A stretch of DNA of 64,000 bases from a virus (taxonomy: Duplodnaviria > Caudoviricetes). The translations under genes and the position numbers were made by a program. How positions within the stretch are numbered: position 1 is the stretch's first letter; each line of letters begins with the position of its first letter. The stretch lies in the IMG/VR virus record IMGVR_UViG_3300024259_000011, one strand, 5' to 3'. The notes below the pieces were generated by a model. The model saw nothing but the letters and a program-made list of their open reading frames with translations. It had not been told where the DNA came from and did not search any database. This document shows, piece after piece, positions 1-64,000 of this stretch.

Positions 1-3000
1 CCGATCCCAGTCAAAGGTTGGTTGACCGTTGATGTTGGGGCTATAAGAGTTAATCTGGCGTTTTCCATTTGGTGCCATCTTACCACCATCGGGACCGCCT
101 TCAACCGGATAAGAAATGCCATCTGGAAATGGTACGGAGAGGTGTGTGCCCGGGTCGGAGCGATCTGCTTTTGTCTCGTCATGACCAAAGATGTGAGTTC
201 GATCAACTGGGATCTGGTTTCTGTGACAAACGTTTGCGATTAAGAATGCTAAGTTTTCATATACTGCATCATTATAAATAGATCCCGGGCTGTTTGACTC
301 TTGTTCCGGAATGCCGCTGATCTCGACTTGAACTGCGCCGGTGTTGTTGCCGCCGGGAACGGATTTATCTTTGTCCATGGAGACACCCCAAGCATCTCTG
401 CGATATTCTCCGGCGCTCAAGCCTCCGGCGCCGTTTGCAACAGCACTCTCTTTTACGAATTGGAACACCCAACCGCCCTGATTAATGCCGTAGTGAGTGC
501 TGCCCAATCCGGAGCCGTCGTCAAAGTCAGAGCCGCCGGCGGTCTGGTTATTGCCGGCTGTTGTATGAACAATAAAATGAGTGATATCTGCTGGGGTTCT
601 GTTCCGTTCGCTCCACCTGTTGGCGTGTGCCGGATACCAGCCGCCTTGATCGTTTGGGTTGCGACCGCCATCAAAGTTAATGTAACTGAATGGCGGATAA
701 GCGTCTAGGGAAGCGGCGCCGCCTTGTGCTACTCCGCCGCCCTCGGCGGGTGTAGTGCCGTCAGCAGGCGGGGGATCTTCAGCGCTGGCTGCGCCAGAAG
801 TATCAGTCTCTTCCACTGGGTCAGAACCGAAGTAGGCATCTGGGTCTGGGATGTCGGCTGAGCCGTCTGAGTATTCGTCTGTTGCCGCGTCAACATCTGA
901 CGCTCCGCTGCCGCCGCTGTCGTATCCTAGTTCCGTAGCGGCTGCTTGAGCTACATGTGACGCGGCTTTGCCTGCATCTGCGATATCTCCCATTCCTGAA
1001 AAAGCGCTCACCATGCTAGGTGCGGTTTGAACAGCCATCATATATGCTTCCAAGGAGATTGTCTGCATAGCAGGGTTTCTCTCGGCAACACGGTTCCATG
1101 ATTCAATGCGTTCAATAGCTTCTTGAATCTGTTTACCGAATGTTTCATAGCTTAAGTTGTTCAAAGCGCCACCTTCAGCAGCTTGTTCATAAGCAAGAGG
1201 GCTGAATCGATTAAAGTTTTTAATGATATCCCAGCGGGTACTCTTCCAACAAGGAGTATGCTCTTCTGCGTTCAGCCAGTCCCACCATGTCATAGAATAT
1301 CGAACTTGAGACTTGATCGGCGGGACCATCGGTTCTTCTCTTGGGAACGCTCGGCTGGTTACATCTTTCACTTCGTCTATAACCTCGGCTGCAACACCGA
1401 AACCATCAGCTATATCTTCCATGAGTTCATCACCAGTAAGATCTGCTACAAGATCTGCAGCCTTACCTCCCAGATCGACAGCTTCTTCTAAGGAGAGTCC
1501 GTTACAAGGCGCATCAATCAAAGTTGGATCCCAGCCCTCACATTCGCAACGTGGATCTGGATCTCCCTCTTCGCAGAACCATTTTAGCCCAAAATAACCA
1601 GAACTCCAATCTTCAACACGCTCGGTGGTGGACTCGAACCCGGGCTCAGGCAGATAAGATGGCGAGTCAGCTTCTGTAGATAGCTCTCCGATATAAGGCG
1701 CTGTGCCCTTTGGAGCAAGGAACTCAAGCTCCTCCCTCACACGACCGGGCGGTTTCTCCGAAGACACTCTATAGTCTTCAAAGCCACTGCCCATCAATCC
1801 GAAAGCCGGAATAATATTCTTGAATCCCATTTTGACATAATCTTCTATTGCTGTAACAAAATCCGTAGCCTTCAATGCGTTCTGACCGCGCACAGACCGA
1901 AGGAACACCTCGCCTGTGGAATCATTAACATAGACATCAGACTTTCCATTGGTGGAAAGTATTTGGCATATTGACCAATCAACCTTAGAAAAGCATGCAT
2001 AAGGGAATGAATCTTTATATCGAATGGCGACTGGAGTTTCTTCGCCGTCTAGCTCTGCGATAGTGTATGTCGCGCTAGGAAGCCATGGGTTTGTGAACCC
2101 TACCTGTAGGTGGTATTCCCTACCCGCCTTCATCATCGCTGACGTAAGATATTCTGCTTGGCGCGAGTACTTGTCTTTGTCACCCGGAGAGAGGTATCCC
2201 CATGTCGGCTCCATGACGATGCCTTTTGCTCCAGAGAGCGTAGCATAATCTACTACGGTGTCAATAAACTTAGCTGCCTTGCCGGGATAAGGCTTGCCGG
2301 ATACATAAACTCGGACACCGCCCAGTTGAAACATGCGTGCATATGCCATAAATACATTCTTTTGGGCGTATCTGTCTCTCGCATCGCCCTCATATTGTTC
2401 AACACATTCCATCACAACGTACCCAAGGTTTGCCCAGAGCGCTCGCTTAAGCGCAGCCATAGGCTGGGGCATTTTGGGATCTAGAAGCGAAGCCCTGCTA
2501 ATAAATACTCCCTTGTGATTGTACGGCGAAGCAATTGTATTCAAACTGCCATCTGGGTTGCGACCCGGGGCGACTTGAGAAAGCGTAGTGATTGAGGTCA
2601 TGATCTCTAGCATGCAGTCCCAATCGCAATCCTCTGGGAACATGAACGGGTTAACGTCTTCGTTTGAGACCTCTTCACCACCAACAGCGTCACCCTCTCC
2701 ACCTTTCGCGTCGAGGGCTGCAGAGCCGCCGGCGTCTGAGGGTGGGCATGAGCCGCCCTTCTTAAGACCGCCATCAGCTTCGCGAGTCACAACGTTGGCA
2801 AGAATCTCTCCGGCGCTATGTGGGTCGCCGTTAGCAATGCTAACTATTACAGCATCACCACATTCGGGCTTCTCAATATTTTGTGAAGAAGCATAGTATG
2901 TTGGATGCATGTTGATCCAGAACTGGTGCTTGCCCTTAGCTCCGTCGCATCCATATTTTTCAGGTGCGGGGATCCCTGCGTGAAGAGTCGGGATACGCGC

Positions 3001-3288
3001 CTTGATTTTAATTGTTTCTGGTATATCGGTCTCTAAGATCTCTTTATACCAAGCTTTCATCCAACTAGTGCCCGGAACTTTATTAGATTCCGTGTCCACA
3101 CGAAGGACAATAGCCTTCTGTGGTCCAGAAGGCTTGTTCTTGGGGGTCGCAGTGTCAATTGCGTTCTGCCTAAGCTGAGACATCAGGCTGGTGCGCTGAT
3201 TGCTGCTTATTGCACGATTTGTTGTGTTCTTCTTACCCGAGTTTAGTTTGCCCCAAACTAGGTCTTTGAACGGTCCTTTCTTCCCCAT
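1..3288 (-). CDS. Large multi-domain virion-associated lysin (gp5/VgrG-like OB-fold N-terminus, possible TIM-barrel middle, acidic linker, Amidase_2 C-terminus); 3' end truncated by the window edge
   Basis: Absent from the ORF track because it has no stop in the window. Hand translation from ATG 3288 (MGKKGPFKDLVWGK) stays open to base 1. C-terminus has HFIVHTTAG, STHYGINQGGWVFQFV, AVQVEISG, IFGHDET, SDPG and FDW, typical of zinc N-acetylmuramoyl-L-alanine amidases. Confidence 0.8.
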   Translation of the reverse strand, partial: MGKKGPFKDLVWGKLNSGKKNTTNRAISSNQRTSLMSQLRQNAIDTATPKNKPSGPQKAIVLRVDTESNKVPGTSWMKAWYKEILETDIPETIKIKARIPTLHAGIPAPEKYGCDGAKGKHQFWINMHPTYYASSQNIEKPECGDAVIVSIANGDPHSAGEILANVVTREADGGLKKGGSCPPSDAGGSAALDAKGGEGDAVGGEEVSNEDVNPFMFPEDCDWDCMLEIMTSITTLSQVAPGRNPDGSLNTIASPYNHKGVFISRASLLDPKMPQPMAALKRALWANLGYVVMECVEQYEGDARDRYAQKNVFMAYARMFQLGGVRVYVSGKPYPGKAAKFIDTVVDYATLSGAKGIVMEPTWGYLSPGDKDKYSRQAEYLTSAMMKAGREYHLQVGFTNPWLPSATYTIAELDGEETPVAIRYKDSFPYACFSKVDWSICQILSTNGKSDVYVNDSTGEVFLRSVRGQNALKATDFVTAIEDYVKMGFKNIIPAFGLMGSGFEDYRVSSEKPPGRVREELEFLAPKGTAPYIGELSTEADSPSYLPEPGFESTTERVEDWSSGYFGLKWFCEEGDPDPRCECEGWDPTLIDAPCNGLSLEEAVDLGGKAADLVADLTGDELMEDIADGFGVAAEVIDEVKDVTSRAFPREEPMVPPIKSQVRYSMTWWDWLNAEEHTPCWKSTRWDIIKNFNRFSPLAYEQAAEGGALNNLSYETFGKQIQEAIERIESWNRVAERNPAMQTISLEAYMMAVQTAPSMVSAFSGMGDIADAGKAASHVAQAAATELGYDSGGSGASDVDAATDEYSDGSADIPDPDAYFGSDPVEETDTSGAASAEDPPPADGTTPAEGGGVAQGGAASLDAYPPFSYINFDGGRNPNDQGGWYPAHANRWSERNRTPADITHFIVHTTAGNNQTAGGSDFDDGSGLGSTHYGINQGGWVFQFVKESAVANGAGGLSAGEYRRDAWGVSMDKDKSVPGGNNTGAVQVEISGIPEQESNSPGSIYNDAVYENLAFLIANVCHRNQIPVDRTHIFGHDETKADRSDPGTHLSVPFPDGISYPVEGGPDGGKMAPNGKRQINSYSPNINGQPTFDWDR

Positions 3289-3292
3289 GCCA

Positions 3293-3589
3293 TTATGATT
3301 CCTTTATCAGATCGTATATCTTGTCTTTATCCATGTCGGTCAAGGAAGCGGTAGTGGAATCCCCTTGACGCTTAAGTAAAAGTCCCGATATTTTAACCAG
3401 TTGCTCATTAGAGCGTTGGAGGGTTTCGACATATTTTGCGGCTGTAAGCCCAACGTCGCGGTGAGTAGACTCACCCTTCGCAAGAAACTGAATAATATCG
3501 TCTAAAAGCTCTTTTGTAACATCACGATCTTCACGGATATTGTCAATAGCTTCTTCTAGATAATCATCGATGTTCTGCTTCTTGCTCAT
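3293..3589 (-). CDS. Hypothetical helical/coiled-coil protein
   Basis: 98-aa ORF overlapping the sigma gene stop (ATGA coupling). Confidence 0.7.
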   Translation of the reverse strand: MSKKQNIDDYLEEAIDNIREDRDVTKELLDDIIQFLAKGESTHRDVGLTAAKYVETLQRSNEQLVKISGLLLKRQGDSTTASLTDMDKDKIYDLIKES

Positions 3590-4272
3590 AATTTCCCCTC
3601 ATCCCAGTCTTTCTTAAAAGTTCTGTATTTCGCCCTCATTTTGTTGAGGTTGTTTACAATCTGTTTTGTGTTTAGACCGGTAATCTCTCTAATGTATAAA
3701 TAAATAGCTTTCTTATTGAAAATTTCAATCGAATCTGGGTTGTCTAAGAGGATCTTTATCGCTTCTAATACTTTTTTCTCATTTGGTTTGAGGTTTCCGG
3801 TGTCCCATGACTCCATTTCCTTCCATAAGTTTTCCCAAAACTCCCTTTCAGTACGCTTAGCATAATAGCCGTGAGTGACGACTAACTTCTCATCTAAGAT
3901 CGGTCTGACCATCACATCCGTAATCGAGATTTCAACTCGGCGTGCTTTTGAGTTCTTTTTAACCTTTGCGATAAACCAGTTCTTTGTGATCACCGAAAAA
4001 TACGAAAAAGCTTTAGAGCCCTTGGACGGGTCGAACTTCTGTAAGATCGTGGTAAGCCAAATCTTACATTCATCCCTTAGGGAATCAATATTCGGCAGTG
4101 TGGTAAATCTGTATGTGAAAACTATCTTGTCAACCATCTCGCTAAAGACTGGACCAATATAGTTGTTGTATAAATATTCTCTTTCATCCAAGTCTGTAGT
4201 ATTATTGAAATCAATAATTGCCTGTTCATGGACTTTAGTAAAATATGCTGTTTTTCTACGGCGCTTCGCCAT
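3586..4272 (-). CDS. Phage RNA polymerase sigma factor, T4 gp55-like (late transcription)
   Basis: Region-2-like segment LQKFDPSKGSKAFSYFSVITKNWF, N-terminal YFT motif and C-terminal HTH-like segment (YIREITGLNTKQIVNNLNKMR). Confidence 0.75.
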   Translation of the reverse strand: MAKRRRKTAYFTKVHEQAIIDFNNTTDLDEREYLYNNYIGPVFSEMVDKIVFTYRFTTLPNIDSLRDECKIWLTTILQKFDPSKGSKAFSYFSVITKNWFIAKVKKNSKARRVEISITDVMVRPILDEKLVVTHGYYAKRTEREFWENLWKEMESWDTGNLKPNEKKVLEAIKILLDNPDSIEIFNKKAIYLYIREITGLNTKQIVNNLNKMRAKYRTFKKDWDEGKL

Positions 4273-4600
4273 CTTCAACTTCTCCTTCTTCCTGTTCTGC
4301 AGCGCCTAGATTTTCATATCCATCCGCTATTGTGTAAATCTCATCAAATTCTTGAAGCATAGTCACAACTAGCGTAGAGTGCTCTAACAGGGCTTGGAGG
4401 GTTTGGTCACCATAGAATGTTTCCATACCATGTACTGCGTCTAAGTGTTCTGTAAACTTCCTCATAACTTCGTTCACCTCACCTAAGTTGCTTGAAACAA
4501 AAAGCAGCTTGGTTAATAAATTCCGAATGAACCAAAGCGCTACAACATTTAGTGTCGCAGAGACGACCAACAACGTTATTATTATTTGTAATGTGGTCAT
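4256..4600 (-). CDS. Hypothetical protein with N-terminal membrane anchor and acidic tail
   Basis: Hydrophobic first 25 aa; coupled to both neighbours. Confidence 0.7.
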   Translation of the reverse strand: MTTLQIIITLLVVSATLNVVALWFIRNLLTKLLFVSSNLGEVNEVMRKFTEHLDAVHGMETFYGDQTLQALLEHSTLVVTMLQEFDEIYTIADGYENLGAAEQEEGEVEDGEAP

Positions 4601-4872
4601 TTTTTCTCCTTATAATCTTTTCCACGCAAGTCGGCTTTTTCTTGTGCCAACTCTTCACGCGCATCTTGGATGTGTTGTTCAACTAGCTCTCCGACTTTCT
4701 GACCGGTCGGAGCAGACATAGCTGTGCCTGCCTTTATAAACGTAATGGCAGGAACACGGACCAATGTGGATTTTTCATCACACTGATCACAATCTGTTAG
4801 GCACTCTTTCATAGAGTGAACTGTTTCCAGTGTGAAATCGCATTTTTCACACCGGTATGTATACCTCGGCAT
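4597..4872 (-). CDS. FmdB-family zinc-ribbon protein
   Basis: MPRYTYRCEKC...CDQC motif. Confidence 0.8.
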   Translation of the reverse strand: MPRYTYRCEKCDFTLETVHSMKECLTDCDQCDEKSTLVRVPAITFIKAGTAMSAPTGQKVGELVEQHIQDAREELAQEKADLRGKDYKEKK

Positions 4873-4878
4873 ATGCGG

Positions 4879-5094
4879 CTAATCCTTGTCGGGACCGCTA
4901 TCCGTATCTGGTGCCCGGGTGGTGGGCGGGTTTGAGACAACGAGCCTTGAGTCGTCGTCAAAAACAAAATTAAACCCCCTAAGCACCGGAACGATATCGC
5001 TCTGGTCCAGTAGTGAGTTTTGGAGCGCTAGCATAACGGCTCCGAGTGCTTGGTCAGACAAATTAAGTGTCTTCATGGTTGTGGACATATTCAT
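4879..5094 (-). CDS. Hypothetical protein
   Basis: 71-aa ORF preceded by AAGGAG ribosome-binding site. Confidence 0.65.
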   Translation of the reverse strand: MNMSTTMKTLNLSDQALGAVMLALQNSLLDQSDIVPVLRGFNFVFDDDSRLVVSNPPTTRAPDTDSGPDKD

Positions 5095-5101
5095 ATTCTC
5101 C

Positions 5102-6073
5102 TTATAGTTCCTTTACCCATCGGTCGATCATGTCATCCAGAAGTGTTTCAAATGTATATTCTGGTTTCCAGCCCAAGACATCTACAGCCTTAGAAGGATC
5201 CCCCTTAAGATACTTAAGTTCTTCAGGACGCATATACTTTGGATTCTGAATGACATAATCTTCGTAGTTCATTTCCAACTTGGTGAAGACTCTTTCTACA
5301 AGATTTCTTACAGAATGTGTCTCCCCAGTTGCAACAATAAATTCGTCCGGCTCATGATGGTTCATAATCATGTGCATCGCACGAACATAATCTTTTGAGT
5401 GTCCCCAGTCTCGATAGGAGTCTAGGTTACCCAATTCAAGTTTATCTCTCAGCCCCTTTTTGATTTGCACAGCAGTCTTCACAACCTTGTTTGTCACAAA
5501 GTTTGAGCCGCGTCGAGGGGATTCGTGATTAAACAGAATACCATTACATGCGTGAAGTCCGTATGCATGGCGATAATGTCTAACCAAGTTGTACCCCATG
5601 ACCTTTGCGCAGCCATAAGGACTGACAGGGTTCATGGGGGTAGTGAGGCGCTGTACGCCATCGGCGTCAACAGAGTTGCCGAACATCTCTGAAGAGCTTG
5701 CCTGATAGAAGCCAGCATTAGGAACGAAAGAGCGATAGACTTCCAACATATTCAGCACACCCAAAGCATTTGTTTGGATAGTAAACGATGGCATGTCATA
5801 ACTGATTCGTACATGGCTCATAGCTCCAAGGTTATAAATCTCATCAGGGCGGGTTTCCGACACAATACGGACCAGAGAAGGGTAATCAGTTAGATCCCCG
5901 TAGTGCGTGTGAATCTGCCCCTGCAAGTGCTGAATGCGGCTGTCTTGATTCTCTGAAACAGATGACCTTCGGATGATTCCGTGGACCTCGTAGTTCTTTT
6001 CTAACAGCAGTTCAGATAGGTAGCTTCCATCCTGTCCTGCGATTCCTGTGATTAATGCTTTCTTTTTGCTCAT
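5102..6073 (-). CDS. gmd: GDP-mannose 4,6-dehydratase
   Basis: ALITGIAGQDGSYL, SPYGCAK, GILFNHESPRRG and RDWGH motifs. Confidence 0.95.
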   Translation of the reverse strand: MSKKKALITGIAGQDGSYLSELLLEKNYEVHGIIRRSSVSENQDSRIQHLQGQIHTHYGDLTDYPSLVRIVSETRPDEIYNLGAMSHVRISYDMPSFTIQTNALGVLNMLEVYRSFVPNAGFYQASSSEMFGNSVDADGVQRLTTPMNPVSPYGCAKVMGYNLVRHYRHAYGLHACNGILFNHESPRRGSNFVTNKVVKTAVQIKKGLRDKLELGNLDSYRDWGHSKDYVRAMHMIMNHHEPDEFIVATGETHSVRNLVERVFTKLEMNYEDYVIQNPKYMRPEELKYLKGDPSKAVDVLGWKPEYTFETLLDDMIDRWVKEL

Positions 6074-6717
6074 TTAAGTTCCTTGTAGTATCCACCAACA
6101 GTAAAAGAAGTGCCACGGGTAGCTGACTTCTTCGCCTTTGATGGGTCGTATTTGTTAAGTGGTAAAATTCTAAAATCAAATGATACGCGGGTCTGACCCG
6201 AATCATTAATCATGTTGCCGTGATTGAGCTTCCCCCCGTCCCAGACTGTAAACTCGCCCTGATTCATTTCTATTGGCGCAAAGTCACCAAGACCCGGCAC
6301 AGATTCACTCCATGTTGCGTTCGTACCAAACATATCGGTCACAGCAATCTGGATGTTGATCTCTCCCTCTGGGTGATTATATCCGGGTTGTGAATCACAA
6401 TGGAATTCGGGCACTGCCCAGTTGCCCACCAAATGTACACGGAACGTAGGGAGGGTTTGGTAAATAAAGTCTCTACTTCCGTAAATCGGTACAATGACTT
6501 CTTTGACAAAGAGATCATAAGTGTCATGGAAGTCTGACCAACCTGATCGGAGCTTGTCATAAAACCGGTCATGCAACACGGTATTGGAGTTGTTTTCCAT
6601 AGTAAATGGTTCGTAGGTATAATGTTTATGTAGGTTCTCCAAATCCTCATGCCCCAAAGCCTCGCAAACCAATGCGCGGAGAGGGTAATTCTCTACATCA
6701 TATGTCTTTTTTTTCAT
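6070..6717 (-). CDS. StrG-like putative 2OG-Fe(II) dioxygenase / double-stranded beta-helix protein
   Basis: PTFRVH, FHCD, HPEGEIN, LNHGN and RVSFDFRI pattern. Confidence 0.6.
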   Translation of the reverse strand: MKKKTYDVENYPLRALVCEALGHEDLENLHKHYTYEPFTMENNSNTVLHDRFYDKLRSGWSDFHDTYDLFVKEVIVPIYGSRDFIYQTLPTFRVHLVGNWAVPEFHCDSQPGYNHPEGEINIQIAVTDMFGTNATWSESVPGLGDFAPIEMNQGEFTVWDGGKLNHGNMINDSGQTRVSFDFRILPLNKYDPSKAKKSATRGTSFTVGGYYKELK

Positions 6718-7136
6718 TGTTTCTCCTCGATATAAGTCTTGTCTTTTTCGACGCCAAAATAGGGACCGGTCTTGAACTCATATAAAATAGTGCCCTCTTC
6801 TAAAACCTCAAAGCTGTGACCACCACGGAACACAATTGCGGCATCGCCTTCGCCCAACTCTGTCTCATAAATCAATTGATCGTCGATATCCCAGAACCTA
6901 GCAGCAACGCGACCCTTCAAAAACACCCAAGCCTCTTGGGTAATATCTGTCGTTCGGATTATCTCGTTGTGGCGGTGAGGTGCAAAGGTGGTTCCCTTGG
7001 AAAGCTTCTTGGTTGCACACTGTAAGTATTGATCGTCTGGACTAAGATCGGCGCGGTTGACACCGATTTCGTCGCCCCGGTTAATAACCAGCAGCAGCGT
7101 GCCGGGGTCTGCTGCAGAATGGACATGAATCATCAT
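6714..7136 (-). CDS. Cupin-family sugar isomerase-like protein
   Basis: PHRH...EAW and GGHSF cupin motifs. Confidence 0.65.
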   Translation of the reverse strand: MMIHVHSAADPGTLLLVINRGDEIGVNRADLSPDDQYLQCATKKLSKGTTFAPHRHNEIIRTTDITQEAWVFLKGRVAARFWDIDDQLIYETELGEGDAAIVFRGGHSFEVLEEGTILYEFKTGPYFGVEKDKTYIEEKQ

Positions 7137-8248
7137 TTTCTCCTGTAGAATTCTTTAATTACATCGCAGACATATAAAATCTGCTTCTCTGTTAGCGCGG
7201 CAAAAGAGGGCAGGCACACGCCATGGTTACGGGCGTGTTCGGCAACCTCAAAATGCTTGCGGTTGTGGCGCTCGTCATCAGCCCAGATGTCAAAACAGGG
7301 CTGTAGATGGAGCGGGTGAAAAAAGGTTCTTGGCTCAACGCCATTCATAGACATAAAGCCCATCAAATGTTCGCTCGGATGGCTTCGGGTGCGCAAGATA
7401 ACTCGGAACGGCACATACGGCTCTACCTTTTCAGCCGGAGACAAAAGCTCAACCTCTTCAACATCTGCTAGCGCTTCTTTATAAAGGCTGTAGTTTTTCT
7501 GCTTTTTCTCGATGATTTCGGGCAGCTTCTTTAGCTGAGCCAAACCGATTGCCGCTTGTACGTCATTCATCCGAAAGTTGTATCCGATTGCTGGGTGTTC
7601 AAAAGTGCCTCTATGGAGACGACCTTGGTTTCTCAGAAGAAGAAGTTTATTATAGATCTCTTCGTCGTCTGTCGTTACAAAGCCGCCCTCGCAGGTGGTT
7701 AAAGTCTTGTCTGCAAAGAAAGAAAAGGATCCGGTGTCTCCAAAGCTTCCGCAGCCTTGACCGTCCCACTTAATACTTAGTGCCTGAGCAGCGTCTTCGA
7801 TAACCATTAGGTTCCTTTCTTCTGCGTACTTCATGATCTCCGTCATGTTTGCTGCAAATCCATAGATATGAACCGGCATAATTGCCTTAGTTTTGTCGGT
7901 GCGTACACGCTCGCAATCGTCAATGCGAAGTTGCAAGTCGTGACATCCAACGTCAACAAATACGGGGCGGGCACCAACCATTTCGACGGCGTTTGCGGAG
8001 GCAATAAATGTGAAGTCTGGCACAATGACTTCATCGCCGGGACCGATACCCATCGCCCGTAAAGCGAGGTAAAGCGACAAAGTGCCATTTGGAGCGAAAA
8101 CACCGTATTTACTTCCAATTATTTCAAGCAATTTCTCGCTAAACTCTGCTGCCTTCGGACCTTCTGTAATCCAGTTGTCTTCAAAGCAGCTTTTAATAGC
8201 TTCATATTCTTCCATGCCAATGTAAGGCATAAACTGTGGAACTCTCAT
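7133..8248 (-). CDS. DegT/DnrJ/EryC1/StrS PLP aminotransferase (perosamine synthase-like)
   Basis: NGTLSLYLAL, VIEDAAQ, FSFFADKTLTTCEGG and GYNFRM motifs. Confidence 0.9.
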   Translation of the reverse strand: MRVPQFMPYIGMEEYEAIKSCFEDNWITEGPKAAEFSEKLLEIIGSKYGVFAPNGTLSLYLALRAMGIGPGDEVIVPDFTFIASANAVEMVGARPVFVDVGCHDLQLRIDDCERVRTDKTKAIMPVHIYGFAANMTEIMKYAEERNLMVIEDAAQALSIKWDGQGCGSFGDTGSFSFFADKTLTTCEGGFVTTDDEEIYNKLLLLRNQGRLHRGTFEHPAIGYNFRMNDVQAAIGLAQLKKLPEIIEKKQKNYSLYKEALADVEEVELLSPAEKVEPYVPFRVILRTRSHPSEHLMGFMSMNGVEPRTFFHPLHLQPCFDIWADDERHNRKHFEVAEHARNHGVCLPSFAALTEKQILYVCDVIKEFYRRK

Positions 8249-8709
8249 GTACCGTATTCCATCCTATAATTCGTGACATAATCACTGCATATTCCCAAAC
8301 ATCGGGATAAGTCTACTCTAGAGTATACCACGTTTTCTGGCATAACGCAAATGGTTTTCTCGTTTAATGTTTTTCCCGGGTATGCCCAAATCATGCCGGC
8401 AGAGGTTAATGTATAATCATCCTCTTGATGCCAGAACACGTTCCATCCTTTTTCGCGAGTAAAGTATGTGTATGTTTCTAAGTCTTTTGCGTGGATGAAC
8501 AGATGCCCTCGGCGTTCTTCAAACCATTCAATAGGCAACTTGTGTTCGCCGTAGTCATGACCCATGATAAACTGTCCGAGCATATTCCCCTTTCTAACGT
8601 CTATTTCGGCGTAGAAGCCTTCTGACAGGGCTTTGTCGATGTAGTCGGGGCTGTTCTCCAGTTCGGGCTTAGGACCGTCTGTGTTGCCTCTGTGGGCTAT
8701 ATACATCAT
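8245..8709 (-). CDS. Glycerophosphodiester phosphodiesterase-like (PLC-like) protein
   Basis: YIAHRGN...ENSP...EIDV and GICSDY motifs. Confidence 0.7.
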   Translation of the reverse strand: MMYIAHRGNTDGPKPELENSPDYIDKALSEGFYAEIDVRKGNMLGQFIMGHDYGEHKLPIEWFEERRGHLFIHAKDLETYTYFTREKGWNVFWHQEDDYTLTSAGMIWAYPGKTLNEKTICVMPENVVYSRVDLSRCLGICSDYVTNYRMEYGT

Positions 8710-9443
8710 TGTTCAAGACCTCCGTGGAGGCGCCGAACAAGCTGGAAGTCTTCAATCTCCCAGAAGTGAAACTTGAACTTATCTAACATGTTTTCTTTTT
8801 CTATGTGATATGGGATAACGTCGTGGTTTGACATGCGGCAGTTCCCCACATAAATATATTCTGGTACTTTCCGGACCAAATCTATCGTACGGTCCATGGC
8901 TTCGGAGCCGCCAAACAACCAATATTCCAGCACGCCTTCTACGGGCATGCCTTTGCTGTTAAAGGTGTCAAAGACTGTATCCTTCTCATGGCGACCGCAC
9001 CAGATAGAGTCACGGTCGAACTGGCTGAAATCCAAGGGCTTGAGCCACGCCACATCGAAACGAGATGTCATAACATAATCATATTTGAAGCCATGCTCTT
9101 TTTCGTAGTCGTCTTTAAGTCGTAGCACCTTTTCGTTAGAGTACCAACGACTCATGATTGAATGAAAGTGCCGTGGCACATCAGAGTGTACCTTCTTATC
9201 AAATCTATTCGCCAATGAATCAAAGTCAATCTGTTTTTGAAGCATATATTTTTTAGGGTCATAAAACTCTACCAGTTCTTCTTCAGCTTCAGTGCTCCAT
9301 GTGTGAAAGAACACATCGACTTCTTGACTTCCAAGGTTAATAATGTTGTCTTTGAAATATGGGACTGCCAGTTGCCAGTCAACGGGGAGCCCTTTGTCAT
9401 TCTTTCCGCCGGCAAGACCATTAAAACATAATGCAACTCTCAC
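8706..9443 (-). CDS. Putative glycosyltransferase-like protein
   Basis: RVALCFNG, DVFFHTW and YDYVMTSRFD pattern; glycan cluster context. Confidence 0.5.
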   Translation of the reverse strand: MRVALCFNGLAGGKNDKGLPVDWQLAVPYFKDNIINLGSQEVDVFFHTWSTEAEEELVEFYDPKKYMLQKQIDFDSLANRFDKKVHSDVPRHFHSIMSRWYSNEKVLRLKDDYEKEHGFKYDYVMTSRFDVAWLKPLDFSQFDRDSIWCGRHEKDTVFDTFNSKGMPVEGVLEYWLFGGSEAMDRTIDLVRKVPEYIYVGNCRMSNHDVIPYHIEKENMLDKFKFHFWEIEDFQLVRRLHGGLEQ

Positions 9444-10072
9444 TCTGCTCTCCTTGAAATATCAGCAACCAAGCCATAGTTAACATCGCGCCAGCTTTTG
9501 ACTTCATGTACAGAGGCACCAGTGGCGCGTGCAGCTTCAAGCCCTACTATAGAGTCCTCAAAGATAATACATTCGTCAAGGTCACACCCGATACGCGCTA
9601 GCATCATCAAAGCACGGATGTACGGCTCGGGATGTGGCTTCGGATTGATGACATCACTATTTGTAATAAGCACGTCGATGTATTTTGCAAAATCTAAGTG
9701 TTCCAATAACATACGGGTAGACTGACCATTAGCATTTGTTACAATGGCTATCTTCTTTTTCTGTTCTTTGAGGTACTTAAACATTTCTATCTTATCAAAG
9801 TAATGCTGAGGGTTTAGTTCTGCCATCAGTTCATTTGCAATCTGTTTCTTGTCTTCATAAATCGGATATACCTGATCCATGGTGATGTAACCCTTGTCAC
9901 AAAACTTGATAAGCTTAGCCTTAGTGGTGATTGTAGAGTTTACAATCTCCAAGTCACTAGGGTGCCTAACATTAAAGTCGCGGCGCCCAAGCGCTCGTAC
10001 AATCGAGCGAACCTGAATATCGGTAGTGTCAACGAGTACGCCATCAAAGTCAAAGATAAAAGCCTTATACAT
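9440..10072 (-). CDS. HAD-family phosphatase
   Basis: FDFDGVLVDT, VTN, KPHPEPY and FEDS motifs. Confidence 0.9.
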   Translation of the reverse strand: MYKAFIFDFDGVLVDTTDIQVRSIVRALGRRDFNVRHPSDLEIVNSTITTKAKLIKFCDKGYITMDQVYPIYEDKKQIANELMAELNPQHYFDKIEMFKYLKEQKKKIAIVTNANGQSTRMLLEHLDFAKYIDVLITNSDVINPKPHPEPYIRALMMLARIGCDLDECIIFEDSIVGLEAARATGASVHEVKSWRDVNYGLVADISRRAE

Positions 10073-10073
10073 G

Positions 10074-11462
10074 CTATTCCCTAGGGTGGTGCTGAAGATA
10101 GTGGTTTAGATCCTCGGGTGTTCCGAGACCCCACATTCTATCAATGTGGAAAACCTTAATCTTCTGGGCGTCCTCGCATGCCTGATTGTATACAGGGCAA
10201 ACATAAAACTCGTTATTAGTACGAATATCTCGCTCAATCATTTGCTCAGTATACTTTACATAATCAGAGCCCTTGCGGAAGTAATAAACTCCAGCCGTCG
10301 CAATATTGCTAATGGGATTCTTCTCTGCGACCTCTGTAACAAACCCATCGTCACCAAGCTTTGCGAAACTCCACTTGGGATGAGTCGCTTCAAAGGTAAG
10401 GATACCTCCGTCTACCTCATCTGCAACCATAGAATACATAAACTCGTTGCTGTCCCACTCAAAAACCTGATCGGAGTTTGAGATGACCAGAGGCTCATCG
10501 TTATTGATAAACTCCTTTGCCAACAATGTAGTACACGCTGCACCTTCAGTAATGCCGTCCACCTGTACAATCACACATTCCGGTGAGATGAGGTTTAATA
10601 ACTGTTGAAGATTATATTTCTCATAGTGCGACTTTTGCACGATGTAAATGTGACGAGCCTCGATGTTCAAGTTCTCCGTCACTAGTTGGATCATTGGTTT
10701 ACCGTTGACATCGATAAGCGGCTTCGGGAAAGTATACCCTGCCTTTTCAAATCGACTTCCGGCACCCGCCATTGGAATTAATACGTTCATTTTGCCTCCT
10801 TGCCATGGTGTAATAATTTTTTGAGATTTAAAGTTATGTTCGATAGCACCCTTGACCTTCTCATAGGTCACGTCGTCAGGGTTACGCACCGCGCATAAAG
10901 AAGCACCTGAACTGAGTGCTGCCTTACGACCGATGTGTGAGTCCTCTACAATAAGAGTATACTTGGGTCCGATGCCAGCTTTGATCATGCACTTCAGATA
11001 CATTTCTGGGCTGGGCTTTGGAGCCTTGACATCTTGGTTGGAATAAATAAACTCGACATACTCCAAGAGTCCCTTCTTGAGAAGCATCATCTTCACGGAT
11101 TCTCTGATAGAGTTCGATGCGCAGCAGATTCTATATCCGTCATCGCGGAGTTGCTTGAGCACCCCACGCATGCGTGTGTCATACTCCATCTCCTCGGAGA
11201 TGATCTTGTAAGTCATGTCCTGCTTGCGCTGCCACACAGTATTGTGTAGTTCCTTCGGCAAGCCCTTGTTCTTTGTGAGCATGTTCAGCTTCTTTGACGT
11301 GGGCAGCCCATCATATGTTGATAGGTGCTCAGCACGATTCACAATGTACTTTCCGTCCACTGATGCTAACGCTCTGTTTAAAGCCTCGTAGTGTAGCTCG
11401 CGAGCATCTACGAGGACGCCATCTAAATCGAAGATGACTAAGATTTCACTATTGTCTACCAT
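10074..11462 (-). CDS. HAD phosphatase fused to a nucleotidyltransferase (GT-A fold, dTDP-glucose pyrophosphorylase-like)
   Basis: N-terminal FDLDGVL/KPSP/EDS; C-terminal LIPMAGAGSRF...PKPL and GLGTPEDL. Confidence 0.9.
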   Translation of the reverse strand: MVDNSEILVIFDLDGVLVDARELHYEALNRALASVDGKYIVNRAEHLSTYDGLPTSKKLNMLTKNKGLPKELHNTVWQRKQDMTYKIISEEMEYDTRMRGVLKQLRDDGYRICCASNSIRESVKMMLLKKGLLEYVEFIYSNQDVKAPKPSPEMYLKCMIKAGIGPKYTLIVEDSHIGRKAALSSGASLCAVRNPDDVTYEKVKGAIEHNFKSQKIITPWQGGKMNVLIPMAGAGSRFEKAGYTFPKPLIDVNGKPMIQLVTENLNIEARHIYIVQKSHYEKYNLQQLLNLISPECVIVQVDGITEGAACTTLLAKEFINNDEPLVISNSDQVFEWDSNEFMYSMVADEVDGGILTFEATHPKWSFAKLGDDGFVTEVAEKNPISNIATAGVYYFRKGSDYVKYTEQMIERDIRTNNEFYVCPVYNQACEDAQKIKVFHIDRMWGLGTPEDLNHYLQHHPRE

Positions 11463-12175
11463 TATTGTCTTCCTAAAAATATTTTCTCAAATCTATGAGT
11501 TTCTTGATAACCGGGATCATAGCAGTATCCCTGAACAGAAAGCTCTGACAAGTCATAGCCCTCCATATTTAAAACCATTCCCCACACACGCTCCATCGCT
11601 TCAGACTGGCGCTTGGTTGTGGGTCGAATCTTGTCGAACCCTGCAGCCTTGAGCTTATCTAAGACAGTGCGCTTACACATGAGCATCGGTCCAAAGAGGG
11701 CGGCGAATCGATGACCCAACTCTGGCTTATAACTTGTCTTCGCCAGAAGCTGTGTGTTCGCCCAGTTGTATGTTTCATCATAAACAAATCCATTGTCTCC
11801 GGTTGGCACCTCTGCTGGTGTCCAGCCCACTCCATTCCACGAACGGAAGTAGCGCAAGGCGACAACATCTTCTTCTAGAAGATCCAAGAGCCCGTCCTTG
11901 ATTAGCATAGAATCATGAAGAAAATAATAATAATCGTAATCAGGATAGTTCTCATAGGTGTGCCAAATATTTCCAGTTGTAAGGCTTTGGTTCCCAATGT
12001 CTTCAACCTTTGCGCCAAACTGTTTAACTGCTCCATAATATGATTTGTCCTCTGAGTTACTGTCTACGATATGAATGGGAGAATCCGGATGGTGCTCGCG
12101 AATGCTTTGAACGCACGGAAGCACGACCGGGTTCGCCGGGTCAAATCGACAGGTGATTGAAAAAAGATGTTTCAT
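11462..12175 (-). CDS. Putative GT2-like glycosyltransferase
   Basis: IHIVDSNSED and YYFLHDS (DxD-like) pattern; cluster context. Confidence 0.55.
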   Translation of the reverse strand: MKHLFSITCRFDPANPVVLPCVQSIREHHPDSPIHIVDSNSEDKSYYGAVKQFGAKVEDIGNQSLTTGNIWHTYENYPDYDYYYFLHDSMLIKDGLLDLLEEDVVALRYFRSWNGVGWTPAEVPTGDNGFVYDETYNWANTQLLAKTSYKPELGHRFAALFGPMLMCKRTVLDKLKAAGFDKIRPTTKRQSEAMERVWGMVLNMEGYDLSELSVQGYCYDPGYQETHRFEKIFLGRQ

Positions 12176-13083
12176 TTGAATCGTGGTGGGGCTGTAGATT
12201 GAATCAGGCGCTCATAGAGAAGCGTTGCTTTGTCAACACCTACAGACATTATCCTTGTGAGCTTCGGGCGATATCGGGAGCCATAGAATCCATCGTTCCG
12301 CCACACTCGCATAAGAACACTACCATCGCGGTCGCGATAAATACGCATTTGGTCAGGCATGCCAAGACCCCAGCCGCGAGAGTCGCGACCTAGGTTGTTG
12401 TCGTTGTCCCATACGTCGTTGACCAACAGTTCATAGCCGGCTCTGTTTGCCGTCAAGCCCCACAAGGATTGCTCGTTGAGTCCTTGCTCCATCATGGGGT
12501 TCTGAATAATGTCAGCGTCAAGAGATACGCGATAGATGTCTTCGATAACTTTCTGGTAAGGTCCGGCGGATTGCCAGCCCAAGACTGCAGCAAACACTTG
12601 AAACTTGCTGGCTTCTTCTTCGGTCAAGCCGATACCCTTGTGGTAGTTCTCACTGGTTCGCCAATCGTTTCTCCAACGTTGATCGGAAGAAAAGAACAGC
12701 CCGTCGCGGGCAATGACTTCAAAGACTTTTTCAACGTTAGTAAACGGAGCGATACCAGAGTCAATCCAAAGAATGTTCTTTCCATACTCCTGTGCATGAT
12801 GGACGGCGCCGCACTTCCAAACGTGATTGCGGCTCTGACTCGTCTGCTCGTCAGTCATACAGTCGGTGTAGCCCTCGTAAGGGTCTTCGGGGAACTCAAC
12901 AACTTGAGTCTTTGGATATTCATTAAGGATTGCCTTCTCTTCATCCGTGAGTCCCAGATTAAAAACAATAATCTGATCCACAACATCACCTGAAAAACAT
13001 AAAATGTGCTCAATCATCGTACGACCCGAAGTGAAGTACTCGCCGGAGTTGTTGAACGCTGTGGCGATAATATTATTATACAT
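12172..13083 (-). CDS. Putative glycosyltransferase-like protein
   Basis: FNLGL, WK and ILWIDSG (DxG) pattern; cluster context. Confidence 0.5.
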   Translation of the reverse strand: MYNNIIATAFNNSGEYFTSGRTMIEHILCFSGDVVDQIIVFNLGLTDEEKAILNEYPKTQVVEFPEDPYEGYTDCMTDEQTSQSRNHVWKCGAVHHAQEYGKNILWIDSGIAPFTNVEKVFEVIARDGLFFSSDQRWRNDWRTSENYHKGIGLTEEEASKFQVFAAVLGWQSAGPYQKVIEDIYRVSLDADIIQNPMMEQGLNEQSLWGLTANRAGYELLVNDVWDNDNNLGRDSRGWGLGMPDQMRIYRDRDGSVLMRVWRNDGFYGSRYRPKLTRIMSVGVDKATLLYERLIQSTAPPRFK

Positions 13084-13085
13084 CT

Positions 13086-13421
13086 CTATCCCTTATACGC
13101 TCTGATTGCAACGATCTTGCTATCGGAATTGAACTCAATGATGTCCACAACTAGGAAAGGGTCCATTCCTGTTATCATAATCTCGATTTCAGCCGAAATT
13201 GTAAGGTCATCTGTGTCAAAATGTAGCGCAATTGGGCGCACCACGATGGCTTCCACGTTCTCAAAAAGTGCCGCATTTGCCTTCAATACCGGATATTTGC
13301 CTACATACGTCCCTTCCCAGTCTCGTAAATAAATGTTATCGGCATACAACTCCCCTAAACGCTCTGTGTCTTTAGCCGAAAATGCGTCAAAATACGCTAC
13401 TGCTGTTGAATATAAATCCAT
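13086..13421 (-). CDS. SnoaL/NTF2-like protein
   Basis: YFDAFSAKD...LYADNIYLRDW...VDIIEF. Start placed at MDLYST after AAGGAG rather than at the ORF-track start. Confidence 0.8.
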   Translation of the reverse strand: MDLYSTAVAYFDAFSAKDTERLGELYADNIYLRDWEGTYVGKYPVLKANAALFENVEAIVVRPIALHFDTDDLTISAEIEIMITGMDPFLVVDIIEFNSDSKIVAIRAYKG

Positions 13422-13431
13422 TTGTTTCTCC

Positions 13432-14322
13432 TTAATACCTTTGACCCGGGTGGACCTTGTATTCGTCCTCTCGGGGCTCTTCTCTGTTTGGTCCCACAAT
13501 CGAGTGGAAAATGTGTACAACGAATGGACCGCCGATGTCAATAAACGGCACGCCTTGCACTCGTTGGGCAGCTTGGATTCCCCAAAAACTCAGGTTCCAA
13601 GTGCGGTCTGGGTTAGAACCCTGAAAATCAATCTCTGAGAAGGTCGTCCCATCCATATAATGGCAGTTAAAGTCTGCTCTAACGGTGTGGGCTACAAACC
13701 TTACCCTAGGATCTGTAGGGTCTTCAAAGTCTCTACGCATGTCAGCAGCCAAGTCCTCTGGATCTTGATGCCAAATGTCTTTTAAAACCCGGAGGTCACC
13801 GTCGCCCAAAGAATCAGCGTAGTCGCTGCCAAAGTAATAAGTGATCTCATCTGATGGGACGAAGGCTCCTCGTTGGAGATATTGTAGAATTTCATCTTTT
13901 TGAATATATTCTTTTGCATTAGCGGTTGGTGGGGTAAAGATAAAGCGACTATCAGTACTTATTGACGTGTCAATATCTCCCAAGCCCTTCATAAAGTTGG
14001 CAGAAACCCCATAATCTGACTTTAACATTAGTACTTTAGCAGGATTTGCCTCTTGACAATGACTAGTTAAATAAAGCATGTCCTGCCCAAGAGTCTTTCC
14101 ATCGCTCTTGGGCAGGATCTCAATCTTATCAAAATGGTGTCGAAGCCTATATTTATCGATCAGACCGAGAAGCTTGTTGTTCGGCAACTCCTGAGGGTGG
14201 GTATTGTAGATGTACATTACATCAAACTTATAATCCACGCTCTGGTTTGCCAAAGAGTTAAAACAAATGTCAGCATGCTCTTCGCCTAATGTGGCATGCG
14301 TGTTAAAGTAGCAGATTCTCAA
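13432..14322 (-). CDS. Hypothetical, possible glycosyltransferase-like protein
   Basis: 296-aa ORF within the glycan cluster; LKSD and HIFH motifs. Confidence 0.45.
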   Translation of the reverse strand: MRICYFNTHATLGEEHADICFNSLANQSVDYKFDVMYIYNTHPQELPNNKLLGLIDKYRLRHHFDKIEILPKSDGKTLGQDMLYLTSHCQEANPAKVLMLKSDYGVSANFMKGLGDIDTSISTDSRFIFTPPTANAKEYIQKDEILQYLQRGAFVPSDEITYYFGSDYADSLGDGDLRVLKDIWHQDPEDLAADMRRDFEDPTDPRVRFVAHTVRADFNCHYMDGTTFSEIDFQGSNPDRTWNLSFWGIQAAQRVQGVPFIDIGGPFVVHIFHSIVGPNREEPREDEYKVHPGQRY

Positions 14323-15089
14323 AGTACTACCTCATAATATTGTCCCTTGGGTTTAATAATCTTACAGTCTTGCATTTCCTCGATTGTTGCCTCGTCAAGA
14401 GGAAGCTGAAATGAGCTTCTTTCGGGGTGCAAGCGCGCACGAAGGTCTAAGATGTTCGGGCGCTTGCCGCCAGTCATCGCAACTCCGTCCATAATATGCA
14501 TAACGTACTGCCGGTCAGTGGCAAGGATTTGATAGCCGTCATTTTTCGAGCGTTCGATTCCCTTCACTTCGTACTCCCAACAGTCTTCTCCACGAATCAA
14601 GTATTTCATTAGATAATCCTTGTTCCAGATGTTAAAGCGCAGAGCCAGACGATAGCTGGCGTCTTGTGTTAACTCAATTATATCATACTCTCCGCGATTT
14701 TCAACTAAATTGTTGCTGCGCTGAGAGGGACCGGGGGTTAAATCGACTCGTCCAATCTTTGGATTGAGGCGATCTACCAAATCATTATAGATTGACATGT
14801 CAAGCGGCTTAAGAAAAAACTCATTCTCAAGCATATGCACAAAGTATTCGTCTTCGATGCCTTTGAAATAATCAAGATGATCATCGGTCCAGTACTTCAG
14901 ACCGCGTTGTTCGCCCAAAGAGACGAACTCATAGTTAGATGGAAGGTCGAACTGCGGATGGTCAAACCCTACGATTACGACTTTCTGTTCTGGCGACCAA
15001 AACTTGTTTAATAGGAAGCTGAATGGTCGCAGGATATGCAGATAATCGTTAGATGTAAAGACGTATACATTTAAATCTTGTGTTGTCAT
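14319..15089 (-). CDS. Hypothetical, possible glycosyltransferase-like protein
   Basis: Start at MTTQDL after AGGGGG; W..E motif; cluster context. Confidence 0.45.
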   Translation of the reverse strand: MTTQDLNVYVFTSNDYLHILRPFSFLLNKFWSPEQKVVIVGFDHPQFDLPSNYEFVSLGEQRGLKYWTDDHLDYFKGIEDEYFVHMLENEFFLKPLDMSIYNDLVDRLNPKIGRVDLTPGPSQRSNNLVENRGEYDIIELTQDASYRLALRFNIWNKDYLMKYLIRGEDCWEYEVKGIERSKNDGYQILATDRQYVMHIMDGVAMTGGKRPNILDLRARLHPERSSFQLPLDEATIEEMQDCKIIKPKGQYYEVVL

Positions 15090-15090
15090 G

Positions 15091-15909
15091 TCAGCCCCCT
15101 TGAATAAAGTATGTGACGATAGAGTTTTCGATAGGCTTGCCATGCCAGAAGGCTTTTAAACCATGGTGTTCACCCAAGCTGGCTAACGTATCTTTGCTGA
15201 AATAATATAAATGCTCTGCCGGCTTGATGTGTTTCCACTCTACGCCTTCGTTTTTATAGTTCTCGCATTCAATATCATGAGTACCTACGACAAGCACACC
15301 CTTAGGGGATAGTCTCTTCACCATCTCAGCCATTAAAATGTCCGGGCGAGCAACGTGTTCAATAGTATTAAAGCACATGATGACATCAAACGTGCCATTG
15401 TCGTAATCCTCAATGTATCCCTGCTCTAGAGGGACAGCATACTTTTCGATGCCCTCATCAACATCTTGTTGGTTGGGGTCGATCCCATGCGCTGAGAATC
15501 CTGCCTCTTGTGCCGCATCGACTAGGAAACCCATTGAGCAGCCAACATCGAGAAACCTGCCAGTCGGATTAAACCGCAAAGGCGGAGGCAGCAGGCGATA
15601 AAAGCTTTGAAGAAAGCCAATGCGTTCAACAGAAATCATTTCAAACTCTTCACAGCGCTCATCAATCCTGCGCTCACCGATGCTGGTTTGATACTCTCGC
15701 CAGTAGTCGCCCTCGTACTTGTCACTCCAGTGATCGTTGGGTTGTGGCGGGTGGGATGCAATGAAACCACAGTTGGAGCATTGTTTAATATCAAGCTTTT
15801 GCTTGCCGCGCCGGGACGCAGGCAAGTCAGAAAACTTATGCACAATCTTACGACGTTTTCCGCCGCAAATCAAGCATCCGCTTTTTTCTGTTCTATCCTT
15901 CATTCGCAT
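15091..15909 (-). CDS. Class I SAM-dependent methyltransferase with N-terminal zinc ribbon
   Basis: CLICGG...CSNCG, FLDVGCSMG, NTIEHV and EHLYYF motifs. Confidence 0.85.
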   Translation of the reverse strand: MRMKDRTEKSGCLICGGKRRKIVHKFSDLPASRRGKQKLDIKQCSNCGFIASHPPQPNDHWSDKYEGDYWREYQTSIGERRIDERCEEFEMISVERIGFLQSFYRLLPPPLRFNPTGRFLDVGCSMGFLVDAAQEAGFSAHGIDPNQQDVDEGIEKYAVPLEQGYIEDYDNGTFDVIMCFNTIEHVARPDILMAEMVKRLSPKGVLVVGTHDIECENYKNEGVEWKHIKPAEHLYYFSKDTLASLGEHHGLKAFWHGKPIENSIVTYFIQGG

Positions 15910-16807
15910 ACCATGTGTTTTTGCCGATAGTGATGGCTTCATAAATTGTATTCCATAGATTATACTTGTTGAGGATTAGCTCTCTCGCCTCAGTCATCGC
16001 CGGAATATGATCTTCAAAGTTGTCCTCTTCGAGAAGCTTAATAATCCGTTCTATTTCATTATGATTTCGAGCATCGAACGGAATGTAAGAGCCCTCGGGA
16101 AAGAACTCATGAATGTTGGAGATTCCGGGTGCAACATTATAAATAGGCAAAGCCCAAGACAGTAATGTATCTGTGAATTGTGTTGCGAAATAATTTGGGT
16201 AAGTTCCATTGTCGAAAGCCAAGCAATAACGGTAGTCTTTAAGAGTATTATACTTGTCATCGTCTTTAATTTCAAGCACAAAATCAGTTAATTCTGGAAG
16301 TTTACTGATTCGTCCGTATAAATCAAACTTATCAGCGTGGCGCTTTTGTAGTTCTTTAACAAACTGTACGCGGGTATCCATGCCCGGTAGCCATGTCTTT
16401 TCAGAAACAGTGCAAGACATTCCTTTGTTCTTTTTCTGGGGCTGTAGCTTGAGCAGTTGATCATAAGTTTTTGTATACCCGGAGCGCTCGCAGTACCAGA
16501 AGCTAGAAAAGTAAGATTCACCGGTCAGGAAGGAGAACCGCCTGATACGTGGATCCATTGGTCCCATACCTCGACCGACACCCCGGGGCTCACGACTAAA
16601 ATAGAAAGTCTTGTTAGCATCCGGTGTCTGGTGATCTGTTGCTTCCAAGATAACGTAGTAGTCGGCATCGTTTATATCCGGCACTCCCTTCATATCTTTC
16701 CACACGCCAGAGTTCCCGGGCGTTTGCCGCTTGGCTCGCTCCAGCAGTTCATTCTGGCTCATGTTGTCCATGCCGCGTGAGGGCATAAAGTAAATCTTAA
16801 AACTCAT
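15893..16807 (-). CDS. GT10 (alpha-1,3/4-fucosyltransferase-like) glycosyltransferase
   Basis: KYNTLKDYRYCLAFDNG..PNYFATQF.D...ALPIY resembles the GT10 signature YKFxLxFEN...YxTEK, with degenerate positions. Confidence 0.65.
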   Translation of the reverse strand: MSFKIYFMPSRGMDNMSQNELLERAKRQTPGNSGVWKDMKGVPDINDADYYVILEATDHQTPDANKTFYFSREPRGVGRGMGPMDPRIRRFSFLTGESYFSSFWYCERSGYTKTYDQLLKLQPQKKNKGMSCTVSEKTWLPGMDTRVQFVKELQKRHADKFDLYGRISKLPELTDFVLEIKDDDKYNTLKDYRYCLAFDNGTYPNYFATQFTDTLLSWALPIYNVAPGISNIHEFFPEGSYIPFDARNHNEIERIIKLLEEDNFEDHIPAMTEARELILNKYNLWNTIYEAITIGKNTWYANEG

Positions 16808-16809
16808 TG

Positions 16810-17616
16810 TTAATCTCTGCAGTCTCTATAGTGGTAGTTAAATGTTGTTAACTGATCGCCCCAAGCCTGCTCCAGTAGATGTACTTGGCGGAGCGTGTAC
16901 TTGTCTTTATGCGTTTCTTCAACTGGGTTTATATTGCTTTCTTCTGCAGCAACGTTCCGATATGGAATCTCGTTCCTTTCGCACCAACTGGTAAAGTCTG
17001 TCTGTAGATATTCGGTTCTCAATATGTTTTCCATCTTAGGAATCAAAGTTCCGTCTTTCCTGTATAGCTGGGCAAATAAGTTCTGCTTAAGTGGCGGAAT
17101 GTGCCAGTCCTTTCCCTCATCCAAATAATGCTCTACAAAATCATGAAATGTGGTTGTTCCCATAATCGCATTGCAGCCAAACCAGCCGCCGTGGTTATCA
17201 GTTGTTGCAACCCAATCGTCCATGTACTTTGGACGATACCGCCAATATGAATAAAATAAATCAAATGGATTCCTGATAATCGTAACGTAGCCTATGTGGT
17301 CATTCTCTTCCGTATAGTCTGGGCTGAACTTAAGATGATATGGCATGTCCTCCAGAAACGGCATATGAAAATATTTTGTAGCTTTGGGCTTCCATCCGTT
17401 GACTGTAAACCTATACGGAAATGAATGTCCTAGATTCTCTACTTTAGCCCCTAGGGGTTCAACCGAATCCGCCTTTGACACTACATGCTTTCCTAGATTG
17501 TCCATCAGATAGAGATATTCCATCTTTTCTGGGGGAGGCTTAAAAGCATCAAGTGAGTTCTTAAGCCAAGTCCCTCCCGTTTTGGGAACATGAATAAATA
17601 GCCATTTAGAAATCAT
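16810..17616 (-). CDS. Sulfotransferase (Sulfotransfer_2-like)
   Basis: FIHVPKTGGT (5' PSB) and IRNPFDLFYSYW (3' PB). Start moved to MISKWL because the ORF-track N-terminus overlaps the upstream gene. Confidence 0.8.
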   Translation of the reverse strand: MISKWLFIHVPKTGGTWLKNSLDAFKPPPEKMEYLYLMDNLGKHVVSKADSVEPLGAKVENLGHSFPYRFTVNGWKPKATKYFHMPFLEDMPYHLKFSPDYTEENDHIGYVTIIRNPFDLFYSYWRYRPKYMDDWVATTDNHGGWFGCNAIMGTTTFHDFVEHYLDEGKDWHIPPLKQNLFAQLYRKDGTLIPKMENILRTEYLQTDFTSWCERNEIPYRNVAAEESNINPVEETHKDKYTLRQVHLLEQAWGDQLTTFNYHYRDCRD

Positions 17617-19054
17617 AGTCGAACATCTCAATGTCTTCTTGATATCTCTCCGCAACTTTGGCACGGAGGTTGTCAGTATAGTAATCTTTGTAGGCGCCGG
17701 AGTTCGAGGAAACGTTAATGTTCCCAAGCTCGTTGTCAATATTGACGTTGGCACACAAATACGCCCATTCTTCTTCGATGTTCTCCAGCTTTCCAACATG
17801 GTTAACGAATACTTCACCGCGATGTGTGATGAATGTATGTTGTGACCTGAAATGGTCTTCCGCCAACTCATCTGGAATTGCGCAGACCGCATCTGCGAAA
17901 TCAGAGAACGTCATGTCAGGCTGAAATAAGTCTCCGTAGTTTTTTACCAAAGCGCGGTGGACGCCATTCTCATAAAAATCGTTTGTATCTCCAGACGCAA
18001 GAATCTTATTCTTATAGCAAGAGACAAGTCGATCCCATGGATTGCGAACTATTGCGAACTTTAGATAATCCCACACACGGTCTGTAGCCATCAAATGCTT
18101 AGATGCGATTGGCCAATTGGCAGCGTGCATCGCCTCAAAAGAGTGTAAGTCGTTAAATACATCCTCTTTAGCTTCGGTGCTGATATTCACTTCTACGTCG
18201 AACTTGGTCGCCAGCGCCATTTTAAGACTGCTGCATGCGACCTTTGGAATGAAAGTATACACAAACCGATTTGCCTCTGAGACAATGCAGGTCGATGGGT
18301 ATTGCCCATGTTCCTGCGGGAGTGTTGCATAAGGACGCTTGGCACGAATCTCATTCTCCGTTCGGATCTGCAACTCGTTATCAATCTTATGATCGTTTAG
18401 CGGGTTTGACATATTGTAAACGTATAAAGGTTCAGTTACGTGAGTGCTCTTTGCTCCAGCCATCTCCAGCATTGGGAACATGAAAGCTAAGTCCCATGCC
18501 ATGCGGTAAAAGTTGCCATCAGTGTCCTTAAGATCTGCAGGGTCAATGCGCTTCCACAGGTCGTGCTTAAACGTACGCAAGTGAGAAGCCTGCCACGGGG
18601 ATCTTCTTAAGACACTATTAGCTACCCATTCGTTAGGGATTTGCTTCGCAAACTTACCCTTCATCCCAGATGGATATTCGGCGTAGCTACCGTAAGTCAT
18701 TCTGCAATCTGAGTTCTTATAGATTTGGTCTAAAGCATACAATACGTCTCTGCGAGACAGCCAGTCATCACCGTCAAGGGTTACAATAACGTCTTCCGGG
18801 GAGGGGTCTGCGATCTTAATGCCATCGTAAATATTCTTAAGAGCATATGCTTTTTCTTGCACCTCAATAAATATAAAGCGAGGGTCATCACCGATCTCTT
18901 CGCGTACAATCTTTGCTGTACCATCTGTTGACATGTCATCCAATAGGATACATTGGAAATCTTTATAGTCCTGCGCCTTGACCGAACGAATACAAACTTT
19001 AATCCACTTCTCTACGTTGTAAAACGGAACAATGATTTTAAAATGGTTACCCAT
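17606..19054 (-). CDS. GT2 glycosyltransferase fused to a sulfotransferase domain
   Basis: IIVPFYN, LLDDMSTDGT and LDGDDW in the N-half; FIPKVACSS and IVRNPWDRLVSCY in the C-half. Confidence 0.85.
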   Translation of the reverse strand: MGNHFKIIVPFYNVEKWIKVCIRSVKAQDYKDFQCILLDDMSTDGTAKIVREEIGDDPRFIFIEVQEKAYALKNIYDGIKIADPSPEDVIVTLDGDDWLSRRDVLYALDQIYKNSDCRMTYGSYAEYPSGMKGKFAKQIPNEWVANSVLRRSPWQASHLRTFKHDLWKRIDPADLKDTDGNFYRMAWDLAFMFPMLEMAGAKSTHVTEPLYVYNMSNPLNDHKIDNELQIRTENEIRAKRPYATLPQEHGQYPSTCIVSEANRFVYTFIPKVACSSLKMALATKFDVEVNISTEAKEDVFNDLHSFEAMHAANWPIASKHLMATDRVWDYLKFAIVRNPWDRLVSCYKNKILASGDTNDFYENGVHRALVKNYGDLFQPDMTFSDFADAVCAIPDELAEDHFRSQHTFITHRGEVFVNHVGKLENIEEEWAYLCANVNIDNELGNINVSSNSGAYKDYYTDNLRAKVAERYQEDIEMFDYDF

Positions 19055-19898
19055 TTAATATCCCCTTCACGATCTGCGGAATCTCTTCTCGTTTCTGATG
19101 CATTACCTCAATAAGTTCTGTGCCCTTGAGCCCAAACCACTTTTCTTTAGTGGCGCCAACATTCTGATTTGTAATAACTGTCATACCCATCATCCTAGCT
19201 TCAACTGCGATGCGGGAAAGTGTCTCTGGTGTCTGTGGGAAGAACACAATTCTTTTATAGCTTCCGAGCCTTTGCAGGAACTCATGATAATCACAAGGAG
19301 CGATCAGTTCATATTTTAGTTGCTTCATCCTGCAGTAGCGTACGGCTCCAACAGTATTCTTGTGCCAGTTGTCAGTCTGCATAATCGCACAGGTGTCCAC
19401 CTTCTCTTGACTTGACAAGTCTTTCATGAGGGACAGGCTTTCTGGCGACCAAAGGTTGCCGCCCAAACTCTTGATGGTTTCCAACCCTAAGTTCTTCCGT
19501 ACGATATCCGCGTGGAAATCTGATTGGCACAATACTGCTGCAGCATTCTTATAAAGCTCATAGTGAACAATATCCGACCGGGGTACCTGATAATCTGGGT
19601 ACTCTGCTGGGTTACGATTACGCACGTATTTATGATCGTGCTCGTAAATAATGTACTTCGCTTTTTCAACCAGCTTTTTATAACTTTGATATGGTAGTTG
19701 AAGAAAGTTAGAAACAATATAATAGTCTACCAGTCCATACTCGATGGCAACAGGGTCTAAGTTTCTACTCTTGACTTTCATGATATGAAAATCGGCAGAA
19801 AGAAGCTTAATAAGTTCATCGTTATTCACTTCTCCTCCGCCGCTGATCTCGTCAGCAAAGAAATCAGCTACAAATGCTATTGTTGGCTTTCTGCTCAT
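19047..19898 (-). CDS. Putative GT-B glycosyltransferase
   Basis: GGGE motif and ETLSRIAVEARMMG donor-binding motif. Confidence 0.6.
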   Translation of the reverse strand: MSRKPTIAFVADFFADEISGGGEVNNDELIKLLSADFHIMKVKSRNLDPVAIEYGLVDYYIVSNFLQLPYQSYKKLVEKAKYIIYEHDHKYVRNRNPAEYPDYQVPRSDIVHYELYKNAAAVLCQSDFHADIVRKNLGLETIKSLGGNLWSPESLSLMKDLSSQEKVDTCAIMQTDNWHKNTVGAVRYCRMKQLKYELIAPCDYHEFLQRLGSYKRIVFFPQTPETLSRIAVEARMMGMTVITNQNVGATKEKWFGLKGTELIEVMHQKREEIPQIVKGILNG

Positions 19899-20127
19899 TC
19901 ATTCTTTCCTTAAAATCTTCTTTGTCCTCTACATGCCCTTCTTCAAACCACATAACATCGCCATGCTTGTTTCGCAGGACGCCATAAGTTATATGGTCGG
20001 AATAAACGTGATGCTGACGAACTTCAGTTACAACGCCGAAGCCGGCATCGCGACCCATGATACCTTCTGCATATGCTTCGTACCATCGGACAAACTGTCC
20101 AACTTCGTATTTATTCGTGCTCTTCAA
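19864..20127 (-). CDS. Small KVGD-type beta-barrel protein
   Basis: YEVGQFVRW...GVV; TTG start 6 nt after GGAGG. Confidence 0.55.
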   Translation of the reverse strand: MKSTNKYEVGQFVRWYEAYAEGIMGRDAGFGVVTEVRQHHVYSDHITYGVLRNKHGDVMWFEEGHVEDKEDFKERMNEQKANNSICS

Positions 20128-21391
20128 CGCCAGCCTCCAACTCAGTAAGCCATGCATCGATGTCTAACTTCTGATCGCCGGCGAATGCCTCGCAAAACTC
20201 TGCATACTTTTGTTCAGCAGTAAAGTTGGCAAGTAGGTGCTTCTTGAGTCGAGTTGCCTGTCCCTTATAACGGGAGGAGTCTTTATACAGTGCCCGCATT
20301 TGCTTCTTCGCGCTGTCTTCCGTTGGCTCACACCACTGTGAACCTTTCACCAATACCCCTTCCCACACTACATCGTCGGGAATGTCAACCATGGTGTGTT
20401 CCACCTTAAGAAAGTGAGGTCGAAGCTTGTCGCTTTTCTTGCTGTTGCTGGGGGCAAACAAAAAGTCCATCTGCCCACTCCACGCAGGAGCGATAACTGG
20501 AAGACCTTCGTATGCTGCCTCAAATAGCGGAAGCCCGAAACCCTCTCCGTGTGTCAAAGTGACGAGGGCATTGATCTGAGGGTGTCGATATAGAGTATGC
20601 ATTTCTGCCTCAGACATGTGACCATGAACCAAGTGAATCTTGCACTTCCTATTCGGGAACTGACTCAGCGCTTCAGCCAATTGCTTCTTAACAAAGTCGC
20701 GGTCCATGTTGGAGGCATTCATATGGAAGACCTTAAGCACCAGCCCAGCATCCTCGTTGTCATTAAACTCTTCGATGAACCATTTCATCATATTAGGTAC
20801 ATTCTTGCGCGGACCCCACTGGGCTACGCACAGAAGGTTAAAATCTGTGCTGAACTCCAGTCCGAGATCAACTGATTCAAAACTCTTAACCGGATAGTTG
20901 ACAGCAGTGACTGGGACTTGAACGCTAGCGACACCAATCTTTTCATTGGTCTGGCGATCCATGATTGTGTATTCCGTACCTTCGTATACTTCCTTGGCAT
21001 GGTTTGAGACCACAATAATGCGGTCCATATCTCGGGACTTCTCGATCCATTGAGGGGCGACCCGGGTTGTTTCAATCCCAGCGGTGTACCCGACATTGAC
21101 CGGTGCGATCTTCTGCCACTCATTGGGAATGGTTACCTGCAAAGATATATCATACTCTCCGTTTTGTTGGTTGTGCTGTACCGTCTTATGCAGAATATTG
21201 TCCAGCCATTCTCGCTCTTCGTTGTCTTCATGAATCCAGCCGGTCTGACCCCAGCTAGTAGTATTCAAGTAGATATCGTATTGGTCTTCTTGTGATCGCA
21301 GAGAGCGTAAAGCAAATCGAGTTTGCTCTCCGTATCCGGACAATGTTAATGCCGGTCCAACGACTATCACCTTTGGTCTGTTATCACTCAT
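20111..21391 (-). CDS. GT4-family glycosyltransferase
   Basis: SGYG, PRKN and GEGFGLPLFEAAYEGLPVIA motifs; ATGA coupling. Confidence 0.85.
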   Translation of the reverse strand: MSDNRPKVIVVGPALTLSGYGEQTRFALRSLRSQEDQYDIYLNTTSWGQTGWIHEDNEEREWLDNILHKTVQHNQQNGEYDISLQVTIPNEWQKIAPVNVGYTAGIETTRVAPQWIEKSRDMDRIIVVSNHAKEVYEGTEYTIMDRQTNEKIGVASVQVPVTAVNYPVKSFESVDLGLEFSTDFNLLCVAQWGPRKNVPNMMKWFIEEFNDNEDAGLVLKVFHMNASNMDRDFVKKQLAEALSQFPNRKCKIHLVHGHMSEAEMHTLYRHPQINALVTLTHGEGFGLPLFEAAYEGLPVIAPAWSGQMDFLFAPSNSKKSDKLRPHFLKVEHTMVDIPDDVVWEGVLVKGSQWCEPTEDSAKKQMRALYKDSSRYKGQATRLKKHLLANFTAEQKYAEFCEAFAGDQKLDIDAWLTELEAGVEEHE

Positions 21392-22662
21392 AGCTCTGTA
21401 TGCTCCCATCCTTTATAGTTTTTGCGACCGTCTGGGTGGTTCCAAGAACCATAGTGTTCATATGCTTCTTCTAACAGGCTAACCCAGCGGTCAGTATATA
21501 CCTGAAAGTTATAGTTATTGAGCGTGTGCTCTCGACCGGCTAGCCCCAACTTGGAGCGGTCTGCCGAAGACATCTCATATACCTTCTTAAGAGCCGAAAC
21601 AAGCTGCTGAGAACCAATCCTGTCTTCGTAGATATAAGGTACGTCTTGGGAGCCAATAACTGCCTTTGAAGAGGGCTCAAGCCCGATGCCAAACCAGTTT
21701 GTCCCGTCTGTAACCTGCTCCTGCAAGCCGCCGGTCATGGTGACAATGATAGGAGTACCACAAGAAAGTGATTCCAGTGTTGCCAAGCCAAAGCCTTCTG
21801 CGTCACTAATGTTAACCGTGCAATCAGCAGCGTTATACATCATAGCTAAACGATCCGGTGAGATCTTCTGTGTGGAAAGCAGCACCTGTCCGTCAACCAT
21901 ACCAGTTTGGTTCATGATTGCTACCAAGTCTTGACCGTGTTGGTCGTGGGGGTCTGTGTGCATAACCAATCGAGCCTTATCGTGCCCAACATCATCTAGG
22001 AATTCCTTGAACCACCAGATAAGACTACCACTCTGCTTACGGCGGGCATTACGATTATTCCAGAAGAACGTAACCTTGTTGTCATCCTCGCCCTCAGGGA
22101 TGTTATAAAACCCATTCCGGAATTCCTTCAGGCTGTCTTGCGACATTGGAGCAAAGATTGACCCGTCAACAGCGTGAGGAAGATACTCGGTATCTACATC
22201 GGGCGACACATTGCGTACGATTTCATCTGTAACCTTAGAGATGGTTACAACCTTATCGTTTGAATCATAGAATCGCTTATTGAACATGGGGTACGGCTTG
22301 TTGTCCCAAACATGATAATAAATCATAGGGACCAGCGGTCGGACTTCCTGCTCAATAATCCAAAGCCACGGGAAGAAGCGTGGATCGGTCATAAACCAGA
22401 GTATATCTGGGCGCTCTGTCCGAAGAATAGAACGCACTGCGTCTGCAGTGCCGTAACCATCCACTGGATAGATCTTCCACAAGTCTCCATACTGTTCTGT
22501 CTTCTGCGGCTTGTGATCCGGATGCTTGATAGCGCCGCCCAAACTGACAACTTCAAATTTGCCAGACTGGAGCAGCGCTTCAATCATATATTTGGTCTGA
22601 GTCCCTACACCCGAAGGTGATAAAGGGTGATCAGAGATTGTTAATACTTTGATTTTTCTCAC
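21388..22662 (-). CDS. GT4-family glycosyltransferase
   Basis: SGVG, RNARRK and AEGFGLATLESLSCGTPII motifs. Confidence 0.88.
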   Translation of the reverse strand: MRKIKVLTISDHPLSPSGVGTQTKYMIEALLQSGKFEVVSLGGAIKHPDHKPQKTEQYGDLWKIYPVDGYGTADAVRSILRTERPDILWFMTDPRFFPWLWIIEQEVRPLVPMIYYHVWDNKPYPMFNKRFYDSNDKVVTISKVTDEIVRNVSPDVDTEYLPHAVDGSIFAPMSQDSLKEFRNGFYNIPEGEDDNKVTFFWNNRNARRKQSGSLIWWFKEFLDDVGHDKARLVMHTDPHDQHGQDLVAIMNQTGMVDGQVLLSTQKISPDRLAMMYNAADCTVNISDAEGFGLATLESLSCGTPIIVTMTGGLQEQVTDGTNWFGIGLEPSSKAVIGSQDVPYIYEDRIGSQQLVSALKKVYEMSSADRSKLGLAGREHTLNNYNFQVYTDRWVSLLEEAYEHYGSWNHPDGRKNYKGWEHTEL

Positions 22663-22677
22663 TTAGTTTTTTTCCTT

Positions 22678-23436
22678 TTACGGACAATCTGCAGTTTTAT
22701 AGAATGCACACCGTTGACACGACAAGCGATTCTTGATGTAGTTGCCCTTGATAATATTTTCTAATGCTCGGTGCAATAGCCCCAATGCATTTTCGGTCTT
22801 CTTAGGACCGCTCGTAACTCTAAAAATCTCAACCCTGTTCTTCTTAGCGGTTCGCTTAAGAAGCGCAAAGTGAGTCTCAATTAACTTTGGGTCAATCCCG
22901 TGCTTAATCGCATAGAAGTGCTTGTACAAAGTCAACTGATATGTGGTCATGGGCTCGCTTCGGCGTTGGGCATTCCAACCCCACGAACATGACTTCCAAT
23001 CCATGATGTGATACTTGCCATCGCTGGTCTTAAGTACCGCATCGATGAACCCCTTGAAGTTAAGGTCGTAGCCGTCGATAGGCTCCATTAGCTGCTCCTC
23101 GGTAGAAACAACCTCGTACTCTTCAAAGTAGTCTCCCAAGGCATCGTCGATCTCGGGAATGATTTGCTTCCCTTGACTTGCCATGTTAACAACAAGTTTC
23201 TTATCGACTTTAATATCATCGTCAAGACTTGCAATGTTCTTCTTGAGTTCTTCTATAAATAGTTCATCGCTTACAGCCTCCTGAAGCAGCTTCTTCTCAC
23301 AGATAGTGTGAATAGCAGTTCCAAATGCAGTAAACTCATTACCCTTAAAGCCCTTTAGCTTGTCGATATGGACAAGCTTGTGATAAAAGGCGCAGGTATT
23401 CCAATTTTTTAGTTCAGAGTACGAAATGTGACTCAT
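22678..23436 (-). CDS. PD-(D/E)XK nuclease (RecB-like/Cas4-like)
   Basis: ISYSEL, FGTAIH, GFIDAV...IMDWKS, YQLTLY and C-terminal C..C..Y..C. Start at MSHISY after GAGG. Confidence 0.85.
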   Translation of the reverse strand: MSHISYSELKNWNTCAFYHKLVHIDKLKGFKGNEFTAFGTAIHTICEKKLLQEAVSDELFIEELKKNIASLDDDIKVDKKLVVNMASQGKQIIPEIDDALGDYFEEYEVVSTEEQLMEPIDGYDLNFKGFIDAVLKTSDGKYHIMDWKSCSWGWNAQRRSEPMTTYQLTLYKHFYAIKHGIDPKLIETHFALLKRTAKKNRVEIFRVTSGPKKTENALGLLHRALENIIKGNYIKNRLSCQRCAFYKTADCP

Positions 23437-23443
23437 GATAACC

Positions 23444-23776
23444 TCAGCTATCAGTTGTTTTTGGGGTTGCTTTCTTAGTAGCAGTCTTCTTAGCAGTAGT
23501 CTTCTTAGCAGTGCTCTTGGCAGGTGCCTCAAAGAGCCATTCGCCAGTGCTGTTACCGCCCTTCCCTTCGCGGGAAACCCAGTTTGTCAGCCGGGTGCCA
23601 CCCTTAACCAGTTCATATGTACCAAAACCATTATCTCTAATGATGTTGATCGCTGCTTGGTCATCCATTTCTAAAATGGGGTCGCGAGCCTTTACTCGTT
23701 TGGGTAGTTCCACTGCAAGCGTAATGTGCTGCTTGTCTTTACTCACTTTAATATCATAGGCATAGTTAGTAGCCAT
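23444..23776 (-). CDS. Hypothetical protein with histone-H1-like AKKT-repeat tail
   Basis: Start at MATNYA; tail AKSTAKKTTAKKTATKKATPK. Confidence 0.65.
   Translation of the reverse strand: MATNYAYDIKVSKDKQHITLAVELPKRVKARDPILEMDDQAAINIIRDNGFGTYELVKGGTRLTNWVSREGKGGNSTGEWLFEAPAKSTAKKTTAKKTATKKATPKTTDS
23471..23515. repeat. Imperfect 15-bp tandem repeat encoding the TAKKT tail
   Basis: CTTCTTAG(T/C)AG(C/T)AGT units visible on the + strand. Confidence 0.7.
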
Positions 23777-24539
23777 CGTTAATCCATCCTTGTTCTTCTT
23801 CTTCCATTTCGTCCTCAGGTTGGAATTGACCTGCTTGTATGATCTCCATGATTTTACTATGGAGAGCGGGACATGTTTTTTTAATATATTTCGGATCTTC
23901 ACCCGAAAAAATCGCCTCAAACCCATTTGCCCAATATTCAGATAAAGAGGTTGCGGCATATGGCGACAGATACAAGCCCGTAACCAGATGTCTTAGTTTA
24001 TCATATCCTACAGTTTTATACAAGAACTTATCGAACTTTTTATCATAATCCGGGTTGATGTAGTCATACATAGATAGATTTTTAATGCCGTGTGCGTTCA
24101 GAGTGCTGTACAGTACGCGGCGCTTATTGATGAATTCTGTTTCTACCAGACCATCTCCAAAGATTTCCATTCCGAAGTTCTTCTCAACCGCATGAGCGAC
24201 CTCATGAACTACATCATCAAACATATCTTCTTCGCTTTTTTGGTCGTTTGTCAAGTAAATGGCACCGTCTTCATATACTGCGTCTAAATCTCTAGCTTTA
24301 AGCATTTGAAACTCGCCAATAATGACCGCATCAATATCCTGCATCAACGATGCTGGGAGGACTTGCTCAATCTTTGTCAATACGCCCTCAATATCAAAAC
24401 CCTTTGGTAGAGAGTCTTTAATGTATACGTCAATATGATTATGCAGTTTAGTCTGTGCAGCCTTGGTTTCGTTTAGAAACGAAGAAGAACTAGAAAGCTT
24501 TATATATTCACGCAGACCATCAGGGTACTTTGTCGTCAT
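23766..24539 (-). CDS. Zincin metallopeptidase (anthrax lethal factor-like)
   Basis: VVHEVAH plus downstream YAATSLSEYWANGFE third-ligand motif. Confidence 0.65.
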   Translation of the reverse strand: MTTKYPDGLREYIKLSSSSSFLNETKAAQTKLHNHIDVYIKDSLPKGFDIEGVLTKIEQVLPASLMQDIDAVIIGEFQMLKARDLDAVYEDGAIYLTNDQKSEEDMFDDVVHEVAHAVEKNFGMEIFGDGLVETEFINKRRVLYSTLNAHGIKNLSMYDYINPDYDKKFDKFLYKTVGYDKLRHLVTGLYLSPYAATSLSEYWANGFEAIFSGEDPKYIKKTCPALHSKIMEIIQAGQFQPEDEMEEEEQGWINDGY

Positions 24540-24897
24540 TTTCTGTTGTGGTTGCCCCGGGAGAGATTTCAATCTCACCCGAGTTTATCAAGTCCAATCC
24601 TTTCTCTGCATCATGAAGTGCTTGAGCATATCCGCGCATCCAGTTCTCTTCTGCTAACGCCAAAAGAAACTCTGGAAACTCAATACTCATTGCATGAATA
24701 ATCATTTCTGTTGTAACGTTGCCGTCTGTGGGGTTAAGAATGTCACCGACATAACCCACAAGCCACTCCTTCATCGGATTAACCTTTTCAACCGTCGCTG
24801 TCATTTCCGGACTCGGCGCGAGTGCATCCGGTGGAAGTTCTGCTTGCGCATCCCCCGTATCTACCATTCCATTTGTTAGCCATTTGATTTCAGCCAT
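24520..24897 (-). CDS. Hypothetical protein
   Basis: 125-aa ORF with AGGAG RBS directly downstream of a consensus sigma70 promoter. Confidence 0.7.
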   Translation of the reverse strand: MAEIKWLTNGMVDTGDAQAELPPDALAPSPEMTATVEKVNPMKEWLVGYVGDILNPTDGNVTTEMIIHAMSIEFPEFLLALAEENWMRGYAQALHDAEKGLDLINSGEIEISPGATTTENDDKVP

Positions 24898-24921
24898 TTT
24901 GCTTTTCTCCTAAACATCTAT

Positions 24922-24950
24922 ATTATAACCACATTTGTGTGGTTTGTCAA
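24922..24950 (-). promoter_or_regulatory. Sigma70-type promoter
   Basis: TTGACA-N17-TATAAT, perfect consensus. Confidence 0.85.
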
Positions 24951-24958
24951 CTGTTTTT

Positions 24959-26317
24959 TTATAAAATCTTTGCAGCGAGTGTCGCTACTCTTGATCGTTC
25001 GCCCTTTGTGAGCGTAATATGCCCTGCAATCGCATGGGACTTAAACTTTTCTACTGCATATGCCAAGCCATTCGTTGTCTCGTCAATATGCATATTATCG
25101 ATTTGCTCGATATCGCCAGTTAGGACAATCTTAGTGTTGTCACCGACGCGGGTAATGATTGTCTTGAGTTCGTGAACCGACAAGTTCTGCGCCTCATCAA
25201 TAATAATGAATGCGTTTGCAATCGAGCGTCCACGGATATAGGTTAATGCTTCAATCTCAATCTTGCCACTTTCAATGTATGTCTCAAGAGTAAGTTTGTC
25301 ATTGCCCATCAGAAACTGTAAGTTGTCCTGAATGGGAGCAAGCCATGGAGTCATCTTCTCTTCCAAAGAACCCGGGAGGAATCCAATGTCTTTCCCGAGA
25401 GGCTGTACGGGGCGAGAGACAATCAGCTTCTTATATGGGTTTTCCCGGCGTCCAGCGCCTGCTCCGTCCATTCCGATTGTCTGTTCGATACCTGCGGCGA
25501 TAGCACACAGAGTCTTCCCTGAACCAGCCTTACCGACCAATGTAATGATAGGGATATCCGGATTCATCAACATGTCAAGAGCGAATGCCTGTTCTTTGTT
25601 TCGGGCGTTGACCCCCCAGACTCCGTTTTTGTAACGTACGACTGGCTTAATCGGTGTCAGTTCGTTTACATACTTGCACAAAGCAGTCTTCTTTTCATTC
25701 GCGCTGGATACCAACATAACATATTGGTTTGCCATAAACTTGAGCTTCTTTTCTTCTTGATCCAATATGATCTCATCGCCATCATAAAAACGATCAATCA
25801 TTTCTTCATCGACCAAGTGTTCTGCAAATCCAGAATAAAGTTTGTCGCGATCTTCGACAACGTTATTAACAGATTTGTAGCCTGCGCAGCGCAAACCAAC
25901 AGAATCGCTAATGACTCTCATGTTAATATCGTTTGAGACCAGCACAACCTGTCGCTTGGGATTTTTTTGTTGCTCAGCCATGGCACATGCAATAATGATA
26001 TGGTCTGGTACAGTGGGGTCTAGGTCTTGCGGTAGAATGCCTATGTTCGTTGATGAATATCCACGAACATGTAACAAGCCTTTGCCCCGTCCGAGGCGTA
26101 CGCCCTCCAGCAAGCTCTTCTTTTCTCGTAGCCCATCCAACATTCGGATGACGCGACGAGCGTTAGCGCCTACTGTGTCTTGACGTTTCTTATGCTTGTC
26201 AATCTCTTCCAATACCTTCAGGGGCAAAACGATATCGTTATTACCATAAGAGAGAAGAGCGTTAGCGTCTGTTAGAAGTACGCTGGTATCTAGTACTTGA
26301 ATCTTTTTAGCGGTCAT
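24959..26317 (-). CDS. phoH: PIN domain-PhoH ATPase fusion
   Basis: VLDTSVLL PIN motif; GKAGSGKT, GFLPG, YIRGRS, IIDEAQN and GDIEQID motifs. Confidence 0.92.
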   Translation of the reverse strand: MTAKKIQVLDTSVLLTDANALLSYGNNDIVLPLKVLEEIDKHKKRQDTVGANARRVIRMLDGLREKKSLLEGVRLGRGKGLLHVRGYSSTNIGILPQDLDPTVPDHIIIACAMAEQQKNPKRQVVLVSNDINMRVISDSVGLRCAGYKSVNNVVEDRDKLYSGFAEHLVDEEMIDRFYDGDEIILDQEEKKLKFMANQYVMLVSSANEKKTALCKYVNELTPIKPVVRYKNGVWGVNARNKEQAFALDMLMNPDIPIITLVGKAGSGKTLCAIAAGIEQTIGMDGAGAGRRENPYKKLIVSRPVQPLGKDIGFLPGSLEEKMTPWLAPIQDNLQFLMGNDKLTLETYIESGKIEIEALTYIRGRSIANAFIIIDEAQNLSVHELKTIITRVGDNTKIVLTGDIEQIDNMHIDETTNGLAYAVEKFKSHAIAGHITLTKGERSRVATLAAKIL

Positions 26318-26350
26318 ACTGCCTTTCTGTTGTTGTCTCATACATAATTA

Positions 26351-26620
26351 TCACCTTCTTCGTTTTTTTGGTATTTTACCATAGCTTGTACCAAAAATAG
26401 CTGCAAATGCTGCATATATCCTCATAAATAATGAAGGCTTTATATACATTACGCCTTTCCCTGCTCGTTTCTGTGCTTTCTTATACTCTATCGGTGTTAA
26501 TGCCAAGTTTTCCACAGTGCCATCATCAGTAACGACTGTTACTCTATAGTATGATAACTTCTGCGGACGTTGTTTTAAAATTTTTGGAGTCAAATATTCT
26601 ACTTTTCCTATAAATCTCAT
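26351..26620 (-). CDS. Hypothetical basic protein
   Basis: 89-aa ORF with GGAGG RBS and upstream CTATTTA motif. Confidence 0.6.
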   Translation of the reverse strand: MRFIGKVEYLTPKILKQRPQKLSYYRVTVVTDDGTVENLALTPIEYKKAQKRAGKGVMYIKPSLFMRIYAAFAAIFGTSYGKIPKKRRR

Positions 26621-26663
26621 TCATAACAACCTCCCATGGGTCACAAATGTGCGTTATAAATAG

Positions 26664-26855
26664 TCAGCTAACCGGACTTATTACCCTCAATTGTGTTGAT
26701 CTCCACCAGCCAATCGGATTTGTTTCTGTTGACCATAGTACCTTCACATCGACATGGGGCGGAGTTGCCTGTTCTAATGTTTCAAGAACGACACCGATAG
26801 CTGTTATGTCACGTTCCTCATCGTATAGATGAACAACCAGATCACCGACTTTCAT
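26664..26855 (-). CDS. Small KVGD-type beta-barrel protein
   Basis: MKVGDLVVH...GVV...VKVLW...QLRVIS. Confidence 0.7.
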   Translation of the reverse strand: MKVGDLVVHLYDEERDITAIGVVLETLEQATPPHVDVKVLWSTETNPIGWWRSTQLRVISPVS

Positions 26856-27339
26856 TTTCCAGCATCTCCTCGATCAGACTAATATAAATAGCTTCCTCGC
26901 CGGCGATATAGCCAGTATGAATGTGAACAATGCGTCCTTGCCGATCAATGATAACAGTGTATGGGATGGCTTTCGATGGATTATACTGTGCAACCACACT
27001 GGTGTCCTTATCCAATAAGGTCGTGAACTCATATTTGCGCGCCTTTACATAAGCCTTCGCTTTAGAACTTGCTCTTGCCGCGTCAATACTTATAGCAACT
27101 ACTTCCACGCCCCTATCGGCGTATGTTTTATCAATAGCATTAAGGTGTGGAAGTTCAGTGGCACATGGTCCGCACCACGTAGCCCAAAAGTTTAGTACTA
27201 TGATCTCGCCACGGTGCTCTGACAACCTATATAGGGTGCCATTGATATCTCTCAAAGAGAAGTCGGTAGCAAGAGGGTTGGTGCCGTGAGCCGCTAATGG
27301 CATTGCAAACAACAAAAATGATAATAGAAACTTCTTCAT
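26842..27339 (-). CDS. Exported TlpA/ResA-like thioredoxin
   Basis: Signal peptide, LNFWATWCGPC and IPYTVIIDRQG. Confidence 0.9.
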   Translation of the reverse strand: MKKFLLSFLLFAMPLAAHGTNPLATDFSLRDINGTLYRLSEHRGEIIVLNFWATWCGPCATELPHLNAIDKTYADRGVEVVAISIDAARASSKAKAYVKARKYEFTTLLDKDTSVVAQYNPSKAIPYTVIIDRQGRIVHIHTGYIAGEEAIYISLIEEMLENESR

Positions 27340-27346
27340 AATTCTC

Positions 27347-27445
27347 CTACTTCTTCTTGCCGCGTGCCTTGCGACGGTTGGAACGCTTCTTAGAGCCGAC
27401 CTTACGCCGGCGCCTTGACTTTTTATGTTTTGCTTTGTAGCTCAT
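27347..27445 (-). CDS. 32-aa Arg/Lys-rich peptide MSYKAKHKKSRRRRKVGSKKRSNRRKARGKKK
   Basis: Below the ORF-track cutoff; has a GAGG RBS and sits directly downstream of a perfect sigma70 promoter. Confidence 0.7.
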   Translation of the reverse strand: MSYKAKHKKSRRRRKVGSKKRSNRRKARGKKK

Positions 27446-27701
27446 TATTCTCTACCTCTATTATACAACCATCGTGAACAAATGTCAAGTCCCCAACCCT
27501 AAGCGGAATCGACCATTCTTTGCGGAGGACAACTAACTCTTCTTCGTACAATGTCTCAGCCATCCACCCACCATAGCCGCCCCAGCTACCGTCGCGGGGT
27601 ACATATTCATATGTCTTAAGCTTTACATGGATATATGGGATTGAATCCCCTGCGATAGACTTGACTAATACAATATCGTTCTCTTTGTGCTTTGGTTTCA
27701 T
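27423..27701 (-). CDS. Small beta-barrel-like hypothetical protein
   Basis: KENDIVLVKS start resembles the KVGD family. Confidence 0.55.
   Translation of the reverse strand: MKPKHKENDIVLVKSIAGDSIPYIHVKLKTYEYVPRDGSWGGYGGWMAETLYEEELVVLRKEWSIPLRVGDLTFVHDGCIIEVENNELQSKT
27460..27488 (-). promoter_or_regulatory. Sigma70-type promoter
   Basis: TTGACA-N17-TATAAT. Confidence 0.8.
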
Positions 27702-27710
27702 TATAACATA

Positions 27711-28481
27711 TCAGATTGGCGCCATGAATGACCCTATGCGGATCCACCCGAGGCTGGCTCCAATGCACTGAAGTACTACCGCGTCGAGGTTTGCTAAAGT
27801 CAAGTCACCGGCAACATTATCTATGTTTTTACCGTTACGTGAAATCGTCAGCATGTTATTGGCGCCGTTGCTGCCTGAATCCATTCTCTTAATCGTATAT
27901 ATTCTACCAGCCATGGCGTCTGTCGCAGATGGCAATGTAAGAGTAAATGCTGATGAGTTGCAATCTGCGACAATACAAAAGTCAGTTGCGGTTATTGTGT
28001 AAGCGCTTGTCCGTAAAGTTCCAGTTGGAAATGATACTGACGATGCTACATGTAAACCAGAGCCCGGGGTACTTGTTCCAATCCCGACTGCTCCATTCAC
28101 TCCATCAACATGAATATATGCATTATAATTTGCTCTGACAGTGAGAGATTCAGTTCCTGCAGATGCGTTTCCCTTGATCGATACAGAGCTGTCTCCCCAA
28201 AGTACACCACGATCATTGTCACAATAAAAACTGTTAGCCTCAACTCTGACGCCACCTCCCTTAAAATTAAAGAAGTTCCAAGAGGCGGGGGAGCCGGCTG
28301 TGGAGGCGTTTCCAAACGCAATACCACCGTCAGCATTTATTACAAGCCGCTGGGTGCCGGCTGTGTCAAAGCGAATCTTGTCTTCATCACTGGATTCTTC
28401 TACTTGAACTTTGGTGTCGCCATCGGCATCTTCCAAGGTGTCTTCTTTCCCTTGACTTGGGTTTATCTTGGTAGTCGCCAT
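27711..28481 (-). CDS. Putative virion structural / tail-fibre-like protein
   Basis: DADGDTKVQVEESSDEDKIRFDTAG and GIGTSTP motifs, plus C-terminal AYTIT..D...TLTLP...GRIYTIK, all recurrent in phage fibre proteins. Confidence 0.55.
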   Translation of the reverse strand: MATTKINPSQGKEDTLEDADGDTKVQVEESSDEDKIRFDTAGTQRLVINADGGIAFGNASTAGSPASWNFFNFKGGGVRVEANSFYCDNDRGVLWGDSSVSIKGNASAGTESLTVRANYNAYIHVDGVNGAVGIGTSTPGSGLHVASSVSFPTGTLRTSAYTITATDFCIVADCNSSAFTLTLPSATDAMAGRIYTIKRMDSGSNGANNMLTISRNGKNIDNVAGDLTLANLDAVVLQCIGASLGWIRIGSFMAPI

Positions 28482-28663
28482 TACTTGCTTACCTTAAAGC
28501 TGCTTGACGGTTCTGCATGCAGCAGGATTTCTCGATTAGGAGTCCAACTTGAGACCTCCAGATACTTCGCCTTTGCCTCTTCTTTATTAGATGCCATAAT
28601 CGCGCCTAAGTCGCGATACTTTTTGGTCTTTCTGTTGTATTCTTGAATAATATAATTTTCCAT
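28481..28663 (-). CDS. Hypothetical protein (60 aa)
   Basis: Start at MENYII after GAAGGAG; the longer ORF-track version runs through tRNA-Asn. Confidence 0.65.
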   Translation of the reverse strand: MENYIIQEYNRKTKKYRDLGAIMASNKEEAKAKYLEVSSWTPNREILLHAEPSSSFKVSK

Positions 28664-28677
28664 GATATCTCCTTCAA

Positions 28678-28754
28678 TGGCTGGGGCGGCAGGACTCGAA
28701 CCTGCAACCTCCCGGGTAACAACCGGGTGTCCGTGCCTGTCGGACCTCACCCCA
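28678..28754 (-). tRNA. trnN: tRNA-Asn(GTT), atypical D-arm
   Basis: Cloverleaf TGGGGTG/CGCCCCA, CCCGG-TTGTTAC-CCGGG, TTCGAGT T-loop, G73, encoded CCA. Confidence 0.85.
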
Positions 28755-28799
28755 CTATTTAGTTCTATAGTAAATAGTTTGCTTTTCTGTGTTCTCCTG

Positions 28800-28875
28800 T
28801 GGTGGGTCAACTGGGGCTTGAACCCAGAACCTACGGGTTAAAAGCCCGGTGCTCTACCAATTGAGCTATTGACCC
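28800..28875 (-). tRNA. trnK: tRNA-Lys(TTT)
   Basis: GGGTCAA/TTGACCC acceptor, CTTTTAA loop, TTCAAGC T-loop, CCA. Confidence 0.93.
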
Positions 28876-28884
28876 ATAAAAAAT

Positions 28885-29013
28885 GCTCCCCAGCATCGAC
28901 TCGACCAAACACGTTTCATCGGGCTTGTCACCCTCCACGCCATCTGCATTGCAATTTAGTCCTCATGGCGATCTGCACGTAGGCGCTTTTCCGGGGCGCC
29001 GCTGAACGGGAGC
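28885..29013 (-). ncRNA. Candidate structured ncRNA between tRNA-Gly and tRNA-Lys
   Basis: Closing helix GCTCCC..CAGC/GCTG-GGGAGC with inner hairpins GGCGC/GCGCC, CGCCAT/ATGGCG and GGG/CCC; no credible ORF. Confidence 0.5.
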
Positions 29014-29022
29014 GGAAAGGAA

Positions 29023-29097
29023 TGGAGCGGGAAACGAGATTTGAACTCGCGACCCTCACGTTGGCAACGTGATGCTCTACCACTGAGCTATTCCCGC
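29023..29097 (-). tRNA. trnG: tRNA-Gly(GCC)
   Basis: Canonical GCGGGAA...TTGCCAA...TTCCCGCTCCA. Confidence 0.96.
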
Positions 29098-29103
29098 ATT
29101 CAA

Positions 29104-29613
29104 CTATTTATCGCTTTGCTTTGCGCGACCATAGCCCTTTTTCCATTCCTGTTTTTCTGTACTCTTTTCAATCCCGGGATGAGGGGCTTTTTTCCGGCGC
29201 TTATTAACCAAATCGCTGCTGCTTTCGATTTTATCGCCGCCGACATTCCAAATCATTTCGATGTCCAACTCTTCGCAAACTTGTACTTCTGGAACGTTAT
29301 CGGACTTTCGATCTCCACCATTAGCAAAGTACGTTGGCTTTAAACGCCGTAGAGCCTCGCACACGGTCTCATCGTGGTCGTCTACCCATTCTACCCTTAT
29401 TACGCCCTTCAGCGCCTCTAAAATCTCTTTTCGCTGATTCCATGGCATAAACACAAATCCTTTTTTGCGAAATAGCCATGAGTCACTGTTAGCAACAACA
29501 ATAACATCGCCGTACTCGGCGGCTGCTAAAATCATCCTAACGTGTCCGATATGTACGGGGTCGAACCCCCCTGAAACTACTACCGTGTCATACGGTGTTC
29601 TTGCTTTTGTCAT
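29104..29613 (-). CDS. Cytidylyltransferase-like protein (HIGH family; TagD/RfaE-like)
   Basis: SGGFDPVHIGH, VVANSD and ANGGDR motifs. Confidence 0.88.
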   Translation of the reverse strand: MTKARTPYDTVVVSGGFDPVHIGHVRMILAAAEYGDVIVVANSDSWLFRKKGFVFMPWNQRKEILEALKGVIRVEWVDDHDETVCEALRRLKPTYFANGGDRKSDNVPEVQVCEELDIEMIWNVGGDKIESSSDLVNKRRKKAPHPGIEKSTEKQEWKKGYGRAKQSDK

Positions 29614-29779
29614 TGATTATTCCCTCCTCAATCATGTGTTTAGCGTTTCGTCCGAACCAGCCCTGTAAAGACCATGCCAGCCCAGTATCAACCAAGTGTT
29701 GCCAAGCCGCAATGACTTGTTCCTTGCTTTCTGGTTCTAAGAACCCTTCAGCGATACCGATTGCTTCAAAATTTGTCAT
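29588..29779 (-). CDS. Conserved phage hypothetical protein
   Basis: WQHLVDTGLAWSLQGWFGR motif recurrent in phage small proteins. Confidence 0.7.
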   Translation of the reverse strand: MTNFEAIGIAEGFLEPESKEQVIAAWQHLVDTGLAWSLQGWFGRNAKHMIEEGIINDKSKNTV

Positions 29780-29784
29780 ATATG

Positions 29785-29861
29785 TGGTACTCCGAGTAGG
29801 ACTTGAACCTACGACCCACAGCTTAGAAGGCTGTTGCTCTATCCAACTGAGCTACCGGAGC
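29785..29861 (-). tRNA. trnR: tRNA-Arg(TCT)
   Basis: GCTCCGG/TCGGAGT acceptor, CTTCTAA loop, CCA. Confidence 0.95.
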
Positions 29862-29865
29862 TTGT

Positions 29866-30108
29866 TTACTTGTAGTAGCTACTAACAAGCGCGTAATAAG
29901 CTACGGCTAGAGCATGGTTGTATTTCGGATCAATGCTGTCCATTATTTTAACGATTTGTAAAATGAAAATCTTTGTTTTTTCATATTCAGCTTCATCATG
30001 GATGACGCTTTCAACGATATGAAACATCTCTTTTGCTGCAGCCTCAACATCGTCTAATGCCAATAAACGTGCAGCGTATGATTTAGCGAGATTTTCGGTG
30101 TCGTCCAT
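29866..30108 (-). CDS. Hypothetical protein
   Basis: 80-aa ORF directly after a sigma70 promoter and a CTATTTA motif. Confidence 0.6.
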   Translation of the reverse strand: MDDTENLAKSYAARLLALDDVEAAAKEMFHIVESVIHDEAEYEKTKIFILQIVKIMDSIDPKYNHALAVAYYALVSSYYK

Positions 30109-30122
30109 ATCATACTAAATAG

Positions 30123-30151
30123 AATATAACATCAAATGTGGTCTTTGTCAA
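30123..30151 (-). promoter_or_regulatory. Sigma70-type promoter
   Basis: TTGACA-N17-TATATT. Confidence 0.7.
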
Positions 30152-30821
30152 GCTCTTTTTTAAAGTTCTTTAATCTAACGATTCCATCTACCACCGTAAC
30201 GTAGGTCATATGCTCTACCCAATCACCAGTATTGACATATGTTTTGATTTCTTCATTGTGATTGACCCAGATCACAGTCTCCGGTCGGTGAGAGTGTCCC
30301 ATTATTGACACGTCAACATCATTATTGAAGTCGATTATATCCCAAAGCCTTATGAGCTTACGTTTAGCTAATGCTTTGTTTGACCACCATGTTGCCAAGT
30401 CAACACTAAATCTTCTTTCCAGCCAGTCTTGGCAGACCGAGACCAACTTTAATAATATACCCTCCGCAAATCTGGACCAAAATCCTTTATCGTAACGGTC
30501 GCCGTGTTCAACTCTGAATGTTCTGCCAGAATCGGTAAAGGTATACTCTTCCATAAAGCGAATCTGGTTGAGTTCTTTGCCGGCGAATTCGTCAAAGCTG
30601 AAATCGTGATTTCCGATAATATAAACAACGCTATGAAACGATGCTATCCGATGCAGAATATCCAACGAGTGTTCTGAGAAGATGGGCACCTTCACGAAGT
30701 CCACAATATCTCCAGCCAAGATTAGTTCGTCGCATTCCACTCCATTGAGGAACTGAAGTAATTCCTCTTCCTTGCAATACGCACTCCCAATATGTAAGTC
30801 AGAGATTATTACCCGTTTCAC
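30132..30821 (-). CDS. Calcineurin-like metallophosphoesterase, LpxH-like
   Basis: SDLHIG, GDIVD, GNHD, HGDRYD, GHSH and NTGDW motifs. Confidence 0.85.
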   Translation of the reverse strand: MKRVIISDLHIGSAYCKEEELLQFLNGVECDELILAGDIVDFVKVPIFSEHSLDILHRIASFHSVVYIIGNHDFSFDEFAGKELNQIRFMEEYTFTDSGRTFRVEHGDRYDKGFWSRFAEGILLKLVSVCQDWLERRFSVDLATWWSNKALAKRKLIRLWDIIDFNNDVDVSIMGHSHRPETVIWVNHNEEIKTYVNTGDWVEHMTYVTVVDGIVRLKNFKKELDKDHI

Positions 30822-31245
30822 TATCGTCGTCAGTTTTAAATGCTGCTTTTGCAGCTTTTATAAATTTAGCTCCTATAGTATAACTATCAAGTTCCTCAAT
30901 AGTTACCCATTTATACTCAGTGTGTTCTTCACTTAGTTTTATTGTACCATTGTACTGACGTGTTTTATAAAACTTTATTCTGCCATGCTGGTGTACTTGT
31001 ACGGGGCTTGCAATGTCAAGAGTAGTTTCTTCTTTTACTTCTCTTTTGAGTCCAGCTATCTCGTCTTCATCTTCATGGATATGACCGCCCGGGAAATCCC
31101 ATTCGTTAGGGTATTTTTGTGCATCAGAACTGCGCTTTACAATCATAAACCGATCATCGGTATTGATGAGAATTATTTTGCGTATTTGATCAGAGTCCAT
31201 ATCCTCTAATATATAGTGCCGCCAATTTTCAAAAAGTTGCTTCAC
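30799..31245 (-). CDS. NUDIX hydrolase with N-terminal ENW tag
   Basis: WDFPGGHIHEDEDEIAGLKREVKEET Nudix box; begins MKQLFENWRHYILE. Confidence 0.9.
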   Translation of the reverse strand: MKQLFENWRHYILEDMDSDQIRKIILINTDDRFMIVKRSSDAQKYPNEWDFPGGHIHEDEDEIAGLKREVKEETTLDIASPVQVHQHGRIKFYKTRQYNGTIKLSEEHTEYKWVTIEELDSYTIGAKFIKAAKAAFKTDDDSETGNNL

Positions 31246-32489
31246 TGCCTAAACAGACCCACATCTACCATAACTAGTTGCCCACTATCTGGGCGCATCA
31301 TGACATTGCCTGTGTGCATGTCTCTGGGACTAAATGATTTGCCGTGCAGATATTCCATTGCGTTCAACAAACCCTCGGCTTCTGAGAATGTCTCTTGCGT
31401 GTGTTTGCCGCCGCCGCCTAATCTGGCACCTTCTGGGGCGCCGTACGTCATTGGAACGACTTGCATCTTCAGATGGTAATACATCCTATCATCAAGCTCG
31501 TATGACACACTGTCCATCACTGATTCTCTACGAGTTGAAAAGTAATCGTGGAGTTCAGGGTTGGCGTCTGGATCCAACTCATGTTTCTTGACAAAATCAG
31601 GAAGCATGTTATCGATCTTATTAAAAAAGATGTTTAATAATCGTGGTCCATGTGGCTCAAATGACGAAGCATGATAGCGTGACAAGCGACCATAGTTAAC
31701 ATACATGTTTTCTCTTGGGCTTTCGCCTGTAAGGAAAGCGTTGGTGACTTGCTTAATCAACGTGTCAAGATGCCATTTAGACCAGCGGTCCACAGCAGCA
31801 GTCATATGAGGCGAGATGGACTTAGCCATGTTTGTGATCAACTCAGTTACCGCACCTTCACTGCCGAATGTACGTTTGATTTTGCTTGTAGGAATCTCTT
31901 CGTCGGGGTCATCCATTAATAAAGTGGCCAGTACTTCCTTTGGTGCAGTAGTCAACAACTCCATAATAATCACTAACGCACCTTCTGCCATTTGATACGG
32001 CTGCTCGCGGTGGTTTACGATGTCTTTGCCGGGAATTCTGTCAACAGAGTACACATTAACAAGGTGCCGTTTTACCTCTTCGGGTAGGTTTGTTCTATTC
32101 TCCAGAATCCATCTATAATTTTGCTCTTCTTTATCAATCTGTTGACCTGCCAAGAGTGCTGATACTACTTTAACTGCAAGTCTGCGCCCTGAACGTCCTT
32201 CAATCTCCCAAATCTTTCCGTATTGCCCTTCATCAACAAAACGATTGACCCAGAAGCCTCGGTCTTCCAATATCTTCTCCAGCATACGCGGCATGACGCG
32301 CACAGGCTTCACAGGCTTGGGCGCAGTTGCTGTTGCGTCAACACTGTCGCCGCGGACACCTAAAGCCTTAAGCGCATTCTTAAGCGCGCCGCCGCGCTTC
32401 TCGTTCTCCATGTCTTTCTGGAGTTTTTTCACCAAGTCGGAAGTTTCACCCTCGGTAAACCGCCGGAAGTTTTCAAGTAGGAGTTTCAT
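31242..32489 (-). CDS. Protein kinase-like protein with N-terminal ENF tag
   Basis: EGQYGKIW, AVKVV, IIMELL and RDMHTGNVMM...MVDVGL motifs. Confidence 0.75.
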   Translation of the reverse strand: MKLLLENFRRFTEGETSDLVKKLQKDMENEKRGGALKNALKALGVRGDSVDATATAPKPVKPVRVMPRMLEKILEDRGFWVNRFVDEGQYGKIWEIEGRSGRRLAVKVVSALLAGQQIDKEEQNYRWILENRTNLPEEVKRHLVNVYSVDRIPGKDIVNHREQPYQMAEGALVIIMELLTTAPKEVLATLLMDDPDEEIPTSKIKRTFGSEGAVTELITNMAKSISPHMTAAVDRWSKWHLDTLIKQVTNAFLTGESPRENMYVNYGRLSRYHASSFEPHGPRLLNIFFNKIDNMLPDFVKKHELDPDANPELHDYFSTRRESVMDSVSYELDDRMYYHLKMQVVPMTYGAPEGARLGGGGKHTQETFSEAEGLLNAMEYLHGKSFSPRDMHTGNVMMRPDSGQLVMVDVGLFRQ

Positions 32490-32862
32490 CTATCGTCGCT
32501 CCTTGTAGTAAAACGCCAGAGGGTAAAAGAACCGAACCAAAAATCTCCAAACTATCTAAGGCGGTTTTAGCACTGCTGTTCCAATATTCTAAATCATCAG
32601 GATCACCCATCTCTTCATACTGCTGTACTATCGTCATGTTTGGTTCTATTTCGCCTCTTATTTTTTCCAACGGCACTTTTACTATTGTCGGACTCTCATA
32701 ACTATTGGCATAGTCTTTTGCGGTTTGGAAATCTCCCCAATATGTTTCAACTGCTGTGAAGTTATCAATCATTTCGTGGGCGAAATCCTTTGAGGTTCCG
32801 TGATATAAGTAACCTTGTTCTTCTTTCAAATACTCTCGCCAATTTTCAAGTAGGTCTTTCAT
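32473..32862 (-). CDS. Putative ADP-ribosyltransferase-fold protein with N-terminal ENW tag
   Basis: LYHGTS...Y...AKDYA pattern; start at MKDLLENW. Confidence 0.5.
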   Translation of the reverse strand: MKDLLENWREYLKEEQGYLYHGTSKDFAHEMIDNFTAVETYWGDFQTAKDYANSYESPTIVKVPLEKIRGEIEPNMTIVQQYEEMGDPDDLEYWNSSAKTALDSLEIFGSVLLPSGVLLQGATIDETPT

Positions 32863-33425
32863 TTTTTTAAGCCTTCGGTTCCGTACCCTCCGAGAGACCA
32901 TGAGCCGTTCATTATATGACCAACATGGTGAACATCATCAAACCCCATGGCATGACCAAGTTCGTGTTCTAAGATTCTTTCCGAATCACCCCATGCTGAC
33001 ATTATCTCAATCTTTGCTTTAAAGATTCGACCGGTATCATTATTGCGCCAAGTTTTAGTTGTGCCCAAGTGAGTTCCCATCTTAAAGCCTTGGCTCGGGA
33101 TATCGATCATTATTGTATTATATGGCACCTTTCCGCGTGCGCAGCCATAATCGTCGGAGGAGGCTTGCTTAATGTTGCCAAACTCATAACCTAATCGTTT
33201 CCAATAGCCGACAGCCCTTTCTATTCTATTCATGCTCACCGGACCTCGATGACATAATATGATGTCTGGAGGGTAACGCCATGAACCGCTGCGAGTCGGA
33301 ACATTTGATGCGAAAGTTTTTGCAGGACACACCCACGTTTCGGGAGGGGGTGATAGCTGGTCTACCGTGTGTGCCGTACGGGGAAACGGGTATGCTATAG
33401 CCGTCCAGAGAAGCAATGCTTTCAT
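32859..33425 (-). CDS. Matrixin-like (M10) metalloprotease, probably exported
   Basis: HELGHAMGFDDVH (HExxHxxGxxxxH) followed by a Met-turn; hydrophobic N-terminus. Confidence 0.75.
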   Translation of the reverse strand: MKALLLWTAIAYPFPRTAHTVDQLSPPPETWVCPAKTFASNVPTRSGSWRYPPDIILCHRGPVSMNRIERAVGYWKRLGYEFGNIKQASSDDYGCARGKVPYNTIMIDIPSQGFKMGTHLGTTKTWRNNDTGRIFKAKIEIMSAWGDSERILEHELGHAMGFDDVHHVGHIMNGSWSLGGYGTEGLKK

Positions 33426-33439
33426 TCATGTGACCTCCA

Positions 33440-33775
33440 CTATTCGTAAACAATTGCGTGTCCTTCATTTATTAATATTTGATTGACACTTTCTTGACTA
33501 CCAATAAATAGTTCGCCTAAACATCTTCCGTACTTTCCAACACCATGAGAAACCAAAACAAATCTGTCATCAGCAGCCGTCAATATTTCTAAAAGACGTG
33601 CCTTCGCTGACAGTCCTCTTTCTTTCTCAACAAGATCGCGGGTACGAGATTCTGGTGCATTAATCCCATAAAGACGAATGCGCTTCTTAACCCAAACCTC
33701 AAAGCCCAAGTCAATCAGCGCATCTATCGTATCGCCGTCAACAACACGAATCAACTTCGCATTGTATTTATACAT
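33440..33775 (-). CDS. Thermonuclease (SNase-like)
   Basis: VVDGDTID, RIRLYGINAPE and GKYGRCLG motifs. Confidence 0.9.
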   Translation of the reverse strand: MYKYNAKLIRVVDGDTIDALIDLGFEVWVKKRIRLYGINAPESRTRDLVEKERGLSAKARLLEILTAADDRFVLVSHGVGKYGRCLGELFIGSQESVNQILINEGHAIVYE

Positions 33776-34384
33776 TTATAGCAGCCCCTCGACCCAGCCT
33801 TGAATGGTTCCTTCGTTCCAGCCATTAAGCCCATGTTGTAAAACCATGTTGCGGTCAATAATAACTAGCGTTGGCCAACTTGTCACAGGATATCCATCTT
33901 CCAACGGCTCAGTCAAATCAATCATTGCGCGTGAGCCGGCGAGAACAGGAAGCGTAATGCCATGGGTCGCTGCCCAATCCTCTAAGTCATTTAGTTCAAC
34001 TGTGTCTCGCGATGCGTCTTCAATAAGGATTGTAATCCAAACAAAGTTTTCATCTCCGTACGCCTGAACCCAGTGGTCGCCTACTGGCGCAATCATGTTG
34101 CAGGGTCCACACCACATTGCTGATAAATCTACAACAATAACTTTTCCGTAATGCTGATATAGGTCCGACTGTTCGCCATACTGATCCATCAACTCAAAGT
34201 TGCAAGGGTTGTTTCCAATGTCATGAGCACAACTCTCCCATGTTGCCCATGGGTACGGCTCAAGTGGCACCGGGACTGTTGGCTGTCCAATGCCTACGAT
34301 GGCACTGTCATCTGTTATTGTGACCTCAGCAGGTCCACATGCGCCACAGCCTATGGCAAACATTAATAGCAATAATCTAATCAT
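33776..34384 (-). CDS. TlpA-like thioredoxin-fold lipoprotein
   Basis: Lipobox-like IGCGAC, DLSAMWCGPC and WPTLVIIDR. Confidence 0.8.
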   Translation of the reverse strand: MIRLLLLMFAIGCGACGPAEVTITDDSAIVGIGQPTVPVPLEPYPWATWESCAHDIGNNPCNFELMDQYGEQSDLYQHYGKVIVVDLSAMWCGPCNMIAPVGDHWVQAYGDENFVWITILIEDASRDTVELNDLEDWAATHGITLPVLAGSRAMIDLTEPLEDGYPVTSWPTLVIIDRNMVLQHGLNGWNEGTIQGWVEGLL

Positions 34385-34395
34385 CTTTTCTTCTC

Positions 34396-35025
34396 CTATG
34401 GGTTGGGGGTTCCCAACATAATCTTTAATTCATTTTCATGTCCTTGAATAGTTCTAGTGTACCAGCCGTCGATGCCCGGGTATTTACCATCCGGGTGAGG
34501 TCCGAGCCATGTAATCGGTTTTGAGGCGCCCAGTGTTTTCTGTACAACTTCCGGGTCGTCCACATAAGGGGTGTCATGATATTTCAACATAACATGTGCG
34601 ATGCCTTTAGACATCTCTGCATATGTGCCGGGTGAACGCAGCATATCTGCTGTCTTTGCTTTGTAAGCGTCGATAGACGTGCGTTTACCATCGTGTCCAG
34701 ATGCGGACAGTTTTAGTCCGGCAGGTTTGCTTTTAGCAACGCGAAGAGCATCAGGTTCCGGGTCATCGTCAATATCAATAGCTGACCAATGGTCTGCATC
34801 GCCGGGGATGTCTGAGGGGCTTTTATAATCGAAGTTGCCGCCGATGTCCTTATATGCGTTAGCAATCAGCGCGTGTAACTCATCGGTAATATCGACGTTC
34901 TCGGGATCACTTGACATGTCACTAGTAGGAATCTCTTCCCAGTTACCCTTGTCGTGTCCATAGTCAGCCCAAGTTTCTTCATTAACAAACTTGCGCCAAT
35001 TTTCCATGATGAGTTGGTGTTTCAT
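34396..35025 (-). CDS. Hypothetical protein with N-terminal ENW tag
   Basis: Begins MKHQLIMENWRKFVNEE; remainder unassigned. Confidence 0.7.
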   Translation of the reverse strand: MKHQLIMENWRKFVNEETWADYGHDKGNWEEIPTSDMSSDPENVDITDELHALIANAYKDIGGNFDYKSPSDIPGDADHWSAIDIDDDPEPDALRVAKSKPAGLKLSASGHDGKRTSIDAYKAKTADMLRSPGTYAEMSKGIAHVMLKYHDTPYVDDPEVVQKTLGASKPITWLGPHPDGKYPGIDGWYTRTIQGHENELKIMLGTPNP

Positions 35026-35279
35026 TTTACTTCGTCTACAGACTTATCCATTTCATCGTCAAAGTCAGGTCTGATCCAAACCATTGAATTGAACTGTGCC
35101 CTTTTTCTGTCAAGTAATAGAGCACCTTGTGGTTTCACAAGTTCTCCCTGAATCTCAACACCTTCAAAGTCAATCTCTGTTTTCTGTTTATAAACAACCT
35201 TGGGCTCATTTTCGTCAGCGTGTACCGGGGAAGATGATACAAGGAGTGCAAAGGTTAATAATATTTTACCACTCGCCAT
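35022..35279 (-). CDS. cglF: CglF/GltF-like adventurous gliding motility protein
   Basis: Signal peptide plus KTEIDFEGVEIQGELVKPQG...RKRAQFNSMVWIRPDFDDEMDKSVDEV, matching from recall the myxobacterial CglF pattern KTxIDF.dv.IeGEL.KP.G...F..li..R..F..El.KS.d.L. Confidence 0.7.
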   Translation of the reverse strand: MASGKILLTFALLVSSSPVHADENEPKVVYKQKTEIDFEGVEIQGELVKPQGALLLDRKRAQFNSMVWIRPDFDDEMDKSVDEVK

Positions 35280-35502
35280 CGAAGCCTGCTCCTGCGGCTA
35301 GCGCTGCCGCTAGTCTATCGACATCATCATCGCTCATATGAGCGGTAGCGTCGATAGGTTCTTCCAAAGACATGATTTGGTCATTAGTAAGTTCAGGCTC
35401 AGTGTCGTCCTCTGGTGGTGGGACATCGCCCGGGTCGTCATCGCGCTTGTATTTTCCTTCCATAAACCGTCTCCAGTTCTCCATTATTAGTTTTTGATCC
35501 AT
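35266..35502 (-). CDS. Small acidic protein with N-terminal ENW tag
   Basis: MDQKLIMENWRRFMEG after GGAGG RBS. Confidence 0.7.
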   Translation of the reverse strand: MDQKLIMENWRRFMEGKYKRDDDPGDVPPPEDDTEPELTNDQIMSLEEPIDATAHMSDDDVDRLAAALAAGAGFDGEW

Positions 35503-35589
35503 TTTAGTCTCCTCCGTACGTGACCCAAAGCTCGATGGCTTCTTTATATTCATAGATTTCTTCAAGCGGCATGCTGGCTAGTGCTCGAT

Positions 35590-35949
35590 CTAAATGCCTC
35601 TCATCTTCCACCAGCAGTACCTCTTTCTATTAAGTAAATAGTATGGATGATCCTCATTTGCATATGCTTCTCTCTCAAAAGGATTTTCGCGATATGCTTT
35701 GGCTCCGTCTCTGTACCGAACTAAGCCGATTAGGTGGAACAGTCCATAAAGAATCCACTGTCCCACAAACAAAAGTTCTAATTGCTGTTGGTAATGAATG
35801 GTCTCATGTCGTTTTGTGGTATCTGATAGCTCTCCGCGACACCAGACCCAAAACCCAAAACTAATTGCCCATATATTAATAGGCGCTAGCTTAGAAAGCC
35901 AAGCTGGTATCTTGCTGTTTTCAATAAATATCGGTTTCCATAATCTCAT
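35590..35949 (-). CDS. Small zincin-like protein
   Basis: RHETIHYQQ and NPFEREAY motifs. Confidence 0.65.
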   Translation of the reverse strand: MRLWKPIFIENSKIPAWLSKLAPINIWAISFGFWVWCRGELSDTTKRHETIHYQQQLELLFVGQWILYGLFHLIGLVRYRDGAKAYRENPFEREAYANEDHPYYLLNRKRYCWWKMRGI

Positions 35950-36118
35950 AGTTTTTCGTCTACCATCCTTATTGCCTCTTCTACATCCATGCCTTGCTTG
36001 GCTAACTCGACAACCTGCCGAACTGCTTTCTCAAGTCACGACCCAGCGAGGTCTTCACTGAAGAACTCATATGCGCGTGTATGCGCTGTAGAATGTCTCC
36101 ATGCATCAAATATCTCTT

Positions 36119-36556
36119 TCACTTCTTTTCTCCATTAGTAAGTATGTTCGTGTATCTGTTTTTTACTTTTTCACTTATCGGAATTGGTTCGCCATCACCG
36201 TCAATCCGAACATATGTGATTTCTGTAGTACACACTGTTCTTTGTGTGCCATTATATGGGCTGTGTCTTCTGGCGCCTAAACGAATTGTAATCGAGCATT
36301 CTCCTATCCTTTTGACAGAGCCATAGATCTTAATAATATGACCCGGGCGTACGGGCTTCTTAAATATTACTTCAGATAGTCTTACAGTAACAAGTCTTGG
36401 CGAGTCAATACATTGAGCCGCGTACGCTGCACCGGATTCATCTAGCCAAGCGAGCAGATCGCCGCCAAACAGGTTTCCATGAACGCCCACATCTTTCGTC
36501 TTGCAAACGTGAGTTGATATTAACTCAATCAGTGATTCTTTGTTAGGTTCTGTCAC
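36119..36556 (-). CDS. HotDog-fold acyl-CoA thioesterase
   Basis: GNLFGGDLLAWLDE and FKKPVRPG motifs. Confidence 0.88.
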   Translation of the reverse strand: MTEPNKESLIELISTHVCKTKDVGVHGNLFGGDLLAWLDESGAAYAAQCIDSPRLVTVRLSEVIFKKPVRPGHIIKIYGSVKRIGECSITIRLGARRHSPYNGTQRTVCTTEITYVRIDGDGEPIPISEKVKNRYTNILTNGEKK

Positions 36557-36560
36557 CGCT

Positions 36561-36734
36561 TTAGTCTTCTTTGTTCTCTATAGTTTTTTCAAGTTTGATT
36601 CCGAGTATGCACAGTACCCCAGAGCCTAAGGCTAACCACATTGTCTCTGGCGCACTCGTCATAAACCCAAAAGTAAAGAGTGCAATGTTAATGCCCAGTG
36701 CGGCAACACATACATCTCGCATTATTTGTTTCAT
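36561..36734 (-). CDS. 57-aa membrane protein with two hydrophobic segments
   Basis: Hand-translated MKQIMRDVCVAALGINIALFTFGF...; preceded by CTATTTA motif and a sigma70 promoter. Confidence 0.6.
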   Translation of the reverse strand: MKQIMRDVCVAALGINIALFTFGFMTSAPETMWLALGSGVLCILGIKLEKTIENKED

Positions 36735-36738
36735 ACCG

Positions 36739-36745
36739 TAAATAG
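36739..36745 (-). promoter_or_regulatory. CTATTTA motif (putative late promoter)
   Basis: 4 nt upstream of ATG 36734; recurrent motif. Confidence 0.5.
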
Positions 36746-36758
36746 TTTACGATTTCCA

Positions 36759-36787
36759 ATTATAGTTCACACGACCGTCAAAATCAA
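36759..36787 (-). promoter_or_regulatory. Sigma70-type promoter
   Basis: TTGATT-N17-TATAAT. Confidence 0.6.
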
Positions 36788-36898
36788 GTTTTTTTCTATG
36801 GACTATTTATTAGCGTACGAAGCTTATGTTGCTATTAACCTTGCCGACCGTCCGGGTAGCGTAGGGATAGTGGTGCGAGCGTACTTAGGAGGAACAAT

Positions 36899-37078
36899 GT
36901 GGAAACGAAAGACCGGAGAATACTGGCATACTTGAAGAATGCAATCAGTGAAACACTAGTAAAAATAGAAGAGCCTAAGAATCGGGAAGACCTAATTGAT
37001 GAGGTCATGAAACTTAGGAACCTAAAGCGTTCAGAGTTAACACTCAAACATATTATCGAACAAGACGATAAGAAGTAA
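36899..37078 (+). CDS. 59-aa helical protein, the only credible plus-strand gene
   Basis: GTG start 6 nt after GGAGG; ends 2 nt before a bidirectional terminator. Confidence 0.5.
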   Translation: METKDRRILAYLKNAISETLVKIEEPKNREDLIDEVMKLRNLKRSELTLKHIIEQDDKK

Positions 37079-37080
37079 TA

Positions 37081-37106
37081 AAAAAACCCGCCGAAGCGGG
37101 TTTTTT
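37081..37106. terminator. Bidirectional intrinsic terminator
   Basis: AAAAAACCCGC-CGAA-GCGGGTTTTTT; C(UUCG)G tetraloop on the minus strand. Confidence 0.9.
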
Positions 37107-37124
37107 ATTTATTAGAGGTTTTCT

Positions 37125-37727
37125 CTACGCTAGCAGTTCGATAAGCTGTGACTTCTTAAGCTTAGAATAGCCTTTGGCGCCACTGTCCTTTGCCATCGCC
37201 TTGAGTTGATCAACCGTCATATTCGACAGGTCAAAGGTACCTTTGATACCCTCCGCGTCGTCATCATCCGGATTGATATCAACCACTTCAATCTCAAAAC
37301 TGAGATCCTTGCCGGCTAGCGGATGGTTGAGATCCAACGTCACATCAGTGTCCGTGAAAGACGCAACCTTAGCGAACAGAGGACGACCATCTGCGGTGGT
37401 TCCCTGAACAGGTGCGCCTTCAAAGAACTGATAATCAGAAGGAAACTGGTCCCGCTGAACAGTGCTGAATGCCTCTGGGTTTGTCGGACCATACGCATCG
37501 TCAGATGCGATGCTAATCGTCTTTGTTTGACCTTCAGTCATTCCAATCAATGCGGATTCAAATCCTTTGATTAGTTGACCAGAGCCAACGACAACGGGTA
37601 GCGGCTGTCCGCGCTCGTATGAGCTATCGAACACATTACCGTCCGTAAAGCTACCCTTATAATGAAGTAGAACACCGTCGCCGGTGACTACCTTCTGCTT
37701 CTTTGTGTTTGCCATTTTTTTCTCCAT
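37125..37727 (-). CDS. slyD: SlyD-like FKBP peptidyl-prolyl isomerase with C-terminal Rho N-terminal-like domain
   Basis: LHYKG...FDSS, GQLIKGFE.AL and DLNHPLAGKDLSFEIEV; tail MTVDQLKAMAKDSGAKGYSKLKKSQLIELL. Confidence 0.85.
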   Translation of the reverse strand: MEKKMANTKKQKVVTGDGVLLHYKGSFTDGNVFDSSYERGQPLPVVVGSGQLIKGFESALIGMTEGQTKTISIASDDAYGPTNPEAFSTVQRDQFPSDYQFFEGAPVQGTTADGRPLFAKVASFTDTDVTLDLNHPLAGKDLSFEIEVVDINPDDDDAEGIKGTFDLSNMTVDQLKAMAKDSGAKGYSKLKKSQLIELLA

Positions 37728-37764
37728 GGTTTTTATTTTGCGCTTTTAACGCTCTTGTACAAGA

Positions 37765-38136
37765 TGGTGGAGGCGGCGGGAATCGAACCCGCGTCCAGAA
37801 TAAGTCTAATTGTAGTCGTTCACAAGTTTATTCAGTTTTGGTGCAACGAAACTGAAAAAGTTGACTATCTTGATCTGATCCCACCGTTGCCGGCGATAGC
37901 CTTTGAATCAGATATGGTTTGGTGGTTTTAAGATACCGCTTACCACCCTGTTGCAGCATCTACTCAAATTGGATAGAAGGTTTTGAGTGACCTCCCGATT
38001 AAGCCGCTAGGCGTACAGAATCGAAGTGGTTATTGTTATTAGCAATTATGTTTTGTATCTGCGTTTAAAGTCTGCTGGTACGTTTGACTACTTGCACTTT
38101 TCCTCTTTCCTACCCTGTCGAAACCGGGGCGCCCCC
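37765..38136 (-). ncRNA. ssrA: tmRNA, tag ANNNNHFDSVRLAA
   Basis: 5' GGGGGCG..TTCGAC; 3' GGTTCGATTCCCGCCGCCTCCACCA; G3-U70 pair; ATAATT before the GCT resume codon; tag ORF at 37999-38043. Confidence 0.93.
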
Positions 38137-38376
38137 GTTAGGTTTTTTCTTCTTACTTCGCTTTGTTATTTTCTTGGTGATCACGCCAAGTGGCTTTCCG
38201 CCTTCACCGTCAAGCCAAATGACGATCTCATCTTTTCTATCTATCTCCGACCGCACCGCTGTGAGATATTTAATCTCTTTCTTCGCTTTTTTTAGGGCTG
38301 CAGCTTCCGTGGTGTGGCTACTAATTAGCTCACCTTGAATATAATGCCCATCCCATTTCCAGACTTTCCAGCTCAT
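38110..38376 (-). CDS. Hypothetical basic protein
   Basis: 88-aa ORF whose last codons overlap the tmRNA 5' end. Confidence 0.6.
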   Translation of the reverse strand: MSWKVWKWDGHYIQGELISSHTTEAAALKKAKKEIKYLTAVRSEIDRKDEIVIWLDGEGGKPLGVITKKITKRSKKKKPNGGAPVSTG

Positions 38377-38407
38377 ATGTTCTTTAAAATATCTTAGTCT
38401 TATATAG

Positions 38408-38617
38408 ACTCAAGAGAAGATTGTTGGCGCTCCTCGCGACCAACTTACCAGCCTAACTTCTACTGCTGTTCCTTCAAAATGGATATCCCATGTCATAGGG
38501 AGTACGTCTGGAACTACTTTGAAACAGCAAGGTTCGTTTTAGACATTGAACCGACAACCTTTATATTGTTAAACCCTCTAGAGAGCCGGTCGCAATTACG
38601 ACCAGTATATATTGAGT
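38408..38617 (-). ncRNA. Candidate rod-shaped ncRNA of about 210 nt (6S-like proportions)
   Basis: Nested long-range helices found by eye; no long minus-strand ORF; extended -10 upstream. Confidence 0.5.
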
Positions 38618-38654
38618 TTTCGCATAGCCACTCCTGTCTTTATTTTGTTTCTCT

Positions 38655-38663
38655 ATTATAACA
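38655..38663 (-). promoter_or_regulatory. Extended -10 promoter (TGnTATAAT)
   Basis: TGTTATAAT with no recognisable -35. Confidence 0.5.
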
Positions 38664-38665
38664 CA

Positions 38666-38998
38666 CTATTCTGAAAAAAACGAGTCCGTTTTATATATTT
38701 TTAGATTTTTATTTAGTTCTGCCACTGTGATACCCAAAAATCTTGCTGCCTCTTTCTTTGACCGAGTGGCTGAGAGAGCATATTTAAGTACTGCATCTCT
38801 AGTAAGTTCTGGTAGAGATTTCCAGATAGGGAAACCATAGAATTTCCCTCTGAGAGATCTAGTAGAGAGTTCAAGCTTGAGAGCAATCACTTCTTCTAGT
38901 GTTAATGAATTGATCATTATTTCAAATTCATCACTTATCTTCTTGTCTTTCTGAAGTTTCTTTGATATACTGTATGTATGATTTTTACCTACTTTCAT
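38666..38998 (-). CDS. Fis-like helix-turn-helix protein
   Basis: AVLKYALSATRSKKEAARFLGI resembles the HTH_8 pattern. Confidence 0.65.
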   Translation of the reverse strand: MKVGKNHTYSISKKLQKDKKISDEFEIMINSLTLEEVIALKLELSTRSLRGKFYGFPIWKSLPELTRDAVLKYALSATRSKKEAARFLGITVAELNKNLKIYKTDSFFSE

Positions 38999-39046
38999 AT
39001 TTCCTTCTTAAGTTAGAATATCAAGTAAGAGTAATTTAGTAATTAT

Positions 39047-39075
39047 AATATACCACCAAACGGAGGTCTTGTCAA
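39047..39075 (-). promoter_or_regulatory. Sigma70-type promoter
   Basis: TTGACA-N17-TATATT. Confidence 0.75.
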
Positions 39076-39123
39076 GGGGGAAATGAAAGAAAGATCGATC
39101 TTTTCACAAAACTTTTACAAGTA

Positions 39124-39387
39124 CTACCAATTTTCTTGTGGATTGGTCCCGGGCTTTTGCGCCCAGACCGCTTTATTGACGGTGAGTTGATACCATCCTT
39201 CCAACATTCTAACGTTAACTTCCCAGTCGTTTCCCAAGGTCTGACGAAGCTCTTCGGCTTCTGATTCTTTTTGAGCGCGCAGGTTTTTCTGTCGTGCCAG
39301 TTTGTCATCATGCGCTCTCTGCTTACCAGAGATTTCGTTAAGCTCTTCTTTAATAATCTGTTTAAGTTGTGATTGTGAAATTTTCAT
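39124..39387 (-). CDS. Small protein with LKQIIKEE helix
   Basis: Starts MKISQSQLKQIIKEELNE; ATGA coupling. Confidence 0.7.
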   Translation of the reverse strand: MKISQSQLKQIIKEELNEISGKQRAHDDKLARQKNLRAQKESEAEELRQTLGNDWEVNVRMLEGWYQLTVNKAVWAQKPGTNPQENW

Positions 39388-39521
39388 AAGTATACTCCTA
39401 CAATGTATCCGAGAATCATGCCTTTGATTGCAGAGATCCACAGAAGCTGGTAGTTCGATAGATTACAGTAGTCTGCTACACATTGAATCCTGTCTTTGTG
39501 CCATTGTACAAAATGATCCAT
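39384..39521 (-). CDS. 45-aa membrane peptide
   Basis: Hand-translated MDHFVQWHKDRIQ...LSNYQLLWISAIKGMILGYIVGVYL; coupled on both sides. Confidence 0.6.
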   Translation of the reverse strand: MDHFVQWHKDRIQCVADYCNLSNYQLLWISAIKGMILGYIVGVYL

Positions 39522-40393
39522 TATAAACCTCCGAAGTCCATCTCTTCTTCTCCGCCCAATCCCATTTCTTCTTCGCCGCCCAGTTCAGCCTCAGCGCCTT
39601 TCTCCTGTTCGTACTCGGGAGTCGTAGGTTCTTCGGGAGTTCCTTCAAGTTCTGATTCCCATGTGTCAAAATACAGTTTGAGGTTAGTAATCAAATAATC
39701 GTAATATTGTTTTCTGTCTTCTTCAGAGCCAAGCTTTGCGTATGGCTCGATGACATTCTTAGAAACTTTGTTCCATGCGTCAAGAGCATAGTTGCGACCG
39801 GTCTTGTCCATCTCGCCAACGCCTGCACCGAACTCTTCTCTTTCAGACTCTAGTGGGTCCGCCTCTTCTGGTTCTTCGCCCAGCTTTAATGCGTCAAGTC
39901 CATTAGCTTCATCTTCAACCTCTTCTTCAGAATCATCACCCATTGCAAGCTCTGTTTCTATAAGGCTGTTTAACGCTTCTGCTAGCTCTTCTAAGCCGCT
40001 TTCGGCGCCCATGGCGATACCAGTGTCCTCGCCACCTTCAGTGGCGTTAGGAAGCCCTGCAGCGCGCTCCACGCCAAGAGCTTTAATAGCTGCGTTGATG
40101 ATATGGGAACGAAAGGATTTCCTCTGTTCTGCAGAAGTCGTGAGAGTCTTAAACTCTGTTTCAAGTTCTGATAAAGTGTTTGTATTAAGAAGCATGTTGT
40201 CAAGGGCATTACCACCCGTGTTCAAAGATGGACCTTCTGTATTAGAATCTTTTTCATTGAGGATAGTGCGAATAATATTACGCAGCTTAGTTTCCTCTGT
40301 CAAGTTTTTTTGACGTTTGCTTTGAACAAGGCGGATAGCTTTGCGAACGTTCTCGCGCAGGATTATCTCATTATAAAAATCAATGCGGTTCAT
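39521..40393 (-). CDS. Acidic putative prohead core/scaffold protein
   Basis: LRENVRKAI and LRNIIRTILNE helices; Glu-rich spacers. Confidence 0.5.
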   Translation of the reverse strand: MNRIDFYNEIILRENVRKAIRLVQSKRQKNLTEETKLRNIIRTILNEKDSNTEGPSLNTGGNALDNMLLNTNTLSELETEFKTLTTSAEQRKSFRSHIINAAIKALGVERAAGLPNATEGGEDTGIAMGAESGLEELAEALNSLIETELAMGDDSEEEVEDEANGLDALKLGEEPEEADPLESEREEFGAGVGEMDKTGRNYALDAWNKVSKNVIEPYAKLGSEEDRKQYYDYLITNLKLYFDTWESELEGTPEEPTTPEYEQEKGAEAELGGEEEMGLGGEEEMDFGGL

Positions 40394-40752
40394 TATATTT
40401 CTCCACGCTCAATTTTCGCCCATAGATTTTGCATCTGAGCACTTGTTACAGATCCCGACTTATCTGCCCCAGCCGGACGAGGTTCTTCTGGTCCCGTGCG
40501 CGAAAGCCCGCCATCCACATCACCACCGCCTTGCTCAAACTTGGCAATCCAGCGAAGTGCATACTGCAGCTTCTCTGAAGGCTTGCTGCCGGGGAGATTG
40601 GAATCTGCAAGGAACTCAAACAAAGCGTAGTATGCTTCTGCGCCGGCTGTTTGCTCTTCGTCAGACAAAGGTTCAATATCAATTGACCCGCCTGTAAACC
40701 GACCTTCTGTGAAACGGTTAAAATTCTCTAATAATGTTTTCATGTCACTCAT
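40393..40752 (-). CDS. Small protein with N-terminal ENF tag
   Basis: MSDMKTLLENFNRFTEG. Confidence 0.7.
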   Translation of the reverse strand: MSDMKTLLENFNRFTEGRFTGGSIDIEPLSDEEQTAGAEAYYALFEFLADSNLPGSKPSEKLQYALRWIAKFEQGGGDVDGGLSRTGPEEPRPAGADKSGSVTSAQMQNLWAKIERGEI

Positions 40753-40755
40753 ATC

Positions 40756-40765
40756 TATAAATAGT
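40756..40765 (-). promoter_or_regulatory. ACTATTTATA motif (putative late promoter)
   Basis: 3 nt upstream of ATG 40752. Confidence 0.55.
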
Positions 40766-40768
40766 CCT

Positions 40769-43045
40769 TTATTCCCCTAAAGCGACGTTTGCGCCGCTTC
40801 GTTTTTTTGCCATGGTTTCGATCTCATCGCCTTCTTCATAGTACGGCGCTCGCTCTACAGGATCTAACGACAGTGCCGCTGGACCCCATGCAAGATCTGC
40901 CATATTCTCTTCAATCTCTTCATCATCTTCACGGATCAATGTATCTGCTTCTTTCTTTTTCTTTTTGCTAGCTGGTCCTTCAACCGCACCACCTGCCATT
41001 GCCGAGATCTCATCCATGGTCTCTTCGATTAATCTCATAAGAGTTTCAGCAATCTGTGCTTGCTCGGGATCGCTCATAGCAACTTGGGCGCCCATCATAT
41101 TAATAACTTCTTTGGCTTGACCTCTAATGGCTTGTGGTAAGAACTCGGCAACAGTCTGAACATCGCCTTCTTCAACAGCATTGCGGAAATCAGTTGCGCT
41201 AAGATCAACGGTCGTTACTTTCTCTTCGCCAGTTTCGGGATCGACTTCTACTACTTGACGTGTAAAGTCTTTTCCATCAACATTGACTGCATATTGTTCA
41301 CCAGCTAAGACACGCACACCGTCTCTGGCGTACTGTTGTACGCTGCCAGCAAAACGTGAATGATCACCCCCTTTTGTGCTGACTCCAAGTATTACATGGT
41401 CGCCCGGTTGTGCTTTTTGTGGGTCGTTGTCTTCGTTGCCCACAAAATCGTAGGTCATCCTAACTGGTGAATTCACTGAAGAGATACTAACCTTTACAGT
41501 ATCCGTTAAGCCGTAAGCTTCAACATACTTGTTCCAAAGGTTCATAGAGTGTTCAGACGTAAAGTCAATTGGTTCTGCAAACTCCCCGTCGCTTTTGCGA
41601 CTGAGGGGCGAAACATAAACTTTTACTTCATCTGCCATTACAGCATATTGCCGTACCATAGCGAAGTGTCCTCTGTGTGGTAGCTTAAACGCGCCGGGAA
41701 CAATCGCGACGATTCTTCGTCTTGCTGTTGCCTCGTCAAGTCTATCGATGGCTTCCACATCTCCTCTTCCGTATCTAAATAATCCTAAAATCTGATTGAT
41801 AGGTGCAAAGTTACCAGTGAACTTATACATCTGTCCGTTCCAAGTAAACACAAAGCCTTCGACTGCAGTATTAACGTTGTCGTGGCTCTTGAGCTTCTTG
41901 AGTTGTCTTATTAAAATCTCATGGGCTTCATCTTTGCCCGGTCCATCATAAGTTTGAATCTTATCAATAGCTGTGGCGACCTCATCACGTAGTCTGCCCA
42001 ACTCATTTCCATTGTCAAGAATATATGCACTTTCCAAACCCTTCAGCATTTCTACAGCGAAGTCATGGATGGCATCTTCAATTGGTTCGATGATTTCACC
42101 AAGAAGTCTCTTCTTATTATTCTTTTCGAGTAACTGGGACAGTGCTGCAACTTCTTGCTCATCTCTGAGCATCTTGCGCACTTTGCGAATATTCACTCGA
42201 CCCTTTACAGCTTTGAAGTGATCAATAATATGTCCAATCACTTCTTTGTTTGCACTCGGTACTGCTCTCTTGATAATAGGAGTCAGTTTCATATCTGTGT
42301 ATTGACCAATGGTCATGTTACCGCTGAACCCTGCGTGGTTCATGCGACGTAGAGTGTCCTCAAGGATGCTACGGTCTGAAAGCGCCTGTAACTGCAATGT
42401 AGCCGTCTTACGCACAGAGAAGGGTTCGTCTGCAGTCGCTTCTTCAAAGCGGTCCAGAACGTCATCCAGCGCCTGTGAGACACGCTCTACATCTGAGTCC
42501 TTAACATTGACAACAGTATCGCTTTCTTCGATATACTGTTTGTGACCAGAGGAATGAATTGATAAAACATTCGCATCATAGTTAACAACGTTAGAAGCGC
42601 CCGGTCCTTGAATCTCTGTGTTCAAGAATATGGGAGCCTCTGAGCCAAAGAGCATTTGTTGCTCTTCCGGCGTTAAGGATCTTACAGCCTTTTCAAAGGC
42701 GCGGAAGGATGCAGTGTAAACTCTCTTGACACCCTCGCCGCCCTTGAATACACGCGCAGCAAGGTCAGCAGTATTACTGCCTCCCTTACGCATGTCGCCT
42801 TTATTACGAGCGTAACGAGCTTCGCCATCAACATAACTGAGATAGATGTTATAGCCATCTGTTTTTTCGGTCCCTATCAATTCACCACGCGCAGCGGTGC
42901 TAAGGATCTCCTCCATGTCTGAATAGGAGAGATCGGGATTGTCATACAGGTGAGCCAAGTGCCCAGCAACACCACCTTCTAACAGGAGGTGCTTGCCACG
43001 CTTTTGTGCTTCTCTCAGTAATTTGTTGTAAAGCTTATCATTCAT
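40769..43045 (-). CDS. Ligase-like nucleotidyltransferase domain fused to a HIGH-family nucleotidyltransferase
   Basis: EGGVAGHLAH, TEKTDG, EGFVF...YKFTG in the N-half; PGAFKLPHRGH and LSATDFR in the C-half. Resembles the cytidyltransferase gene of T4-like marine phages. Confidence 0.75.
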   Translation of the reverse strand: MNDKLYNKLLREAQKRGKHLLLEGGVAGHLAHLYDNPDLSYSDMEEILSTAARGELIGTEKTDGYNIYLSYVDGEARYARNKGDMRKGGSNTADLAARVFKGGEGVKRVYTASFRAFEKAVRSLTPEEQQMLFGSEAPIFLNTEIQGPGASNVVNYDANVLSIHSSGHKQYIEESDTVVNVKDSDVERVSQALDDVLDRFEEATADEPFSVRKTATLQLQALSDRSILEDTLRRMNHAGFSGNMTIGQYTDMKLTPIIKRAVPSANKEVIGHIIDHFKAVKGRVNIRKVRKMLRDEQEVAALSQLLEKNNKKRLLGEIIEPIEDAIHDFAVEMLKGLESAYILDNGNELGRLRDEVATAIDKIQTYDGPGKDEAHEILIRQLKKLKSHDNVNTAVEGFVFTWNGQMYKFTGNFAPINQILGLFRYGRGDVEAIDRLDEATARRRIVAIVPGAFKLPHRGHFAMVRQYAVMADEVKVYVSPLSRKSDGEFAEPIDFTSEHSMNLWNKYVEAYGLTDTVKVSISSVNSPVRMTYDFVGNEDNDPQKAQPGDHVILGVSTKGGDHSRFAGSVQQYARDGVRVLAGEQYAVNVDGKDFTRQVVEVDPETGEEKVTTVDLSATDFRNAVEEGDVQTVAEFLPQAIRGQAKEVINMMGAQVAMSDPEQAQIAETLMRLIEETMDEISAMAGGAVEGPASKKKKKEADTLIREDDEEIEENMADLAWGPAALSLDPVERAPYYEEGDEIETMAKKRSGANVALGE

Positions 43046-43292
43046 TACTACCCTTTCCTTCTTCTAAAACTTGTAGTTTTTCTTGAAGAAGGGTAACTTC
43101 GTTTTGTAACCTACGAACCGAACGGCGAATCTCTCTGAGATGCGACTTGGCAATCTCTACTCGGCGTTCATCAGTTCTGGTGTTTGGGCGAAGCTTCCCG
43201 ATAACCTCTTCAAGAGATTGAATAAAACTAGCGACAGACGGACCTTGACCTTCAGTCAAAAACCGTCTTGTCATCTTGTCAAAATCAATCAT
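43038..43292 (-). CDS. Small coiled-coil protein
   Basis: Start at MIDFDKMTRRFLTEG, a variant of the N-terminal tag. Confidence 0.6.
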   Translation of the reverse strand: MIDFDKMTRRFLTEGQGPSVASFIQSLEEVIGKLRPNTRTDERRVEIAKSHLREIRRSVRRLQNEVTLLQEKLQVLEEGKGSNE

Positions 43293-43293
43293 T

Positions 43294-43515
43294 TTACGAT
43301 GCATCGGTAATGACCTTCTTAGCCTTTGTCTTCTTTGTAGTCGTAGTCTTCTTAGTTGTAATCGTCTTGCCAGTTCCAATGCCATCAGTTGTACCCGTGG
43401 TAGTAGTGGTGGTAGTGGTTGTGGTATCTGAAATATTTTCAATAATCGTATCCACTTTGGCAGCCGCTGCATCAATCTGTGCCATCAGCCTACGTCGTTT
43501 CCATGTCTTACCCAT
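43294..43515 (-). CDS. Thr/Lys-rich low-complexity protein
   Basis: MGKTWKRRRL..., poly-Thr, TKKT tail; TAATG coupling. Confidence 0.55.
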   Translation of the reverse strand: MGKTWKRRRLMAQIDAAAAKVDTIIENISDTTTTTTTTTTGTTDGIGTGKTITTKKTTTTKKTKAKKVITDAS

Positions 43516-44612
43516 TATTTCGCCCACCTTTTAATAAGCCTTTCGTACAACTTCTCTTGCCGGCGCTGGAAAGTCTCTTGAAGATCGTCGGTGTCTTCCT
43601 CATCATCTTCTGCTTCCTCAATAGTCCCGGCTGAACGATGCTTACTAACATCGGGGGATGAACTTTCGTCCAACTCGACGCACTTGCCGGCAACCATCTT
43701 CTTGCCTTGCTTTTCGCACTGCTGTTTTGCACGGTCACCACCTAGACGACTGCCCTTAGCAGCTTCATCAACGGTTTCCTCGTCTTCGTCTTGGCTTTCC
43801 TTTACGGCTTCTTTAGACCCGCACTTGACTTGGGCGCCGGCTTTATCATAGCACTTCTGGCTGGTCTTGGGATCGCGGTGAGGTGGTGCCTTTCCGCCGG
43901 CGTATGCCTCATCAACGGTCTCCTCATCTTCACCTTCTTCTAGGTTCTGACCGGGACTGCCATCGGAAGCGTTGCCCTGACGGTGACCCTGTTGGTTGTT
44001 GTCACGGGAATCCTTGCGGTCGCCCTGACCTTCTTCTTGGACATCCTCTTCTTCCTCTTCTTCGTTAACGGCACCACCGGTTGTGATGGTAGCGTTCTTC
44101 ATGATCTCAGCAACAATGCTTTTGACCAGTTTTTCATGTTCAGACATGGTAATATACTCCTTGTTAATATAATTAGTTTCATGCAAATTGTTACGCCTTT
44201 TTGATTTGTACTGGTCTTCCCAGTCTCTCATAACCATGGATGCGTAAGCTTCCTGTTCCATTTTTCTTAAGTGTCCGTCCGTCTGCGCGTAGCCATCTCC
44301 CGTCTCTCCCATCTTTTCTGGAGAGAGGTCGCCTCGGCAGTTCTGCGTGTGATGAACCAACTCATGCGCCAATGAGCGCAATAAATCTTTTGGGTGTCGC
44401 CCATCTACATAGAGGGTGACTGTATAATTATCAGGTTGATAGTGAGCGGTCTTACCCAGCGGATCATCAGCGTTGCTATCATCAGATGCATATACAATTT
44501 GAGCCGGCTTATCAAATCCTAAATACTCTTGGGCATAGGGATAGAAACGCTTCACCATATTGGTTAAAGCGGACATATCTTGCCCGGAGTCATTTTGGAT
44601 ATCGCAACTCAT
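43515..44612 (-). CDS. Zincin-like domain plus long acidic tail
   Basis: LLRSLAHELVHHTQ and EQEAY; tail punctuated by VNE, VQE, LEE, VDE and LQE. Confidence 0.7.
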   Translation of the reverse strand: MSCDIQNDSGQDMSALTNMVKRFYPYAQEYLGFDKPAQIVYASDDSNADDPLGKTAHYQPDNYTVTLYVDGRHPKDLLRSLAHELVHHTQNCRGDLSPEKMGETGDGYAQTDGHLRKMEQEAYASMVMRDWEDQYKSKRRNNLHETNYINKEYITMSEHEKLVKSIVAEIMKNATITTGGAVNEEEEEEDVQEEGQGDRKDSRDNNQQGHRQGNASDGSPGQNLEEGEDEETVDEAYAGGKAPPHRDPKTSQKCYDKAGAQVKCGSKEAVKESQDEDEETVDEAAKGSRLGGDRAKQQCEKQGKKMVAGKCVELDESSSPDVSKHRSAGTIEEAEDDEEDTDDLQETFQRRQEKLYERLIKRWAK

Positions 44613-45946
44613 GATTTAAGTTTATTAATAACCTCTTGTAATCTACGCGCTTGGTACATAGCAGTGATCTCAGAAAGAATAGTATCAAAGCCTTCTGCCG
44701 TAACACTCTCTACCTTAATCTGATTTGCTTGTGCCCACTCTTCAACTTGTTTAATAATAACAGAGACATCTTGCTGCTGGATTCCAAGCTTATCTCTTGC
44801 TCTGGCAAGAGCGCTCTGTAGCCCTTCTCCGCCTTTGCCTCTAAAGACCTTGACGACGGGAGATCCTTCAGGTGCAGTATTCTGTACTGTAGGCTTGATC
44901 TGTTCAATACCACCTGCAGGCTCTTCTGCTCCTGCTTTTGCTGGGTCTTCTCTGGCTGGCTCTTCGCCGGCAAGCTTTGCTCGACGGGCATCAGCCGCTT
45001 TCCTGAAAGTCTTACCTTTCTTTTGTGCTGCTCGATTCGGACCATCGAACTCCCTTAAGAGATCATCAATCGTAACATCGGAGTTATAATGTTCTTGCAA
45101 CATGTTCTCAACAAGACCATACCAAACCCATCCTTGAACTTCGTCAAGGATTCCTTCGCTAACAGTTACACCTTGAGCCTTGAGTTGCTTCTCAATGTGC
45201 TTGAGTGTCGCGCCCATTACTGGACCTGACACACCGCCCTTGGCTAAGAAGCTCTGTAGCCCTTTGCCGCCCTTGCCACGATACACGAAGGCTGTACCGC
45301 CTCCTGCGTCTTCCCCGCCTCCTACGTCGTCTGGAGCCTGCTGCATGGCTTGTTCTAAGTCGTCTACCTGATCATCAACCTCGTCTTCTAGCCCGGGCTT
45401 AATCGCATCAAGGTCAACCTTGTTATCCGCCGCCTGTAGAAGATCAAGAATCTGGCGAAGGAGAGCCATGATATCGTCAGGGTTCGATTTGACTTGCGCC
45501 GTAAGCTCTTTCGCATCTGGGATTTTATCATCAATTTGATCAACCGTTTTAGCTGTCTTTTGTGCATCCGGATCGGTGAAGTTCGCTGCTTGCTTTGTAA
45601 TGTTGCTAAGCGTCTTGTGAACATTTACGATTGGCGCCGCTGCAGCTTTAAAGAAATCGCCAACACCTTTAAAGAACCCTTCTTGGAGAAGAGCAGTCGC
45701 TTCTTTTATATCTGATTCTGGCAATCCAAAAGATGCTGCGTGTTCTGCAATCCATTCGGCTGAAGGCTTTGATTGAGTGTCGCCCTCTTGCAAATTGTTC
45801 TGCCATTCTAGTGTCAGAATCTCTGCTAATAGATAAGCTGCGTAGCTTGGCCACTTTTGCTCATTGACAGTTCTGGTGAGACTGTTCTTGATATACTCTT
45901 CGTTAACGATTTGTCGAATCTTTGATTCACTGATTTTGATTTTCAT
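44609..45946 (-). CDS. Putative internal head/core protein with a duplicated RGKGG module
   Basis: MKIKISESKIRQIVNEE; two RGKGG[KE]GLQS repeats. Confidence 0.6.
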   Translation of the reverse strand: MKIKISESKIRQIVNEEYIKNSLTRTVNEQKWPSYAAYLLAEILTLEWQNNLQEGDTQSKPSAEWIAEHAASFGLPESDIKEATALLQEGFFKGVGDFFKAAAAPIVNVHKTLSNITKQAANFTDPDAQKTAKTVDQIDDKIPDAKELTAQVKSNPDDIMALLRQILDLLQAADNKVDLDAIKPGLEDEVDDQVDDLEQAMQQAPDDVGGGEDAGGGTAFVYRGKGGKGLQSFLAKGGVSGPVMGATLKHIEKQLKAQGVTVSEGILDEVQGWVWYGLVENMLQEHYNSDVTIDDLLREFDGPNRAAQKKGKTFRKAADARRAKLAGEEPAREDPAKAGAEEPAGGIEQIKPTVQNTAPEGSPVVKVFRGKGGEGLQSALARARDKLGIQQQDVSVIIKQVEEWAQANQIKVESVTAEGFDTILSEITAMYQARRLQEVINKLKS

Positions 45947-45958
45947 GGTGTTCCCCTG

Positions 45959-46324
45959 TTATGATAAAAACTTTTCTTTGCATTCTTCGTTGCTATAGCA
46001 AATATATTCTATATGGTTGCCATATGGGTCTGTAACATAAACTCCGTGCGTCCCGTCGCGATGTTCAACATATTGACCTTTCTCTTTTGGTAAATCCTCA
46101 AGACAGTCAACCAACACTGCGATGTGTGGACGGTTTGGACCGTGAGAAGACAATATCAAAGCTATACAAGTGTTTTCAAGTTGCAAACGATAATATGTGT
46201 CTTCTTTGTGTGTTACTTTTCCTCCACATGCTTCCATGTACCACTCAGCAGCTTCTTCAAGGTCATCGACAACTATTGCTATGTGGTCTATTACGGCTGT
46301 CATGTTATTTTCCTTGAACACCAA
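45959..46324 (-). CDS. VOC/glyoxalase-family protein
   Basis: IDHIAIVVDDL, HIAVLV and DPYGNHIE motifs. Confidence 0.85.
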   Translation of the reverse strand: MVFKENNMTAVIDHIAIVVDDLEEAAEWYMEACGGKVTHKEDTYYRLQLENTCIALILSSHGPNRPHIAVLVDCLEDLPKEKGQYVEHRDGTHGVYVTDPYGNHIEYICYSNEECKEKFLS

Positions 46325-46331
46325 TAAATAG
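46325..46331 (-). promoter_or_regulatory. CTATTTA motif (putative late promoter)
   Basis: Immediately upstream of the VOC gene. Confidence 0.5.
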
Positions 46332-46363
46332 TTATTAAAACGCTAAAACAACATGTTGTTTTC

Positions 46364-46675
46364 CTAAGTATTTGACCTGTCAACGGCTGAGACGATCTTA
46401 AGGCATTGTGAACTCTCCCGAGTCACTGTTTGTGTCCTAGTCCAAAAGACACTGCAATCGTTCCCGATTATAGCGCGATCATAGTTTGACAAAGCCTTGA
46501 CAACGATACCAACGCCTCCGGGCGCCCCAGAGTTCATATTGCGTTTATAGTCGTGATCGTGAGAGTATTCGCCGGGTACCCATGGGAATGTATCGCGAAA
46601 ACTGAAATAGAGTTGTCTTACAACAACTAGGTCACCTTTAATCACTAATAAGCCTGTTTTTGCCTTTTGAGACAA
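46364..46675 (-). CDS. Small KVGD-type beta-barrel protein
   Basis: KGDLVVVR...GIVVKA...SVFW...LKIVS. Confidence 0.55.
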   Translation of the reverse strand: MSQKAKTGLLVIKGDLVVVRQLYFSFRDTFPWVPGEYSHDHDYKRNMNSGAPGGVGIVVKALSNYDRAIIGNDCSVFWTRTQTVTRESSQCLKIVSAVDRSNT

Positions 46676-46964
46676 GTTTTAAAGAAGTGGCTATCATATC
46701 CTTTTCATAGACGCGATTTTCCGTTTTTGTGTTCATTGGGACGACTTTTGCCATGGCAACCTTCCGAACTTCGCGATCTTCGATAAATAACTCGCTAATA
46801 ATGCCAAAACACTTTTTTTGGCGCGTTGCGACCGGCTCAACGTCGGTTTCAAGCCAAATATCGACTTGTTCCCAAACCCACTCGGTCCATGACACCAAAT
46901 CGCCAATATTTAGCTTTTTTGCTTGTCGAGAACCAAAAACGGTCTCTTCTTTGTTAAAAGTCAT
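46638..46964 (-). CDS. Small KVGD-type beta-barrel protein
   Basis: LNIGDLVSW...GIISE...LKLVS; start at MTFNKE after ACTACTTAAT. Confidence 0.6.
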   Translation of the reverse strand: MTFNKEETVFGSRQAKKLNIGDLVSWTEWVWEQVDIWLETDVEPVATRQKKCFGIISELFIEDREVRKVAMAKVVPMNTKTENRVYEKDMIATSLKLVSKGKNRLISD

Positions 46965-46971
46965 GCTATTA

Positions 46972-47424
46972 TTAAGTAGTATAGCGATCAATAACTTTTA
47001 GAAGCGTTTCTAGCGCTTTTTCATCACTCATGCGATGATTCTTACCAACTTCGATGAGTTCGGCGCCTGTGGAGGTCGCCAGAAGCTCAGAATCGGCATA
47101 TTTTACAATTCTATCGGCTTTGGAGTGTAAAATAGTGGAATTCCCGCGACAGGAGCCCCATGGACAGTATTTTCCCCATGCAGGGGCAATAAGAACGCAC
47201 GGAACTGTCGTATTGGTCGCCATTGCGACCGCACCACCTCTTGACGAGGCAACAATGAGGTCTGGCTTCACTTTTTCGAGTATTTCGTGCGCTGCAGTGA
47301 CTGATTGACCCCAATCATGCGAAATTAGCATGGGGGCAAAGACATCATGCCCATTATTACGCAAAAACTTGCATTTTTCGGCATTTGGGCTTGACATACG
47401 ACCATGTAGGTAAACAATACGCAC
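46972..47424 (-). CDS. Alpha/beta hydrolase (YqiA-like)
   Basis: YLHG, ASSRGG nucleophile elbow, D and H of the triad (ADRIV, NHRM). Confidence 0.8.
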   Translation of the reverse strand: MRIVYLHGRMSSPNAEKCKFLRNNGHDVFAPMLISHDWGQSVTAAHEILEKVKPDLIVASSRGGAVAMATNTTVPCVLIAPAWGKYCPWGSCRGNSTILHSKADRIVKYADSELLATSTGAELIEVGKNHRMSDEKALETLLKVIDRYTT

Positions 47425-47445
47425 TACGACTCCTATTGTAAGTCT

Positions 47446-47474
47446 ATAATAGCATATATTGGTCTAAGTGTCAA
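47446..47474 (-). promoter_or_regulatory. Sigma70-type promoter
   Basis: TTGACA-N17-TATTAT with TG extension. Confidence 0.8.
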
Positions 47475-47487
47475 TAAATAAAGGGAA

Positions 47488-49626
47488 TTAGTTGTGGTGA
47501 CCCGGAACTTCAGCCATTTGTTTGTCTAAAGCATACTCTTCTTCTGATTTTGCACCCATTTTGACCAATATCGCTTTTAGATCGGCGATCTCGTCATCGA
47601 CGGAGCCCTTGACGTTGGCATCCGGTAACTCGCCACACTCTGATAGCCATCTTAGGAAGTTTTCGTGTAGATCTGCATGCTTATCCATTCCAAGCTTGCG
47701 CATTTCGCGAACAGCCTTACGCCCGGGCTCTAAAACATTCTCTTGTACACCCTCATTGAGCCATTGCCCTGCAGCAGTCTGTGAATGCTTCGATAGTGCT
47801 CCCTTTTCGGGTGTTGTATGGTACTCAATTGACTTTAATGAAGCAAGCATGTCCTTCAACAGCTTAATCATCTCCACATCTCGCTCTTCTTCGCCTGCCA
47901 TCATAGTCTTCAGGACCATTCCACGCAAATCATCAGCAGTCAGCCCGTTATCTTTGGATATCGGGGTTTCCTTCGGCGATGGCTTCCCTTTATCGCCCCA
48001 TTTGCGTTCTGTAAGTGCTTGATACTCTTTACGAATCATAGATTTAAGGATATGCATAGTAGATTCAGCTATAGCCTCTTCATCTTCCTCTTCTTCCGGC
48101 TCTTCTTCGTCCTCAGATTCTTTTTCGGCTTCAGCTTCGGCTGCAGCTTCTTTATCTGCAGCCTCGCGCTCCGCGTTAGCTACTTCTGCCTCTGCTTCGT
48201 CTTCTGCCTTCGCATCTTCCGCTTCAGTGTCGCGATCTTCTCGCTCTTCCTCTCTTTCTTCTTCTTCTTCCGATCTGGCTTCTTCATCGGAGGCTAAAGT
48301 ATCACCAAACTCTGGTGCAGTTTCTCCGAACTCTGTTTCAGCATCTCCGAACTCCGATGTTGCATCGGACATATCCTTTTGTCCGTCTGCCATACCATCC
48401 AGCGCAGCCTGTTCAGCTTCTGCCGCAGACTCCACTGCTGCTGCTGCCTTTTGTTCTTGCTCATGTGCCTTTCTTGCAACGTCAAGAGCTTTCTGCTTCT
48501 CTGCAGCGGCTGCTTCTGCCGCCTTTGATGCGTCTTGCGCAGCAGACGCAGCTTTCTCGGCAGCATCGGTTGCCTTGCCTTCTTTGTCGGCATGTTTCTC
48601 GGCAGCGTCAACAGCAGCAATCTTTAATTTGCCGGCATCTCGCCAGACCTGAGAAGCTTCCTTTCTTTCACCGGCTGCTTTGGCTGCCTCTTCCTGTGCG
48701 CCTGATAACTCTTCTCCTGCATCTCCTTGAGCGAGAGCAGCATCACCCATTTCCTTAGCAGCGTCACCCATTTCCTTAGCGGCATCGGGTGCTTCAAGGT
48801 CAGCTTCTTGTACGACCTCTCTCTTCTTGTAGATTTCTTCTTCAGGAGGTTCGCCCTCACCGAAGCCCCGCTTCTTCTTGTTCTTTGTTTCAGCAACGAG
48901 GGATTTAAACTTGGGCTTAAGTGTTGACATAAACTTTCTCTTAAGCGTTTCTTTGGCAGTGCCTGATTTCATAAAAGCAATGGTTGCAACATCTACTGCA
49001 GGCTTGAGTTCGGCTGCAGCCTTGGCGACCAGTTCATCAAAGGAGGTTTTTGCAACGATCTCTTTATTAACCAACATAGATTGTAGTTTATTCAGAACTC
49101 GTTGATCGATCTCTTCCAGAGAAGCAAACCAGTTTCCACCTGCGGAAGAATCAGATCCGGCTGATGCGTCTGTGGCTGTAGGATTTGACAATCCTTTTAC
49201 GTTCCAGCTTGGAGGACATTCTGCTTTGGCAGCACCTCCCCACATTCCACCTTGTGCGACTAGTCCGCAGACCCATGCTGCAGCCTTCACAGGATCAAAC
49301 TTAATATCACCGCGCCATGGCTTCTCTCGTATTGGCCAATCGCCAACATCGGCGCCCACTTGGCTAGCGCCGTGTTCTACCATCTTCTCGAAGGAAGGTA
49401 CGCTGGTCATCTTAGGAACCGCTTTGACAATCCACAACAAGGTCTGTCGTTCCTTGCTGCTTAGTCTCTCCCACTCACTAGTGTTGCGCTCGCGTTCCAT
49501 TTCTCTGTCCGCTTTGCGCTCCATGTCATCTAAGAAGTCAGAGCCATGACCAGATGCAAAATCTGCCATGTCAATACGCTCGGTTAATAGTTCGGCAACG
49601 GCTTGTTTGAGATCTTCAATCTTCAC
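47488..49626 (-). CDS. Large acidic Ala/Glu-rich coiled-coil protein, putative prohead core/scaffold
   Basis: MKIEDLKQAVAELLTE; heptad repeats DAAKEMG; long Glu-rich tract. Confidence 0.55.
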   Translation of the reverse strand: MKIEDLKQAVAELLTERIDMADFASGHGSDFLDDMERKADREMERERNTSEWERLSSKERQTLLWIVKAVPKMTSVPSFEKMVEHGASQVGADVGDWPIREKPWRGDIKFDPVKAAAWVCGLVAQGGMWGGAAKAECPPSWNVKGLSNPTATDASAGSDSSAGGNWFASLEEIDQRVLNKLQSMLVNKEIVAKTSFDELVAKAAAELKPAVDVATIAFMKSGTAKETLKRKFMSTLKPKFKSLVAETKNKKKRGFGEGEPPEEEIYKKREVVQEADLEAPDAAKEMGDAAKEMGDAALAQGDAGEELSGAQEEAAKAAGERKEASQVWRDAGKLKIAAVDAAEKHADKEGKATDAAEKAASAAQDASKAAEAAAAEKQKALDVARKAHEQEQKAAAAVESAAEAEQAALDGMADGQKDMSDATSEFGDAETEFGETAPEFGDTLASDEEARSEEEEEREEEREDRDTEAEDAKAEDEAEAEVANAEREAADKEAAAEAEAEKESEDEEEPEEEEDEEAIAESTMHILKSMIRKEYQALTERKWGDKGKPSPKETPISKDNGLTADDLRGMVLKTMMAGEEERDVEMIKLLKDMLASLKSIEYHTTPEKGALSKHSQTAAGQWLNEGVQENVLEPGRKAVREMRKLGMDKHADLHENFLRWLSECGELPDANVKGSVDDEIADLKAILVKMGAKSEEEYALDKQMAEVPGHHN
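48743..48780. repeat. 21-bp-period tandem repeat (DAAKEMG x2)
   Basis: TCACCCATTTCCTTAGC at 48743 and 48764. Confidence 0.8.
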
Positions 49627-50384
49627 AGTAGGTTCCCCACACTAACTCCTAGAACCTTATTAATCGCATTTCTAAGTTCTGCAAGTTCTTGTGGAGTTAT
49701 TATACCATATTCTTGTTCCATGATTAAGAGATTGTAAAGCTTATTTGCAGTGTTGCTGCGCATCCTGCTTTCGTTTATGCGTCGGCGCATGCCGGCACGC
49801 TTGGGAAACTCTTCACCGTCTTCTGGGGTTCTCATGTCTTCTTCTTCTGCTGCAGCTAACTCATCGTCAACCATCTGTTGAGCCATCGCCGAGTTCTCTC
49901 TTCCCAAATCATCTAAGTCTTGCTCAACTCGTTCTTGGTTCCACCAGTCTTCATGCTCGCGAGAAGTTTGGTCATGCAATTGCTCAAGCTCCTCCAACGA
50001 CATTTCGCTGAACCTAATCCAGCGTGGTCGTATCCCATTGATATCCTTATACATATCGGAAATGTCTTGTGATAAAGCATCAATCAACTCTTGACCTTGC
50101 AATGGTTGTCCATGCGTTTCGGCTTCAGGTTGCTCGGCGCTCAGATTTTCTGATCCTGCCATTACTTCGCGAATCATTTGTTTAAGTAAGTCTTTCATTT
50201 CATTAGTCTCTTTTTTATCAGGTAACCCTTTGTGTTTGGTGCTAGCAAAGTCTTTAGCGTCTTTGGCTTTCATTCCCCTTGCTGTGTCTTCTACCTCTTT
50301 GGAGGCACAATCTTTATAATCACTTTTCTTACAGGCATGCACCATGCCCATATAGCGTTGTTGCGATTTACTTTTTGAAGGCAT
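49623..50384 (-). CDS. DUF3008-like protein
   Basis: MPSKSKSQQRYMGMVHA...AKDFASTKHKGLP, known from T4-like marine phages. Confidence 0.75.
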   Translation of the reverse strand: MPSKSKSQQRYMGMVHACKKSDYKDCASKEVEDTARGMKAKDAKDFASTKHKGLPDKKETNEMKDLLKQMIREVMAGSENLSAEQPEAETHGQPLQGQELIDALSQDISDMYKDINGIRPRWIRFSEMSLEELEQLHDQTSREHEDWWNQERVEQDLDDLGRENSAMAQQMVDDELAAAEEEDMRTPEDGEEFPKRAGMRRRINESRMRSNTANKLYNLLIMEQEYGIITPQELAELRNAINKVLGVSVGNLL

Positions 50385-51273
50385 TCTTAACGGCGTCCTC
50401 AATACGACGTTTATAGCTTTCTTGGATCAACTTGATGCGTAGCGCCTCTCTAACAAACCCGATTGGTTGTGACTCTTCTTGTGGCGGAGCAAGACCTAAA
50501 GTCTCAGCCGCCAGCGTCAACACATCTACGGCGTCGTTATGATCAACACCTTCGAGTATCTGAACAATGTCCATAGCAAGGGACTCTACATCCTGCATGC
50601 CGACTTCCGATTCACCGGGAAGGGGCTGACCCCAGTTACCACCCGGCTCCATTTGTACGTCATCCTCGTTGAGTTTAGATTCTTGCATTTGCTTTGCCAT
50701 TCCCGGCAACTGCTTATACAACTTAACAAGTACTGCCTTCGCACCCGGAATGTTTGCTCCGTGCTGCACGATAGACATAAGCATCTGTGCGTATTCGCCT
50801 CTGTTATTAATCTTTTGAATATATTGAAGTGCCTTGGCGACATCGGACTTTTCTTTTCCGCCGCCCGCAGAATCAAGAGCGTCGGCGCCCGGACCTGCTG
50901 GGGCTTCTGCTTCTTCACCGGGCTGCTCTTCGCCGCCCATGACTTCTTTGATAACCATTCTAAGTTGGTTGATATTAATGTTTTTCATTTTCTTCTCCTG
51001 AAGATATGCATCGGCAAGATATTCTGCGCCGATAGAATATGGGTCGGAGCCTTTGAGCCATTCGTCATAGTAGTTCCAGTCGTCTGACAAATTCTTTTCG
51101 CTCCACTGTTGGTCTGTCTTCTCTTCAAGGTATGCAAGAATGGCTTCTACGAAATCTTCAAAAGATAGACCATCATCTCTCATGTTCTTGGCATGGTCGA
51201 TTGCTTGCTCGGAACGTGCCTGCTCCAGCGACTCTTTGATGAGAGCACGAAGGCTCTTCTTATTTAATGACAT
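50368..51273 (-). CDS. Acidic multi-segment protein with repeated LRxxIKE helices
   Basis: SLRALIKESLE and NQLRMVIKEV. Confidence 0.6.
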   Translation of the reverse strand: MSLNKKSLRALIKESLEQARSEQAIDHAKNMRDDGLSFEDFVEAILAYLEEKTDQQWSEKNLSDDWNYYDEWLKGSDPYSIGAEYLADAYLQEKKMKNININQLRMVIKEVMGGEEQPGEEAEAPAGPGADALDSAGGGKEKSDVAKALQYIQKINNRGEYAQMLMSIVQHGANIPGAKAVLVKLYKQLPGMAKQMQESKLNEDDVQMEPGGNWGQPLPGESEVGMQDVESLAMDIVQILEGVDHNDAVDVLTLAAETLGLAPPQEESQPIGFVREALRIKLIQESYKRRIEDAVKNAFKK

Positions 51274-51290
51274 GGTTGTGCTTCCTTACA

Positions 51291-51299
51291 TATAAATAG
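51291..51299 (-). promoter_or_regulatory. CTATTTATA motif (putative late promoter)
   Basis: Upstream of the AAGGAAG RBS and ATG 51273. Confidence 0.55.
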
Positions 51300-51385
51300 C
51301 TATGAGTTTGGATAAAAGAATAGTCATATTATAAAAATACAAACTCTGTATCAAATGTCAAAAGAATGTGACAAAGTTTAGCTAA

Positions 51386-51673
51386 TCAATGAAATCCGAG
51401 AGTATCAACGCGGTCAGCGGCGATACGAATAATATCACCATTCGCTGTTTGCGCGACCACTCGACCCTCACTATCTGCAGGGTATTCAGACACTTCATGA
51501 ATCTTTGTGCCAATCGGAACTCTAACCATACTCTTTTTTACTATATCATAAAACCATTCGGTACCACCGGGAGAAACAACCACATATGGATCCGGTGCCT
51601 TGTTCTTGATTGCGCTTAGCAGATCGTCCATCGCCCCGGATAGGCTGCTAGAAAGTTCAGATTGAATGGTCAT
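51386..51673 (-). CDS. Hypothetical protein
   Basis: 95-aa ORF with AGGGG RBS. Confidence 0.6.
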   Translation of the reverse strand: MTIQSELSSSLSGAMDDLLSAIKNKAPDPYVVVSPGGTEWFYDIVKKSMVRVPIGTKIHEVSEYPADSEGRVVAQTANGDIIRIAADRVDTLGFH

Positions 51674-51704
51674 AGTTATTTTCCCCTATAACAAATAGTC
51701 GCGA

Positions 51705-52016
51705 CTACCCAAAACTGCCCGTAGCCTTAAGGCTTATTTCGGGAGAGTTAATAAGATCTAACTCACTTTCTGCATAAATCCAATCATTCTTTCCGATGCG
51801 GACAACATACGCTGCTTCAAGCAGAAACCCGTCATCAACAGATTCTCTATAGAGCCAGTTTTCAATTATAGACTGAGACAGAGATTCCAAACGAAAAGGA
51901 TCGGCGCCACTTATAATAAGCCCGATCTTTCCATGGTTCTCGTCAGAAGGGAATGTATTGACTTGCACTAAAGAGCCAATAATGAATTCACCAGATTCAC
52001 TATCATAATAGCGCAT
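51705..52016 (-). CDS. Small KVGD-type beta-barrel protein
   Basis: FIIGSLVQV...GLII...VVRIG...ESELDLI. Confidence 0.55.
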   Translation of the reverse strand: MRYYDSESGEFIIGSLVQVNTFPSDENHGKIGLIISGADPFRLESLSQSIIENWLYRESVDDGFLLEAAYVVRIGKNDWIYAESELDLINSPEISLKATGSFG

Positions 52017-52021
52017 TCACC

Positions 52022-53077
52022 TCAGGATCCGGTATCACCAGTATCCATGGCGCCAGTACCGTACGGGTCGTCAGGATCATAGTGATAAGCAATATCCACA
52101 TGTTCGTGTGCAGAGGGGATAACAGTAAAGTACACAGTGTTGTCAGAGGACTGATAATACCAATCCCAGTTCAAAGCCCCGTCAATGAATACACGCATTG
52201 TGTCTTCGTGCGAGGGAACATATGTTAATTCAATCGATTCAAACGGCTCCACATTTGAGGTGGCATCCGTCACTCCGGGTGACCAGTCCTCAGCACAGAT
52301 ATCTACGATGACCCCACCGAAGAAGTTTGTTGCTTCCATATATCGGTCGCCAACGTCAATAGGGCTTGGCATAGATGCGCACACACTATGTGCTTGATCT
52401 ACATTATTAATACTGGATTGAAAAACACTTCCGCCGCGCTGTGAGCTAAACCAGCTTGTCCAATCTATTACGTCAATCATCTGGGTTCTGCTCTGTTCTT
52501 CTTCATCAGAGACAAAGACAACTAAAAGAGCAGCATCTGGACGCATCCATGTGCTGGCGTACGGGTTGCTAACAATGTAGTCATAGGCAGCGTCAAAGCC
52601 CTGCTCCATGCCACCACGCGCCATGGCATTATACATATCCATGGCATCATCAATATCGTCACCGGGTACCAGTGGGAATTGCGCTTCCGCTACTGCGAGC
52701 CTAGGGTCGCTGCTCATCATCGCTAATCTCCACCCGGATTCTGGTAACGCATTCATCATTGCTTCAATGCCAGCCATCAGTTCAGGATCATATCGATACA
52801 TGGATCCAGAAGTATCAATGACCCAAAGGATATCAACTCCGTCCATTGCAGCAGACTGCGTATCGGAGTCTACCCAAATCTCTCCGTACTCTGTCTCACC
52901 CGGTACTTCGACTTCAATATAAACAGGGACTTCAACAAACACAGTATCACCGGGCACCTCCTCGTAAACAATGATGGGTTCCCCATCACCTTCGGCATGG
53001 ACGACATAATCGATCCCACCGGTGCATCCAGTCACCGCAGTCGCAACTGCGAGAACTAAAAGAAACAATTTTTTCAT
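52022..53077 (-). CDS. VWA-domain lipoprotein of myxobacterial type
   Basis: Lipobox VTGC, MIDAS DILWVIDTSGSM, VVFVSDEEEQS, acidic DTGDTG tail. Confidence 0.75.
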   Translation of the reverse strand: MKKLFLLVLAVATAVTGCTGGIDYVVHAEGDGEPIIVYEEVPGDTVFVEVPVYIEVEVPGETEYGEIWVDSDTQSAAMDGVDILWVIDTSGSMYRYDPELMAGIEAMMNALPESGWRLAMMSSDPRLAVAEAQFPLVPGDDIDDAMDMYNAMARGGMEQGFDAAYDYIVSNPYASTWMRPDAALLVVFVSDEEEQSRTQMIDVIDWTSWFSSQRGGSVFQSSINNVDQAHSVCASMPSPIDVGDRYMEATNFFGGVIVDICAEDWSPGVTDATSNVEPFESIELTYVPSHEDTMRVFIDGALNWDWYYQSSDNTVYFTVIPSAHEHVDIAYHYDPDDPYGTGAMDTGDTGS

Positions 53078-53108
53078 AATACTAACCTCCCGTGCGTTTA
53101 AAAGTCTC

Positions 53109-53885
53109 TTATTTGGTACCTCTCCGCTTTAATTGATCTTTAATCTCTTCTTTGGTGATGCCCCATGATGGAGCAATCCAAACCATATCTTCCACTAGTT
53201 GCGGCGGAACCTGATAGCTCCATACACCTATGTCAACGGCTTTGACGACTCCGACAAACCGACCCTTGAAGTCAAACACTCCAGAGCCAGATGAGCCTGG
53301 CCAAGCGTAAGAGTGCATTACTAAGTTGCCATTCTCTTCGCTAGCGATTACGCCATCGATTGTAAGTAAATCATGATGAGAAGGAAAACCAGTATAGGTT
53401 ACTTCTTCTCCGACATATTCATCAATGTCTTTTTTCTTCGCCGGATTATATTTCATCGGCGTCCGTGAATTCATTTGTGGTACTAAGATAACAGCCATAT
53501 CAACTTTGTTGGCTGTGAGGATAGGCGTACCAAATACCATCTCTCCATTGCGACCGACAACTGAAACAACGGGTGAATCGTTAATGACGTGTGCAGCCGT
53601 AAAGACAAGGTAGTATCCATCAATCTCGAATAGGGTACCTGACCCCCTACCCATCGGCGTAACGACCTCTACGGCGGCGTGACGGACGTTTCTCCGGACC
53701 TTTGCTTGCCCCGTCAGAGCTACAGTGCTTGATCCCTCGAAAGCGTTTGCGTTAAAGGTGATCGGAGCCAGCATCTTTTCATAATTAACTCTCGACCATT
53801 CAACTTCCGCAAATCGGTGGACGCAAAGCCCAATCGCAACCAATAATAAAGTGCTAGATAACACCCATTTTAAAATCTTCCCCAT
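53109..53885 (-). CDS. Trypsin-like serine protease with N-terminal membrane anchor
   Basis: TAAHV, DMAVI and PGSSGSG catalytic triad. Confidence 0.88.
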   Translation of the reverse strand: MGKILKWVLSSTLLLVAIGLCVHRFAEVEWSRVNYEKMLAPITFNANAFEGSSTVALTGQAKVRRNVRHAAVEVVTPMGRGSGTLFEIDGYYLVFTAAHVINDSPVVSVVGRNGEMVFGTPILTANKVDMAVILVPQMNSRTPMKYNPAKKKDIDEYVGEEVTYTGFPSHHDLLTIDGVIASEENGNLVMHSYAWPGSSGSGVFDFKGRFVGVVKAVDIGVWSYQVPPQLVEDMVWIAPSWGITKEEIKDQLKRRGTK

Positions 53886-54041
53886 GCATAGTAACCTCCC
53901 AGTAAAACTTAAGCCCTGTTGTAACTATGAAGGAGGAAGGTCTTTCCCGGGTCGAACGTCGAAATTTTTTTATTTTCTCGCGAAAACTTTTCCCTAAAAT
54001 TTTCCTGTCTAGGGGACAGCAGAGAGTTACCGTGCAAAGGC

Positions 54042-54329
54042 TTACACCTTAGGGCACTCTTTAGGGCGCTCATAATAGGAGAAGTCGCCCTCTTCAATCG
54101 CTATCATTAAAGTGTGCTCAGGGTATTCCTTAGGGTGCCAGATACTAGAAAGCGACTTGGGTGATTCCGCAGGGAACCACATGATACGCCAAATGTATAA
54201 GGGAGAAGGGTGATACATGTCGGAAAGCATGCGATGTCTAGAAAGTAATATTCCGCGTTCGCCGGTGACCGAATCAATCACCATGTCACCAGCGCTAAAG
54301 GAGTACTTATCTACGAGTTTATCCACCAT
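54042..54329 (-). CDS. Small KVGD-type beta-barrel protein
   Basis: FSAGDMVID...GILL...WRIMW; CTATTTA motif upstream. Confidence 0.6.
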   Translation of the reverse strand: MVDKLVDKYSFSAGDMVIDSVTGERGILLSRHRMLSDMYHPSPLYIWRIMWFPAESPKSLSSIWHPKEYPEHTLMIAIEEGDFSYYERPKECPKV

Positions 54330-54359
54330 CGCTCATAAATAGTGGAGAACTATAAGAAT

Positions 54360-54653
54360 TTAACTTTTGCTAAGTAGCACCAAGTCCTCATGTTGCTCGC
54401 GTCTCATGCCGACCCCTCCAGTCCACCAGACCTTATATATAAAGTTGTATGGCATCCAGAGTTCAGGATCAATCAATTGTTCGTGTTGAAACACACGGGT
54501 AATGATACCCACCATATAGGGCTTCATTCCTATGGCATAATACGCAGAACCCTTACCAGCCTTAGGGATAGGTGTGCTTATCTCGTAACTGAAGAATAAA
54601 CTTTCGTGTAGTCGCACAAGGTCGCCAACACTGTATAGGTTCTCTGGAAGCAC
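54360..54653 (-). CDS. Small KVGD-type beta-barrel protein
   Basis: YSVGDLVRL...GIIT...YKVWW...EDLVLLS. Confidence 0.65.
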   Translation of the reverse strand: MLPENLYSVGDLVRLHESLFFSYEISTPIPKAGKGSAYYAIGMKPYMVGIITRVFQHEQLIDPELWMPYNFIYKVWWTGGVGMRREQHEDLVLLSKS

Positions 54654-54660
54654 ATATTAA

Positions 54661-55011
54661 CTAGTCGGCTTCAGGAACAGTGCCAGCAATATGCATACTC
54701 TTATACGCACGCGAGTCGTCAGCGGCATACATCCCTTCGGCACTACCGGTCATTCTAAGCTGCAAGTAACGGTATAGCCGGCGGACAAATGGCCATGAGT
54801 CAGCTTCATCCTCGAACTCCCATATTAACGCAACGCTCGCCTCGGTCTTACTCTCATTAAGGTAGTTCATCTCTGTGCCCACCTTCTTTATCTTATACCT
54901 GTTATGGATTTTCTTCCGCTCGACAAACTTATCCGCTAGTTCTCTAATCTTTTCTACGTCCTCGGTATTGCCGGCATACTGTAGCGTATGTCTGGTAGCA
55001 TTATTCTCCAC
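54661..55011 (-). CDS. Hypothetical protein
   Basis: 116-aa ORF with AAGGAG RBS. Confidence 0.6.
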   Translation of the reverse strand: MENNATRHTLQYAGNTEDVEKIRELADKFVERKKIHNRYKIKKVGTEMNYLNESKTEASVALIWEFEDEADSWPFVRRLYRYLQLRMTGSAEGMYAADDSRAYKSMHIAGTVPEAD

Positions 55012-55141
55012 GGTCCACTCCTTCTATGATTACATTATACTCCACTAGGTCTCCGGTTTTAACTTTAAATATCATGTTTTGTATTTTGGGATTTTTTCTT
55101 AGCGATCACACGAACGTACTTAGTTTTCGATAGCAGCCTAG

Positions 55142-55227
55142 CCCATATGGTACATAGATCCCGGCATATGGGGGGGTAGGGGGGAGGGGGTACGTGCTGT
55201 CACATATATCATGTTACAAATGTTACA
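55142..55227. repeat. Inverted repeat, G-runs and TGT(C/T)ACA repeats
   Basis: CCCATATG (55142) / CATATGGG (55165); G7-TA-G6-A-G5 at 55170-55190; TGTCACA/TGTTACA at 55198, 55212 and 55221. Confidence 0.75.
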
Positions 55228-55288
55228 CTTTAATAATACACACGGGTGCAGTGACTGTCTACCCCTTCTCTATTAAGTAGTTACAACC

Positions 55289-55477
55289 TTACTTATCCCT
55301 AGGTCTACTACCCGCTCTACTGTTATACATTAATACATTGATGTACACTGCACCTAGTAGCAATAGGTAGGTAGCGCATAAGGGAGGTACAAGCAGGACT
55401 TTCGCTGGGTGCTTCCTTATGTATCTTACTCTCTCCTTTATACTCTCTAACAATATATTTTCTTTATCCTCCGACAT
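55289..55477 (-). CDS. Small membrane protein (62 aa)
   Basis: MSEDKEN... after GAGGGG; one hydrophobic segment. Confidence 0.45.
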   Translation of the reverse strand: MSEDKENILLESIKERVRYIRKHPAKVLLVPPLCATYLLLLGAVYINVLMYNSRAGSRPRDK

Positions 55478-55877
55478 ATTTGTATCACCCCTCGATAACG
55501 CAGGTTGTAGCTGGCATATGCTGTCACACTTGTCACACTTAAATGTTTCATACCCTCGGCACAAATGTATACACTCGCCGTATCAAAAGATATACGGACA
55601 TAAACTGACTTGACAGCAGTACCGGACATATTCTGACCTTGACAAGATTATCACTTGACAAGCAGAACGTGTACCCCCTACATACTCACGCTAAATAACC
55701 TAGGTTCTTCCTCCTTTAATAGAGACGTATCAAAATGTATACGCACTTAGCTATCTGATCCACTGTGAACCACTACAACCCATTATGCACCATAACGTAT
55801 GAACATCATACAATCAACGTTGCTAGCAATACGATAGCTGATATAGCTACCAACTGGTATACAGTTATCATTATCTA

Positions 55878-56219
55878 TTACCTCCCAATATACTCTAGTC
55901 GTACGTTAGGTATCTCTATACGTTTGAACCTTCTAAGCATATTCATAGCATGTGGTTCACACGCTGGAAGTGTTAGGTGCTTCTCTTCAAAGTTTATTGT
56001 TTTATCACCCTCGTCATACTTTGCATGCACACGCACAACAGAATGAGTAGGCTTGCGCTGACACTGACCAGCGGTACACTTACGATAGCTCCGTGGCTTC
56101 CTAGGTTTACGGGCTTTCTTTTTCTTCTTAGCCTCGCGTGCTAGTTGCTTAGCGAACGCTTCTGCTTCCTTAGCACACAAGGTATCGTCAATCTCTTTTA
56201 TTTCTTCATCTTCAAACAT
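55878..56219 (-). CDS. Hypothetical basic protein with possible zinc site
   Basis: C..GQC and C..H motifs; Lys/Arg-rich linker. Confidence 0.55.
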   Translation of the reverse strand: MFEDEEIKEIDDTLCAKEAEAFAKQLAREAKKKKKARKPRKPRSYRKCTAGQCQRKPTHSVVRVHAKYDEGDKTINFEEKHLTLPACEPHAMNMLRRFKRIEIPNVRLEYIGR

Positions 56220-56472
56220 TTTTATCTCCATAGCCAAACAATAGATCTGCCCGACTCTCAGACAGCGCAACCTTAATAATATTAGGACACGTTACCTCAT
56301 GGCTACCGGGAACGATAGCAACGAGAAACCAGTTAGACGGTAGCTTACGCGCAATCTGCGTAAACGCCGGTCCTGTATCATGCGGTGCTGATACAACCTT
56401 ACTAACTACATTCATACCTTCGCTGCCATGCTCAAACGCAACAGCGGTCCATGCTTTCTCACTCATTACCAT
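56212..56472 (-). CDS. Hypothetical protein
   Basis: 86-aa ORF with GGAG RBS. Confidence 0.6.
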   Translation of the reverse strand: MVMSEKAWTAVAFEHGSEGMNVVSKVVSAPHDTGPAFTQIARKLPSNWFLVAIVPGSHEVTCPNIIKVALSESRADLLFGYGDKNV

Positions 56473-56586
56473 TTACTCCATACAAATAGTATACTTACGG
56501 AGAGGACTAAACCAGCCGTCCCCATCCACTGATATGATAGGAAGATGCTAGAACACGCGATAATACTTGTCGCGAGCCTCTTTTTG

Positions 56587-56874
56587 TCACTCTGTATCAT
56601 CTTCTTCCTTCTCCCTTCTCATATCAAAATCAAACAATCGTACATTATCTTTCGGTCCCTCGCCATTATAGTACCAATCGTATACCTCATGGAGAAACCC
56701 TATCGACTTGAAGAAAACGTACCTTGAAAGCCCACTATTTTCCTTTACAGTCAACATCATTTCCACGATCTCCTCCCACATGCCCTCATGGTAGTACTCG
56801 CGGATCGCTTCCACGATCATATCGCCTAGCTGGTTATCAGTCGGCTCGGGCATATCGCTCCAAGGCTCTGACAC
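56587..56874 (-). CDS. Hypothetical acidic protein
   Basis: 95-aa ORF coupled to the upstream gene. Confidence 0.6.
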   Translation of the reverse strand: MSEPWSDMPEPTDNQLGDMIVEAIREYYHEGMWEEIVEMMLTVKENSGLSRYVFFKSIGFLHEVYDWYYNGEGPKDNVRLFDFDMRREKEEDDTE

Positions 56875-57674
56875 TAGCTCACACCTCGGTGCTTTTTGAT
56901 GTGGCGCTCCTCGACCAGTACCGGACGCATAGCGCCGATGGGCAGAACCTTATACTTTCGGTTGCCGCGACACGCACTAGAGATCACCTCATCCGTTGTG
57001 ATGACCAAGCCGCCACGCTTTAGTTGCCCCTTTGTGCGACCATCGCAACCAGCAGCGGGCAGCACCGTTGTACCAATCGGATACTTGGCATCTGCTGCGT
57101 AGCCAGCCAGTACTTTGCTAGCATACTTGTTAGCCGTGATACTTTTGTATTGCTTTGCAGTCGGCACGAAACTCTGATCATTAATAATGCGATCTGCGAG
57201 ATCACGATAATAACCGGTTGTCCAATAGTAGCGAGCGCAGCGCACAGCGATCAGGCGCTTGGCTTCATCATACTCGCCAGCCCATGCGCGAGCCAACTTT
57301 ACAGACTCCTCGCTGTATCGTTCGCTGATCTTATTAAGTATATCGTTCTGCTTTGCTGAAAGCACGCGACCAGAATCGTTCTGCTCTGAAACACTATTGA
57401 TGAACGTACGATCCCATGAGCCCTCAGGCGCTCTGCTAGCTAACTGCGCTAGCTGTACGCTTAGCCCCTTGTCTGATAGCTCGTCACCGCGAGCCTCTAG
57501 TTGCGCTACTCGCTCTTTGACAATGAAAAAGTGGTGCTTACGTCCACTAGTCATCGCCTTGCCACTGCTCCAATGCCGATACAAAGACTCGATGAACGTG
57601 CGATCACGTCCAATCAGTCGCTTGCTGGCGACAAGGTTGCTAAATTCGATCTTCCAATTGGTTCGCTTGCTCAT
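56874..57674 (-). CDS. Hypothetical protein with C-terminal beta-barrel-like segment
   Basis: 266-aa ORF with GGGAG RBS; first gene after promoter-like element 57718-57747. Confidence 0.75.
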   Translation of the reverse strand: MSKRTNWKIEFSNLVASKRLIGRDRTFIESLYRHWSSGKAMTSGRKHHFFIVKERVAQLEARGDELSDKGLSVQLAQLASRAPEGSWDRTFINSVSEQNDSGRVLSAKQNDILNKISERYSEESVKLARAWAGEYDEAKRLIAVRCARYYWTTGYYRDLADRIINDQSFVPTAKQYKSITANKYASKVLAGYAADAKYPIGTTVLPAAGCDGRTKGQLKRGGLVITTDEVISSACRGNRKYKVLPIGAMRPVLVEERHIKKHRGVS

Positions 57675-57717
57675 GTAAGGTTCTCCCGGCGGGCTATCCG
57701 CTCTAACTCTCTATGAG

Positions 57718-57747
57718 TTAGACGTTGGGACAGCCAATTTTATTCAA
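57718..57747 (-). promoter_or_regulatory. TTGAAT-N17-CGTCTAA promoter-like element, copy 1
   Basis: Conserved boxes at fixed spacing. Confidence 0.7.
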
Positions 57748-57766
57748 TGAAAAGTGGAAATATCTG

Positions 57767-57842
57767 AAAAAAAGTGCGGGTCCAAGGGCGGCGCTGCGTT
57801 GGATTTAGAGAGAGAGCGCAGCATATGCGACCCTCGACCCGC
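57767..57842 (-). terminator. Long hairpin with U7 tail; probable intrinsic terminator and possible sRNA
   Basis: GCGGGTC/GACCCGC, AGGG/CCCT and GCTGCG/CGCAGC stems followed by ACTTTTTTT on the minus strand. Confidence 0.65.
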
Positions 57843-57861
57843 GTGAAGTGGTTGGGCTCCC

Positions 57862-58128
57862 TTAGGAGCCCTTGACGGACCACAGATCGTGCTTCTGTGA
57901 GTCTGTCTGTGGTGTGCGCTCGGCAGTACCGAAACGCGGTCCAGCTTTCTTGCTCAGTGCCTCGACCAACGGATCGAGCGAGCCAAGTGCTGACAGTCGC
58001 GCATGCACGTCCATCACAAAAGGTACATCATCGTTCCGCGTCACTGTGTCCCACAGCGCGATGGCTGCATCTGGGTCACTGGCTAGCAGGTCAGCGATGA
58101 CCTTTGAATAGTTTTCTGCTACTGACAT
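57862..58128 (-). CDS. Hypothetical protein
   Basis: 88-aa ORF with AAGGAG RBS. Confidence 0.7.
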   Translation of the reverse strand: MSVAENYSKVIADLLASDPDAAIALWDTVTRNDDVPFVMDVHARLSALGSLDPLVEALSKKAGPRFGTAERTPQTDSQKHDLWSVKGS

Positions 58129-58187
58129 TTTATATGTCTCCTTTGAAAGTTTAATGATTCTAGGGGGTTACCGCTAGGGCAGAGCAT

Positions 58188-59285
58188 TTAGCTCTGCGAC
58201 CCAGCAAGAACCTCCACGATGAATGAGGTAACAAGGGTTCCATCACTGGCAGTTGACTGGTGCAACTTGACACAGTTCTGAACCTCGTTGCCCTCAGCAC
58301 CGGCGACGGTCCACAGCTTCATAGCAACCTCGGAAGGAAGGCTAATAAAGTAATCAGCAAGGTTCTGGATCTGCTCGGCAGTCAGTTCTTCCTTGAAGAT
58401 CTCAAGTGCTTCCATCTTTTCGACAAGCGCACTGTGATCGTTGATGCCAAAGTCCTTGGTACGGTCAATCTGACCGTCATCAATGATGTTCTCAACAGTC
58501 ACTTGAGCCTCATAAGTCTTGATAAAGTCTTGAAGCGCAACAGCAGCCTCAAACCCAACGAACGCGGTCGCAAGGTTAAAGATTGTGCCAGCATCCTGCT
58601 TGATGGACTCCTCGGCAAGCAGACCCGCACTAGACAGGCACTCGCTGAGACGATCCCATGAGCGACGAGAAGGGTAAACCTTGTTTGGCTCAAACTCGCC
58701 TTGATGCTCAAGGTGGTTACGGTTGGTGTTAATAAAGTCCCAAACCAGACCATCAACATTGTCCTTGCCCCAAGCAAGCCAATCTTCAGTAGTAGGCTCG
58801 ACATCGAACACGGTCCAGCGGTCAAGCTCAGCCGGGTCCATTTCGCCAACTTGGTATTGAGCGCCATGCTCTCCACCGTTGACAGCAGCGAAGATCAGAG
58901 TCTCCGGGTGCAAGGTCCAGCCCGCAATCTTGCGGCTATCGGTAAGCTCAAAGATCCCTTGACGGACCTCCATCGTCGCACGATCAACCTCGTCCAAGAA
59001 CAGGACAACAGGCTCGGTGCATGCTTGAATCAGCCAGCTAAACGGGCGAAACTGCGAACAGCCAACACCGTTGACCTCCGCGAGTTCTGCGGAAGGCATA
59101 CCGAGAAGGTCACCTTCTGTCATCTGAGAAGCACGACGCTCCACAACAGGCAGACCGGCAGCACCGGCAAATTGGTAAACCACTTGTGACTTGCCGACAC
59201 CGTGACGACCGCGCAGAAGCACAGGCTTACGGACGCGGGTGACGTGGGGAACGACGCTTTGGAAGGTCTTAAAATCTACAGGCAT
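58188..59285 (-). CDS. MoxR-like AAA+ ATPase
   Basis: GRHGVGKS Walker A, LFLDEVDRA Walker B, AAVN, MDPAELDRW and PSRRSW. Confidence 0.9.
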   Translation of the reverse strand: MPVDFKTFQSVVPHVTRVRKPVLLRGRHGVGKSQVVYQFAGAAGLPVVERRASQMTEGDLLGMPSAELAEVNGVGCSQFRPFSWLIQACTEPVVLFLDEVDRATMEVRQGIFELTDSRKIAGWTLHPETLIFAAVNGGEHGAQYQVGEMDPAELDRWTVFDVEPTTEDWLAWGKDNVDGLVWDFINTNRNHLEHQGEFEPNKVYPSRRSWDRLSECLSSAGLLAEESIKQDAGTIFNLATAFVGFEAAVALQDFIKTYEAQVTVENIIDDGQIDRTKDFGINDHSALVEKMEALEIFKEELTAEQIQNLADYFISLPSEVAMKLWTVAGAEGNEVQNCVKLHQSTASDGTLVTSFIVEVLAGSQS

Positions 59286-59349
59286 TTTTCTCTCTCTCTT
59301 TTTGGGTGGGCATCCCTGCCCGGTTGTTCTCTCTAACTAACTACATTAG

Positions 59350-59379
59350 TTAGACGTATTCGGAACCAGTTTTATTCAA
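59350..59379 (-). promoter_or_regulatory. TTGAAT-N17-CGTCTAA element, copy 2
   Basis: Conserved boxes. Confidence 0.7.
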
Positions 59380-59443
59380 TCTTTTTTGATCTTTTCTGAA
59401 ATAAAGTCGGTTTTCATGCCGTTCTCTCTCTTTGGTACATCTA

Positions 59444-59473
59444 TTAGACGTATGGGGCGCTGGTTTTATTCAA
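59444..59473 (-). promoter_or_regulatory. TTGAAT-N17-CGTCTAA element, copy 3 (tandem with copy 2)
   Basis: Conserved boxes; followed by an AAAGAGAGAG leader and a 13-codon ORF (59376-59417). Confidence 0.7.
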
Positions 59474-59508
59474 TCTTTCTTAAAGAAAGTTGATCTTTTT
59501 TCTCATGC

Positions 59509-59781
59509 TCAGCCCGGTCGATCCAGCAGATGACCGCGCTCACGGAGTTCTAGAAGGTTAATAATCGACAGTGCAGCCTCGGTCAATCGCCATTCATCGA
59601 GCCAGCCTCCGGGTCCGAAAGCATCCGGCTCACCTGCACAGTGACGCTCGACTAGCCCTGATAGCACAAGGTAGTCCACAGCTTCACGGGTATGCTCGGT
59701 GAGATCCGGCAAACAAGTCCATTCGGGTCGGATGGTGTCTAGCACAATTCGCTCATGGGTAGTTAGGTCAAAGTTATTCAT
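59509..59781 (-). CDS. Hypothetical protein, possible winged-helix
   Basis: EAVDYLVLSGLVE...WRLT pattern. Confidence 0.55.
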   Translation of the reverse strand: MNNFDLTTHERIVLDTIRPEWTCLPDLTEHTREAVDYLVLSGLVERHCAGEPDAFGPGGWLDEWRLTEAALSIINLLELRERGHLLDRPG

Positions 59782-59785
59782 TGTC

Positions 59786-59986
59786 TTACCAGTTTACCGG
59801 GTCGTTGCCGCACTCGGTTTCAATCGTTGGGCTAGCTGTACCCTTCATCATTCGCTCAGCCTTGGCTTCGGATGCTTCCAGTCGGTCTAGCGCATTGTTC
59901 AGTTTGTTAAGGATCTCGCGATCTCGCTGTGGGTGGAGTAGGCTCAAGACCTTGGAGATCTCAATCTTTGAAAGGTTAATATTCAT
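59786..59986 (-). CDS. Hypothetical protein
   Basis: Start at MNINLS after AAGGGAAG. Confidence 0.55.
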   Translation of the reverse strand: MNINLSKIEISKVLSLLHPQRDREILNKLNNALDRLEASEAKAERMMKGTASPTIETECGNDPVNW

Positions 59987-59993
59987 GCTTCCC

Positions 59994-61217
59994 TTAGTCA
60001 TCAATGGCGATGATACGTTCGTTGGTTTGAAAATATGGACGCTTCGCGTAATAAGCAGTGGTCATCCACATGCGCTGCGCGTTGCAGTTCTTAGGCTTCG
60101 GAGCCATCAGGTCCGTGAGGACGATCATGCCATCATAGCCATTCTTGTTGCAGTGGTCGGTTGGCGGGTTGAAATCTGTACCTCCGCACATCACACGCTC
60201 CCACTTACGACGCTCGCCCTTCTTCCAGACGAAAACCTTATCCTCGGCAACGTCGGTATCGAATGGAACCACGGTAAACTCGGCAAGCTGCGCTAGCTTC
60301 TCCAACTCGGTGAAGAACGCAGCAAGCATGCCATCATCCACAGAACCGGACTGATCAATATAGATGCCGATGCGGGCAATACGGTTGACCTTCTTGCCGG
60401 GGTGAATGTAGCGGTAACGCTTGTTCAGACGCTTGACGGTCGATGACCGGTTAGCGCGCTGAGTAGTCTTGACAAAGTAACGGAGTACTTTCTTCCAATC
60501 GACCTTTGGAGTGATACGCTCCATGATCTCTTGGCGAGTTTGGCGAGACACCGAACCCCAAGAGTTTGCGCGGCTGGCTTCCTCGGCAGCGTTCTTCACG
60601 GCGTTCTTCAGTCGCTCTTTGGCGATCTCGTTCAGGGTGTTGTCACTCTGACCCTCGCCCCAACCGGAGTGATCATCAAAGCTGTCCATGTTTCCACGTC
60701 CACCGTTGCCTTGACCATCGCCAGAGCCGTCGCCGTCACCCTCGCCGCCTTCGCCACCGTCGCCTTCCTCAGATTCCTGCTCCTCTTTGTTTTCTTCCTT
60801 CTTCAAGGTGTTGTAGTACCACTCGGCAGACTTGCCAAGGGGCAGATCAGCGAACGGACCTTGACCGGGCATACAGCACATATCGGGCAACTCGCCAATA
60901 AGGTGCGAGTTGATGGCAAGGTCGGTGGCGATGTTCCACAGCTTAGACATGCCACCTTCGGGAAGGCGACCGGTCACATGCTCAAAAACAAGGTGGTAAA
61001 ACTCATGCTTGAGGACACCCAGCTTTTCCTTGTCAGTCAGAGTCTCAAAAAACTCAGGGTTGTAGAGCATGACAAAGTGACCAGTATCCTTGTCAACCTT
61101 GACGCCAGCAGTAGGGAGTGCAGTGGACGAACGCTTGTCAATCCGGCGCGAAAGCGCGGCAAAGAAGGGCTCATCCATCAGAAGGCGGGCAGTGTGCTTG
61201 TTTAGGTCAAAGTTCAT
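59994..61217 (-). CDS. Metallopeptidase-like (HExxH) plus VWA domain protein (DUF2201-like), MoxR partner
   Basis: LKHEFYHL, WNIATDLAIN, acidic Gly linker, IDQSGSV MIDAS, GGTDF and VLTD. Confidence 0.88.
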   Translation of the reverse strand: MNFDLNKHTARLLMDEPFFAALSRRIDKRSSTALPTAGVKVDKDTGHFVMLYNPEFFETLTDKEKLGVLKHEFYHLVFEHVTGRLPEGGMSKLWNIATDLAINSHLIGELPDMCCMPGQGPFADLPLGKSAEWYYNTLKKEENKEEQESEEGDGGEGGEGDGDGSGDGQGNGGRGNMDSFDDHSGWGEGQSDNTLNEIAKERLKNAVKNAAEEASRANSWGSVSRQTRQEIMERITPKVDWKKVLRYFVKTTQRANRSSTVKRLNKRYRYIHPGKKVNRIARIGIYIDQSGSVDDGMLAAFFTELEKLAQLAEFTVVPFDTDVAEDKVFVWKKGERRKWERVMCGGTDFNPPTDHCNKNGYDGMIVLTDLMAPKPKNCNAQRMWMTTAYYAKRPYFQTNERIIAIDD

Positions 61218-61243
61218 AGTTCTCTCTCTCTTTGGTACATATA

Positions 61244-61272
61244 TTAGACGGCTGGGCTTCGGTTTTATTCAA
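61244..61272 (-). promoter_or_regulatory. TTGAAT-N16-CGTCTAA element, copy 4
   Basis: Conserved boxes with a spacer one base shorter. Confidence 0.7.
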
Positions 61273-61344
61273 TGAAAAGTGATCTTTTTTTCACTTTTCT
61301 TCAAATATCCTTAATAACTAGGTTCAAAGCCGGGAATGGGGCGA

Positions 61345-62061
61345 TTACTCGCCCGATGCAGCGTCAATATCTCTCCAGTAGTAGTAGTCTCTCGACTCGC
61401 CCTTCTTAAAGGGGCTGTGGCTCAATTCGGAAGCCTTCAGGTCAAGACTCTGTTCCTCCCAATCACCGGGCAGACTTTGATTGATCTGGTCAACAGTCAC
61501 CGGAGCCACAACCGAATAGCCATTATATGTAGACTCATCCTGCTCATCGATCTGCATGCTAGTCGGACGCTGCGCCGGGTTCAATGGTCGCAGTCTCGCC
61601 TTCACGCACTTATCTTTCGGGTGAACGAATCGGCACTCGATAGATTCAACCAGATACATAGACTTATCGCCGTATGATGTTCTTTCAACCATCGCGCCGA
61701 TGCCGATGCCTTGCTCAATCATCATAGACCGTGCAGCAGCGCGAGTCTCAGCGGTTAGCACCGCGTAAGTTGTAATATCGCTAGCAAGTGTAGTACACTT
61801 GCGGCGGTTGTGACCGGATTCCTTGCAGTAGGAACACTTGCGACCCCACGATTCATTCCGGCGTGTACGTTTCGCGCCAGTCTCAGGGTTCACACCCGTC
61901 ATCCTAGCAACCTGCCTTGCATAGTATTCGACATGCGCGCCTTCTTGCTTAGCGCTTTCAAGGCGCTTCTGCGCACGCTCCAGCTTGACCGGGCATGTGC
62001 GCGAGTTGTGTCCTTCGTTGTAGCAGTAGCCGCATCTGATTGTTCCGTTGTAATTTCCCAT
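61345..62061 (-). CDS. Protein with two CCHC zinc knuckles
   Basis: CGYCYNEGHNSRTC and CSYCKESGHNRRKC. Confidence 0.8.
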   Translation of the reverse strand: MGNYNGTIRCGYCYNEGHNSRTCPVKLERAQKRLESAKQEGAHVEYYARQVARMTGVNPETGAKRTRRNESWGRKCSYCKESGHNRRKCTTLASDITTYAVLTAETRAAARSMMIEQGIGIGAMVERTSYGDKSMYLVESIECRFVHPKDKCVKARLRPLNPAQRPTSMQIDEQDESTYNGYSVVAPVTVDQINQSLPGDWEEQSLDLKASELSHSPFKKGESRDYYYWRDIDAASGE

Positions 62062-62094
62062 TTAGTTTACCTCTCTCTTTGCTTGGTACATCTA

Positions 62095-62124
62095 TTAGAC
62101 GTGTCGGGGGCTGGTTTTATTCAA
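62095..62124 (-). promoter_or_regulatory. TTGAAT-N17-CGTCTAA element, copy 5
   Basis: Conserved boxes. Confidence 0.7.
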
Positions 62125-62211
62125 TCTTTTTGAAAGAAAAGTGATCTTTTTTTCGATCTCTCTCAACCCGATCCCCTACTGACTCTTCGATTATACCACA
62201 GGTTAATAATA

Positions 62212-62490
62212 TTACCGGACAGAAAATGTCCGACCTGCAAGCTCCCCTGAAAAGGCAGGTTCAACCTCGATTTCTTCAAGGGGCAACCAGCCTTGCCAGC
62301 TTTCACGCCCACCTTTGCCGTTGCTAGCGCGGCGCGTTTGCGCTTCCAGCCTCAACGCAGGGCGATGACCCATGCAAAGCACGGAGTTGCGAGCATCACA
62401 GACGCGGAACAGCGGTCCATGCTCGCGGATACGGTTCTTCGTGCGGCTGCACGCTTTGTCGTTCCACTTTAGTTTAATAAAATCAGCCAC
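62212..62490 (-). CDS. Hypothetical protein
   Basis: 92-aa ORF coupled to the upstream gene. Confidence 0.65.
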   Translation of the reverse strand: MADFIKLKWNDKACSRTKNRIREHGPLFRVCDARNSVLCMGHRPALRLEAQTRRASNGKGGRESWQGWLPLEEIEVEPAFSGELAGRTFSVR

Positions 62491-62707
62491 TTACGACCTC
62501 CAAATCATGCGCCAGCATCCTGCGGGTTGCTCTACCAGATGTGCGACCGATGAATTTAACGGTGTGAATGGAGAACTGCCCGTTGGCGGGGCAATCCTCG
62601 TCGATCAGGTCTGGCGAGGTTTCTTCAACCTTAATGATCAGAGCCATCGAGCCCTTGGGAACGCCAATCATGGCGCGACTTGTGCAGATTAAATCACCTA
62701 CTTTCAT
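62483..62707 (-). CDS. Small KVGD-type beta-barrel protein
   Basis: MKVGDLIC...ALII...VKF...DLEVVS. Confidence 0.7.
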   Translation of the reverse strand: MKVGDLICTSRAMIGVPKGSMALIIKVEETSPDLIDEDCPANGQFSIHTVKFIGRTSGRATRRMLAHDLEVVSG

Positions 62708-62861
62708 TTACCAACTCCATAAAGCCGCTACACTCCACAATGGGCTTGCTCCTGTTGTTCCACAGCACCCACACATCACCAGATTTAGCCCATCGCTTTA
62801 TGCAAGGCGCAGTAACAATGCCCAATATACCTTTGTGTCTTACTAAATCACCGACCTTCAT
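62694..62861 (-). CDS. Small KVGD-type beta-barrel protein (55 aa)
   Basis: Hand-translated MKVGDLVRHKGILGIVT...VWVLW...MELVNESR. Confidence 0.7.
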   Translation of the reverse strand: MKVGDLVRHKGILGIVTAPCIKRWAKSGDVWVLWNNRSKPIVECSGFMELVNESR

Positions 62862-62932
62862 GCTGATAGCTCCGCGACAAGACCAAGTAGACCGATGGTC
62901 GTTGAAATAATCATAAAAGTAGCAATAGTCAT
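62858..62932 (-). CDS. 24-aa hydrophobic peptide MTIATFMIISTTIGLLGLVAELSA
   Basis: First ORF after element copy 6; ATGA overlap with the next gene. Confidence 0.55.
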   Translation of the reverse strand: MTIATFMIISTTIGLLGLVAELSA

Positions 62933-62959
62933 AGTTTCCCTCTCTTTGTTGCTTACTTA

Positions 62960-64000: not shown

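What the first reader, a model, noticed from the sequence alone, without database searches (positions are those of the whole stretch)
28885..29013. 129-nt structured RNA wedged between tRNA-Gly and tRNA-Lys
Seen on the minus strand: GCTCCC-GTT-CAGC pairs with GCTG-GGGAGC; inner hairpins GGCGC/GCGCC, CGCCAT/ATGGCG and GGG/CCC; a T-loop-like GGTCGAGTC near the 3' end. Its 5' end echoes the 3' end of tRNA-Gly (CCGCTCC). Known: phage tRNA clusters host ncRNAs such as GOLLD, ROOL and theta ribozymes, but I could not fit it to those. Inference: an unclassified ncRNA released by processing of the flanking tRNAs.
Basis: partly seen in the sequence, partly recalled or inferred. Interest (0 to 1): 0.6.

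Follow-up and report, generated by a model that had tools for sequence, protein, structure and literature searches.

The report
Novel structured RNA among phage tRNAs
The 147-base gap between two transfer-RNA genes of a widespread uncultured marine phage encodes a real, intricately folded RNA of a family not in Rfam 15; its shape is conserved across distant phage relatives, but its job is still unknown.

Summary
The spacer between tRNA-Gly and tRNA-Lys (window 28876-29022, minus strand) is a genuine structured RNA. Its single-sequence folding energy is no better than shuffles (z +0.89) and Rfam 15 has no match. Homologs reached through the neighbouring cytidylyltransferase gene, and then through a covariance model, give nine sequences in four lineages. 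On these, 96.5% of pair cells are standard pairs and 15 pairs changed on both sides (0/500 shuffles reach this).

The fold is a four-way junction:
- P1, with a conserved GUU bulge, plus P2 and P3.
- A variable arm, P4.
- Two pseudoknots: the 5' leader with the P2 loop, and the P3 loop with J4/1.

In the window's clade P4 carries a kink-turn whose core letters are identical to the SAM-I riboswitch kink-turn. CGCCAT/ATGGCG and the 'T-loop' do not.

In three lineages the RNA starts 1-4 nt after a tRNA's CCA and ends in a U-run. One member has no tRNA neighbour. Close relatives lack it.

My best reading is a stable small RNA cut out of the tRNA transcript. A new self-cleaving ribozyme or a conditional terminator is not excluded. 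The scan had noted this same stretch once before (kink-turn note), on the same DNA and not elsewhere.

The parts
29014..29018 (-). Pseudoknot 1, 5' strand (UUUCC) in the leader, 4 nt after the CCA of tRNA-Gly
   Evidence: It pairs with GGAAA in the P2 loop. The partner sequences differ but stay complementary in other lineages: UUCCC/GGGAA, UUGCCA/UGGCAA, UAGCU/AGCUA, UCGC/GCGA, UGCA/UGCG. Own leader with own loop scores 73 against a mean of 41.7 over 720 re-assignments; 0 of 265 derangements and 0 of 5000 leader shuffles reach it.
29008..29013 (-). P1a, 5' strand (GCUCCC); pairs with 28885-28890
   Evidence: Six pairs, three of them with changes on both sides, 98% of cells paired.
29005..29007 (-). 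Conserved 3-nt bulge GUU between P1a and P1b
   Evidence: GUU in eight sequences and GUA in L065 (alignment A5).
29001..29004 (-). P1b, 5' strand (CAGC); pairs with GCUG at 28891-28894
   Evidence: Invariant in all nine sequences, so it says nothing by covariation. RNAalifold also predicts it.
28982..29000 (-). P2 hairpin (GGCGC / GCGCC); its loop at 28987-28995 holds the pseudoknot 1 partner GGAAA (28988-28992)
   Evidence: Two pairs changed on both sides, 94% of cells paired. L065 has GCGGC/GCCGC and L190 has GCGAA/UUCGC.
28964..28979 (-). P3 hairpin (CGUG / CAUG) with an 8-nt loop, CAGAUCGC; loop letters 28969-28972 (AUCG) form pseudoknot 2
   Evidence: Two pairs changed on both sides (G-C, G-U, A-U, C-G at one position). 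The loop consensus is CA-R-RYCR-Y in all lineages.
28903..28961 (-). P4 arm of the window's clade: helix P4a (28954-28961 with 28903-28910), mini-hairpin UGC-AAU-GCA (28945-28953) and the kink-turn stem-loop (28911-28940)
   Evidence: P4a shows U-G to C-G and A-U to G-U to G-C changes. RNAalifold predicts the same helices. The arm is replaced by a plain 5-bp hairpin in L065 and by other arms in L190 and L221.
28911..28940 (-). Kink-turn: non-bulged strand GCGU-G-GA-GGG, 7-nt loop UGACAAG, bulged strand CCC-GAU-GA-A-ACGU
   Evidence: The core letters GUGGAGGG...CCCGAUGAAAC are identical to the K-turn module of the SAM-I aptamer of PDB 3V7E, as printed in PMC5393176. Pair 4b-4n covaries A-U, G-U, G-C.
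28899..28902 (-). Junction J4/1 (GAGU; consensus GA-R-N)
   Evidence: GAGU, GAGC, GAAC, GAGA and GAAU in the different lineages.
28895..28898 (-). Pseudoknot 2, 3' strand (CGAU), directly next to P1b
   Evidence: Pairs with 28969-28972. 97% of cells are paired; G-C:5/A-U:4 and C-G:7/U-A:1. This helix was not part of the covariance model that made the alignment.
28885..28894 (-). 3' strands of P1b (GCUG) and P1a (GGGAGC)
   Evidence: See P1a and P1b.
28876..28884 (-). Tail AUUUUUUAU up to the first base of tRNA-Lys
   Evidence: A U-run follows P1 in the window clade, L190 and L221, but not in L065. Sister phages without the element have no U-run before tRNA-Lys (L176).
29023..29097 (-). tRNA-Gly(gcc), upstream neighbour, with CCA encoded
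   Evidence: ARAGORN and Rfam, 73 bits.
28800..28875 (-). tRNA-Lys(ttt), downstream neighbour
   Evidence: ARAGORN and Rfam, 74 bits.

Best explanation
Shown: the spacer encodes a member of a family of compactly folded RNAs, absent from Rfam 15, that is carried sporadically and in single copy by large uncultured marine phages. The fold is a four-way junction (P1 with a conserved GUU bulge, P2, P3, a variable P4) locked by two pseudoknots. The 5' leader pairs with the P2 loop. The P3 loop pairs with the junction strand that runs straight into P1. In the window's clade, P4 carries a standard kink-turn. G-U pairs and the direction of the compensatory changes show that the structure is read from the tRNA strand.

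Inferred: the RNA is made as part of the tRNA transcript. A promoter-like site lies upstream at 30123-30151. Ordinary tRNA 3'-end processing, 1-4 nt before pseudoknot 1, frees its 5' end. Its 3' end is set either by RNase P cutting at tRNA-Lys or by stalling or termination at P1 plus the U-run.

Most likely, at roughly even odds: the released 130-140-nt RNA is a stable molecule that acts through its shape, by binding a host or phage factor, rather than through base-pairing. This would resemble the small stable RNAs of the phage T4 tRNA cluster and the spacer-derived small RNAs of bacterial tRNA operons.
For: Homologs: 92% identity (L168), 85% (L169), 83-84% (L163/164/166, L161/162). Covariance model R1 found distant members: L065 = L132 (30.7 bits), L190 (31.4 bits) and L221 (54.6 bits).

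Covariation: on nine sequences 96.5% of 346 pair cells are standard pairs against 87.4% in shuffles. Fifteen pairs changed on both sides against 6.1 expected. 0/500 shuffles reach any of the five measures, and slid controls give 38-48%. Pseudoknot 2, which was not in the model, is 97% paired with two doubly changed pairs. Pseudoknot 1 is supported. RNAalifold found P1, P2, P3, P4a and the kink-turn stem independently.

Other points:
- GC is 0.55 against 0.44 in the flanks.
- No Rfam family matches in any lineage.
- Context: it follows tRNA-Gly (window clade), a tRNA-like gene (L161) or tRNA-Leu(taa) (L190, L221) at 1-4 nt from the CCA.
- The U-run comes with the element, not with tRNA-Lys.
- The DNA is real: contigs of four marine runs cover the spacer with no differences, and 18 runs from 13 named studies (two more runs name no study) hold 95% or more of the words of the surrounding 1.6-kb stretch (28300-29900).
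Against: - No RNA data: transcription, ends and stability are all untested. The two RNA runs offered held only 5% of the words, probably tRNA.
- Single-sequence energy is not better than shuffles.
- Only four lineages and few independent substitution events. The nine-sequence alignment was fitted to the model, which favours the nested helices.
- No partner protein was identified, and no L7Ae-type protein occurs in five related phage genomes.
- Seven of nine related phage records lack the RNA, so it is dispensable.
- A terminator-like end directly before tRNA-Lys is awkward for a simple 'processed spacer'.
Confidence: 0.5

Rival explanations
1. It is a new class of self-cleaving ribozyme that cuts at its own 5' edge, between the tRNA's CCA and pseudoknot 1. 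It would free the tRNA 3' end without host nucleases, as proposed for the HDV-like theta ribozymes of gut phages, but with a different fold.
For: The structural 5' edge lies 1-4 nt after an encoded CCA in the window clade, L161, L190 and L221. The core is doubly pseudoknotted and compact, with conserved unpaired letters (GUU bulge, CA-R in the P3 loop, GA-R in J4/1) and a freely variable peripheral arm, which is the usual anatomy of small ribozymes. Phage tRNA-linked ribozymes are a precedent (PMC10879173).
Against: No match to any Rfam ribozyme family. The topology is not the HDV nested double pseudoknot. The L065 member follows a protein gene, not a tRNA. The leader is paired and covaries, so it looks like part of the mature fold. 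No cleavage data exist.
Confidence: 0.2
2. It is a conditional transcription terminator (riboswitch-like attenuator). When the four-way junction and both pseudoknots fold, perhaps helped by a ligand, a protein or a tRNA, P1 closes directly before the U-run. RNA polymerase then stops before tRNA-Lys or the next gene. Otherwise it reads through.
For: A GC-rich P1 is followed within 0-2 nt by a run of 5-8 U in five of six sequence types. The U-run is absent before tRNA-Lys in phages without the element. The architecture is aptamer-like. In L221 the next gene appears to have its own start region.
Against: L065 has no U-run. The simple terminator scan does not flag the site, because the 'loop' is about 110 nt. 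No alternative antiterminator pairing was seen. A position between tRNAs is unusual for riboswitches.
Confidence: 0.12
3. It is a passive cis-acting module. Its knotted fold blocks exonucleases or insulates neighbouring tRNAs from misfolding, which stabilises or punctuates the polycistronic transcript. It has no role of its own once released.
For: A 5' end tucked into a pseudoknot, together with a loop-to-3'-strand pseudoknot around a junction, recalls exonuclease-resistant RNAs (my own knowledge, not tested). It occurs after tRNAs and also after an mRNA (L065).
Against: Sister phages manage with 8 nt between the same two tRNAs. The strict conservation of several unpaired letters across lineages is more than a roadblock would need.
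Confidence: 0.13
4. It is a functionless spacer, a decayed tRNA gene or a recombination scar.
For: The MFE is no better than shuffles. There is a 10-nt echo of the tRNA-Gly 3' end. The element is present or absent among close relatives.
Against: Compensatory changes occur in seven of nine helices across four lineages. The tRNA models score nothing there. The core is conserved in phages whose neighbouring cytidylyltransferase protein is only about 60-65% identical or is not linked to the element at all.
Confidence: 0.03

Closest known systems
Phage T4 species 1 and species 2 RNAs (rnaC, rnaD)
   Same: These are small stable RNAs of 139 and 119 nt encoded inside the tRNA cluster of a T4-type phage, directly after a tRNA gene, with function still unknown (annotation of NC_000866).
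   Different: No sequence or structure relationship: model R1 scores at most 6.6 bits anywhere in the T4 tRNA region. rnaC ends in a tRNA-like T arm, and the present RNA has none.
Theta ribozymes (minimal HDV-like ribozymes next to tRNAs of gut phages; PMC10879173)
   Same: They are structured, pseudoknotted RNAs next to phage tRNA genes, proposed to process the tRNA 3' trailer.
   Different: No hit to any HDV-type Rfam model. The helices found here form a four-way junction with loop pseudoknots, not P1/P1.1/P2/P3/P4. Cleavage is untested.
Kink-turn module of the SAM-I riboswitch (P2; PDB 3V7E)
   Same: The letters of the turn and its flanks are identical: GUGGAGGG...CCCGAUGAAAC. There is a 3-nt GAU bulge, tandem G-A/A-G and an A-G 3b-3n pair.
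   Different: Only this module is shared. The rest is not a SAM-I aptamer (no Rfam hit, different junction order). The module is missing from L065, L190 and L221.
tRNA-spacer-derived small RNAs of bacteria (e.g. 3'ETS-leuZ of E. coli; my own knowledge, paper not read here)
   Same: These are RNAs lying between a tRNA 3' end and a terminator-like stem plus U-run. They are freed by tRNA processing and active afterwards.
   Different: Those are short, simple and act by base-pairing. This one is a 130-nt tertiary fold whose sequence varies while its shape is kept.

Membership tests
tRNA / tRNA-like | Cloverleaf with D and T arms, scored by ARAGORN and Rfam RF00005 | tested here: not met
   No call in 28876-29022. 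The 'T-loop-like' letters are a helix strand plus a junction.
HDV-like / theta ribozyme | Nested double pseudoknot P1-P1.1-P2-P3-P4 matched by the Rfam HDV-type models | tested here: not met
   No hit at E<=10 in the window, at E<=1 in L161 and L163 or at E<=5 in L065, L168, L221 and L190. The covarying helices give another topology.
HDV-like / theta ribozyme | Self-cleavage at the 5' edge | not testable with these tools
   Needs an in vitro cleavage assay.
SAM-I riboswitch (RF00162) | Whole aptamer (P1-P4, J1/2, J3/4, P2-loop pseudoknot) matched by the Rfam model | tested here: not met
   No hit. Only the K-turn module is alike.
Kink-turn motif | C-stem, 3-nt bulge, tandem sheared G-A/A-G, then an NC-stem | tested here: met
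   GGG/CCC, GAU, GA/GA, and an NC-stem with an A-U/G-U/G-C covarying pair. Same letters as a crystallised K-turn. The kinked geometry itself is not testable here.
T4 rnaC / rnaD | Sequence or structure similarity to the T4 RNAs | tested here: not met
   R1 scores at most 6.6 bits on the T4 tRNA region.
Intrinsic terminator | GC-rich stem closed within a few nt of a U-run | tested here: inconclusive
   P1 plus AUUUUUU is present and recurs in three lineages. However, the enclosed 'loop' is about 110 nt, the scan does not call it, L065 lacks the U-run, and no termination assay was done.
Any Rfam 15 family | Match at or near a gathering score | tested here: not met

The most novel reading that the evidence does not exclude
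The family is a new catalytic or sensing RNA. It would be either a new class of self-cleaving ribozyme that trims phage tRNA 3' ends, or a ligand- or tRNA-sensing fold that closes its own terminator stem. In both cases the two pseudoknots and the conserved GUU bulge would form the active or binding core.
Probability: 0.3. Interest if true: 0.85.

Novelty: new variant of a known kind. Interest (0 to 1): 0.62.

Why it matters
Small structured RNAs inside phage tRNA clusters have been known since T4, yet none has an assigned function. Here a compact fold is defined at base-pair resolution in an abundant ocean phage: a four-way junction, two pseudoknots and an optional kink-turn arm. It is clearly conserved in shape while its sequence drifts, and relatives that lack it provide natural knock-outs. 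This makes it a clean test case for what such RNAs do, whether tRNA-end processing, transcription control, or capture of a host factor. Its anatomy is of the kind that has previously turned out to be ribozymes or riboswitches. It also shows that a shuffle-energy test alone would have wrongly dismissed a real pseudoknotted RNA.

Tried and rejected
1. MFE against shuffles gave z +0.89 on the RNA strand and +0.12 on the other. This was uninformative because the fold is pseudoknotted.
2. Rfam gave nothing at gathering or E-value thresholds.
3. BLAST and nhmmer of the spacer against 160 loci of relatives from IMG/VR and JGI metagenomes gave nothing. The phage collection gave nothing either.
4. Exact patterns for the window-type 3' end and K-turn had 0 hits in IMG/VR.
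5. Other long tRNA-tRNA gaps in relatives are AT-rich and look like small ORFs; they are unrelated.
6. The first gapped core pattern gave 30 IMG/VR hits, 28 of them coding-sequence false positives. The second pattern gave L065, L190, L221 and one false hit, L220. The long-arm version added nothing.
7. The same pattern in 185,579 prokaryote genomes gave 22 hits, none confirmed. The best, at 13.7 bits, is a Vibrio signal-peptide coding region.
8. Model R2 found no further member in 100 loci and none in seven of nine whole phage records.
9. Laid DNA contigs of four runs are identical over the spacer, so they give no population covariation. The RNA runs held too few words to use.
10. I tried by hand to map the RNA onto the HDV fold, hammerhead, T-box, Y RNA and SAM-I. 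I rejected all of them on topology and on Rfam.
11. No shared flanking protein across lineages. No L7Ae-family protein in five related phage genomes.
12. The coding reading was not decided by stop-free frames. I set it aside because of the flush tRNA flanks, indels that are not multiples of three, and the covariation.
13. The bulk catalogue of viral candidate RNAs (PMC10690425) could not be checked for this family.

Full report
**Setting**

ARAGORN and Rfam place four tRNAs and a tmRNA on the minus strand of the window. The finding is the 147-nt gap at 28876-29022, between tRNA-Gly(gcc) at 29023-29097 and tRNA-Lys(ttt) at 28800-28875. A cytidylyltransferase gene lies upstream (29104-29613, Pfam PF01467). 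tRNA-Asn and a 60-aa ORF lie downstream. The neighbourhood (PhoH, AhpC, NUDIX, a phosphoesterase) and the relatives (113-204 kb IMG/VR contigs, many with a tmRNA) indicate a large uncultured marine phage. Earlier notes of this scan call it T4-like; I did not test that. The DNA is real and common. Eighteen marine runs from 13 named studies (two more runs name no study) hold 95% or more of the words of the surrounding 1.6-kb stretch (28300-29900). Contigs of four of those runs cover the spacer without a single difference.

**First tests**

Rfam 15 has nothing here, even at E<=10. The minimum free energy (-42.6 kcal/mol) is worse than the mean of the shuffles (z +0.89). The spacer has no look-alike in the phage collection. 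It has none in 160 loci fetched from IMG/VR and JGI metagenomes through the cytidylyltransferase, where the best protein identity was only 76%. At that point the finding looked weak.

**Homologs**

A search of the large protein collection with the cytidylyltransferase gave relatives at 80-99% identity. Their contigs hold the same spacer at 92% (L168), 85% (L169) and 83-84% (L163/164/166, L161/162) identity.

The same look-ups showed that the element comes and goes:
- L176-L183 have tRNA-Gly and tRNA-Lys only 8 nt apart.
- L165, with the same protein as L163, has neither tRNA-Gly nor the element.
- L171-L175 carry a different RNA in the slot, with two kink-turn hairpins.
- L161/162 have an extra tRNA-like gene before the element.

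**Structure**

In the alignment of the close homologs (A2), the substitutions fall into compensating pairs. The helices, in window coordinates, are:
- P1a: 29008-29013 with 28885-28890.
- A GUU bulge.
- P1b: CAGC with GCUG.
- P2 hairpin: 28982-29000.
- P3 hairpin: 28964-28979.
- Pseudoknot 2: four letters of the P3 loop (28969-28972) with 28895-28898, immediately next to P1b.
- P4 arm: helix P4a, a three-pair mini-hairpin and a kink-turn stem-loop.

RNAalifold recovered all nested helices on its own. On the six close sequences, 97.2% of cells pair and six pairs changed on both sides.

Its 5' strand changes twice with no change in its partner. Those letters instead belong to P3, pseudoknot 2 and the kink-turn stem. 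The 'T-loop' letters are the 3' strand of P4a plus the junction.

**Kink-turn**

The module reads GCGU-G-GA-GGG / loop / CCC-GAU-GA-A-ACGU. Position 4b-4n covaries A-U, G-U, G-C. Its core letters are identical to the K-turn of the SAM-I aptamer of PDB 3V7E, as printed in PMC5393176. The rest of the RNA is not a SAM-I aptamer.

**Distant members**

Covariance model R1 found three further lineages:
- L065 = L132, at 30.7 bits.
- L190, at 31.4 bits, reached through a core pattern scan.
- L221, at 54.6 bits.

They keep P1a, the bulge, P1b, P2, P3, the loop consensus CA-R-RYCR-Y, J4/1 (GA-R-N) and pseudoknot 2. They differ in two ways:
- The stem sequences are different: P2 is GCGGC/GCCGC in L065, GCGAA/UUCGC in L190 and GGCGGG/CCCGCC in L221.
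- The P4 arms are unrelated, with no kink-turn; in L065 the arm is a plain 5-bp hairpin.

On all nine sequences:
- 96.5% of 346 cells are standard pairs, against 87.4% in shuffles.
- Fifteen pairs changed on both sides, against 6.1 expected.
- No shuffle in 500 reaches any of the five measures.
- Sliding the partners gives 38-48%.

The alignment was fitted to the nested model, which favours it. Pseudoknot 2 was not in the model, yet it is 97% paired, with G-C:5/A-U:4 at one position.

**Second pseudoknot**

The 4-6 letters just before P1a are complementary to the P2 loop in every lineage, with a different sequence each time: UUUCC/GGAAA, UUCCC/GGGAA, UUGCCA/UGGCAA, UAGCU/AGCUA, UGCA/UGCG, UCGC/GCGA. 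Pairing each leader with its own loop scores 73, against a mean of 41.7 over all 720 re-assignments. Only 3 of the 720 re-assignments (the true one among them) score 73 or more, and none of the 265 full derangements or 5000 leader shuffles reaches it. I chose the leader and loop limits by eye, which is a weakness.

**Context and ends**

In the window clade, L161, L190 and L221 the leader begins right after an encoded CCA, and pseudoknot 1 starts 1-4 nt later. A U-run follows P1 in these lineages. It is absent before tRNA-Lys in phages without the element, so it belongs to the element. L065 sits between two ORFs and has no U-run. No flanking protein is shared across lineages. The family is single-copy and present in two of nine whole phage records searched. 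It was not found in prokaryote genomes. A strong promoter-like site at 30123-30151 could drive the whole array.

**What it does**

Nothing here tests function. My odds are:
- About 0.5: a stable RNA cut out of the tRNA transcript that works through its shape. This follows from its position, the precedents in T4 and in bacterial tRNA spacers, and the conserved tertiary core.
- About 0.2: a new self-cleaving ribozyme acting at its 5' edge. The argument is the tight abutment to the CCA, the ribozyme-like anatomy and the theta-ribozyme precedent (PMC10879173).
- About 0.12: a conditional terminator, based on P1 plus the U-run.
- About 0.13: a passive stabiliser or insulator.
- About 0.03: a functionless spacer, which is close to excluded.

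No L7Ae-type kink-turn binder is encoded by five related phages.

**Comparison with known RNAs**

By position it resembles T4 rnaC and rnaD, but model R1 finds no relationship. It is not a member of any Rfam family. It is therefore a new fold within a known kind of locus. I could not check whether it is hidden among the roughly 10,000 unnamed candidates of PMC10690425.

**Verdict**

The interest is moderate to high for RNA biology, limited by the narrow distribution found so far and by the lack of any RNA-level data.

Noticed in passing
L161:3212-3305 (same in L162): An extra tRNA-like gene of about 92 nt lies between tRNA-Gly and the element. It has a T arm GCGGG-UUCGAGC-CCCGC, an acceptor-like GGGGCG/CGUCCC and an encoded CCA. 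Both ARAGORN and the Rfam tRNA model miss it, so it may be an odd tRNA with a long insert.
   Followed up: partly
L171:2059-2199 (same in L172-L175): In the slot where the window has the element plus tRNA-Lys, these relatives carry another RNA. It has a closing stem GGGAGU/ACUCCC around two hairpins, each with a kink-turn signature (C-stem, GAU bulge, GA ... GGA). Its MFE z-score is -5.05, and it has no Rfam match.
   Followed up: partly
L165:1390-1560; L176:1976-2134: There is cassette flux in the tRNA array. L165 has the same cytidylyltransferase protein as L163 but lacks tRNA-Gly, the element and tRNA-Asn. L176-L183 keep Gly and Lys only 8 nt apart.
   Followed up: partly
window 29009-29033: The start of the element repeats the 3' end of tRNA-Gly (GGAGCGGAAA / GGAGCGGGAA on the plus strand). 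In L163 the repeat is 11 identical letters. It is absent in other lineages and may be a trace of how the element entered this array.
   Followed up: partly
window 28755-28799: The Lys-Asn spacer holds a small hairpin, CUAUUUA...UAAAUAG.
   Followed up: no
L001:3495-3591, L026:4973-5067, L045:5070-5165, L056:4684-4778, L061:4097-4191: ARAGORN calls over-long (95-97 nt) 'tRNA-Asn' genes in several relatives. They may be tRNAs with inserts, or miscalls.
   Followed up: no
L009:5160-5340, L019:5394-5592, L026:5068-5226, L064:5104-5279: Other long gaps between tRNAs in AT-rich relatives appear to encode small hydrophobic peptides rather than structured RNA.
   Followed up: no
window 30123-30151 (minus strand): There is a near-consensus sigma-70-type promoter (TTGACA, 17 nt, TATATT, with TG) upstream of the gene and tRNA block that includes the element.
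   Followed up: no

Follow-up and report, generated by a model that had tools for sequence, protein, structure and literature searches.

The capsid targeting sequence (CTS) of IPI, IPII and IPIII, which are internal proteins of phage T4, together with the Alt propeptide, was reportedly described by Mullaney and Black in 1996. Both peptides have been reviewed (PMC9026906, PMC3012670), and the genes for internal proteins are variable among T-even phages (PMC3012670, PMC9026906). Prohead proteases of the gp21 type cut at (L/I)-x-E (PMC9026906, PMC5694885). In the phiKZ-like giant phages SPN3US, phiKZ and 201phi2-1, head proteins bear N-terminal propeptides which a gp21-related protease cleaves off behind a Glu; these propeptides comprise 20 to more than 100 residues with the cleavage motif A/S/G-x-E, and there are paralogues with identical N-termini (PMC5694885). 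Polyvalent proteins of phages and conjugative elements are predicted effector enzymes that are delivered with the DNA into a new host (Iyer et al. 2017, PMC5512222).

The window, by which we mean the complete analysed stretch of 64,000 nucleotides, carries a 14-residue peptide with the consensus MKLLLENWRKYLNE which opens many unrelated proteins and is here called tag1. Like the T4 CTS, it is a short N-terminal peptide on unrelated, fast-evolving accessory proteins, with several copies per genome at variable loci. It differs from the 10-residue CTS in its length and in an invariant E-N-W-R block that is missing in T4. Furthermore, its cargo is mostly acidic and includes enzymes of up to about 1100 aa, there is a second, interchangeable tag, and only uncultured marine phages carry tag1. 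With the ejection and inner-body propeptides of phiKZ-like phages it has in common that they end at Glu and that paralogues share their N-termini, but those propeptides do not form one short consensus tag across hundreds of families. The resemblance to polyvalent proteins lies in the enzyme set, which includes ART, kinase and NUDIX-associated domains, and in a few tagged fusions of two modules. However, a polyvalent protein is one very large chain of many domains that includes a peptidase and carries 2 to 15 effector domains per polypeptide, whereas most tagged genes have a single body and there is usually one effector gene per tag.

A detachable N-terminal peptide

Tag1 is a separable module that sits strictly at the N-terminus and heads well over 100 families unrelated to each other. 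Its 14 residues read M-K-L-L-[LFM]-E-N-W-R-x-[YF]-[LIV]-x-E and its minimal core is W-x-x-[FY]-[LIV]-x-E. Six minus-strand genes of the window open with M-K-x-L-[LFM]-E-N-[WF]-R-x-[YF]-[LIV]-x-E (starts at 31245, 32489, 32862, 35025, 35502 and 40752). They are listed here with a seventh, less certain gene:

30799..31245, minus strand: NUDIX hydrolase, tag MKQLFENWRHYILE; GTG start at 31245, tag codons 31204-31245, Pfam NUDIX PF00293 with E 1.2e-15
31242..32489, minus strand: 415-aa protein-kinase-like gene, tag MKLLLENFRRFTE; C-terminus weakly matching Pkinase / phrog_18305 kinase
32473..32862, minus strand: 129-aa ART/Tpt1-like gene, tag MKDLLENWREYLKE; ATGA-coupled start at 32862
34396..35025, minus strand: 209-aa gene, tag MKHQLIMENWRKFVNE; ATGA overlap at 35025
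35266..35502, minus strand: 78-aa acidic gene, tag MDQKLIMENWRRFME; ATG at 35502 with GGAGG 8 nt upstream, PSSM score 29.5 bits
40393..40752, minus strand: 119-aa gene, tag M(SDM)KTLLENFNRFTE; PSSM score 14-16 bits
43038..43292, minus strand: 84-aa coiled-coil-like gene, candidate degenerate tag MIDFDKMTRRFLTEG, core only; adjoins a 758-aa gene

All seven N-termini quoted in the original prediction are present on the minus strand. The seventh, however, matches only the C-terminal core [WF]-R-x-F-L-T-E (residues R-R-F-L-T-E), and the rest of the motif is missing. Its inclusion as a degenerate member is plausible, given that orthologues in relatives begin with shortened tags like MxxKWNxFLTE. 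The position of this gene beside the 758-aa gene is conserved in the relatives G001-G003, the G002 orthologue reading MFDLRSMTRNFLLGEG. The 119-aa gene may have an in-register start at ATG 40743.

When all six frames of the window were scanned with [LIMVF]xEN[WF]xx[FYWLIM], 8 matches were obtained, where chance would give about 0.5 (at most 4 in any of 400 shuffles). ORF N-termini account for six of the matches, all within 30.8-40.8 kb, and in a PSSM scan of 689 ORFs from the window and three related contigs all matches of at least 12 bits were N-terminal. Typical coupled or ribosome-binding-site contexts are found at four tagged starts of the window, and the GTG of the NUDIX gene overlaps the TGA of the upstream gene. 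Synonymous codons vary among the window tags (GAA/GAG, AAT/AAC, CGG/CGA/CGC/AGA, CTA/CTT/TTA/CTC) while the residues are kept, so that it is the peptide which is conserved and not the DNA. Upon removal of the tag, the window bodies show no mutual similarity (BLASTP, best E 0.15), in agreement with the earlier claim of unrelated downstream domains.

The end of the tag is sharply defined. Positions +6 and +8 lie outside the search pattern that was used to collect tagged proteins; +6 is L, I or V in 86% and +8 is Glu in 78% of them, the terminal Glu being absent from 22% of the tags. Conservation collapses directly after [LIV]-x-E. With 14 residues and this ending, tag1 has the length (10-20 residues) and the (L/I)-x-E end expected of a propeptide cut by the prohead protease.

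Pfam searches with the tagged window genes returned NUDIX and the weak Pkinase match, the other genes having no match. The NUDIX product is predicted to have the NUDIX fold together with its box (GGH...REVKEET), which is kept across the alignment. In its AF2 model the body has a pLDDT above 90, and residues 1-20 form a low-confidence helix and linker outside the fold. Among NUDIX orthologues, the tag may be complete, shortened or absent. For the 415-aa gene, tagged relatives match Pkinase at 1.7e-8, and the G001 orthologue is likewise tagged. For the 129-aa gene, eight of 10 aligned homologues retain the tag, varying at the x positions, and the other two begin inside the tag and are likely truncated. 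A conserved LYHGTS motif may be compared to the H-G-[ST] NAD-binding motif of the ART fold. The modest AF2 model (pLDDT 63) has Tpt1/KptA and then ART toxins as best PDB matches, all weak (E about 0.07-1, prob 0.9), and the atlas leads ART-PolyVal, PARP and Arr all score <0.9. Family searches with the 209-aa gene gave no match; its orthologues begin with MKLLFENWRKFLKE in G003 and with the short form MNKKWKNFINE in G002.

Distribution of tag1 and a second tag

In IMG/VR, 216 tagged proteins sort into at least 118 BLAST families. A profile search against 1.84 billion representative proteins found 1191 clusters at E<=1e-3; of the 150 best matches, 136 start from residue 1. Six matches lie internally, each of them a second copy in a protein which is also tagged at the N-terminus, and a few proteins consist of two tagged modules fused into one chain with an internal tag. 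A motif scan in relatives had been suggested by the original prediction; there the tag is strictly N-terminal and occurs on hundreds of uncultured marine phage contigs. The motif is not equally common at internal positions, strong matches being N-terminal among the 689 ORFs as well as among the 1.84 billion representatives. A portable, Glu-ending tag on unrelated proteins, as had been proposed for the window, is thus real and far broader than the window set.

The tag1 peptide is virus-specific: prokaryote genomes totalling 596 Gb contain 10 such stretches and IMG/VR at least 120. There are 1-10 copies per genome, clustered and on the coding strand only. The cassettes differ between the window and a syntenic relative with 81% identity, and in this respect they resemble the internal-protein genes of T-even phages, which vary in the same way. 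All tagged clusters for which the source was looked up (10 of 10) are metagenomic, and five cultured relatives (Mel-JY01, immuto, Melnitz, DSL-LC03 and S-SZBM1) have neither tag1 nor the second tag, tag2. A literature search for the letters of the tag motif gave false matches only. To judge from their genes, the carriers are an uncultured, widespread marine lineage related to phage T4.

Tag2 reads MKITKxQLKQIIKEEL, in general form MK[IL]TKxQLKQIIKEE[LIV], and heads at least 120 IMG/VR loci. The window has the following genes of this kind:

39124..39387, minus strand: 87-aa gene, tag2 MKISQSQLKQIIKEELNE
44609..45946, minus strand: 445-aa acidic gene, tag2-like start MKIKISESKIRQIVNEEY; no match in family searches
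50368..51273, minus strand: 301-aa gene, weak tag2-like start MSLNKKSLRALIKESLEQ

Tag1 and tag2 replace each other on bodies that are homologous; 19 such pairs reach E<1e-10, the best having 3e-78. Tag2 seems to serve as a second address for the route proposed for tag1. Among the cultured phages, DSL-LC03 has one chance-like match to the tag1 pattern (ENWSTY) and S-SZBM1 has one match to that of tag2, by pattern alone.

Prohead protease, capsid protein and comparison with T4

The tag-bearing lineage is T4-like in its predicted head genes, which include a protease of the gp21 type and a capsid protein of the gp23 type. The protease (PF03420, Peptidase S77) was found in all 9 complete and in 13 of 15 large tag-bearing contigs, and the capsid protein (PF07068) in 3 of 3. 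These findings are from relatives of the window phage, one of them being the 81% identical, syntenic one. The [LIV]-x-E at the end of tag1 is the gp21 cleavage motif. The T4 record confirms that IPII and IPIII begin with the Glu-ending CTS MKTYQEFIAE on which the original prediction had built, and it shows gp23 reading ...SFLTE|AEIGG at residue 65; at the matching place, the capsid protein of the relatives reads ...KELLRE|AS. The T4 CTS, the gp23 site and the end of tag1 are alike in being aromatic-aliphatic-x-E. In addition, M1, K2 and E6 are common to CTS and tag1, with a 4-residue insertion (NWRK) being needed for the alignment and the peptide being too short for statistics.

In 4 of 12 genomes, the slot directly after the protease gene is occupied by a tag-bearing ORF. 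In G001 and G014 this is a small acidic ORF headed by tag2; G006 and, less clearly, G002 have a tag1-like core close to the N-terminus. The ORFs of G002 and G006 are not homologous, and PHROG annotation gave no match for tag2 proteins and protease-adjacent ORFs. Two further resemblances were considered and set aside. That the tag is a copy of the capsid-protein propeptide of relatives, MARLLENQAKELLRE, was a likeness by eye and is not counted as evidence because the segment is not among the ranking PSSM matches. The tag also resembles the start of the protease (MSKxLLREYYELCEGG across 12 genomes; MNEPQLLIETW in T4 gp21), which is suggestive only.

We lean, by a little, towards tag1 being a portable N-terminal propeptide of the T4 CTS type which loads proteins into the head. 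We infer that tagged proteins would be packaged, cleaved and injected: the amphipathic tag helix would dock the protein onto the scaffolding core during prohead assembly, the prohead protease would cut behind the Glu that ends the tag, and the mature protein would remain in the head and enter the host with the DNA. Tag2 would give access to the same packaging route. This reading is well motivated by the N-terminal position, the portability, the [LIV]-x-E boundary, the T4-like protease lineage and the likeness to T4, and is also favoured by the tag1/tag2 swaps, the slot after the protease gene, the clustered variable cassettes and the virus specificity.

Several observations weaken it. In G002, the neighbours of the tag cluster are DNA metabolism genes (RuvC, primase, SbcCD), with no structural genes among them. 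A late promoter of the T4 type, TATAAATA, has a single match on the window's coding strand. It does not lie upstream of tagged genes, and in G001-G003 it marks neither head genes nor tag genes. The tagless cultured relatives, the metagenomic origin of the clusters that were looked up and the tags without terminal Glu also count against capsid loading, as does the nature of the cargo.

Cargo, neighbouring genes and alternative readings

Tagged bodies have a median pI of 4.9 (82% are acidic) and a median length of 191 aa, with a maximum of 1144 aa. They are not small, basic, DNA-associated proteins of the IPI-III type and are closer to the Alt type of T4, a packaged enzyme. The T4 analogy of the original prediction is supported by the lineage, by the gp21-motif end and by the ending shared with CTS and gp23, not by the cargo. 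Annotated cargo (NUDIX, kinases, PNK-like AAA_33, HAD_SAK_1, the cyclic phosphodiesterase tRNA_lig_CPD, 5'-3' deoxyribonucleotidase, ART/Tpt1-like fold) consists mostly of nucleotide or RNA-repair-like enzymes. That these are host-takeover or anti-defence enzymes is a guess; an enzyme complex in the cytoplasm would be just as good a place for them. Three untagged genes recur in tag loci:

40769..43045, minus strand: 758-aa ligase-like (KxDG) and cytidylyltransferase-like protein; phrog_395/3041 cytidyltransferase; conserved
43515..44612, minus strand: 365-aa HExxH (DUF6647-like) protein; weak PF20352 match
53109-53885: Trypsin_2 protein

It is conceivable, though unlikely, that tag1 is a docking helix which gathers enzymes at a cytoplasmic hub, a non-covalent complex for RNA repair or nucleotide metabolism, for example around the 758-aa ligase/nucleotidyltransferase. 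The enrichment of the annotated cargo in such enzymes, its acidity and the clustering of tags among DNA-metabolism genes are consistent with this. The 758-aa gene, which adjoins tagged genes in the window and yielded 18 related IMG/VR loci when used as query, often accompanies the tags (in 19 of 120 loci, among the matches listed). Yet most of the 118 families have no RNA-repair or nucleotide annotation, and no untagged family lies beside the tags in more than 27% of the 120 loci, among the matches listed, so that a linked partner gene was rejected. A docking helix needs neither a start at Met1 nor an end in a protease motif, and tag1 has both; the tie to a gp21-type protease lineage and the protease-adjacent slot would have to be coincidence.

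We regard it as improbable that tag1 is a site for another enzyme, such as the HExxH or the trypsin-like protein, or a timed-degradation signal, controlling activity or lifetime of accessory proteins. Of the untagged neighbours, the HExxH protein is the most frequent (33 of 120 loci), and the Trypsin_2 protein recurs in 22 of 120, both among the matches listed, but this co-occurrence of just 18-27% is accounted for by conserved synteny. Moreover, the trypsin-like protein carries an N-terminal membrane or signal segment, and nothing ties the specificity of either enzyme to [LIV]-x-E, where gp21-type proteases are known to cut. That the shared start is mainly a by-product of cassette shuffling, with homologous recombination at a conserved gene start and a peptide devoid of targeting role, would agree with the cassette turnover between close relatives and with tag-like remnants at the C-terminus of an 840-aa protein of G002 and within fusion proteins, but is hardly credible as codons vary while tag residues stay, E, N, W, R, the aromatic residue, L and E are retained across more than 1000 clusters, and short forms retain exactly the W-x-x-F-L-x-E core.

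Returning to capsid loading, we consider a wider proposal possible but rather doubtful: that a cosmopolitan marine T4-like lineage loads its heads via two interchangeable address tags, of the ENWR type and of the MKITKxQLKQIIKEEL type, with more than 1000 injected families that could be read from metagenomes, including many enzymes of RNA repair and of NAD/ADP-ribose and nucleotide chemistry. The injected enzymes would then act before any phage gene is expressed.

If tag1 is a capsid address, the proteins that an abundant group of marine phages delivers at infection could be listed directly from sequence, and hundreds of "hypothetical" phage genes would become a defined class acting in first-strike host takeover or counter-defence. 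The principle of the T4 CTS would then be general across the T4 superfamily and evolvable in sequence, and a longer, highly conserved new packaging tag would be available for engineering. If it is a cytoplasmic docking peptide instead, phages would have a modular system of enzyme assembly. On either reading, more than 1000 protein clusters that are so far uncharacterised become accessible through a single short motif.

A shared N-terminal peptide on unrelated proteins

Between 29 and 46 kb of the window every gene is encoded on the minus strand, and six of these genes begin with the 14-residue ENWR tag (tag1), while a seventh retains only a reduced form.

Tagged genes in the window (position of the start codon, strand, gene, tag)
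31245 (GTG), minus, NUDIX gene, MKQLFENWRHYILE
32489, minus, kinase-like gene, MKLLLENFRRFTE
32862, minus, 129-aa gene, MKDLLENWREYLKE
35025, minus, 209-aa gene, MKHQLIMENWRKFVNE
35502, minus, 78-aa gene, MDQKLIMENWRRFME
40752, minus, 119-aa gene, M(SDM)KTLLENFNRFTE
43292, minus, seventh gene, tag reduced to ..RRFLTEG

Stop-coupled starts (GTGA or ATGA with the upstream stop) occur in three tagged genes, and a GGAGG ribosome-binding site precedes one. As the tag codons vary from copy to copy in the window, selection acts on the peptide. The bodies behind the tag are unrelated to one another (best E 0.15). Among the tagged window genes, Pfam gave a NUDIX match, a weak Pkinase match and none for the rest; the 129-aa protein has a weak ART/Tpt1-like fold. 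Shuffles would lead one to expect about 0.5 six-frame matches of the tag regex; the window has eight, six of them N-terminal. The original observation of one N-terminal tag on unrelated enzymes is confirmed, with the gene at 43292, already named there as a variant, lacking the full peptide.

A motif scan of relatives had also been proposed. Degenerate DNA for MKxLxENWRx[FY] detected at least 120 IMG/VR loci, with as many as six copies within 13 kb. From the matches listed, 216 distinct tagged proteins were taken, which form 118 BLAST families once the first 22 residues of each are removed. Their consensus is M-K-L-L-[LFM]-E-N-W-R-[KRQE]-[YF]-[LIV]-[NKT]-E. The search pattern did not cover its final three positions; L/I/V is found in 86% and the terminal E in 78% of the proteins, followed directly by acidic, unconserved residues. 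A profile of 40 tags and 30 columns matched 1191 clusters among 1.84 billion representative proteins (E<=1e-3). The match begins at residue 1 in 136 of the best 150, and the six internal matches all lie in proteins with a tag at the N-terminus as well, of which they form a second copy. The shared tag is a solid observation, far larger than one window.

All ten tagged clusters looked up have a metagenomic source, and 596 Gb of prokaryote genomes contain the pattern in 10 stretches only, mostly on small MAG contigs. The window DNA itself recurs near-unchanged in marine and seawater runs (at least 14 studies). Strict copies number 1-10 per complete genome; they all lie on the coding strand, grouped at one to three loci, and short forms (for example MNKKWKNFINE or MNINKWRNFLNE) come on top of them.

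Some metagenomic proteins (P0001, P0002, P0004, P0006, P0017 and P0025) consist of two tagged modules joined into a single chain. Their internal copy is devoid of M-K (e.g. ..ESLLFENWRRFLNEE..), as if the tag doubled as a cleavable linker. An 840-aa protein of the related contig G002 (146372-148894, locus L150) starts with the short tag MNINKWRNFLNE and ends, at its stop codon, with the tag-like remnant ..NSWRKFLNG, possibly left behind by cassette recombination.

Relatives, cassette turnover and a second tag

The 758-aa protein (40769-43045, minus strand) combines a ligase-type KxDG motif (TEKTDGYN) in its N-terminal part with a cytidylyltransferase-like HxGH region in its C-terminal part. 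As a query it retrieved 18 related IMG/VR loci, and it is also kept in Microcystis phage Mel-JY01 and two uncultured phage records (462 and 484 kb). The relatives include G001, syntenic with the window at 81% identity, and the complete contigs G002 (185 kb) and G003 (205 kb). All three encode a gp23-type capsid protein together with a prohead protease of the T4 gp21 type (PF03420, E about 1e-31 to 1e-35); the protease is present in 13 of 15 large tag-bearing contigs and in all nine that are at least 90% complete. By protease, the nearest cultured phages are Mel-JY01, Flavobacterium phage immuto and Methylophilales phage Melnitz (47-57% identity); tag1 was found in none of five cultured relatives.

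The window (30.8-40.8 kb) and G001 (113-124 kb) share the NUDIX, kinase-like and 209-aa cassettes. The ART-like, 78-aa, tagged 119-aa, SNase-like and thioesterase genes of the window are without a match in G001, which has a tagged 369-aa gene without counterpart in the window. Such unequal gene sets at 81% identity indicate rapid cassette turnover.

Many genes neighbouring tag1 genes are headed by a second tag, MK[IL]TKxQLKQIIKEE[LIV] (tag2); a longer form, MK[IL]TKxQLKQIIKEE[LIV]xx[VL]LEE (loci L197-L276), occurs on many small proteins.

Tag2 genes in the window
39124-39387, minus, tag2 start
44609-45946, minus, weaker tag2-like start
50368-51273, minus, weaker tag2-like start

Tag2 was found in at least 120 IMG/VR loci, including one giant-virus MAG contig. 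In 19 pairs of homologous bodies (E<1e-10), one phage has tag1 where another has tag2, for example with 73% identity over 149 aa or 95% over 88 aa, so that the two tags look functionally equivalent.

Inside and just upstream of the tagged-gene span lie a full-length tmRNA (37765-38136, minus; Rfam 121.6 bits; tag peptide ANNNNHFDSVRLAA) and four tRNAs (Asn, Lys, Gly, Arg-TCT; 28678-29861, minus). TATTTATA occurs ten times on the window coding strand and TATAAATA once. At five of the TATTTATA sites (first bases 63234, 51298, 40763, 26890 and 26662) a gene start follows 11-42 nt downstream; the genes concerned include the tagged one at 40752 and a tag2-like one at 51273, and the sequence could be a promoter element. 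Small ORFs starting MKVGDLV.. or similar (26664-26855, 62483-62707, 62694-62861, 63007-63222) encode what resemble SH3/KOW-like miniproteins.

Likeness to T4 and the head module

In the T4 record, MKTYQEFIAE begins both IPII and IPIII. Residues 1-10 of IPIII have been reported to be enough for packaging, with cleavage governed by residues 8 and 10, and this capsid targeting sequence is described as the sole feature common to diverse T-even internal proteins. Aligned with a 4-residue insertion (NWRK), tag1 has M1, K2, E6 and an ending aromatic-aliphatic-x-Glu in common with it, and its conservation ends exactly there. The gp23 propeptide of 65 residues (PMC9026906) ends ...GSFLTE before AEIGG in the T4 record, and at the position of this site the relatives' capsid protein reads ...KELLRE before AS. 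AF2 places the tag of the NUDIX protein, as a low-confidence helix plus linker, outside the confidently folded body, and NUDIX orthologues carry the full tag, a short one (W-x-x-F-L-T-E) or none; the tag is thus an add-on rather than part of the enzyme. The T4 analogy appears reasonable.

Directly after the protease gene there is a variable slot, which holds a tag-bearing ORF in 4 of 12 genomes.

Tag-bearing ORFs in the slot after the protease
G001, MKISKARLKQIIKEELEAVVNEEEE, tag2
G014, tag2-like
G006, ..ATWRTFLNEG, tag1-like core
G002, ..GFRKWIGEE, weaker tag1-like core

A conserved head-module ORF nearby starts MKKxELKxxLKPLVKECIKE..LEEG; neither it nor the slot ORFs had a match in PHROGs. 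In T4, the corresponding region contains the genes for prohead core proteins. It is by context only that the tag-bearing ORFs are tied to the head module.

The prohead protease itself starts M[SK]KxLL[RK]E[YF][YF]ELC.GG or a close variant in 11 of 12 tag-bearing genomes, G013 being divergent. These N-termini (loci L139-L142, L316-L324) hold two L-x-E sites, and T4 gp21 starts MNEPQLLIETW; the layout resembles that of the tag.

Cargo and mechanism

Annotated cargo comprises NUDIX, protein-kinase-like, PNK-like, Zeta-toxin-like kinase, HAD_SAK_1, cyclic phosphodiesterase and 5'-3' deoxyribonucleotidase proteins. Together with the weak ART/Tpt1-like fold and the ligase-like gene adjoining the tagged genes, this set also fits a common docking helix that would hold together a cytoplasmic RNA-repair or nucleotide complex. 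The G002 tag cluster, located between RuvC, primase and SbcCD genes, argues for caution on the capsid reading as well. A single untagged partner gene common to the 120 listed loci was not found; the best untagged neighbour, a HExxH DUF6647-like protein, occurs in 33 of them.

In the window, this DUF6647-like protein (43515-44612, minus; HELVHH) ends in a long tail that is acidic and rich in lysine. Elsewhere (32859-34384, 35022-35279), tagged genes alternate with untagged ones whose starts look like signal peptides or lipoprotein signals; these encode a HExxH protein, a thioredoxin-like lipoprotein and a secreted protein of 85 aa. A staphylococcal-nuclease-like gene (33440-33775) is located there as well.

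The T4-like loading into the head that was originally predicted is favoured by the ending of the tag, its conservation boundary and the gp21-type protease of the relatives. It fits less well with the cargo, which is acidic (median pI 4.9) and in some cases exceeds 1000 aa, and a late-promoter signal for tagged genes was not found in the window or in G001-G003. On analogy, motif boundary, lineage and gene context, we consider capsid targeting the best-supported mechanism for tag1, with a chance slightly above even of being correct. The principle of an N-terminal capsid address is already known from T4; new here are the sequence class, its scale (>1000 clusters), the acidic enzyme cargo and the pair of seemingly interchangeable tags.

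Follow-up and report, generated by a model that had tools for sequence, protein, structure and literature searches.

A GltF/CglF-family gene, probably captured from marine Myxococcota, in a widespread uncultured T4-like marine phage

The 64,000-nt stretch of viral DNA analyzed here (the window) carries a gene that we read, with moderate confidence for its identity and its replacement mechanism taken jointly, as a functional phage-borne GltF that was captured long ago and that stands in for the GltF of the host. The gene is a host-derived auxiliary gene, having a cellular origin, an established residence in phages, a record of purifying selection and a shifted composition, and its source was probably a lineage of small-genome marine Myxococcota. 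CglF and GltF, the two names under which this family is known, are one protein (PMC4488436), a small Sec-exported linker in the periplasm that belongs to the envelope-spanning Glt/Nfs-type machine of Myxococcota. In Myxococcus xanthus it is MXAN_4868, an 89-aa, signal-peptide-positive protein that is needed for gliding and is recruited to focal adhesions, and on which the clusters of GltD depend (PMC3169522).

Identity of the gene and its product

The 85-aa ORF is a real gene and not a chance ORF, since it has 1402 homologs at E ≤ 0.001 in a set of 5.8 billion proteins (mostly from marine metagenomes), is intact in 47 viral loci, and among 28 distinct marine viral gltF sequences has a mean pN of 0.14 against a mean pS of 0.79, the latter saturated. 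The median dN/dS in that set was 0.07, a value that covers only the pairs with finite dS. A search of representatives returned 537 clusters. Both ends of the ORF overlap its neighbors (Table 1), so the gene is part of a tightly packed, co-oriented string. The promoter candidate at the head of that string argues only faintly for gltF being an early gene, because it is a consensus match and sigma-70-like sites in its region were not enriched over shuffled sequences. The T4 late-promoter motif TATAAATA was also considered as evidence of timing and was set aside, as it occurs in 11 copies versus ~2 expected but 10 of these lie opposite to the strand of the genes.

Table 1. Features of the phage gltF locus and the tmRNA in the window (all positions are those of the window)
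Feature	Position	Strand	Basis or remark
Phage gltF/cglF-like gene	35022..35279	(-)	ORF list; 85 aa + stop
Predicted signal peptide, aa 1-21	35217..35279	(-)	Type I, predicted cleavage after VHA; read from sequence
Most conserved block, aa 30-50 (YK.KTEIDFEG...GELVKP)	35130..35192	(-)	Invariant residues in phage and cell copies
Middle motif, aa 63-70 (FNSMVWIR)	35070..35093	(-)	Alignment of viral and cellular copies
Predicted C-terminal helix, aa 72-85 (DFDDEMDKSVDEVK)	35025..35066	(-)	AF2 helix 73-84
Putative ribosome-binding site AGGAG	35289..35293	(-)	Shine-Dalgarno 9 nt before ATG; read from sequence
Upstream ORF, 99 aa, no family	35266..35565	(-)	3' end overlaps gltF start by 14 nt
Downstream ORF, 209 aa, no family	34396..35025	(-)	ATG overlaps gltF stop: ATGA, 35022-35025
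Sigma-70-like promoter candidate TTGATT-17-TATAAT	36759..36787	(-)	Head of the gltF-containing gene string; consensus match only
Predicted hairpin terminator, 11 pairs + U-tract, strong	37081..37106	(-)	Closes the preceding unit
Phage tmRNA	37765..38136	(-)	ARAGORN; tag ANNNNHFDSVRLAA, begins ANNNNHF

The leader of the protein, MASGKILLTFALLVSSSPVHA followed by DE at the start of the predicted mature chain, has a lysine at position 5 (K5), a hydrophobic core and a cleavage context of VHA before DE, and as it has no cysteine it has no lipobox. The mature part reads YKQKTEIDFEGVEIQGELVKPQG ... FNSMVWIR ... DFDDEMDKSVDEVK. A sequence-only reading of this DNA had described an exported 85-aa protein with a characteristic motif pattern, and the ORF, the leader and the motif are all present, export being predicted from the leader. 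A hydrophobic N-terminal leader ending in A-x-A was found in all 72 viral and cellular copies that were compared, and across the same 72 copies the residues Y30, K31, T34, E35, I36, D37, F38, G45, P50, F63, N64 and R70 were invariant. P50 and F73 were invariant in 55 wider representatives as well.

The assignment to the CglF/GltF family, which the sequence-only reading had proposed, was borne out by a match to the NCBIfam profile NF033764 ('adventurous gliding motility protein CglF', gliding_CglF; E 8e-15, 54.7 bits, profile positions 17-87 of 88) and by 74% identity over the full length to the GltF of a marine Myxococcota MAG, the gene of which is flanked by gltE and gltG. Neither Pfam nor PHROGs had a match for the 85-aa protein. 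The profile score falls under the equivalog cut-off of 90 bits, as does that of the operon-embedded GltF of the marine Myxococcota MAG L069 (58.7 bits). Of 61 genomes sampled from the GTDB order to which the nearest MAG belongs, 58 had the family, and 90 bits were reached in none of the 61. Since the GltFs of the marine order itself all score below this value, the sub-threshold score of the phage protein reflects lineage and not decay, and the cut-off separates Myxococcus-type sequences from the rest and does not delimit the family.

The phage protein resembles M. xanthus GltF in its length (~85-90 aa), its type I signal peptide, the lack of a Pfam domain and the motif YK.KTEIDF..G.L.KP...FN....R.DF..E...SV.EVK, as well as in a predicted extended chain followed by a C-terminal helix. 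In the AF2 monomer of the phage protein (pLDDT 73) a helix at 3-14, corresponding to the signal peptide, precedes an extended chain and a C-terminal helix at 73-84, a predicted shape that resembles the published picture of M. xanthus GltF. The phage copy differs from the M. xanthus protein in having M66, with FNSMVWIR in the subclade of the window instead of FNPLIKLR, and in being encoded by a lone glt gene. Judged by sequence, size, leader and predicted shape, the phage protein is thus a member of the GltF/CglF family, and it is not a positional ortholog because its gene lies outside any glt/nfs cluster and does not have gltE and gltG as neighbors.

The phage and the genomic setting of gltF

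The difference in gene setting between phages and cells was consistent across all loci compared. All nine proteins of a single cellular locus served as queries, and the loci searched with them were 47 viral ones and 20 taken from genomes of species representatives. In all 20 cellular MAG loci gltF lies within a full gltA-H operon with the order OMP-OMP-gltC-TPR-gltE-gltF-gltG-gltH, whereas in the 47 viral contigs, in two assemblies (L071 and L072) and in the window gltF is the sole glt gene. The parts of the operon are two OMP_myx_plus barrels, GltC (E 9e-72), a 1033-aa TPR protein, GltE (7e-45), GltF (4e-16), GltG (1.5e-102) and CglE/GltH (1e-29). Four phage genomes, each at least 94% complete, were searched for a GltG-type C-terminal domain and for GltC, and neither turned up in any of them. 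The GltFs of the marine Myxococcota groups UBA2957, UBA796, SAT32 and XB_MAG53 are the closest cellular counterparts, at 74% full-length identity to the window's protein and up to 86% to related phage copies in a 58-aa core, but they differ in that their genes have a GC3 of 0.6-0.9 (0.31 in the phage), their signal peptides are longer and their genes are always flanked by gltE and gltG. The host operon is a single ancestral Glt/Nfs-type gltA-H cluster in planktonic genomes of 3.5-4 Mb, and the role of Glt in these hosts may be wider than the term 'gliding motility' suggests.

Essentially all long ORFs of the window lie on one strand, and it encodes four tRNAs, one tmRNA, and PhoH and MoxR-like ATPase genes of phage families. 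Approximately 30 IMG/VR contigs have 8-16 further genes in common with it in a similar order. Its closest relative (G013, 141 kb) is syntenic at 70-89% protein identity and encodes a T4 Gp23 major capsid protein (E ~1e-60), and two relatives that CheckV rates as complete, G001 (196 kb) and G002 (203 kb), have both T4 Gp23 (E ~1e-60) and a large terminase. The region around gltF recurs, nearly letter for letter, in 20 metagenome runs of marine or seawater origin, which come from at least 15 studies. On account of these syntenic relatives with Gp23 and terminase and of that recurrence, the window can be assigned to a T4-like marine phage that is widespread and uncultured and has a genome of about 200 kb. 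The phage origin that the sequence-only reading had assumed is upheld by the arrangement of genes on one strand, by the lack of any other glt gene, and by synteny with the three relatives. Among 50,697 GenBank phage records neither megablast with 12 kb around gltF nor tblastn with the protein gave a match, and when neighboring phage genes were compared with those of cultured phages, only local matches of 34-42% were found, to Flavobacterium and Synechococcus phages.

Within this phage family gltF is an accessory cassette in a plastic, non-structural region and no core gene. An HExxHH protein encoded at 43515-44612 served as the marker of the family in an alignment-based search, as a search with the single protein gave one locus only, and this search recovered at least 562 viral stretches in IMG/VR. 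In loci of the family with at least 8 kb on each side of the marker, gltF was within reach of it in six of 31. The closest relative has no gltF, either at the syntenic site or elsewhere in its whole 141-kb record, although it has the same kind of tmRNA. The occurrence of gltF in six of 31 loci, together with its absence from that relative, indicates that the gene is not needed for infection as such. Its position relative to conserved blocks varies among relatives, and its surroundings include NUDIX, kinase-like, SNase, thioredoxin-like lipoprotein, thioesterase and FKBP genes. Two products of this region, the thioredoxin-like lipoprotein and a signal-peptide-bearing HExxH protein, are likewise predicted to be exported.

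Origin, selection and host clues

A maximum-likelihood tree built on the 58-aa core of GltF placed 37 marine viral rows in one clade (95/83), with the window in a viral subclade of 12 rows (99/93). The sister of the marine viral clade consists of small-genome marine Myxococcota MAGs (UBA2957, UBA796, SAT32 and XB_MAG53; 3.5-4.2 Mb), the branch joining the two being weak (85/0). The marine viral copies are closest to marine cells, with a mean identity of 70-76% and a maximum of 86%, and the last 14 residues of the window's GltF are all identical to those of MAG L048. A second viral clade, of GC 51-57%, is closest to higher-GC cells (mean 71%, maximum 81%, versus 63% to marine cells), and these higher-GC phages and cells have in common a different version of the C-terminal helix. 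The marine viral clade also holds copies from an unrelated 316-kb phage, which has no Gp23 and no genes in common with the window and in which gltF lies ~1 kb before a terminase gene (E 2.5e-63) and a portal gene. A tree in which all viral rows were held as one clade was rejected (AU p 0.009), in a comparison for which the group was defined post hoc from the tree and in which a few of the branches are long. On these trees, a single origin of all viral gltF copies is rejected and repeated exchange is indicated, and the gene of the window's phage was probably captured long ago from marine small-genome Myxococcota.

Following its capture, the gene has been held for long under strong purifying selection. 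Identity in GltF among the phages is 60-77%, as compared with 25-60% in flanking phage genes, and all phage copies retain the signal peptide and the full mature length. The residues that are invariant in cells are all invariant in phages also. By these sequence features the phage gene appears to be a functional copy. Its composition has shifted fully to that of the phage, as its GC3 is 0.31 in the window and that of the nearest cellular gene is 0.88. Position 66 is the sole alignment column for which phages and cells have no residue in common: every one of the 25 distinct marine viral sequences has M there, and the 17 distinct cellular sequences all have L. The basal phage copies read FNPMIKLR, which is one residue off the cellular motif FNPLIKLR, and the 12-row subclade of the window has the derived residues S65, V67, W68 and I69, giving FNSMVWIR. 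The fixation of L66M in the phage clade and the reworked motif in the window's subclade could mean that the function of these copies is altered and not host-like.

A second clue to the host comes from the tmRNA. The tags of the marine MAG tmRNAs are ANNNNHFAAAAVA, ANNNNHFAATAVA and ANNNDNFAAAAVA, and the ANNNNHF prefix of the phage tag recurs in the marine MAGs G008 and G011. In a survey of the order of these MAGs, to which it was confined, the coding pattern for ANNNNHF was found in three of 61 genomes, two of which were G008 and G011. The tmRNA tags of the phage relatives have the form ANNN[NLT]HF.... The GC of the phage (46%) is well under that of the MAGs (52-61%). In a search for a CRISPR link between positions 24001-64000 of the window and five MAG genomes, only tRNA/tmRNA ends and gltF itself matched. 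A 25-nt exact match in one of these MAGs (G011:C88), considered as a CRISPR spacer, was rejected as low-complexity Ala/Glu-rich coding sequence with no repeat array. The combined sequence evidence points, indirectly, to small-genome marine Myxococcota as the hosts of the phage; the GC difference and the lack of a CRISPR match in that search speak against the link. A myxococcal host had been proposed in the sequence-only reading, and the proposal agrees with marine Myxococcota forming the sister clade in the tree and with the tmRNA prefix recurring in the same MAGs. We know of no cultured phage for small-genome planktonic Myxococcota.

Candidate action on the Glt machine

In a published AlphaFold model of the M. 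xanthus machine, GltF is largely unstructured and links the periplasmic module to that of the outer membrane: through a strand it pairs with the beta-sheet in GltG's TonB-like C-terminal domain, its C-terminal helix enters a crevice of GltC, and the chain between strand and helix touches GltD (PMC11761067). When the published strand (94-111 in the 147-aa numbering of PMC11761067) was mapped to the phage protein through the register of the NF033764 HMM, the modelled strand and helix fell on aa 30-50 and 72-85, where the conservation of the phage protein is highest (start annotation corrected). In one large protein (P0157) a CglF-like segment (466-526) stands directly before an AgmX/PglI C-terminal domain (548-633), and this domain fusion is a hint in favor of contact between the GltF strand and such a C-terminal domain.

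According to the reading that we prefer, infected cells would produce the phage GltF, Sec would export it and its leader would be cut off after VHA, and the extended protein would then stand where host GltF normally does in the complex of the host. There its conserved strand near the N-terminus would pair with the TonB-like C-terminal domain of GltG, its middle would run along GltD, and its C-terminal helix, matched to the host lineage, would sit in the GltC crevice. In this way it may replace or top up a labile host subunit after host gene expression has been shut off, so that the coupling of the inner-membrane motor to the outer-membrane module would be kept, or slightly retuned, until lysis. 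Replacement or topping-up is favored because both predicted interfaces and the invariant residues are kept and the helix is lineage-matched. Export, partner binding and a physiological effect are what we infer for the phage protein, with the AlphaFold model as the guide to its probable partners. More broadly, the data suggest that the phage interferes with or maintains the Glt machine. The sequence-only reading had conjectured that the phage may tune or block motility components, mask its receptor, or, more speculatively, spread such components to neighboring cells by TraAB outer-membrane exchange; transfer of CglF between M. xanthus cells has been described only as likely (PMC3325183).

A different outcome would follow if the phage protein bound the same partners and its changed middle locked the outer-membrane module or uncoupled it from the motor, thereby acting as a dominant-negative or exclusion factor. 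Surface transport or gliding would then be stopped, proton-motive force might be saved, or a Glt component used as a receptor might be immobilized or hidden, leading to superinfection exclusion. This is possible but, in our estimation, unlikely. It accords with the fixation of M66 in the marine viral copies and with S65, V67, W68 and I69 falling in the segment modelled along GltD, with the accessory status of the gene in a variable region (as is often the case for exclusion and moron genes), with the predicted export of the neighboring thioredoxin-like lipoprotein and HExxH protein, and with known cases in which phages block motility organelles that serve them as receptors or mask receptors. 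However, a decoy needs one interface, and here both predicted interfaces and the invariant residues are under strong purifying selection; furthermore, the basal phage copies are a single residue away from the cellular motif, and no receptor is known.

A broader and equally tentative proposal is that GltF has been captured more than once, by jumbo phages of aquatic Myxococcota that are not related to one another, as a lineage-matched clamp that controls the Glt machine during infection. The clamp would take the form of an altered version (M66, with S65 and W68 in the window's subclade) of the linker that joins the motor side to the outer-membrane side. If this rather doubtful proposal were true, surface transport might be stopped, or superinfection might be blocked through an outer-membrane Glt component, and the phage protein would be the first viral effector against a bacterial focal-adhesion-type motor.

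It is considerably less probable that Glt is not the target, and that the strand is instead a general ligand of TonB-like C-terminal domains that is used on another TonB/Tol-type system, possibly in a non-myxobacterial host. CglF-like segments do occur within unrelated large proteins (VWA/sortase-target-like and MuiA-like), once before an AgmX/PglI-type C-terminal domain, and the phage family is very large, with most of its members lacking gltF. Opposed to this are the 74-86% similarity to operon GltF over the full length, which extends to the C-terminal helix specific to the marine lineage, the tmRNA tag prefix that matches the same MAGs, and the placement of every cellular full-length homolog examined in a glt operon. 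A cellular or chimeric contig, or a recent and functionless hitch-hiker gene, can be practically dismissed as the explanation: MAG and IMG/VR bins can be contaminated, and neither RNA runs nor transcript evidence were found among the listed runs with the region, but the region is near-identical in 20 runs of at least 15 studies, the 47 viral loci have an intact gltF with no other glt gene, relatives carry Gp23, terminase and portal genes, and GC3 is fully phage-like with a dN/dS of ~0.07.

The replacement that we favor has a close parallel in marine T4-like cyanophages, which carry host-derived psbA and psbD genes for subunits of host complexes. In both cases a lytic T4-like phage has a host-like subunit that purifying selection maintains, the versions are lineage-matched, and a plausible rationale is the replacement of a labile subunit after host shut-off. 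The two differ in that the complex concerned here is an envelope-spanning mechanical transducer and not a metabolic or photosynthetic enzyme, and in that the GltF product must be exported and its role is a proposed one. Phages also act on host envelopes and motility machines by other means: Tip and Aqs1 of Pseudomonas phages act against type IV pili that are used as receptors, and T5 Llp and Cor mask the FhuA receptor. These are, like the phage GltF, small accessory phage proteins with a known or, for GltF, a proposed action on the host envelope or a motility machine during infection; unlike it, they are not homologs of a subunit of the machine that they hit, whereas phage GltF is a near-copy of a structural subunit. 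The sequence-only reading knew of no described phage cglF, and in the literature that we searched no description of a phage-encoded cglF or other Glt component was found either. A host-derived auxiliary gene in a lytic phage is of a known kind, and for an envelope-spanning mechanical transducer as the target of such a gene we found no description.

These results have implications for both the phages and their probable hosts. Together, gltF and the tmRNA tag represent two independent genes through which the host of a large and widespread group of marine T4-like phages, none of them in culture, can be approached from sequence. As unrelated phages keep one subunit of it under strong selection, a Glt/Nfs-type machine is implied to matter in planktonic Myxococcota. 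Of the Glt components, GltF is to our knowledge the one that is understood least, most of what is known of it coming from an AlphaFold model, and the natural phage variants, in which the predicted interfaces are kept and the middle is changed, represent ready-made probes of that model.

Predicted exported proteins and the ORFs that flank gltF

The phage gltF gene, which encodes the GltF/CglF-like protein, lies in a gene string in which two more predicted exported proteins, a thioredoxin/AhpC-like protein and a protein with a zinc-peptidase motif, are encoded shortly downstream. The HETIH protein of the same string (further copies at L001:8391, L006:2332, L010:10249 and L075:18223-18645 among the loci fetched for comparison), for which no Pfam family was identified, adjoins gltF in several relatives, and the position of its gene is kept in the relative that lacks gltF. 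The ORFs on either side of gltF have a similar N-terminal peptide, M..LIMENWR+F..E, in place of which GltF has a predicted Sec leader, so that genes for exported proteins would alternate in this string with genes for proteins that may be packaged. The gltF gene string may represent a set of periplasm-directed effectors.

Features of the window discussed in this section and below
Feature	Coordinates	Strand	Remarks
188-aa protein	32859-33425	-	signal peptide and HELGH zinc-peptidase motif; predicted exported
Thioredoxin/AhpC-like protein	33776-34384	-	lipobox-like leader (…FAIGC); predicted exported
ORF flanking gltF	34396-35025	-	
ORF flanking gltF	35266-35565	-	
119-aa hydrophobic protein	35590-35949	-	HETIH (HExxH-like) motif
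tmRNA	37765-38136	-	
Metallopeptidase-like protein	43515-44612	-	invariant SHELVHH...GYAQ..H.R motif

CglF-like segments in large proteins, and glt operons of MAGs

Internal CglF-like segments were identified in the large proteins P0157 (636 aa), P0228 (766 aa), P0219 (655 aa), P0140, P0148 and P0160. In one type of placement the CglF-like part is C-terminal to a VWA or "marine sortase target"-like region; in P0157 the segment is followed by an AgmX/PglI C-terminal domain, and in P0219 by a MuiA-like domain. Potentially, the GltF motif is a portable binding module. Several of the GTDB metagenome-assembled genomes (MAGs) with a full gltA-H operon (contigs L052, L056, L058, L061 and L066; GC 60-70%) have NCBI titles that name Klebsiella pneumoniae, Enterobacterales, Enterobacteriaceae, Rickettsiales or Pseudomonadota; in all likelihood they are Myxococcota bins under a wrong label.

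tmRNA, repeated motif and marker protein

Members of the phage family have their own tmRNA, as determined for the window and for L003-L007, L010, L014-L016, L019, L021, L029, L036 and L075, with a tag of the form ANNN[NLT]HF[ED][SQ](V)RLAA. Residues 1-7 of that tag are those of the tag prefix in the tmRNAs of marine Myxococcota MAGs; outside the prefix the phage tmRNA is AT-rich and diverged from the MAG tmRNAs. The phage tag resembles that of the putative hosts in its prefix and differs from it in its tail.

The motif TATAAATA occurs 11 times in the whole window versus ~2 expected, with all copies except one on the + strand, opposite to the window's genes, and some immediately outside gene starts (40756, 51291 and 26655).

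The SHELVHH protein marks a very large viral family, of which IMG/VR contains at least 562 stretches. Among cultured phages it matched only Flavobacterium phages, locally and at 42%; the counterparts in these phages are annotated as NMN adenylyltransferase.
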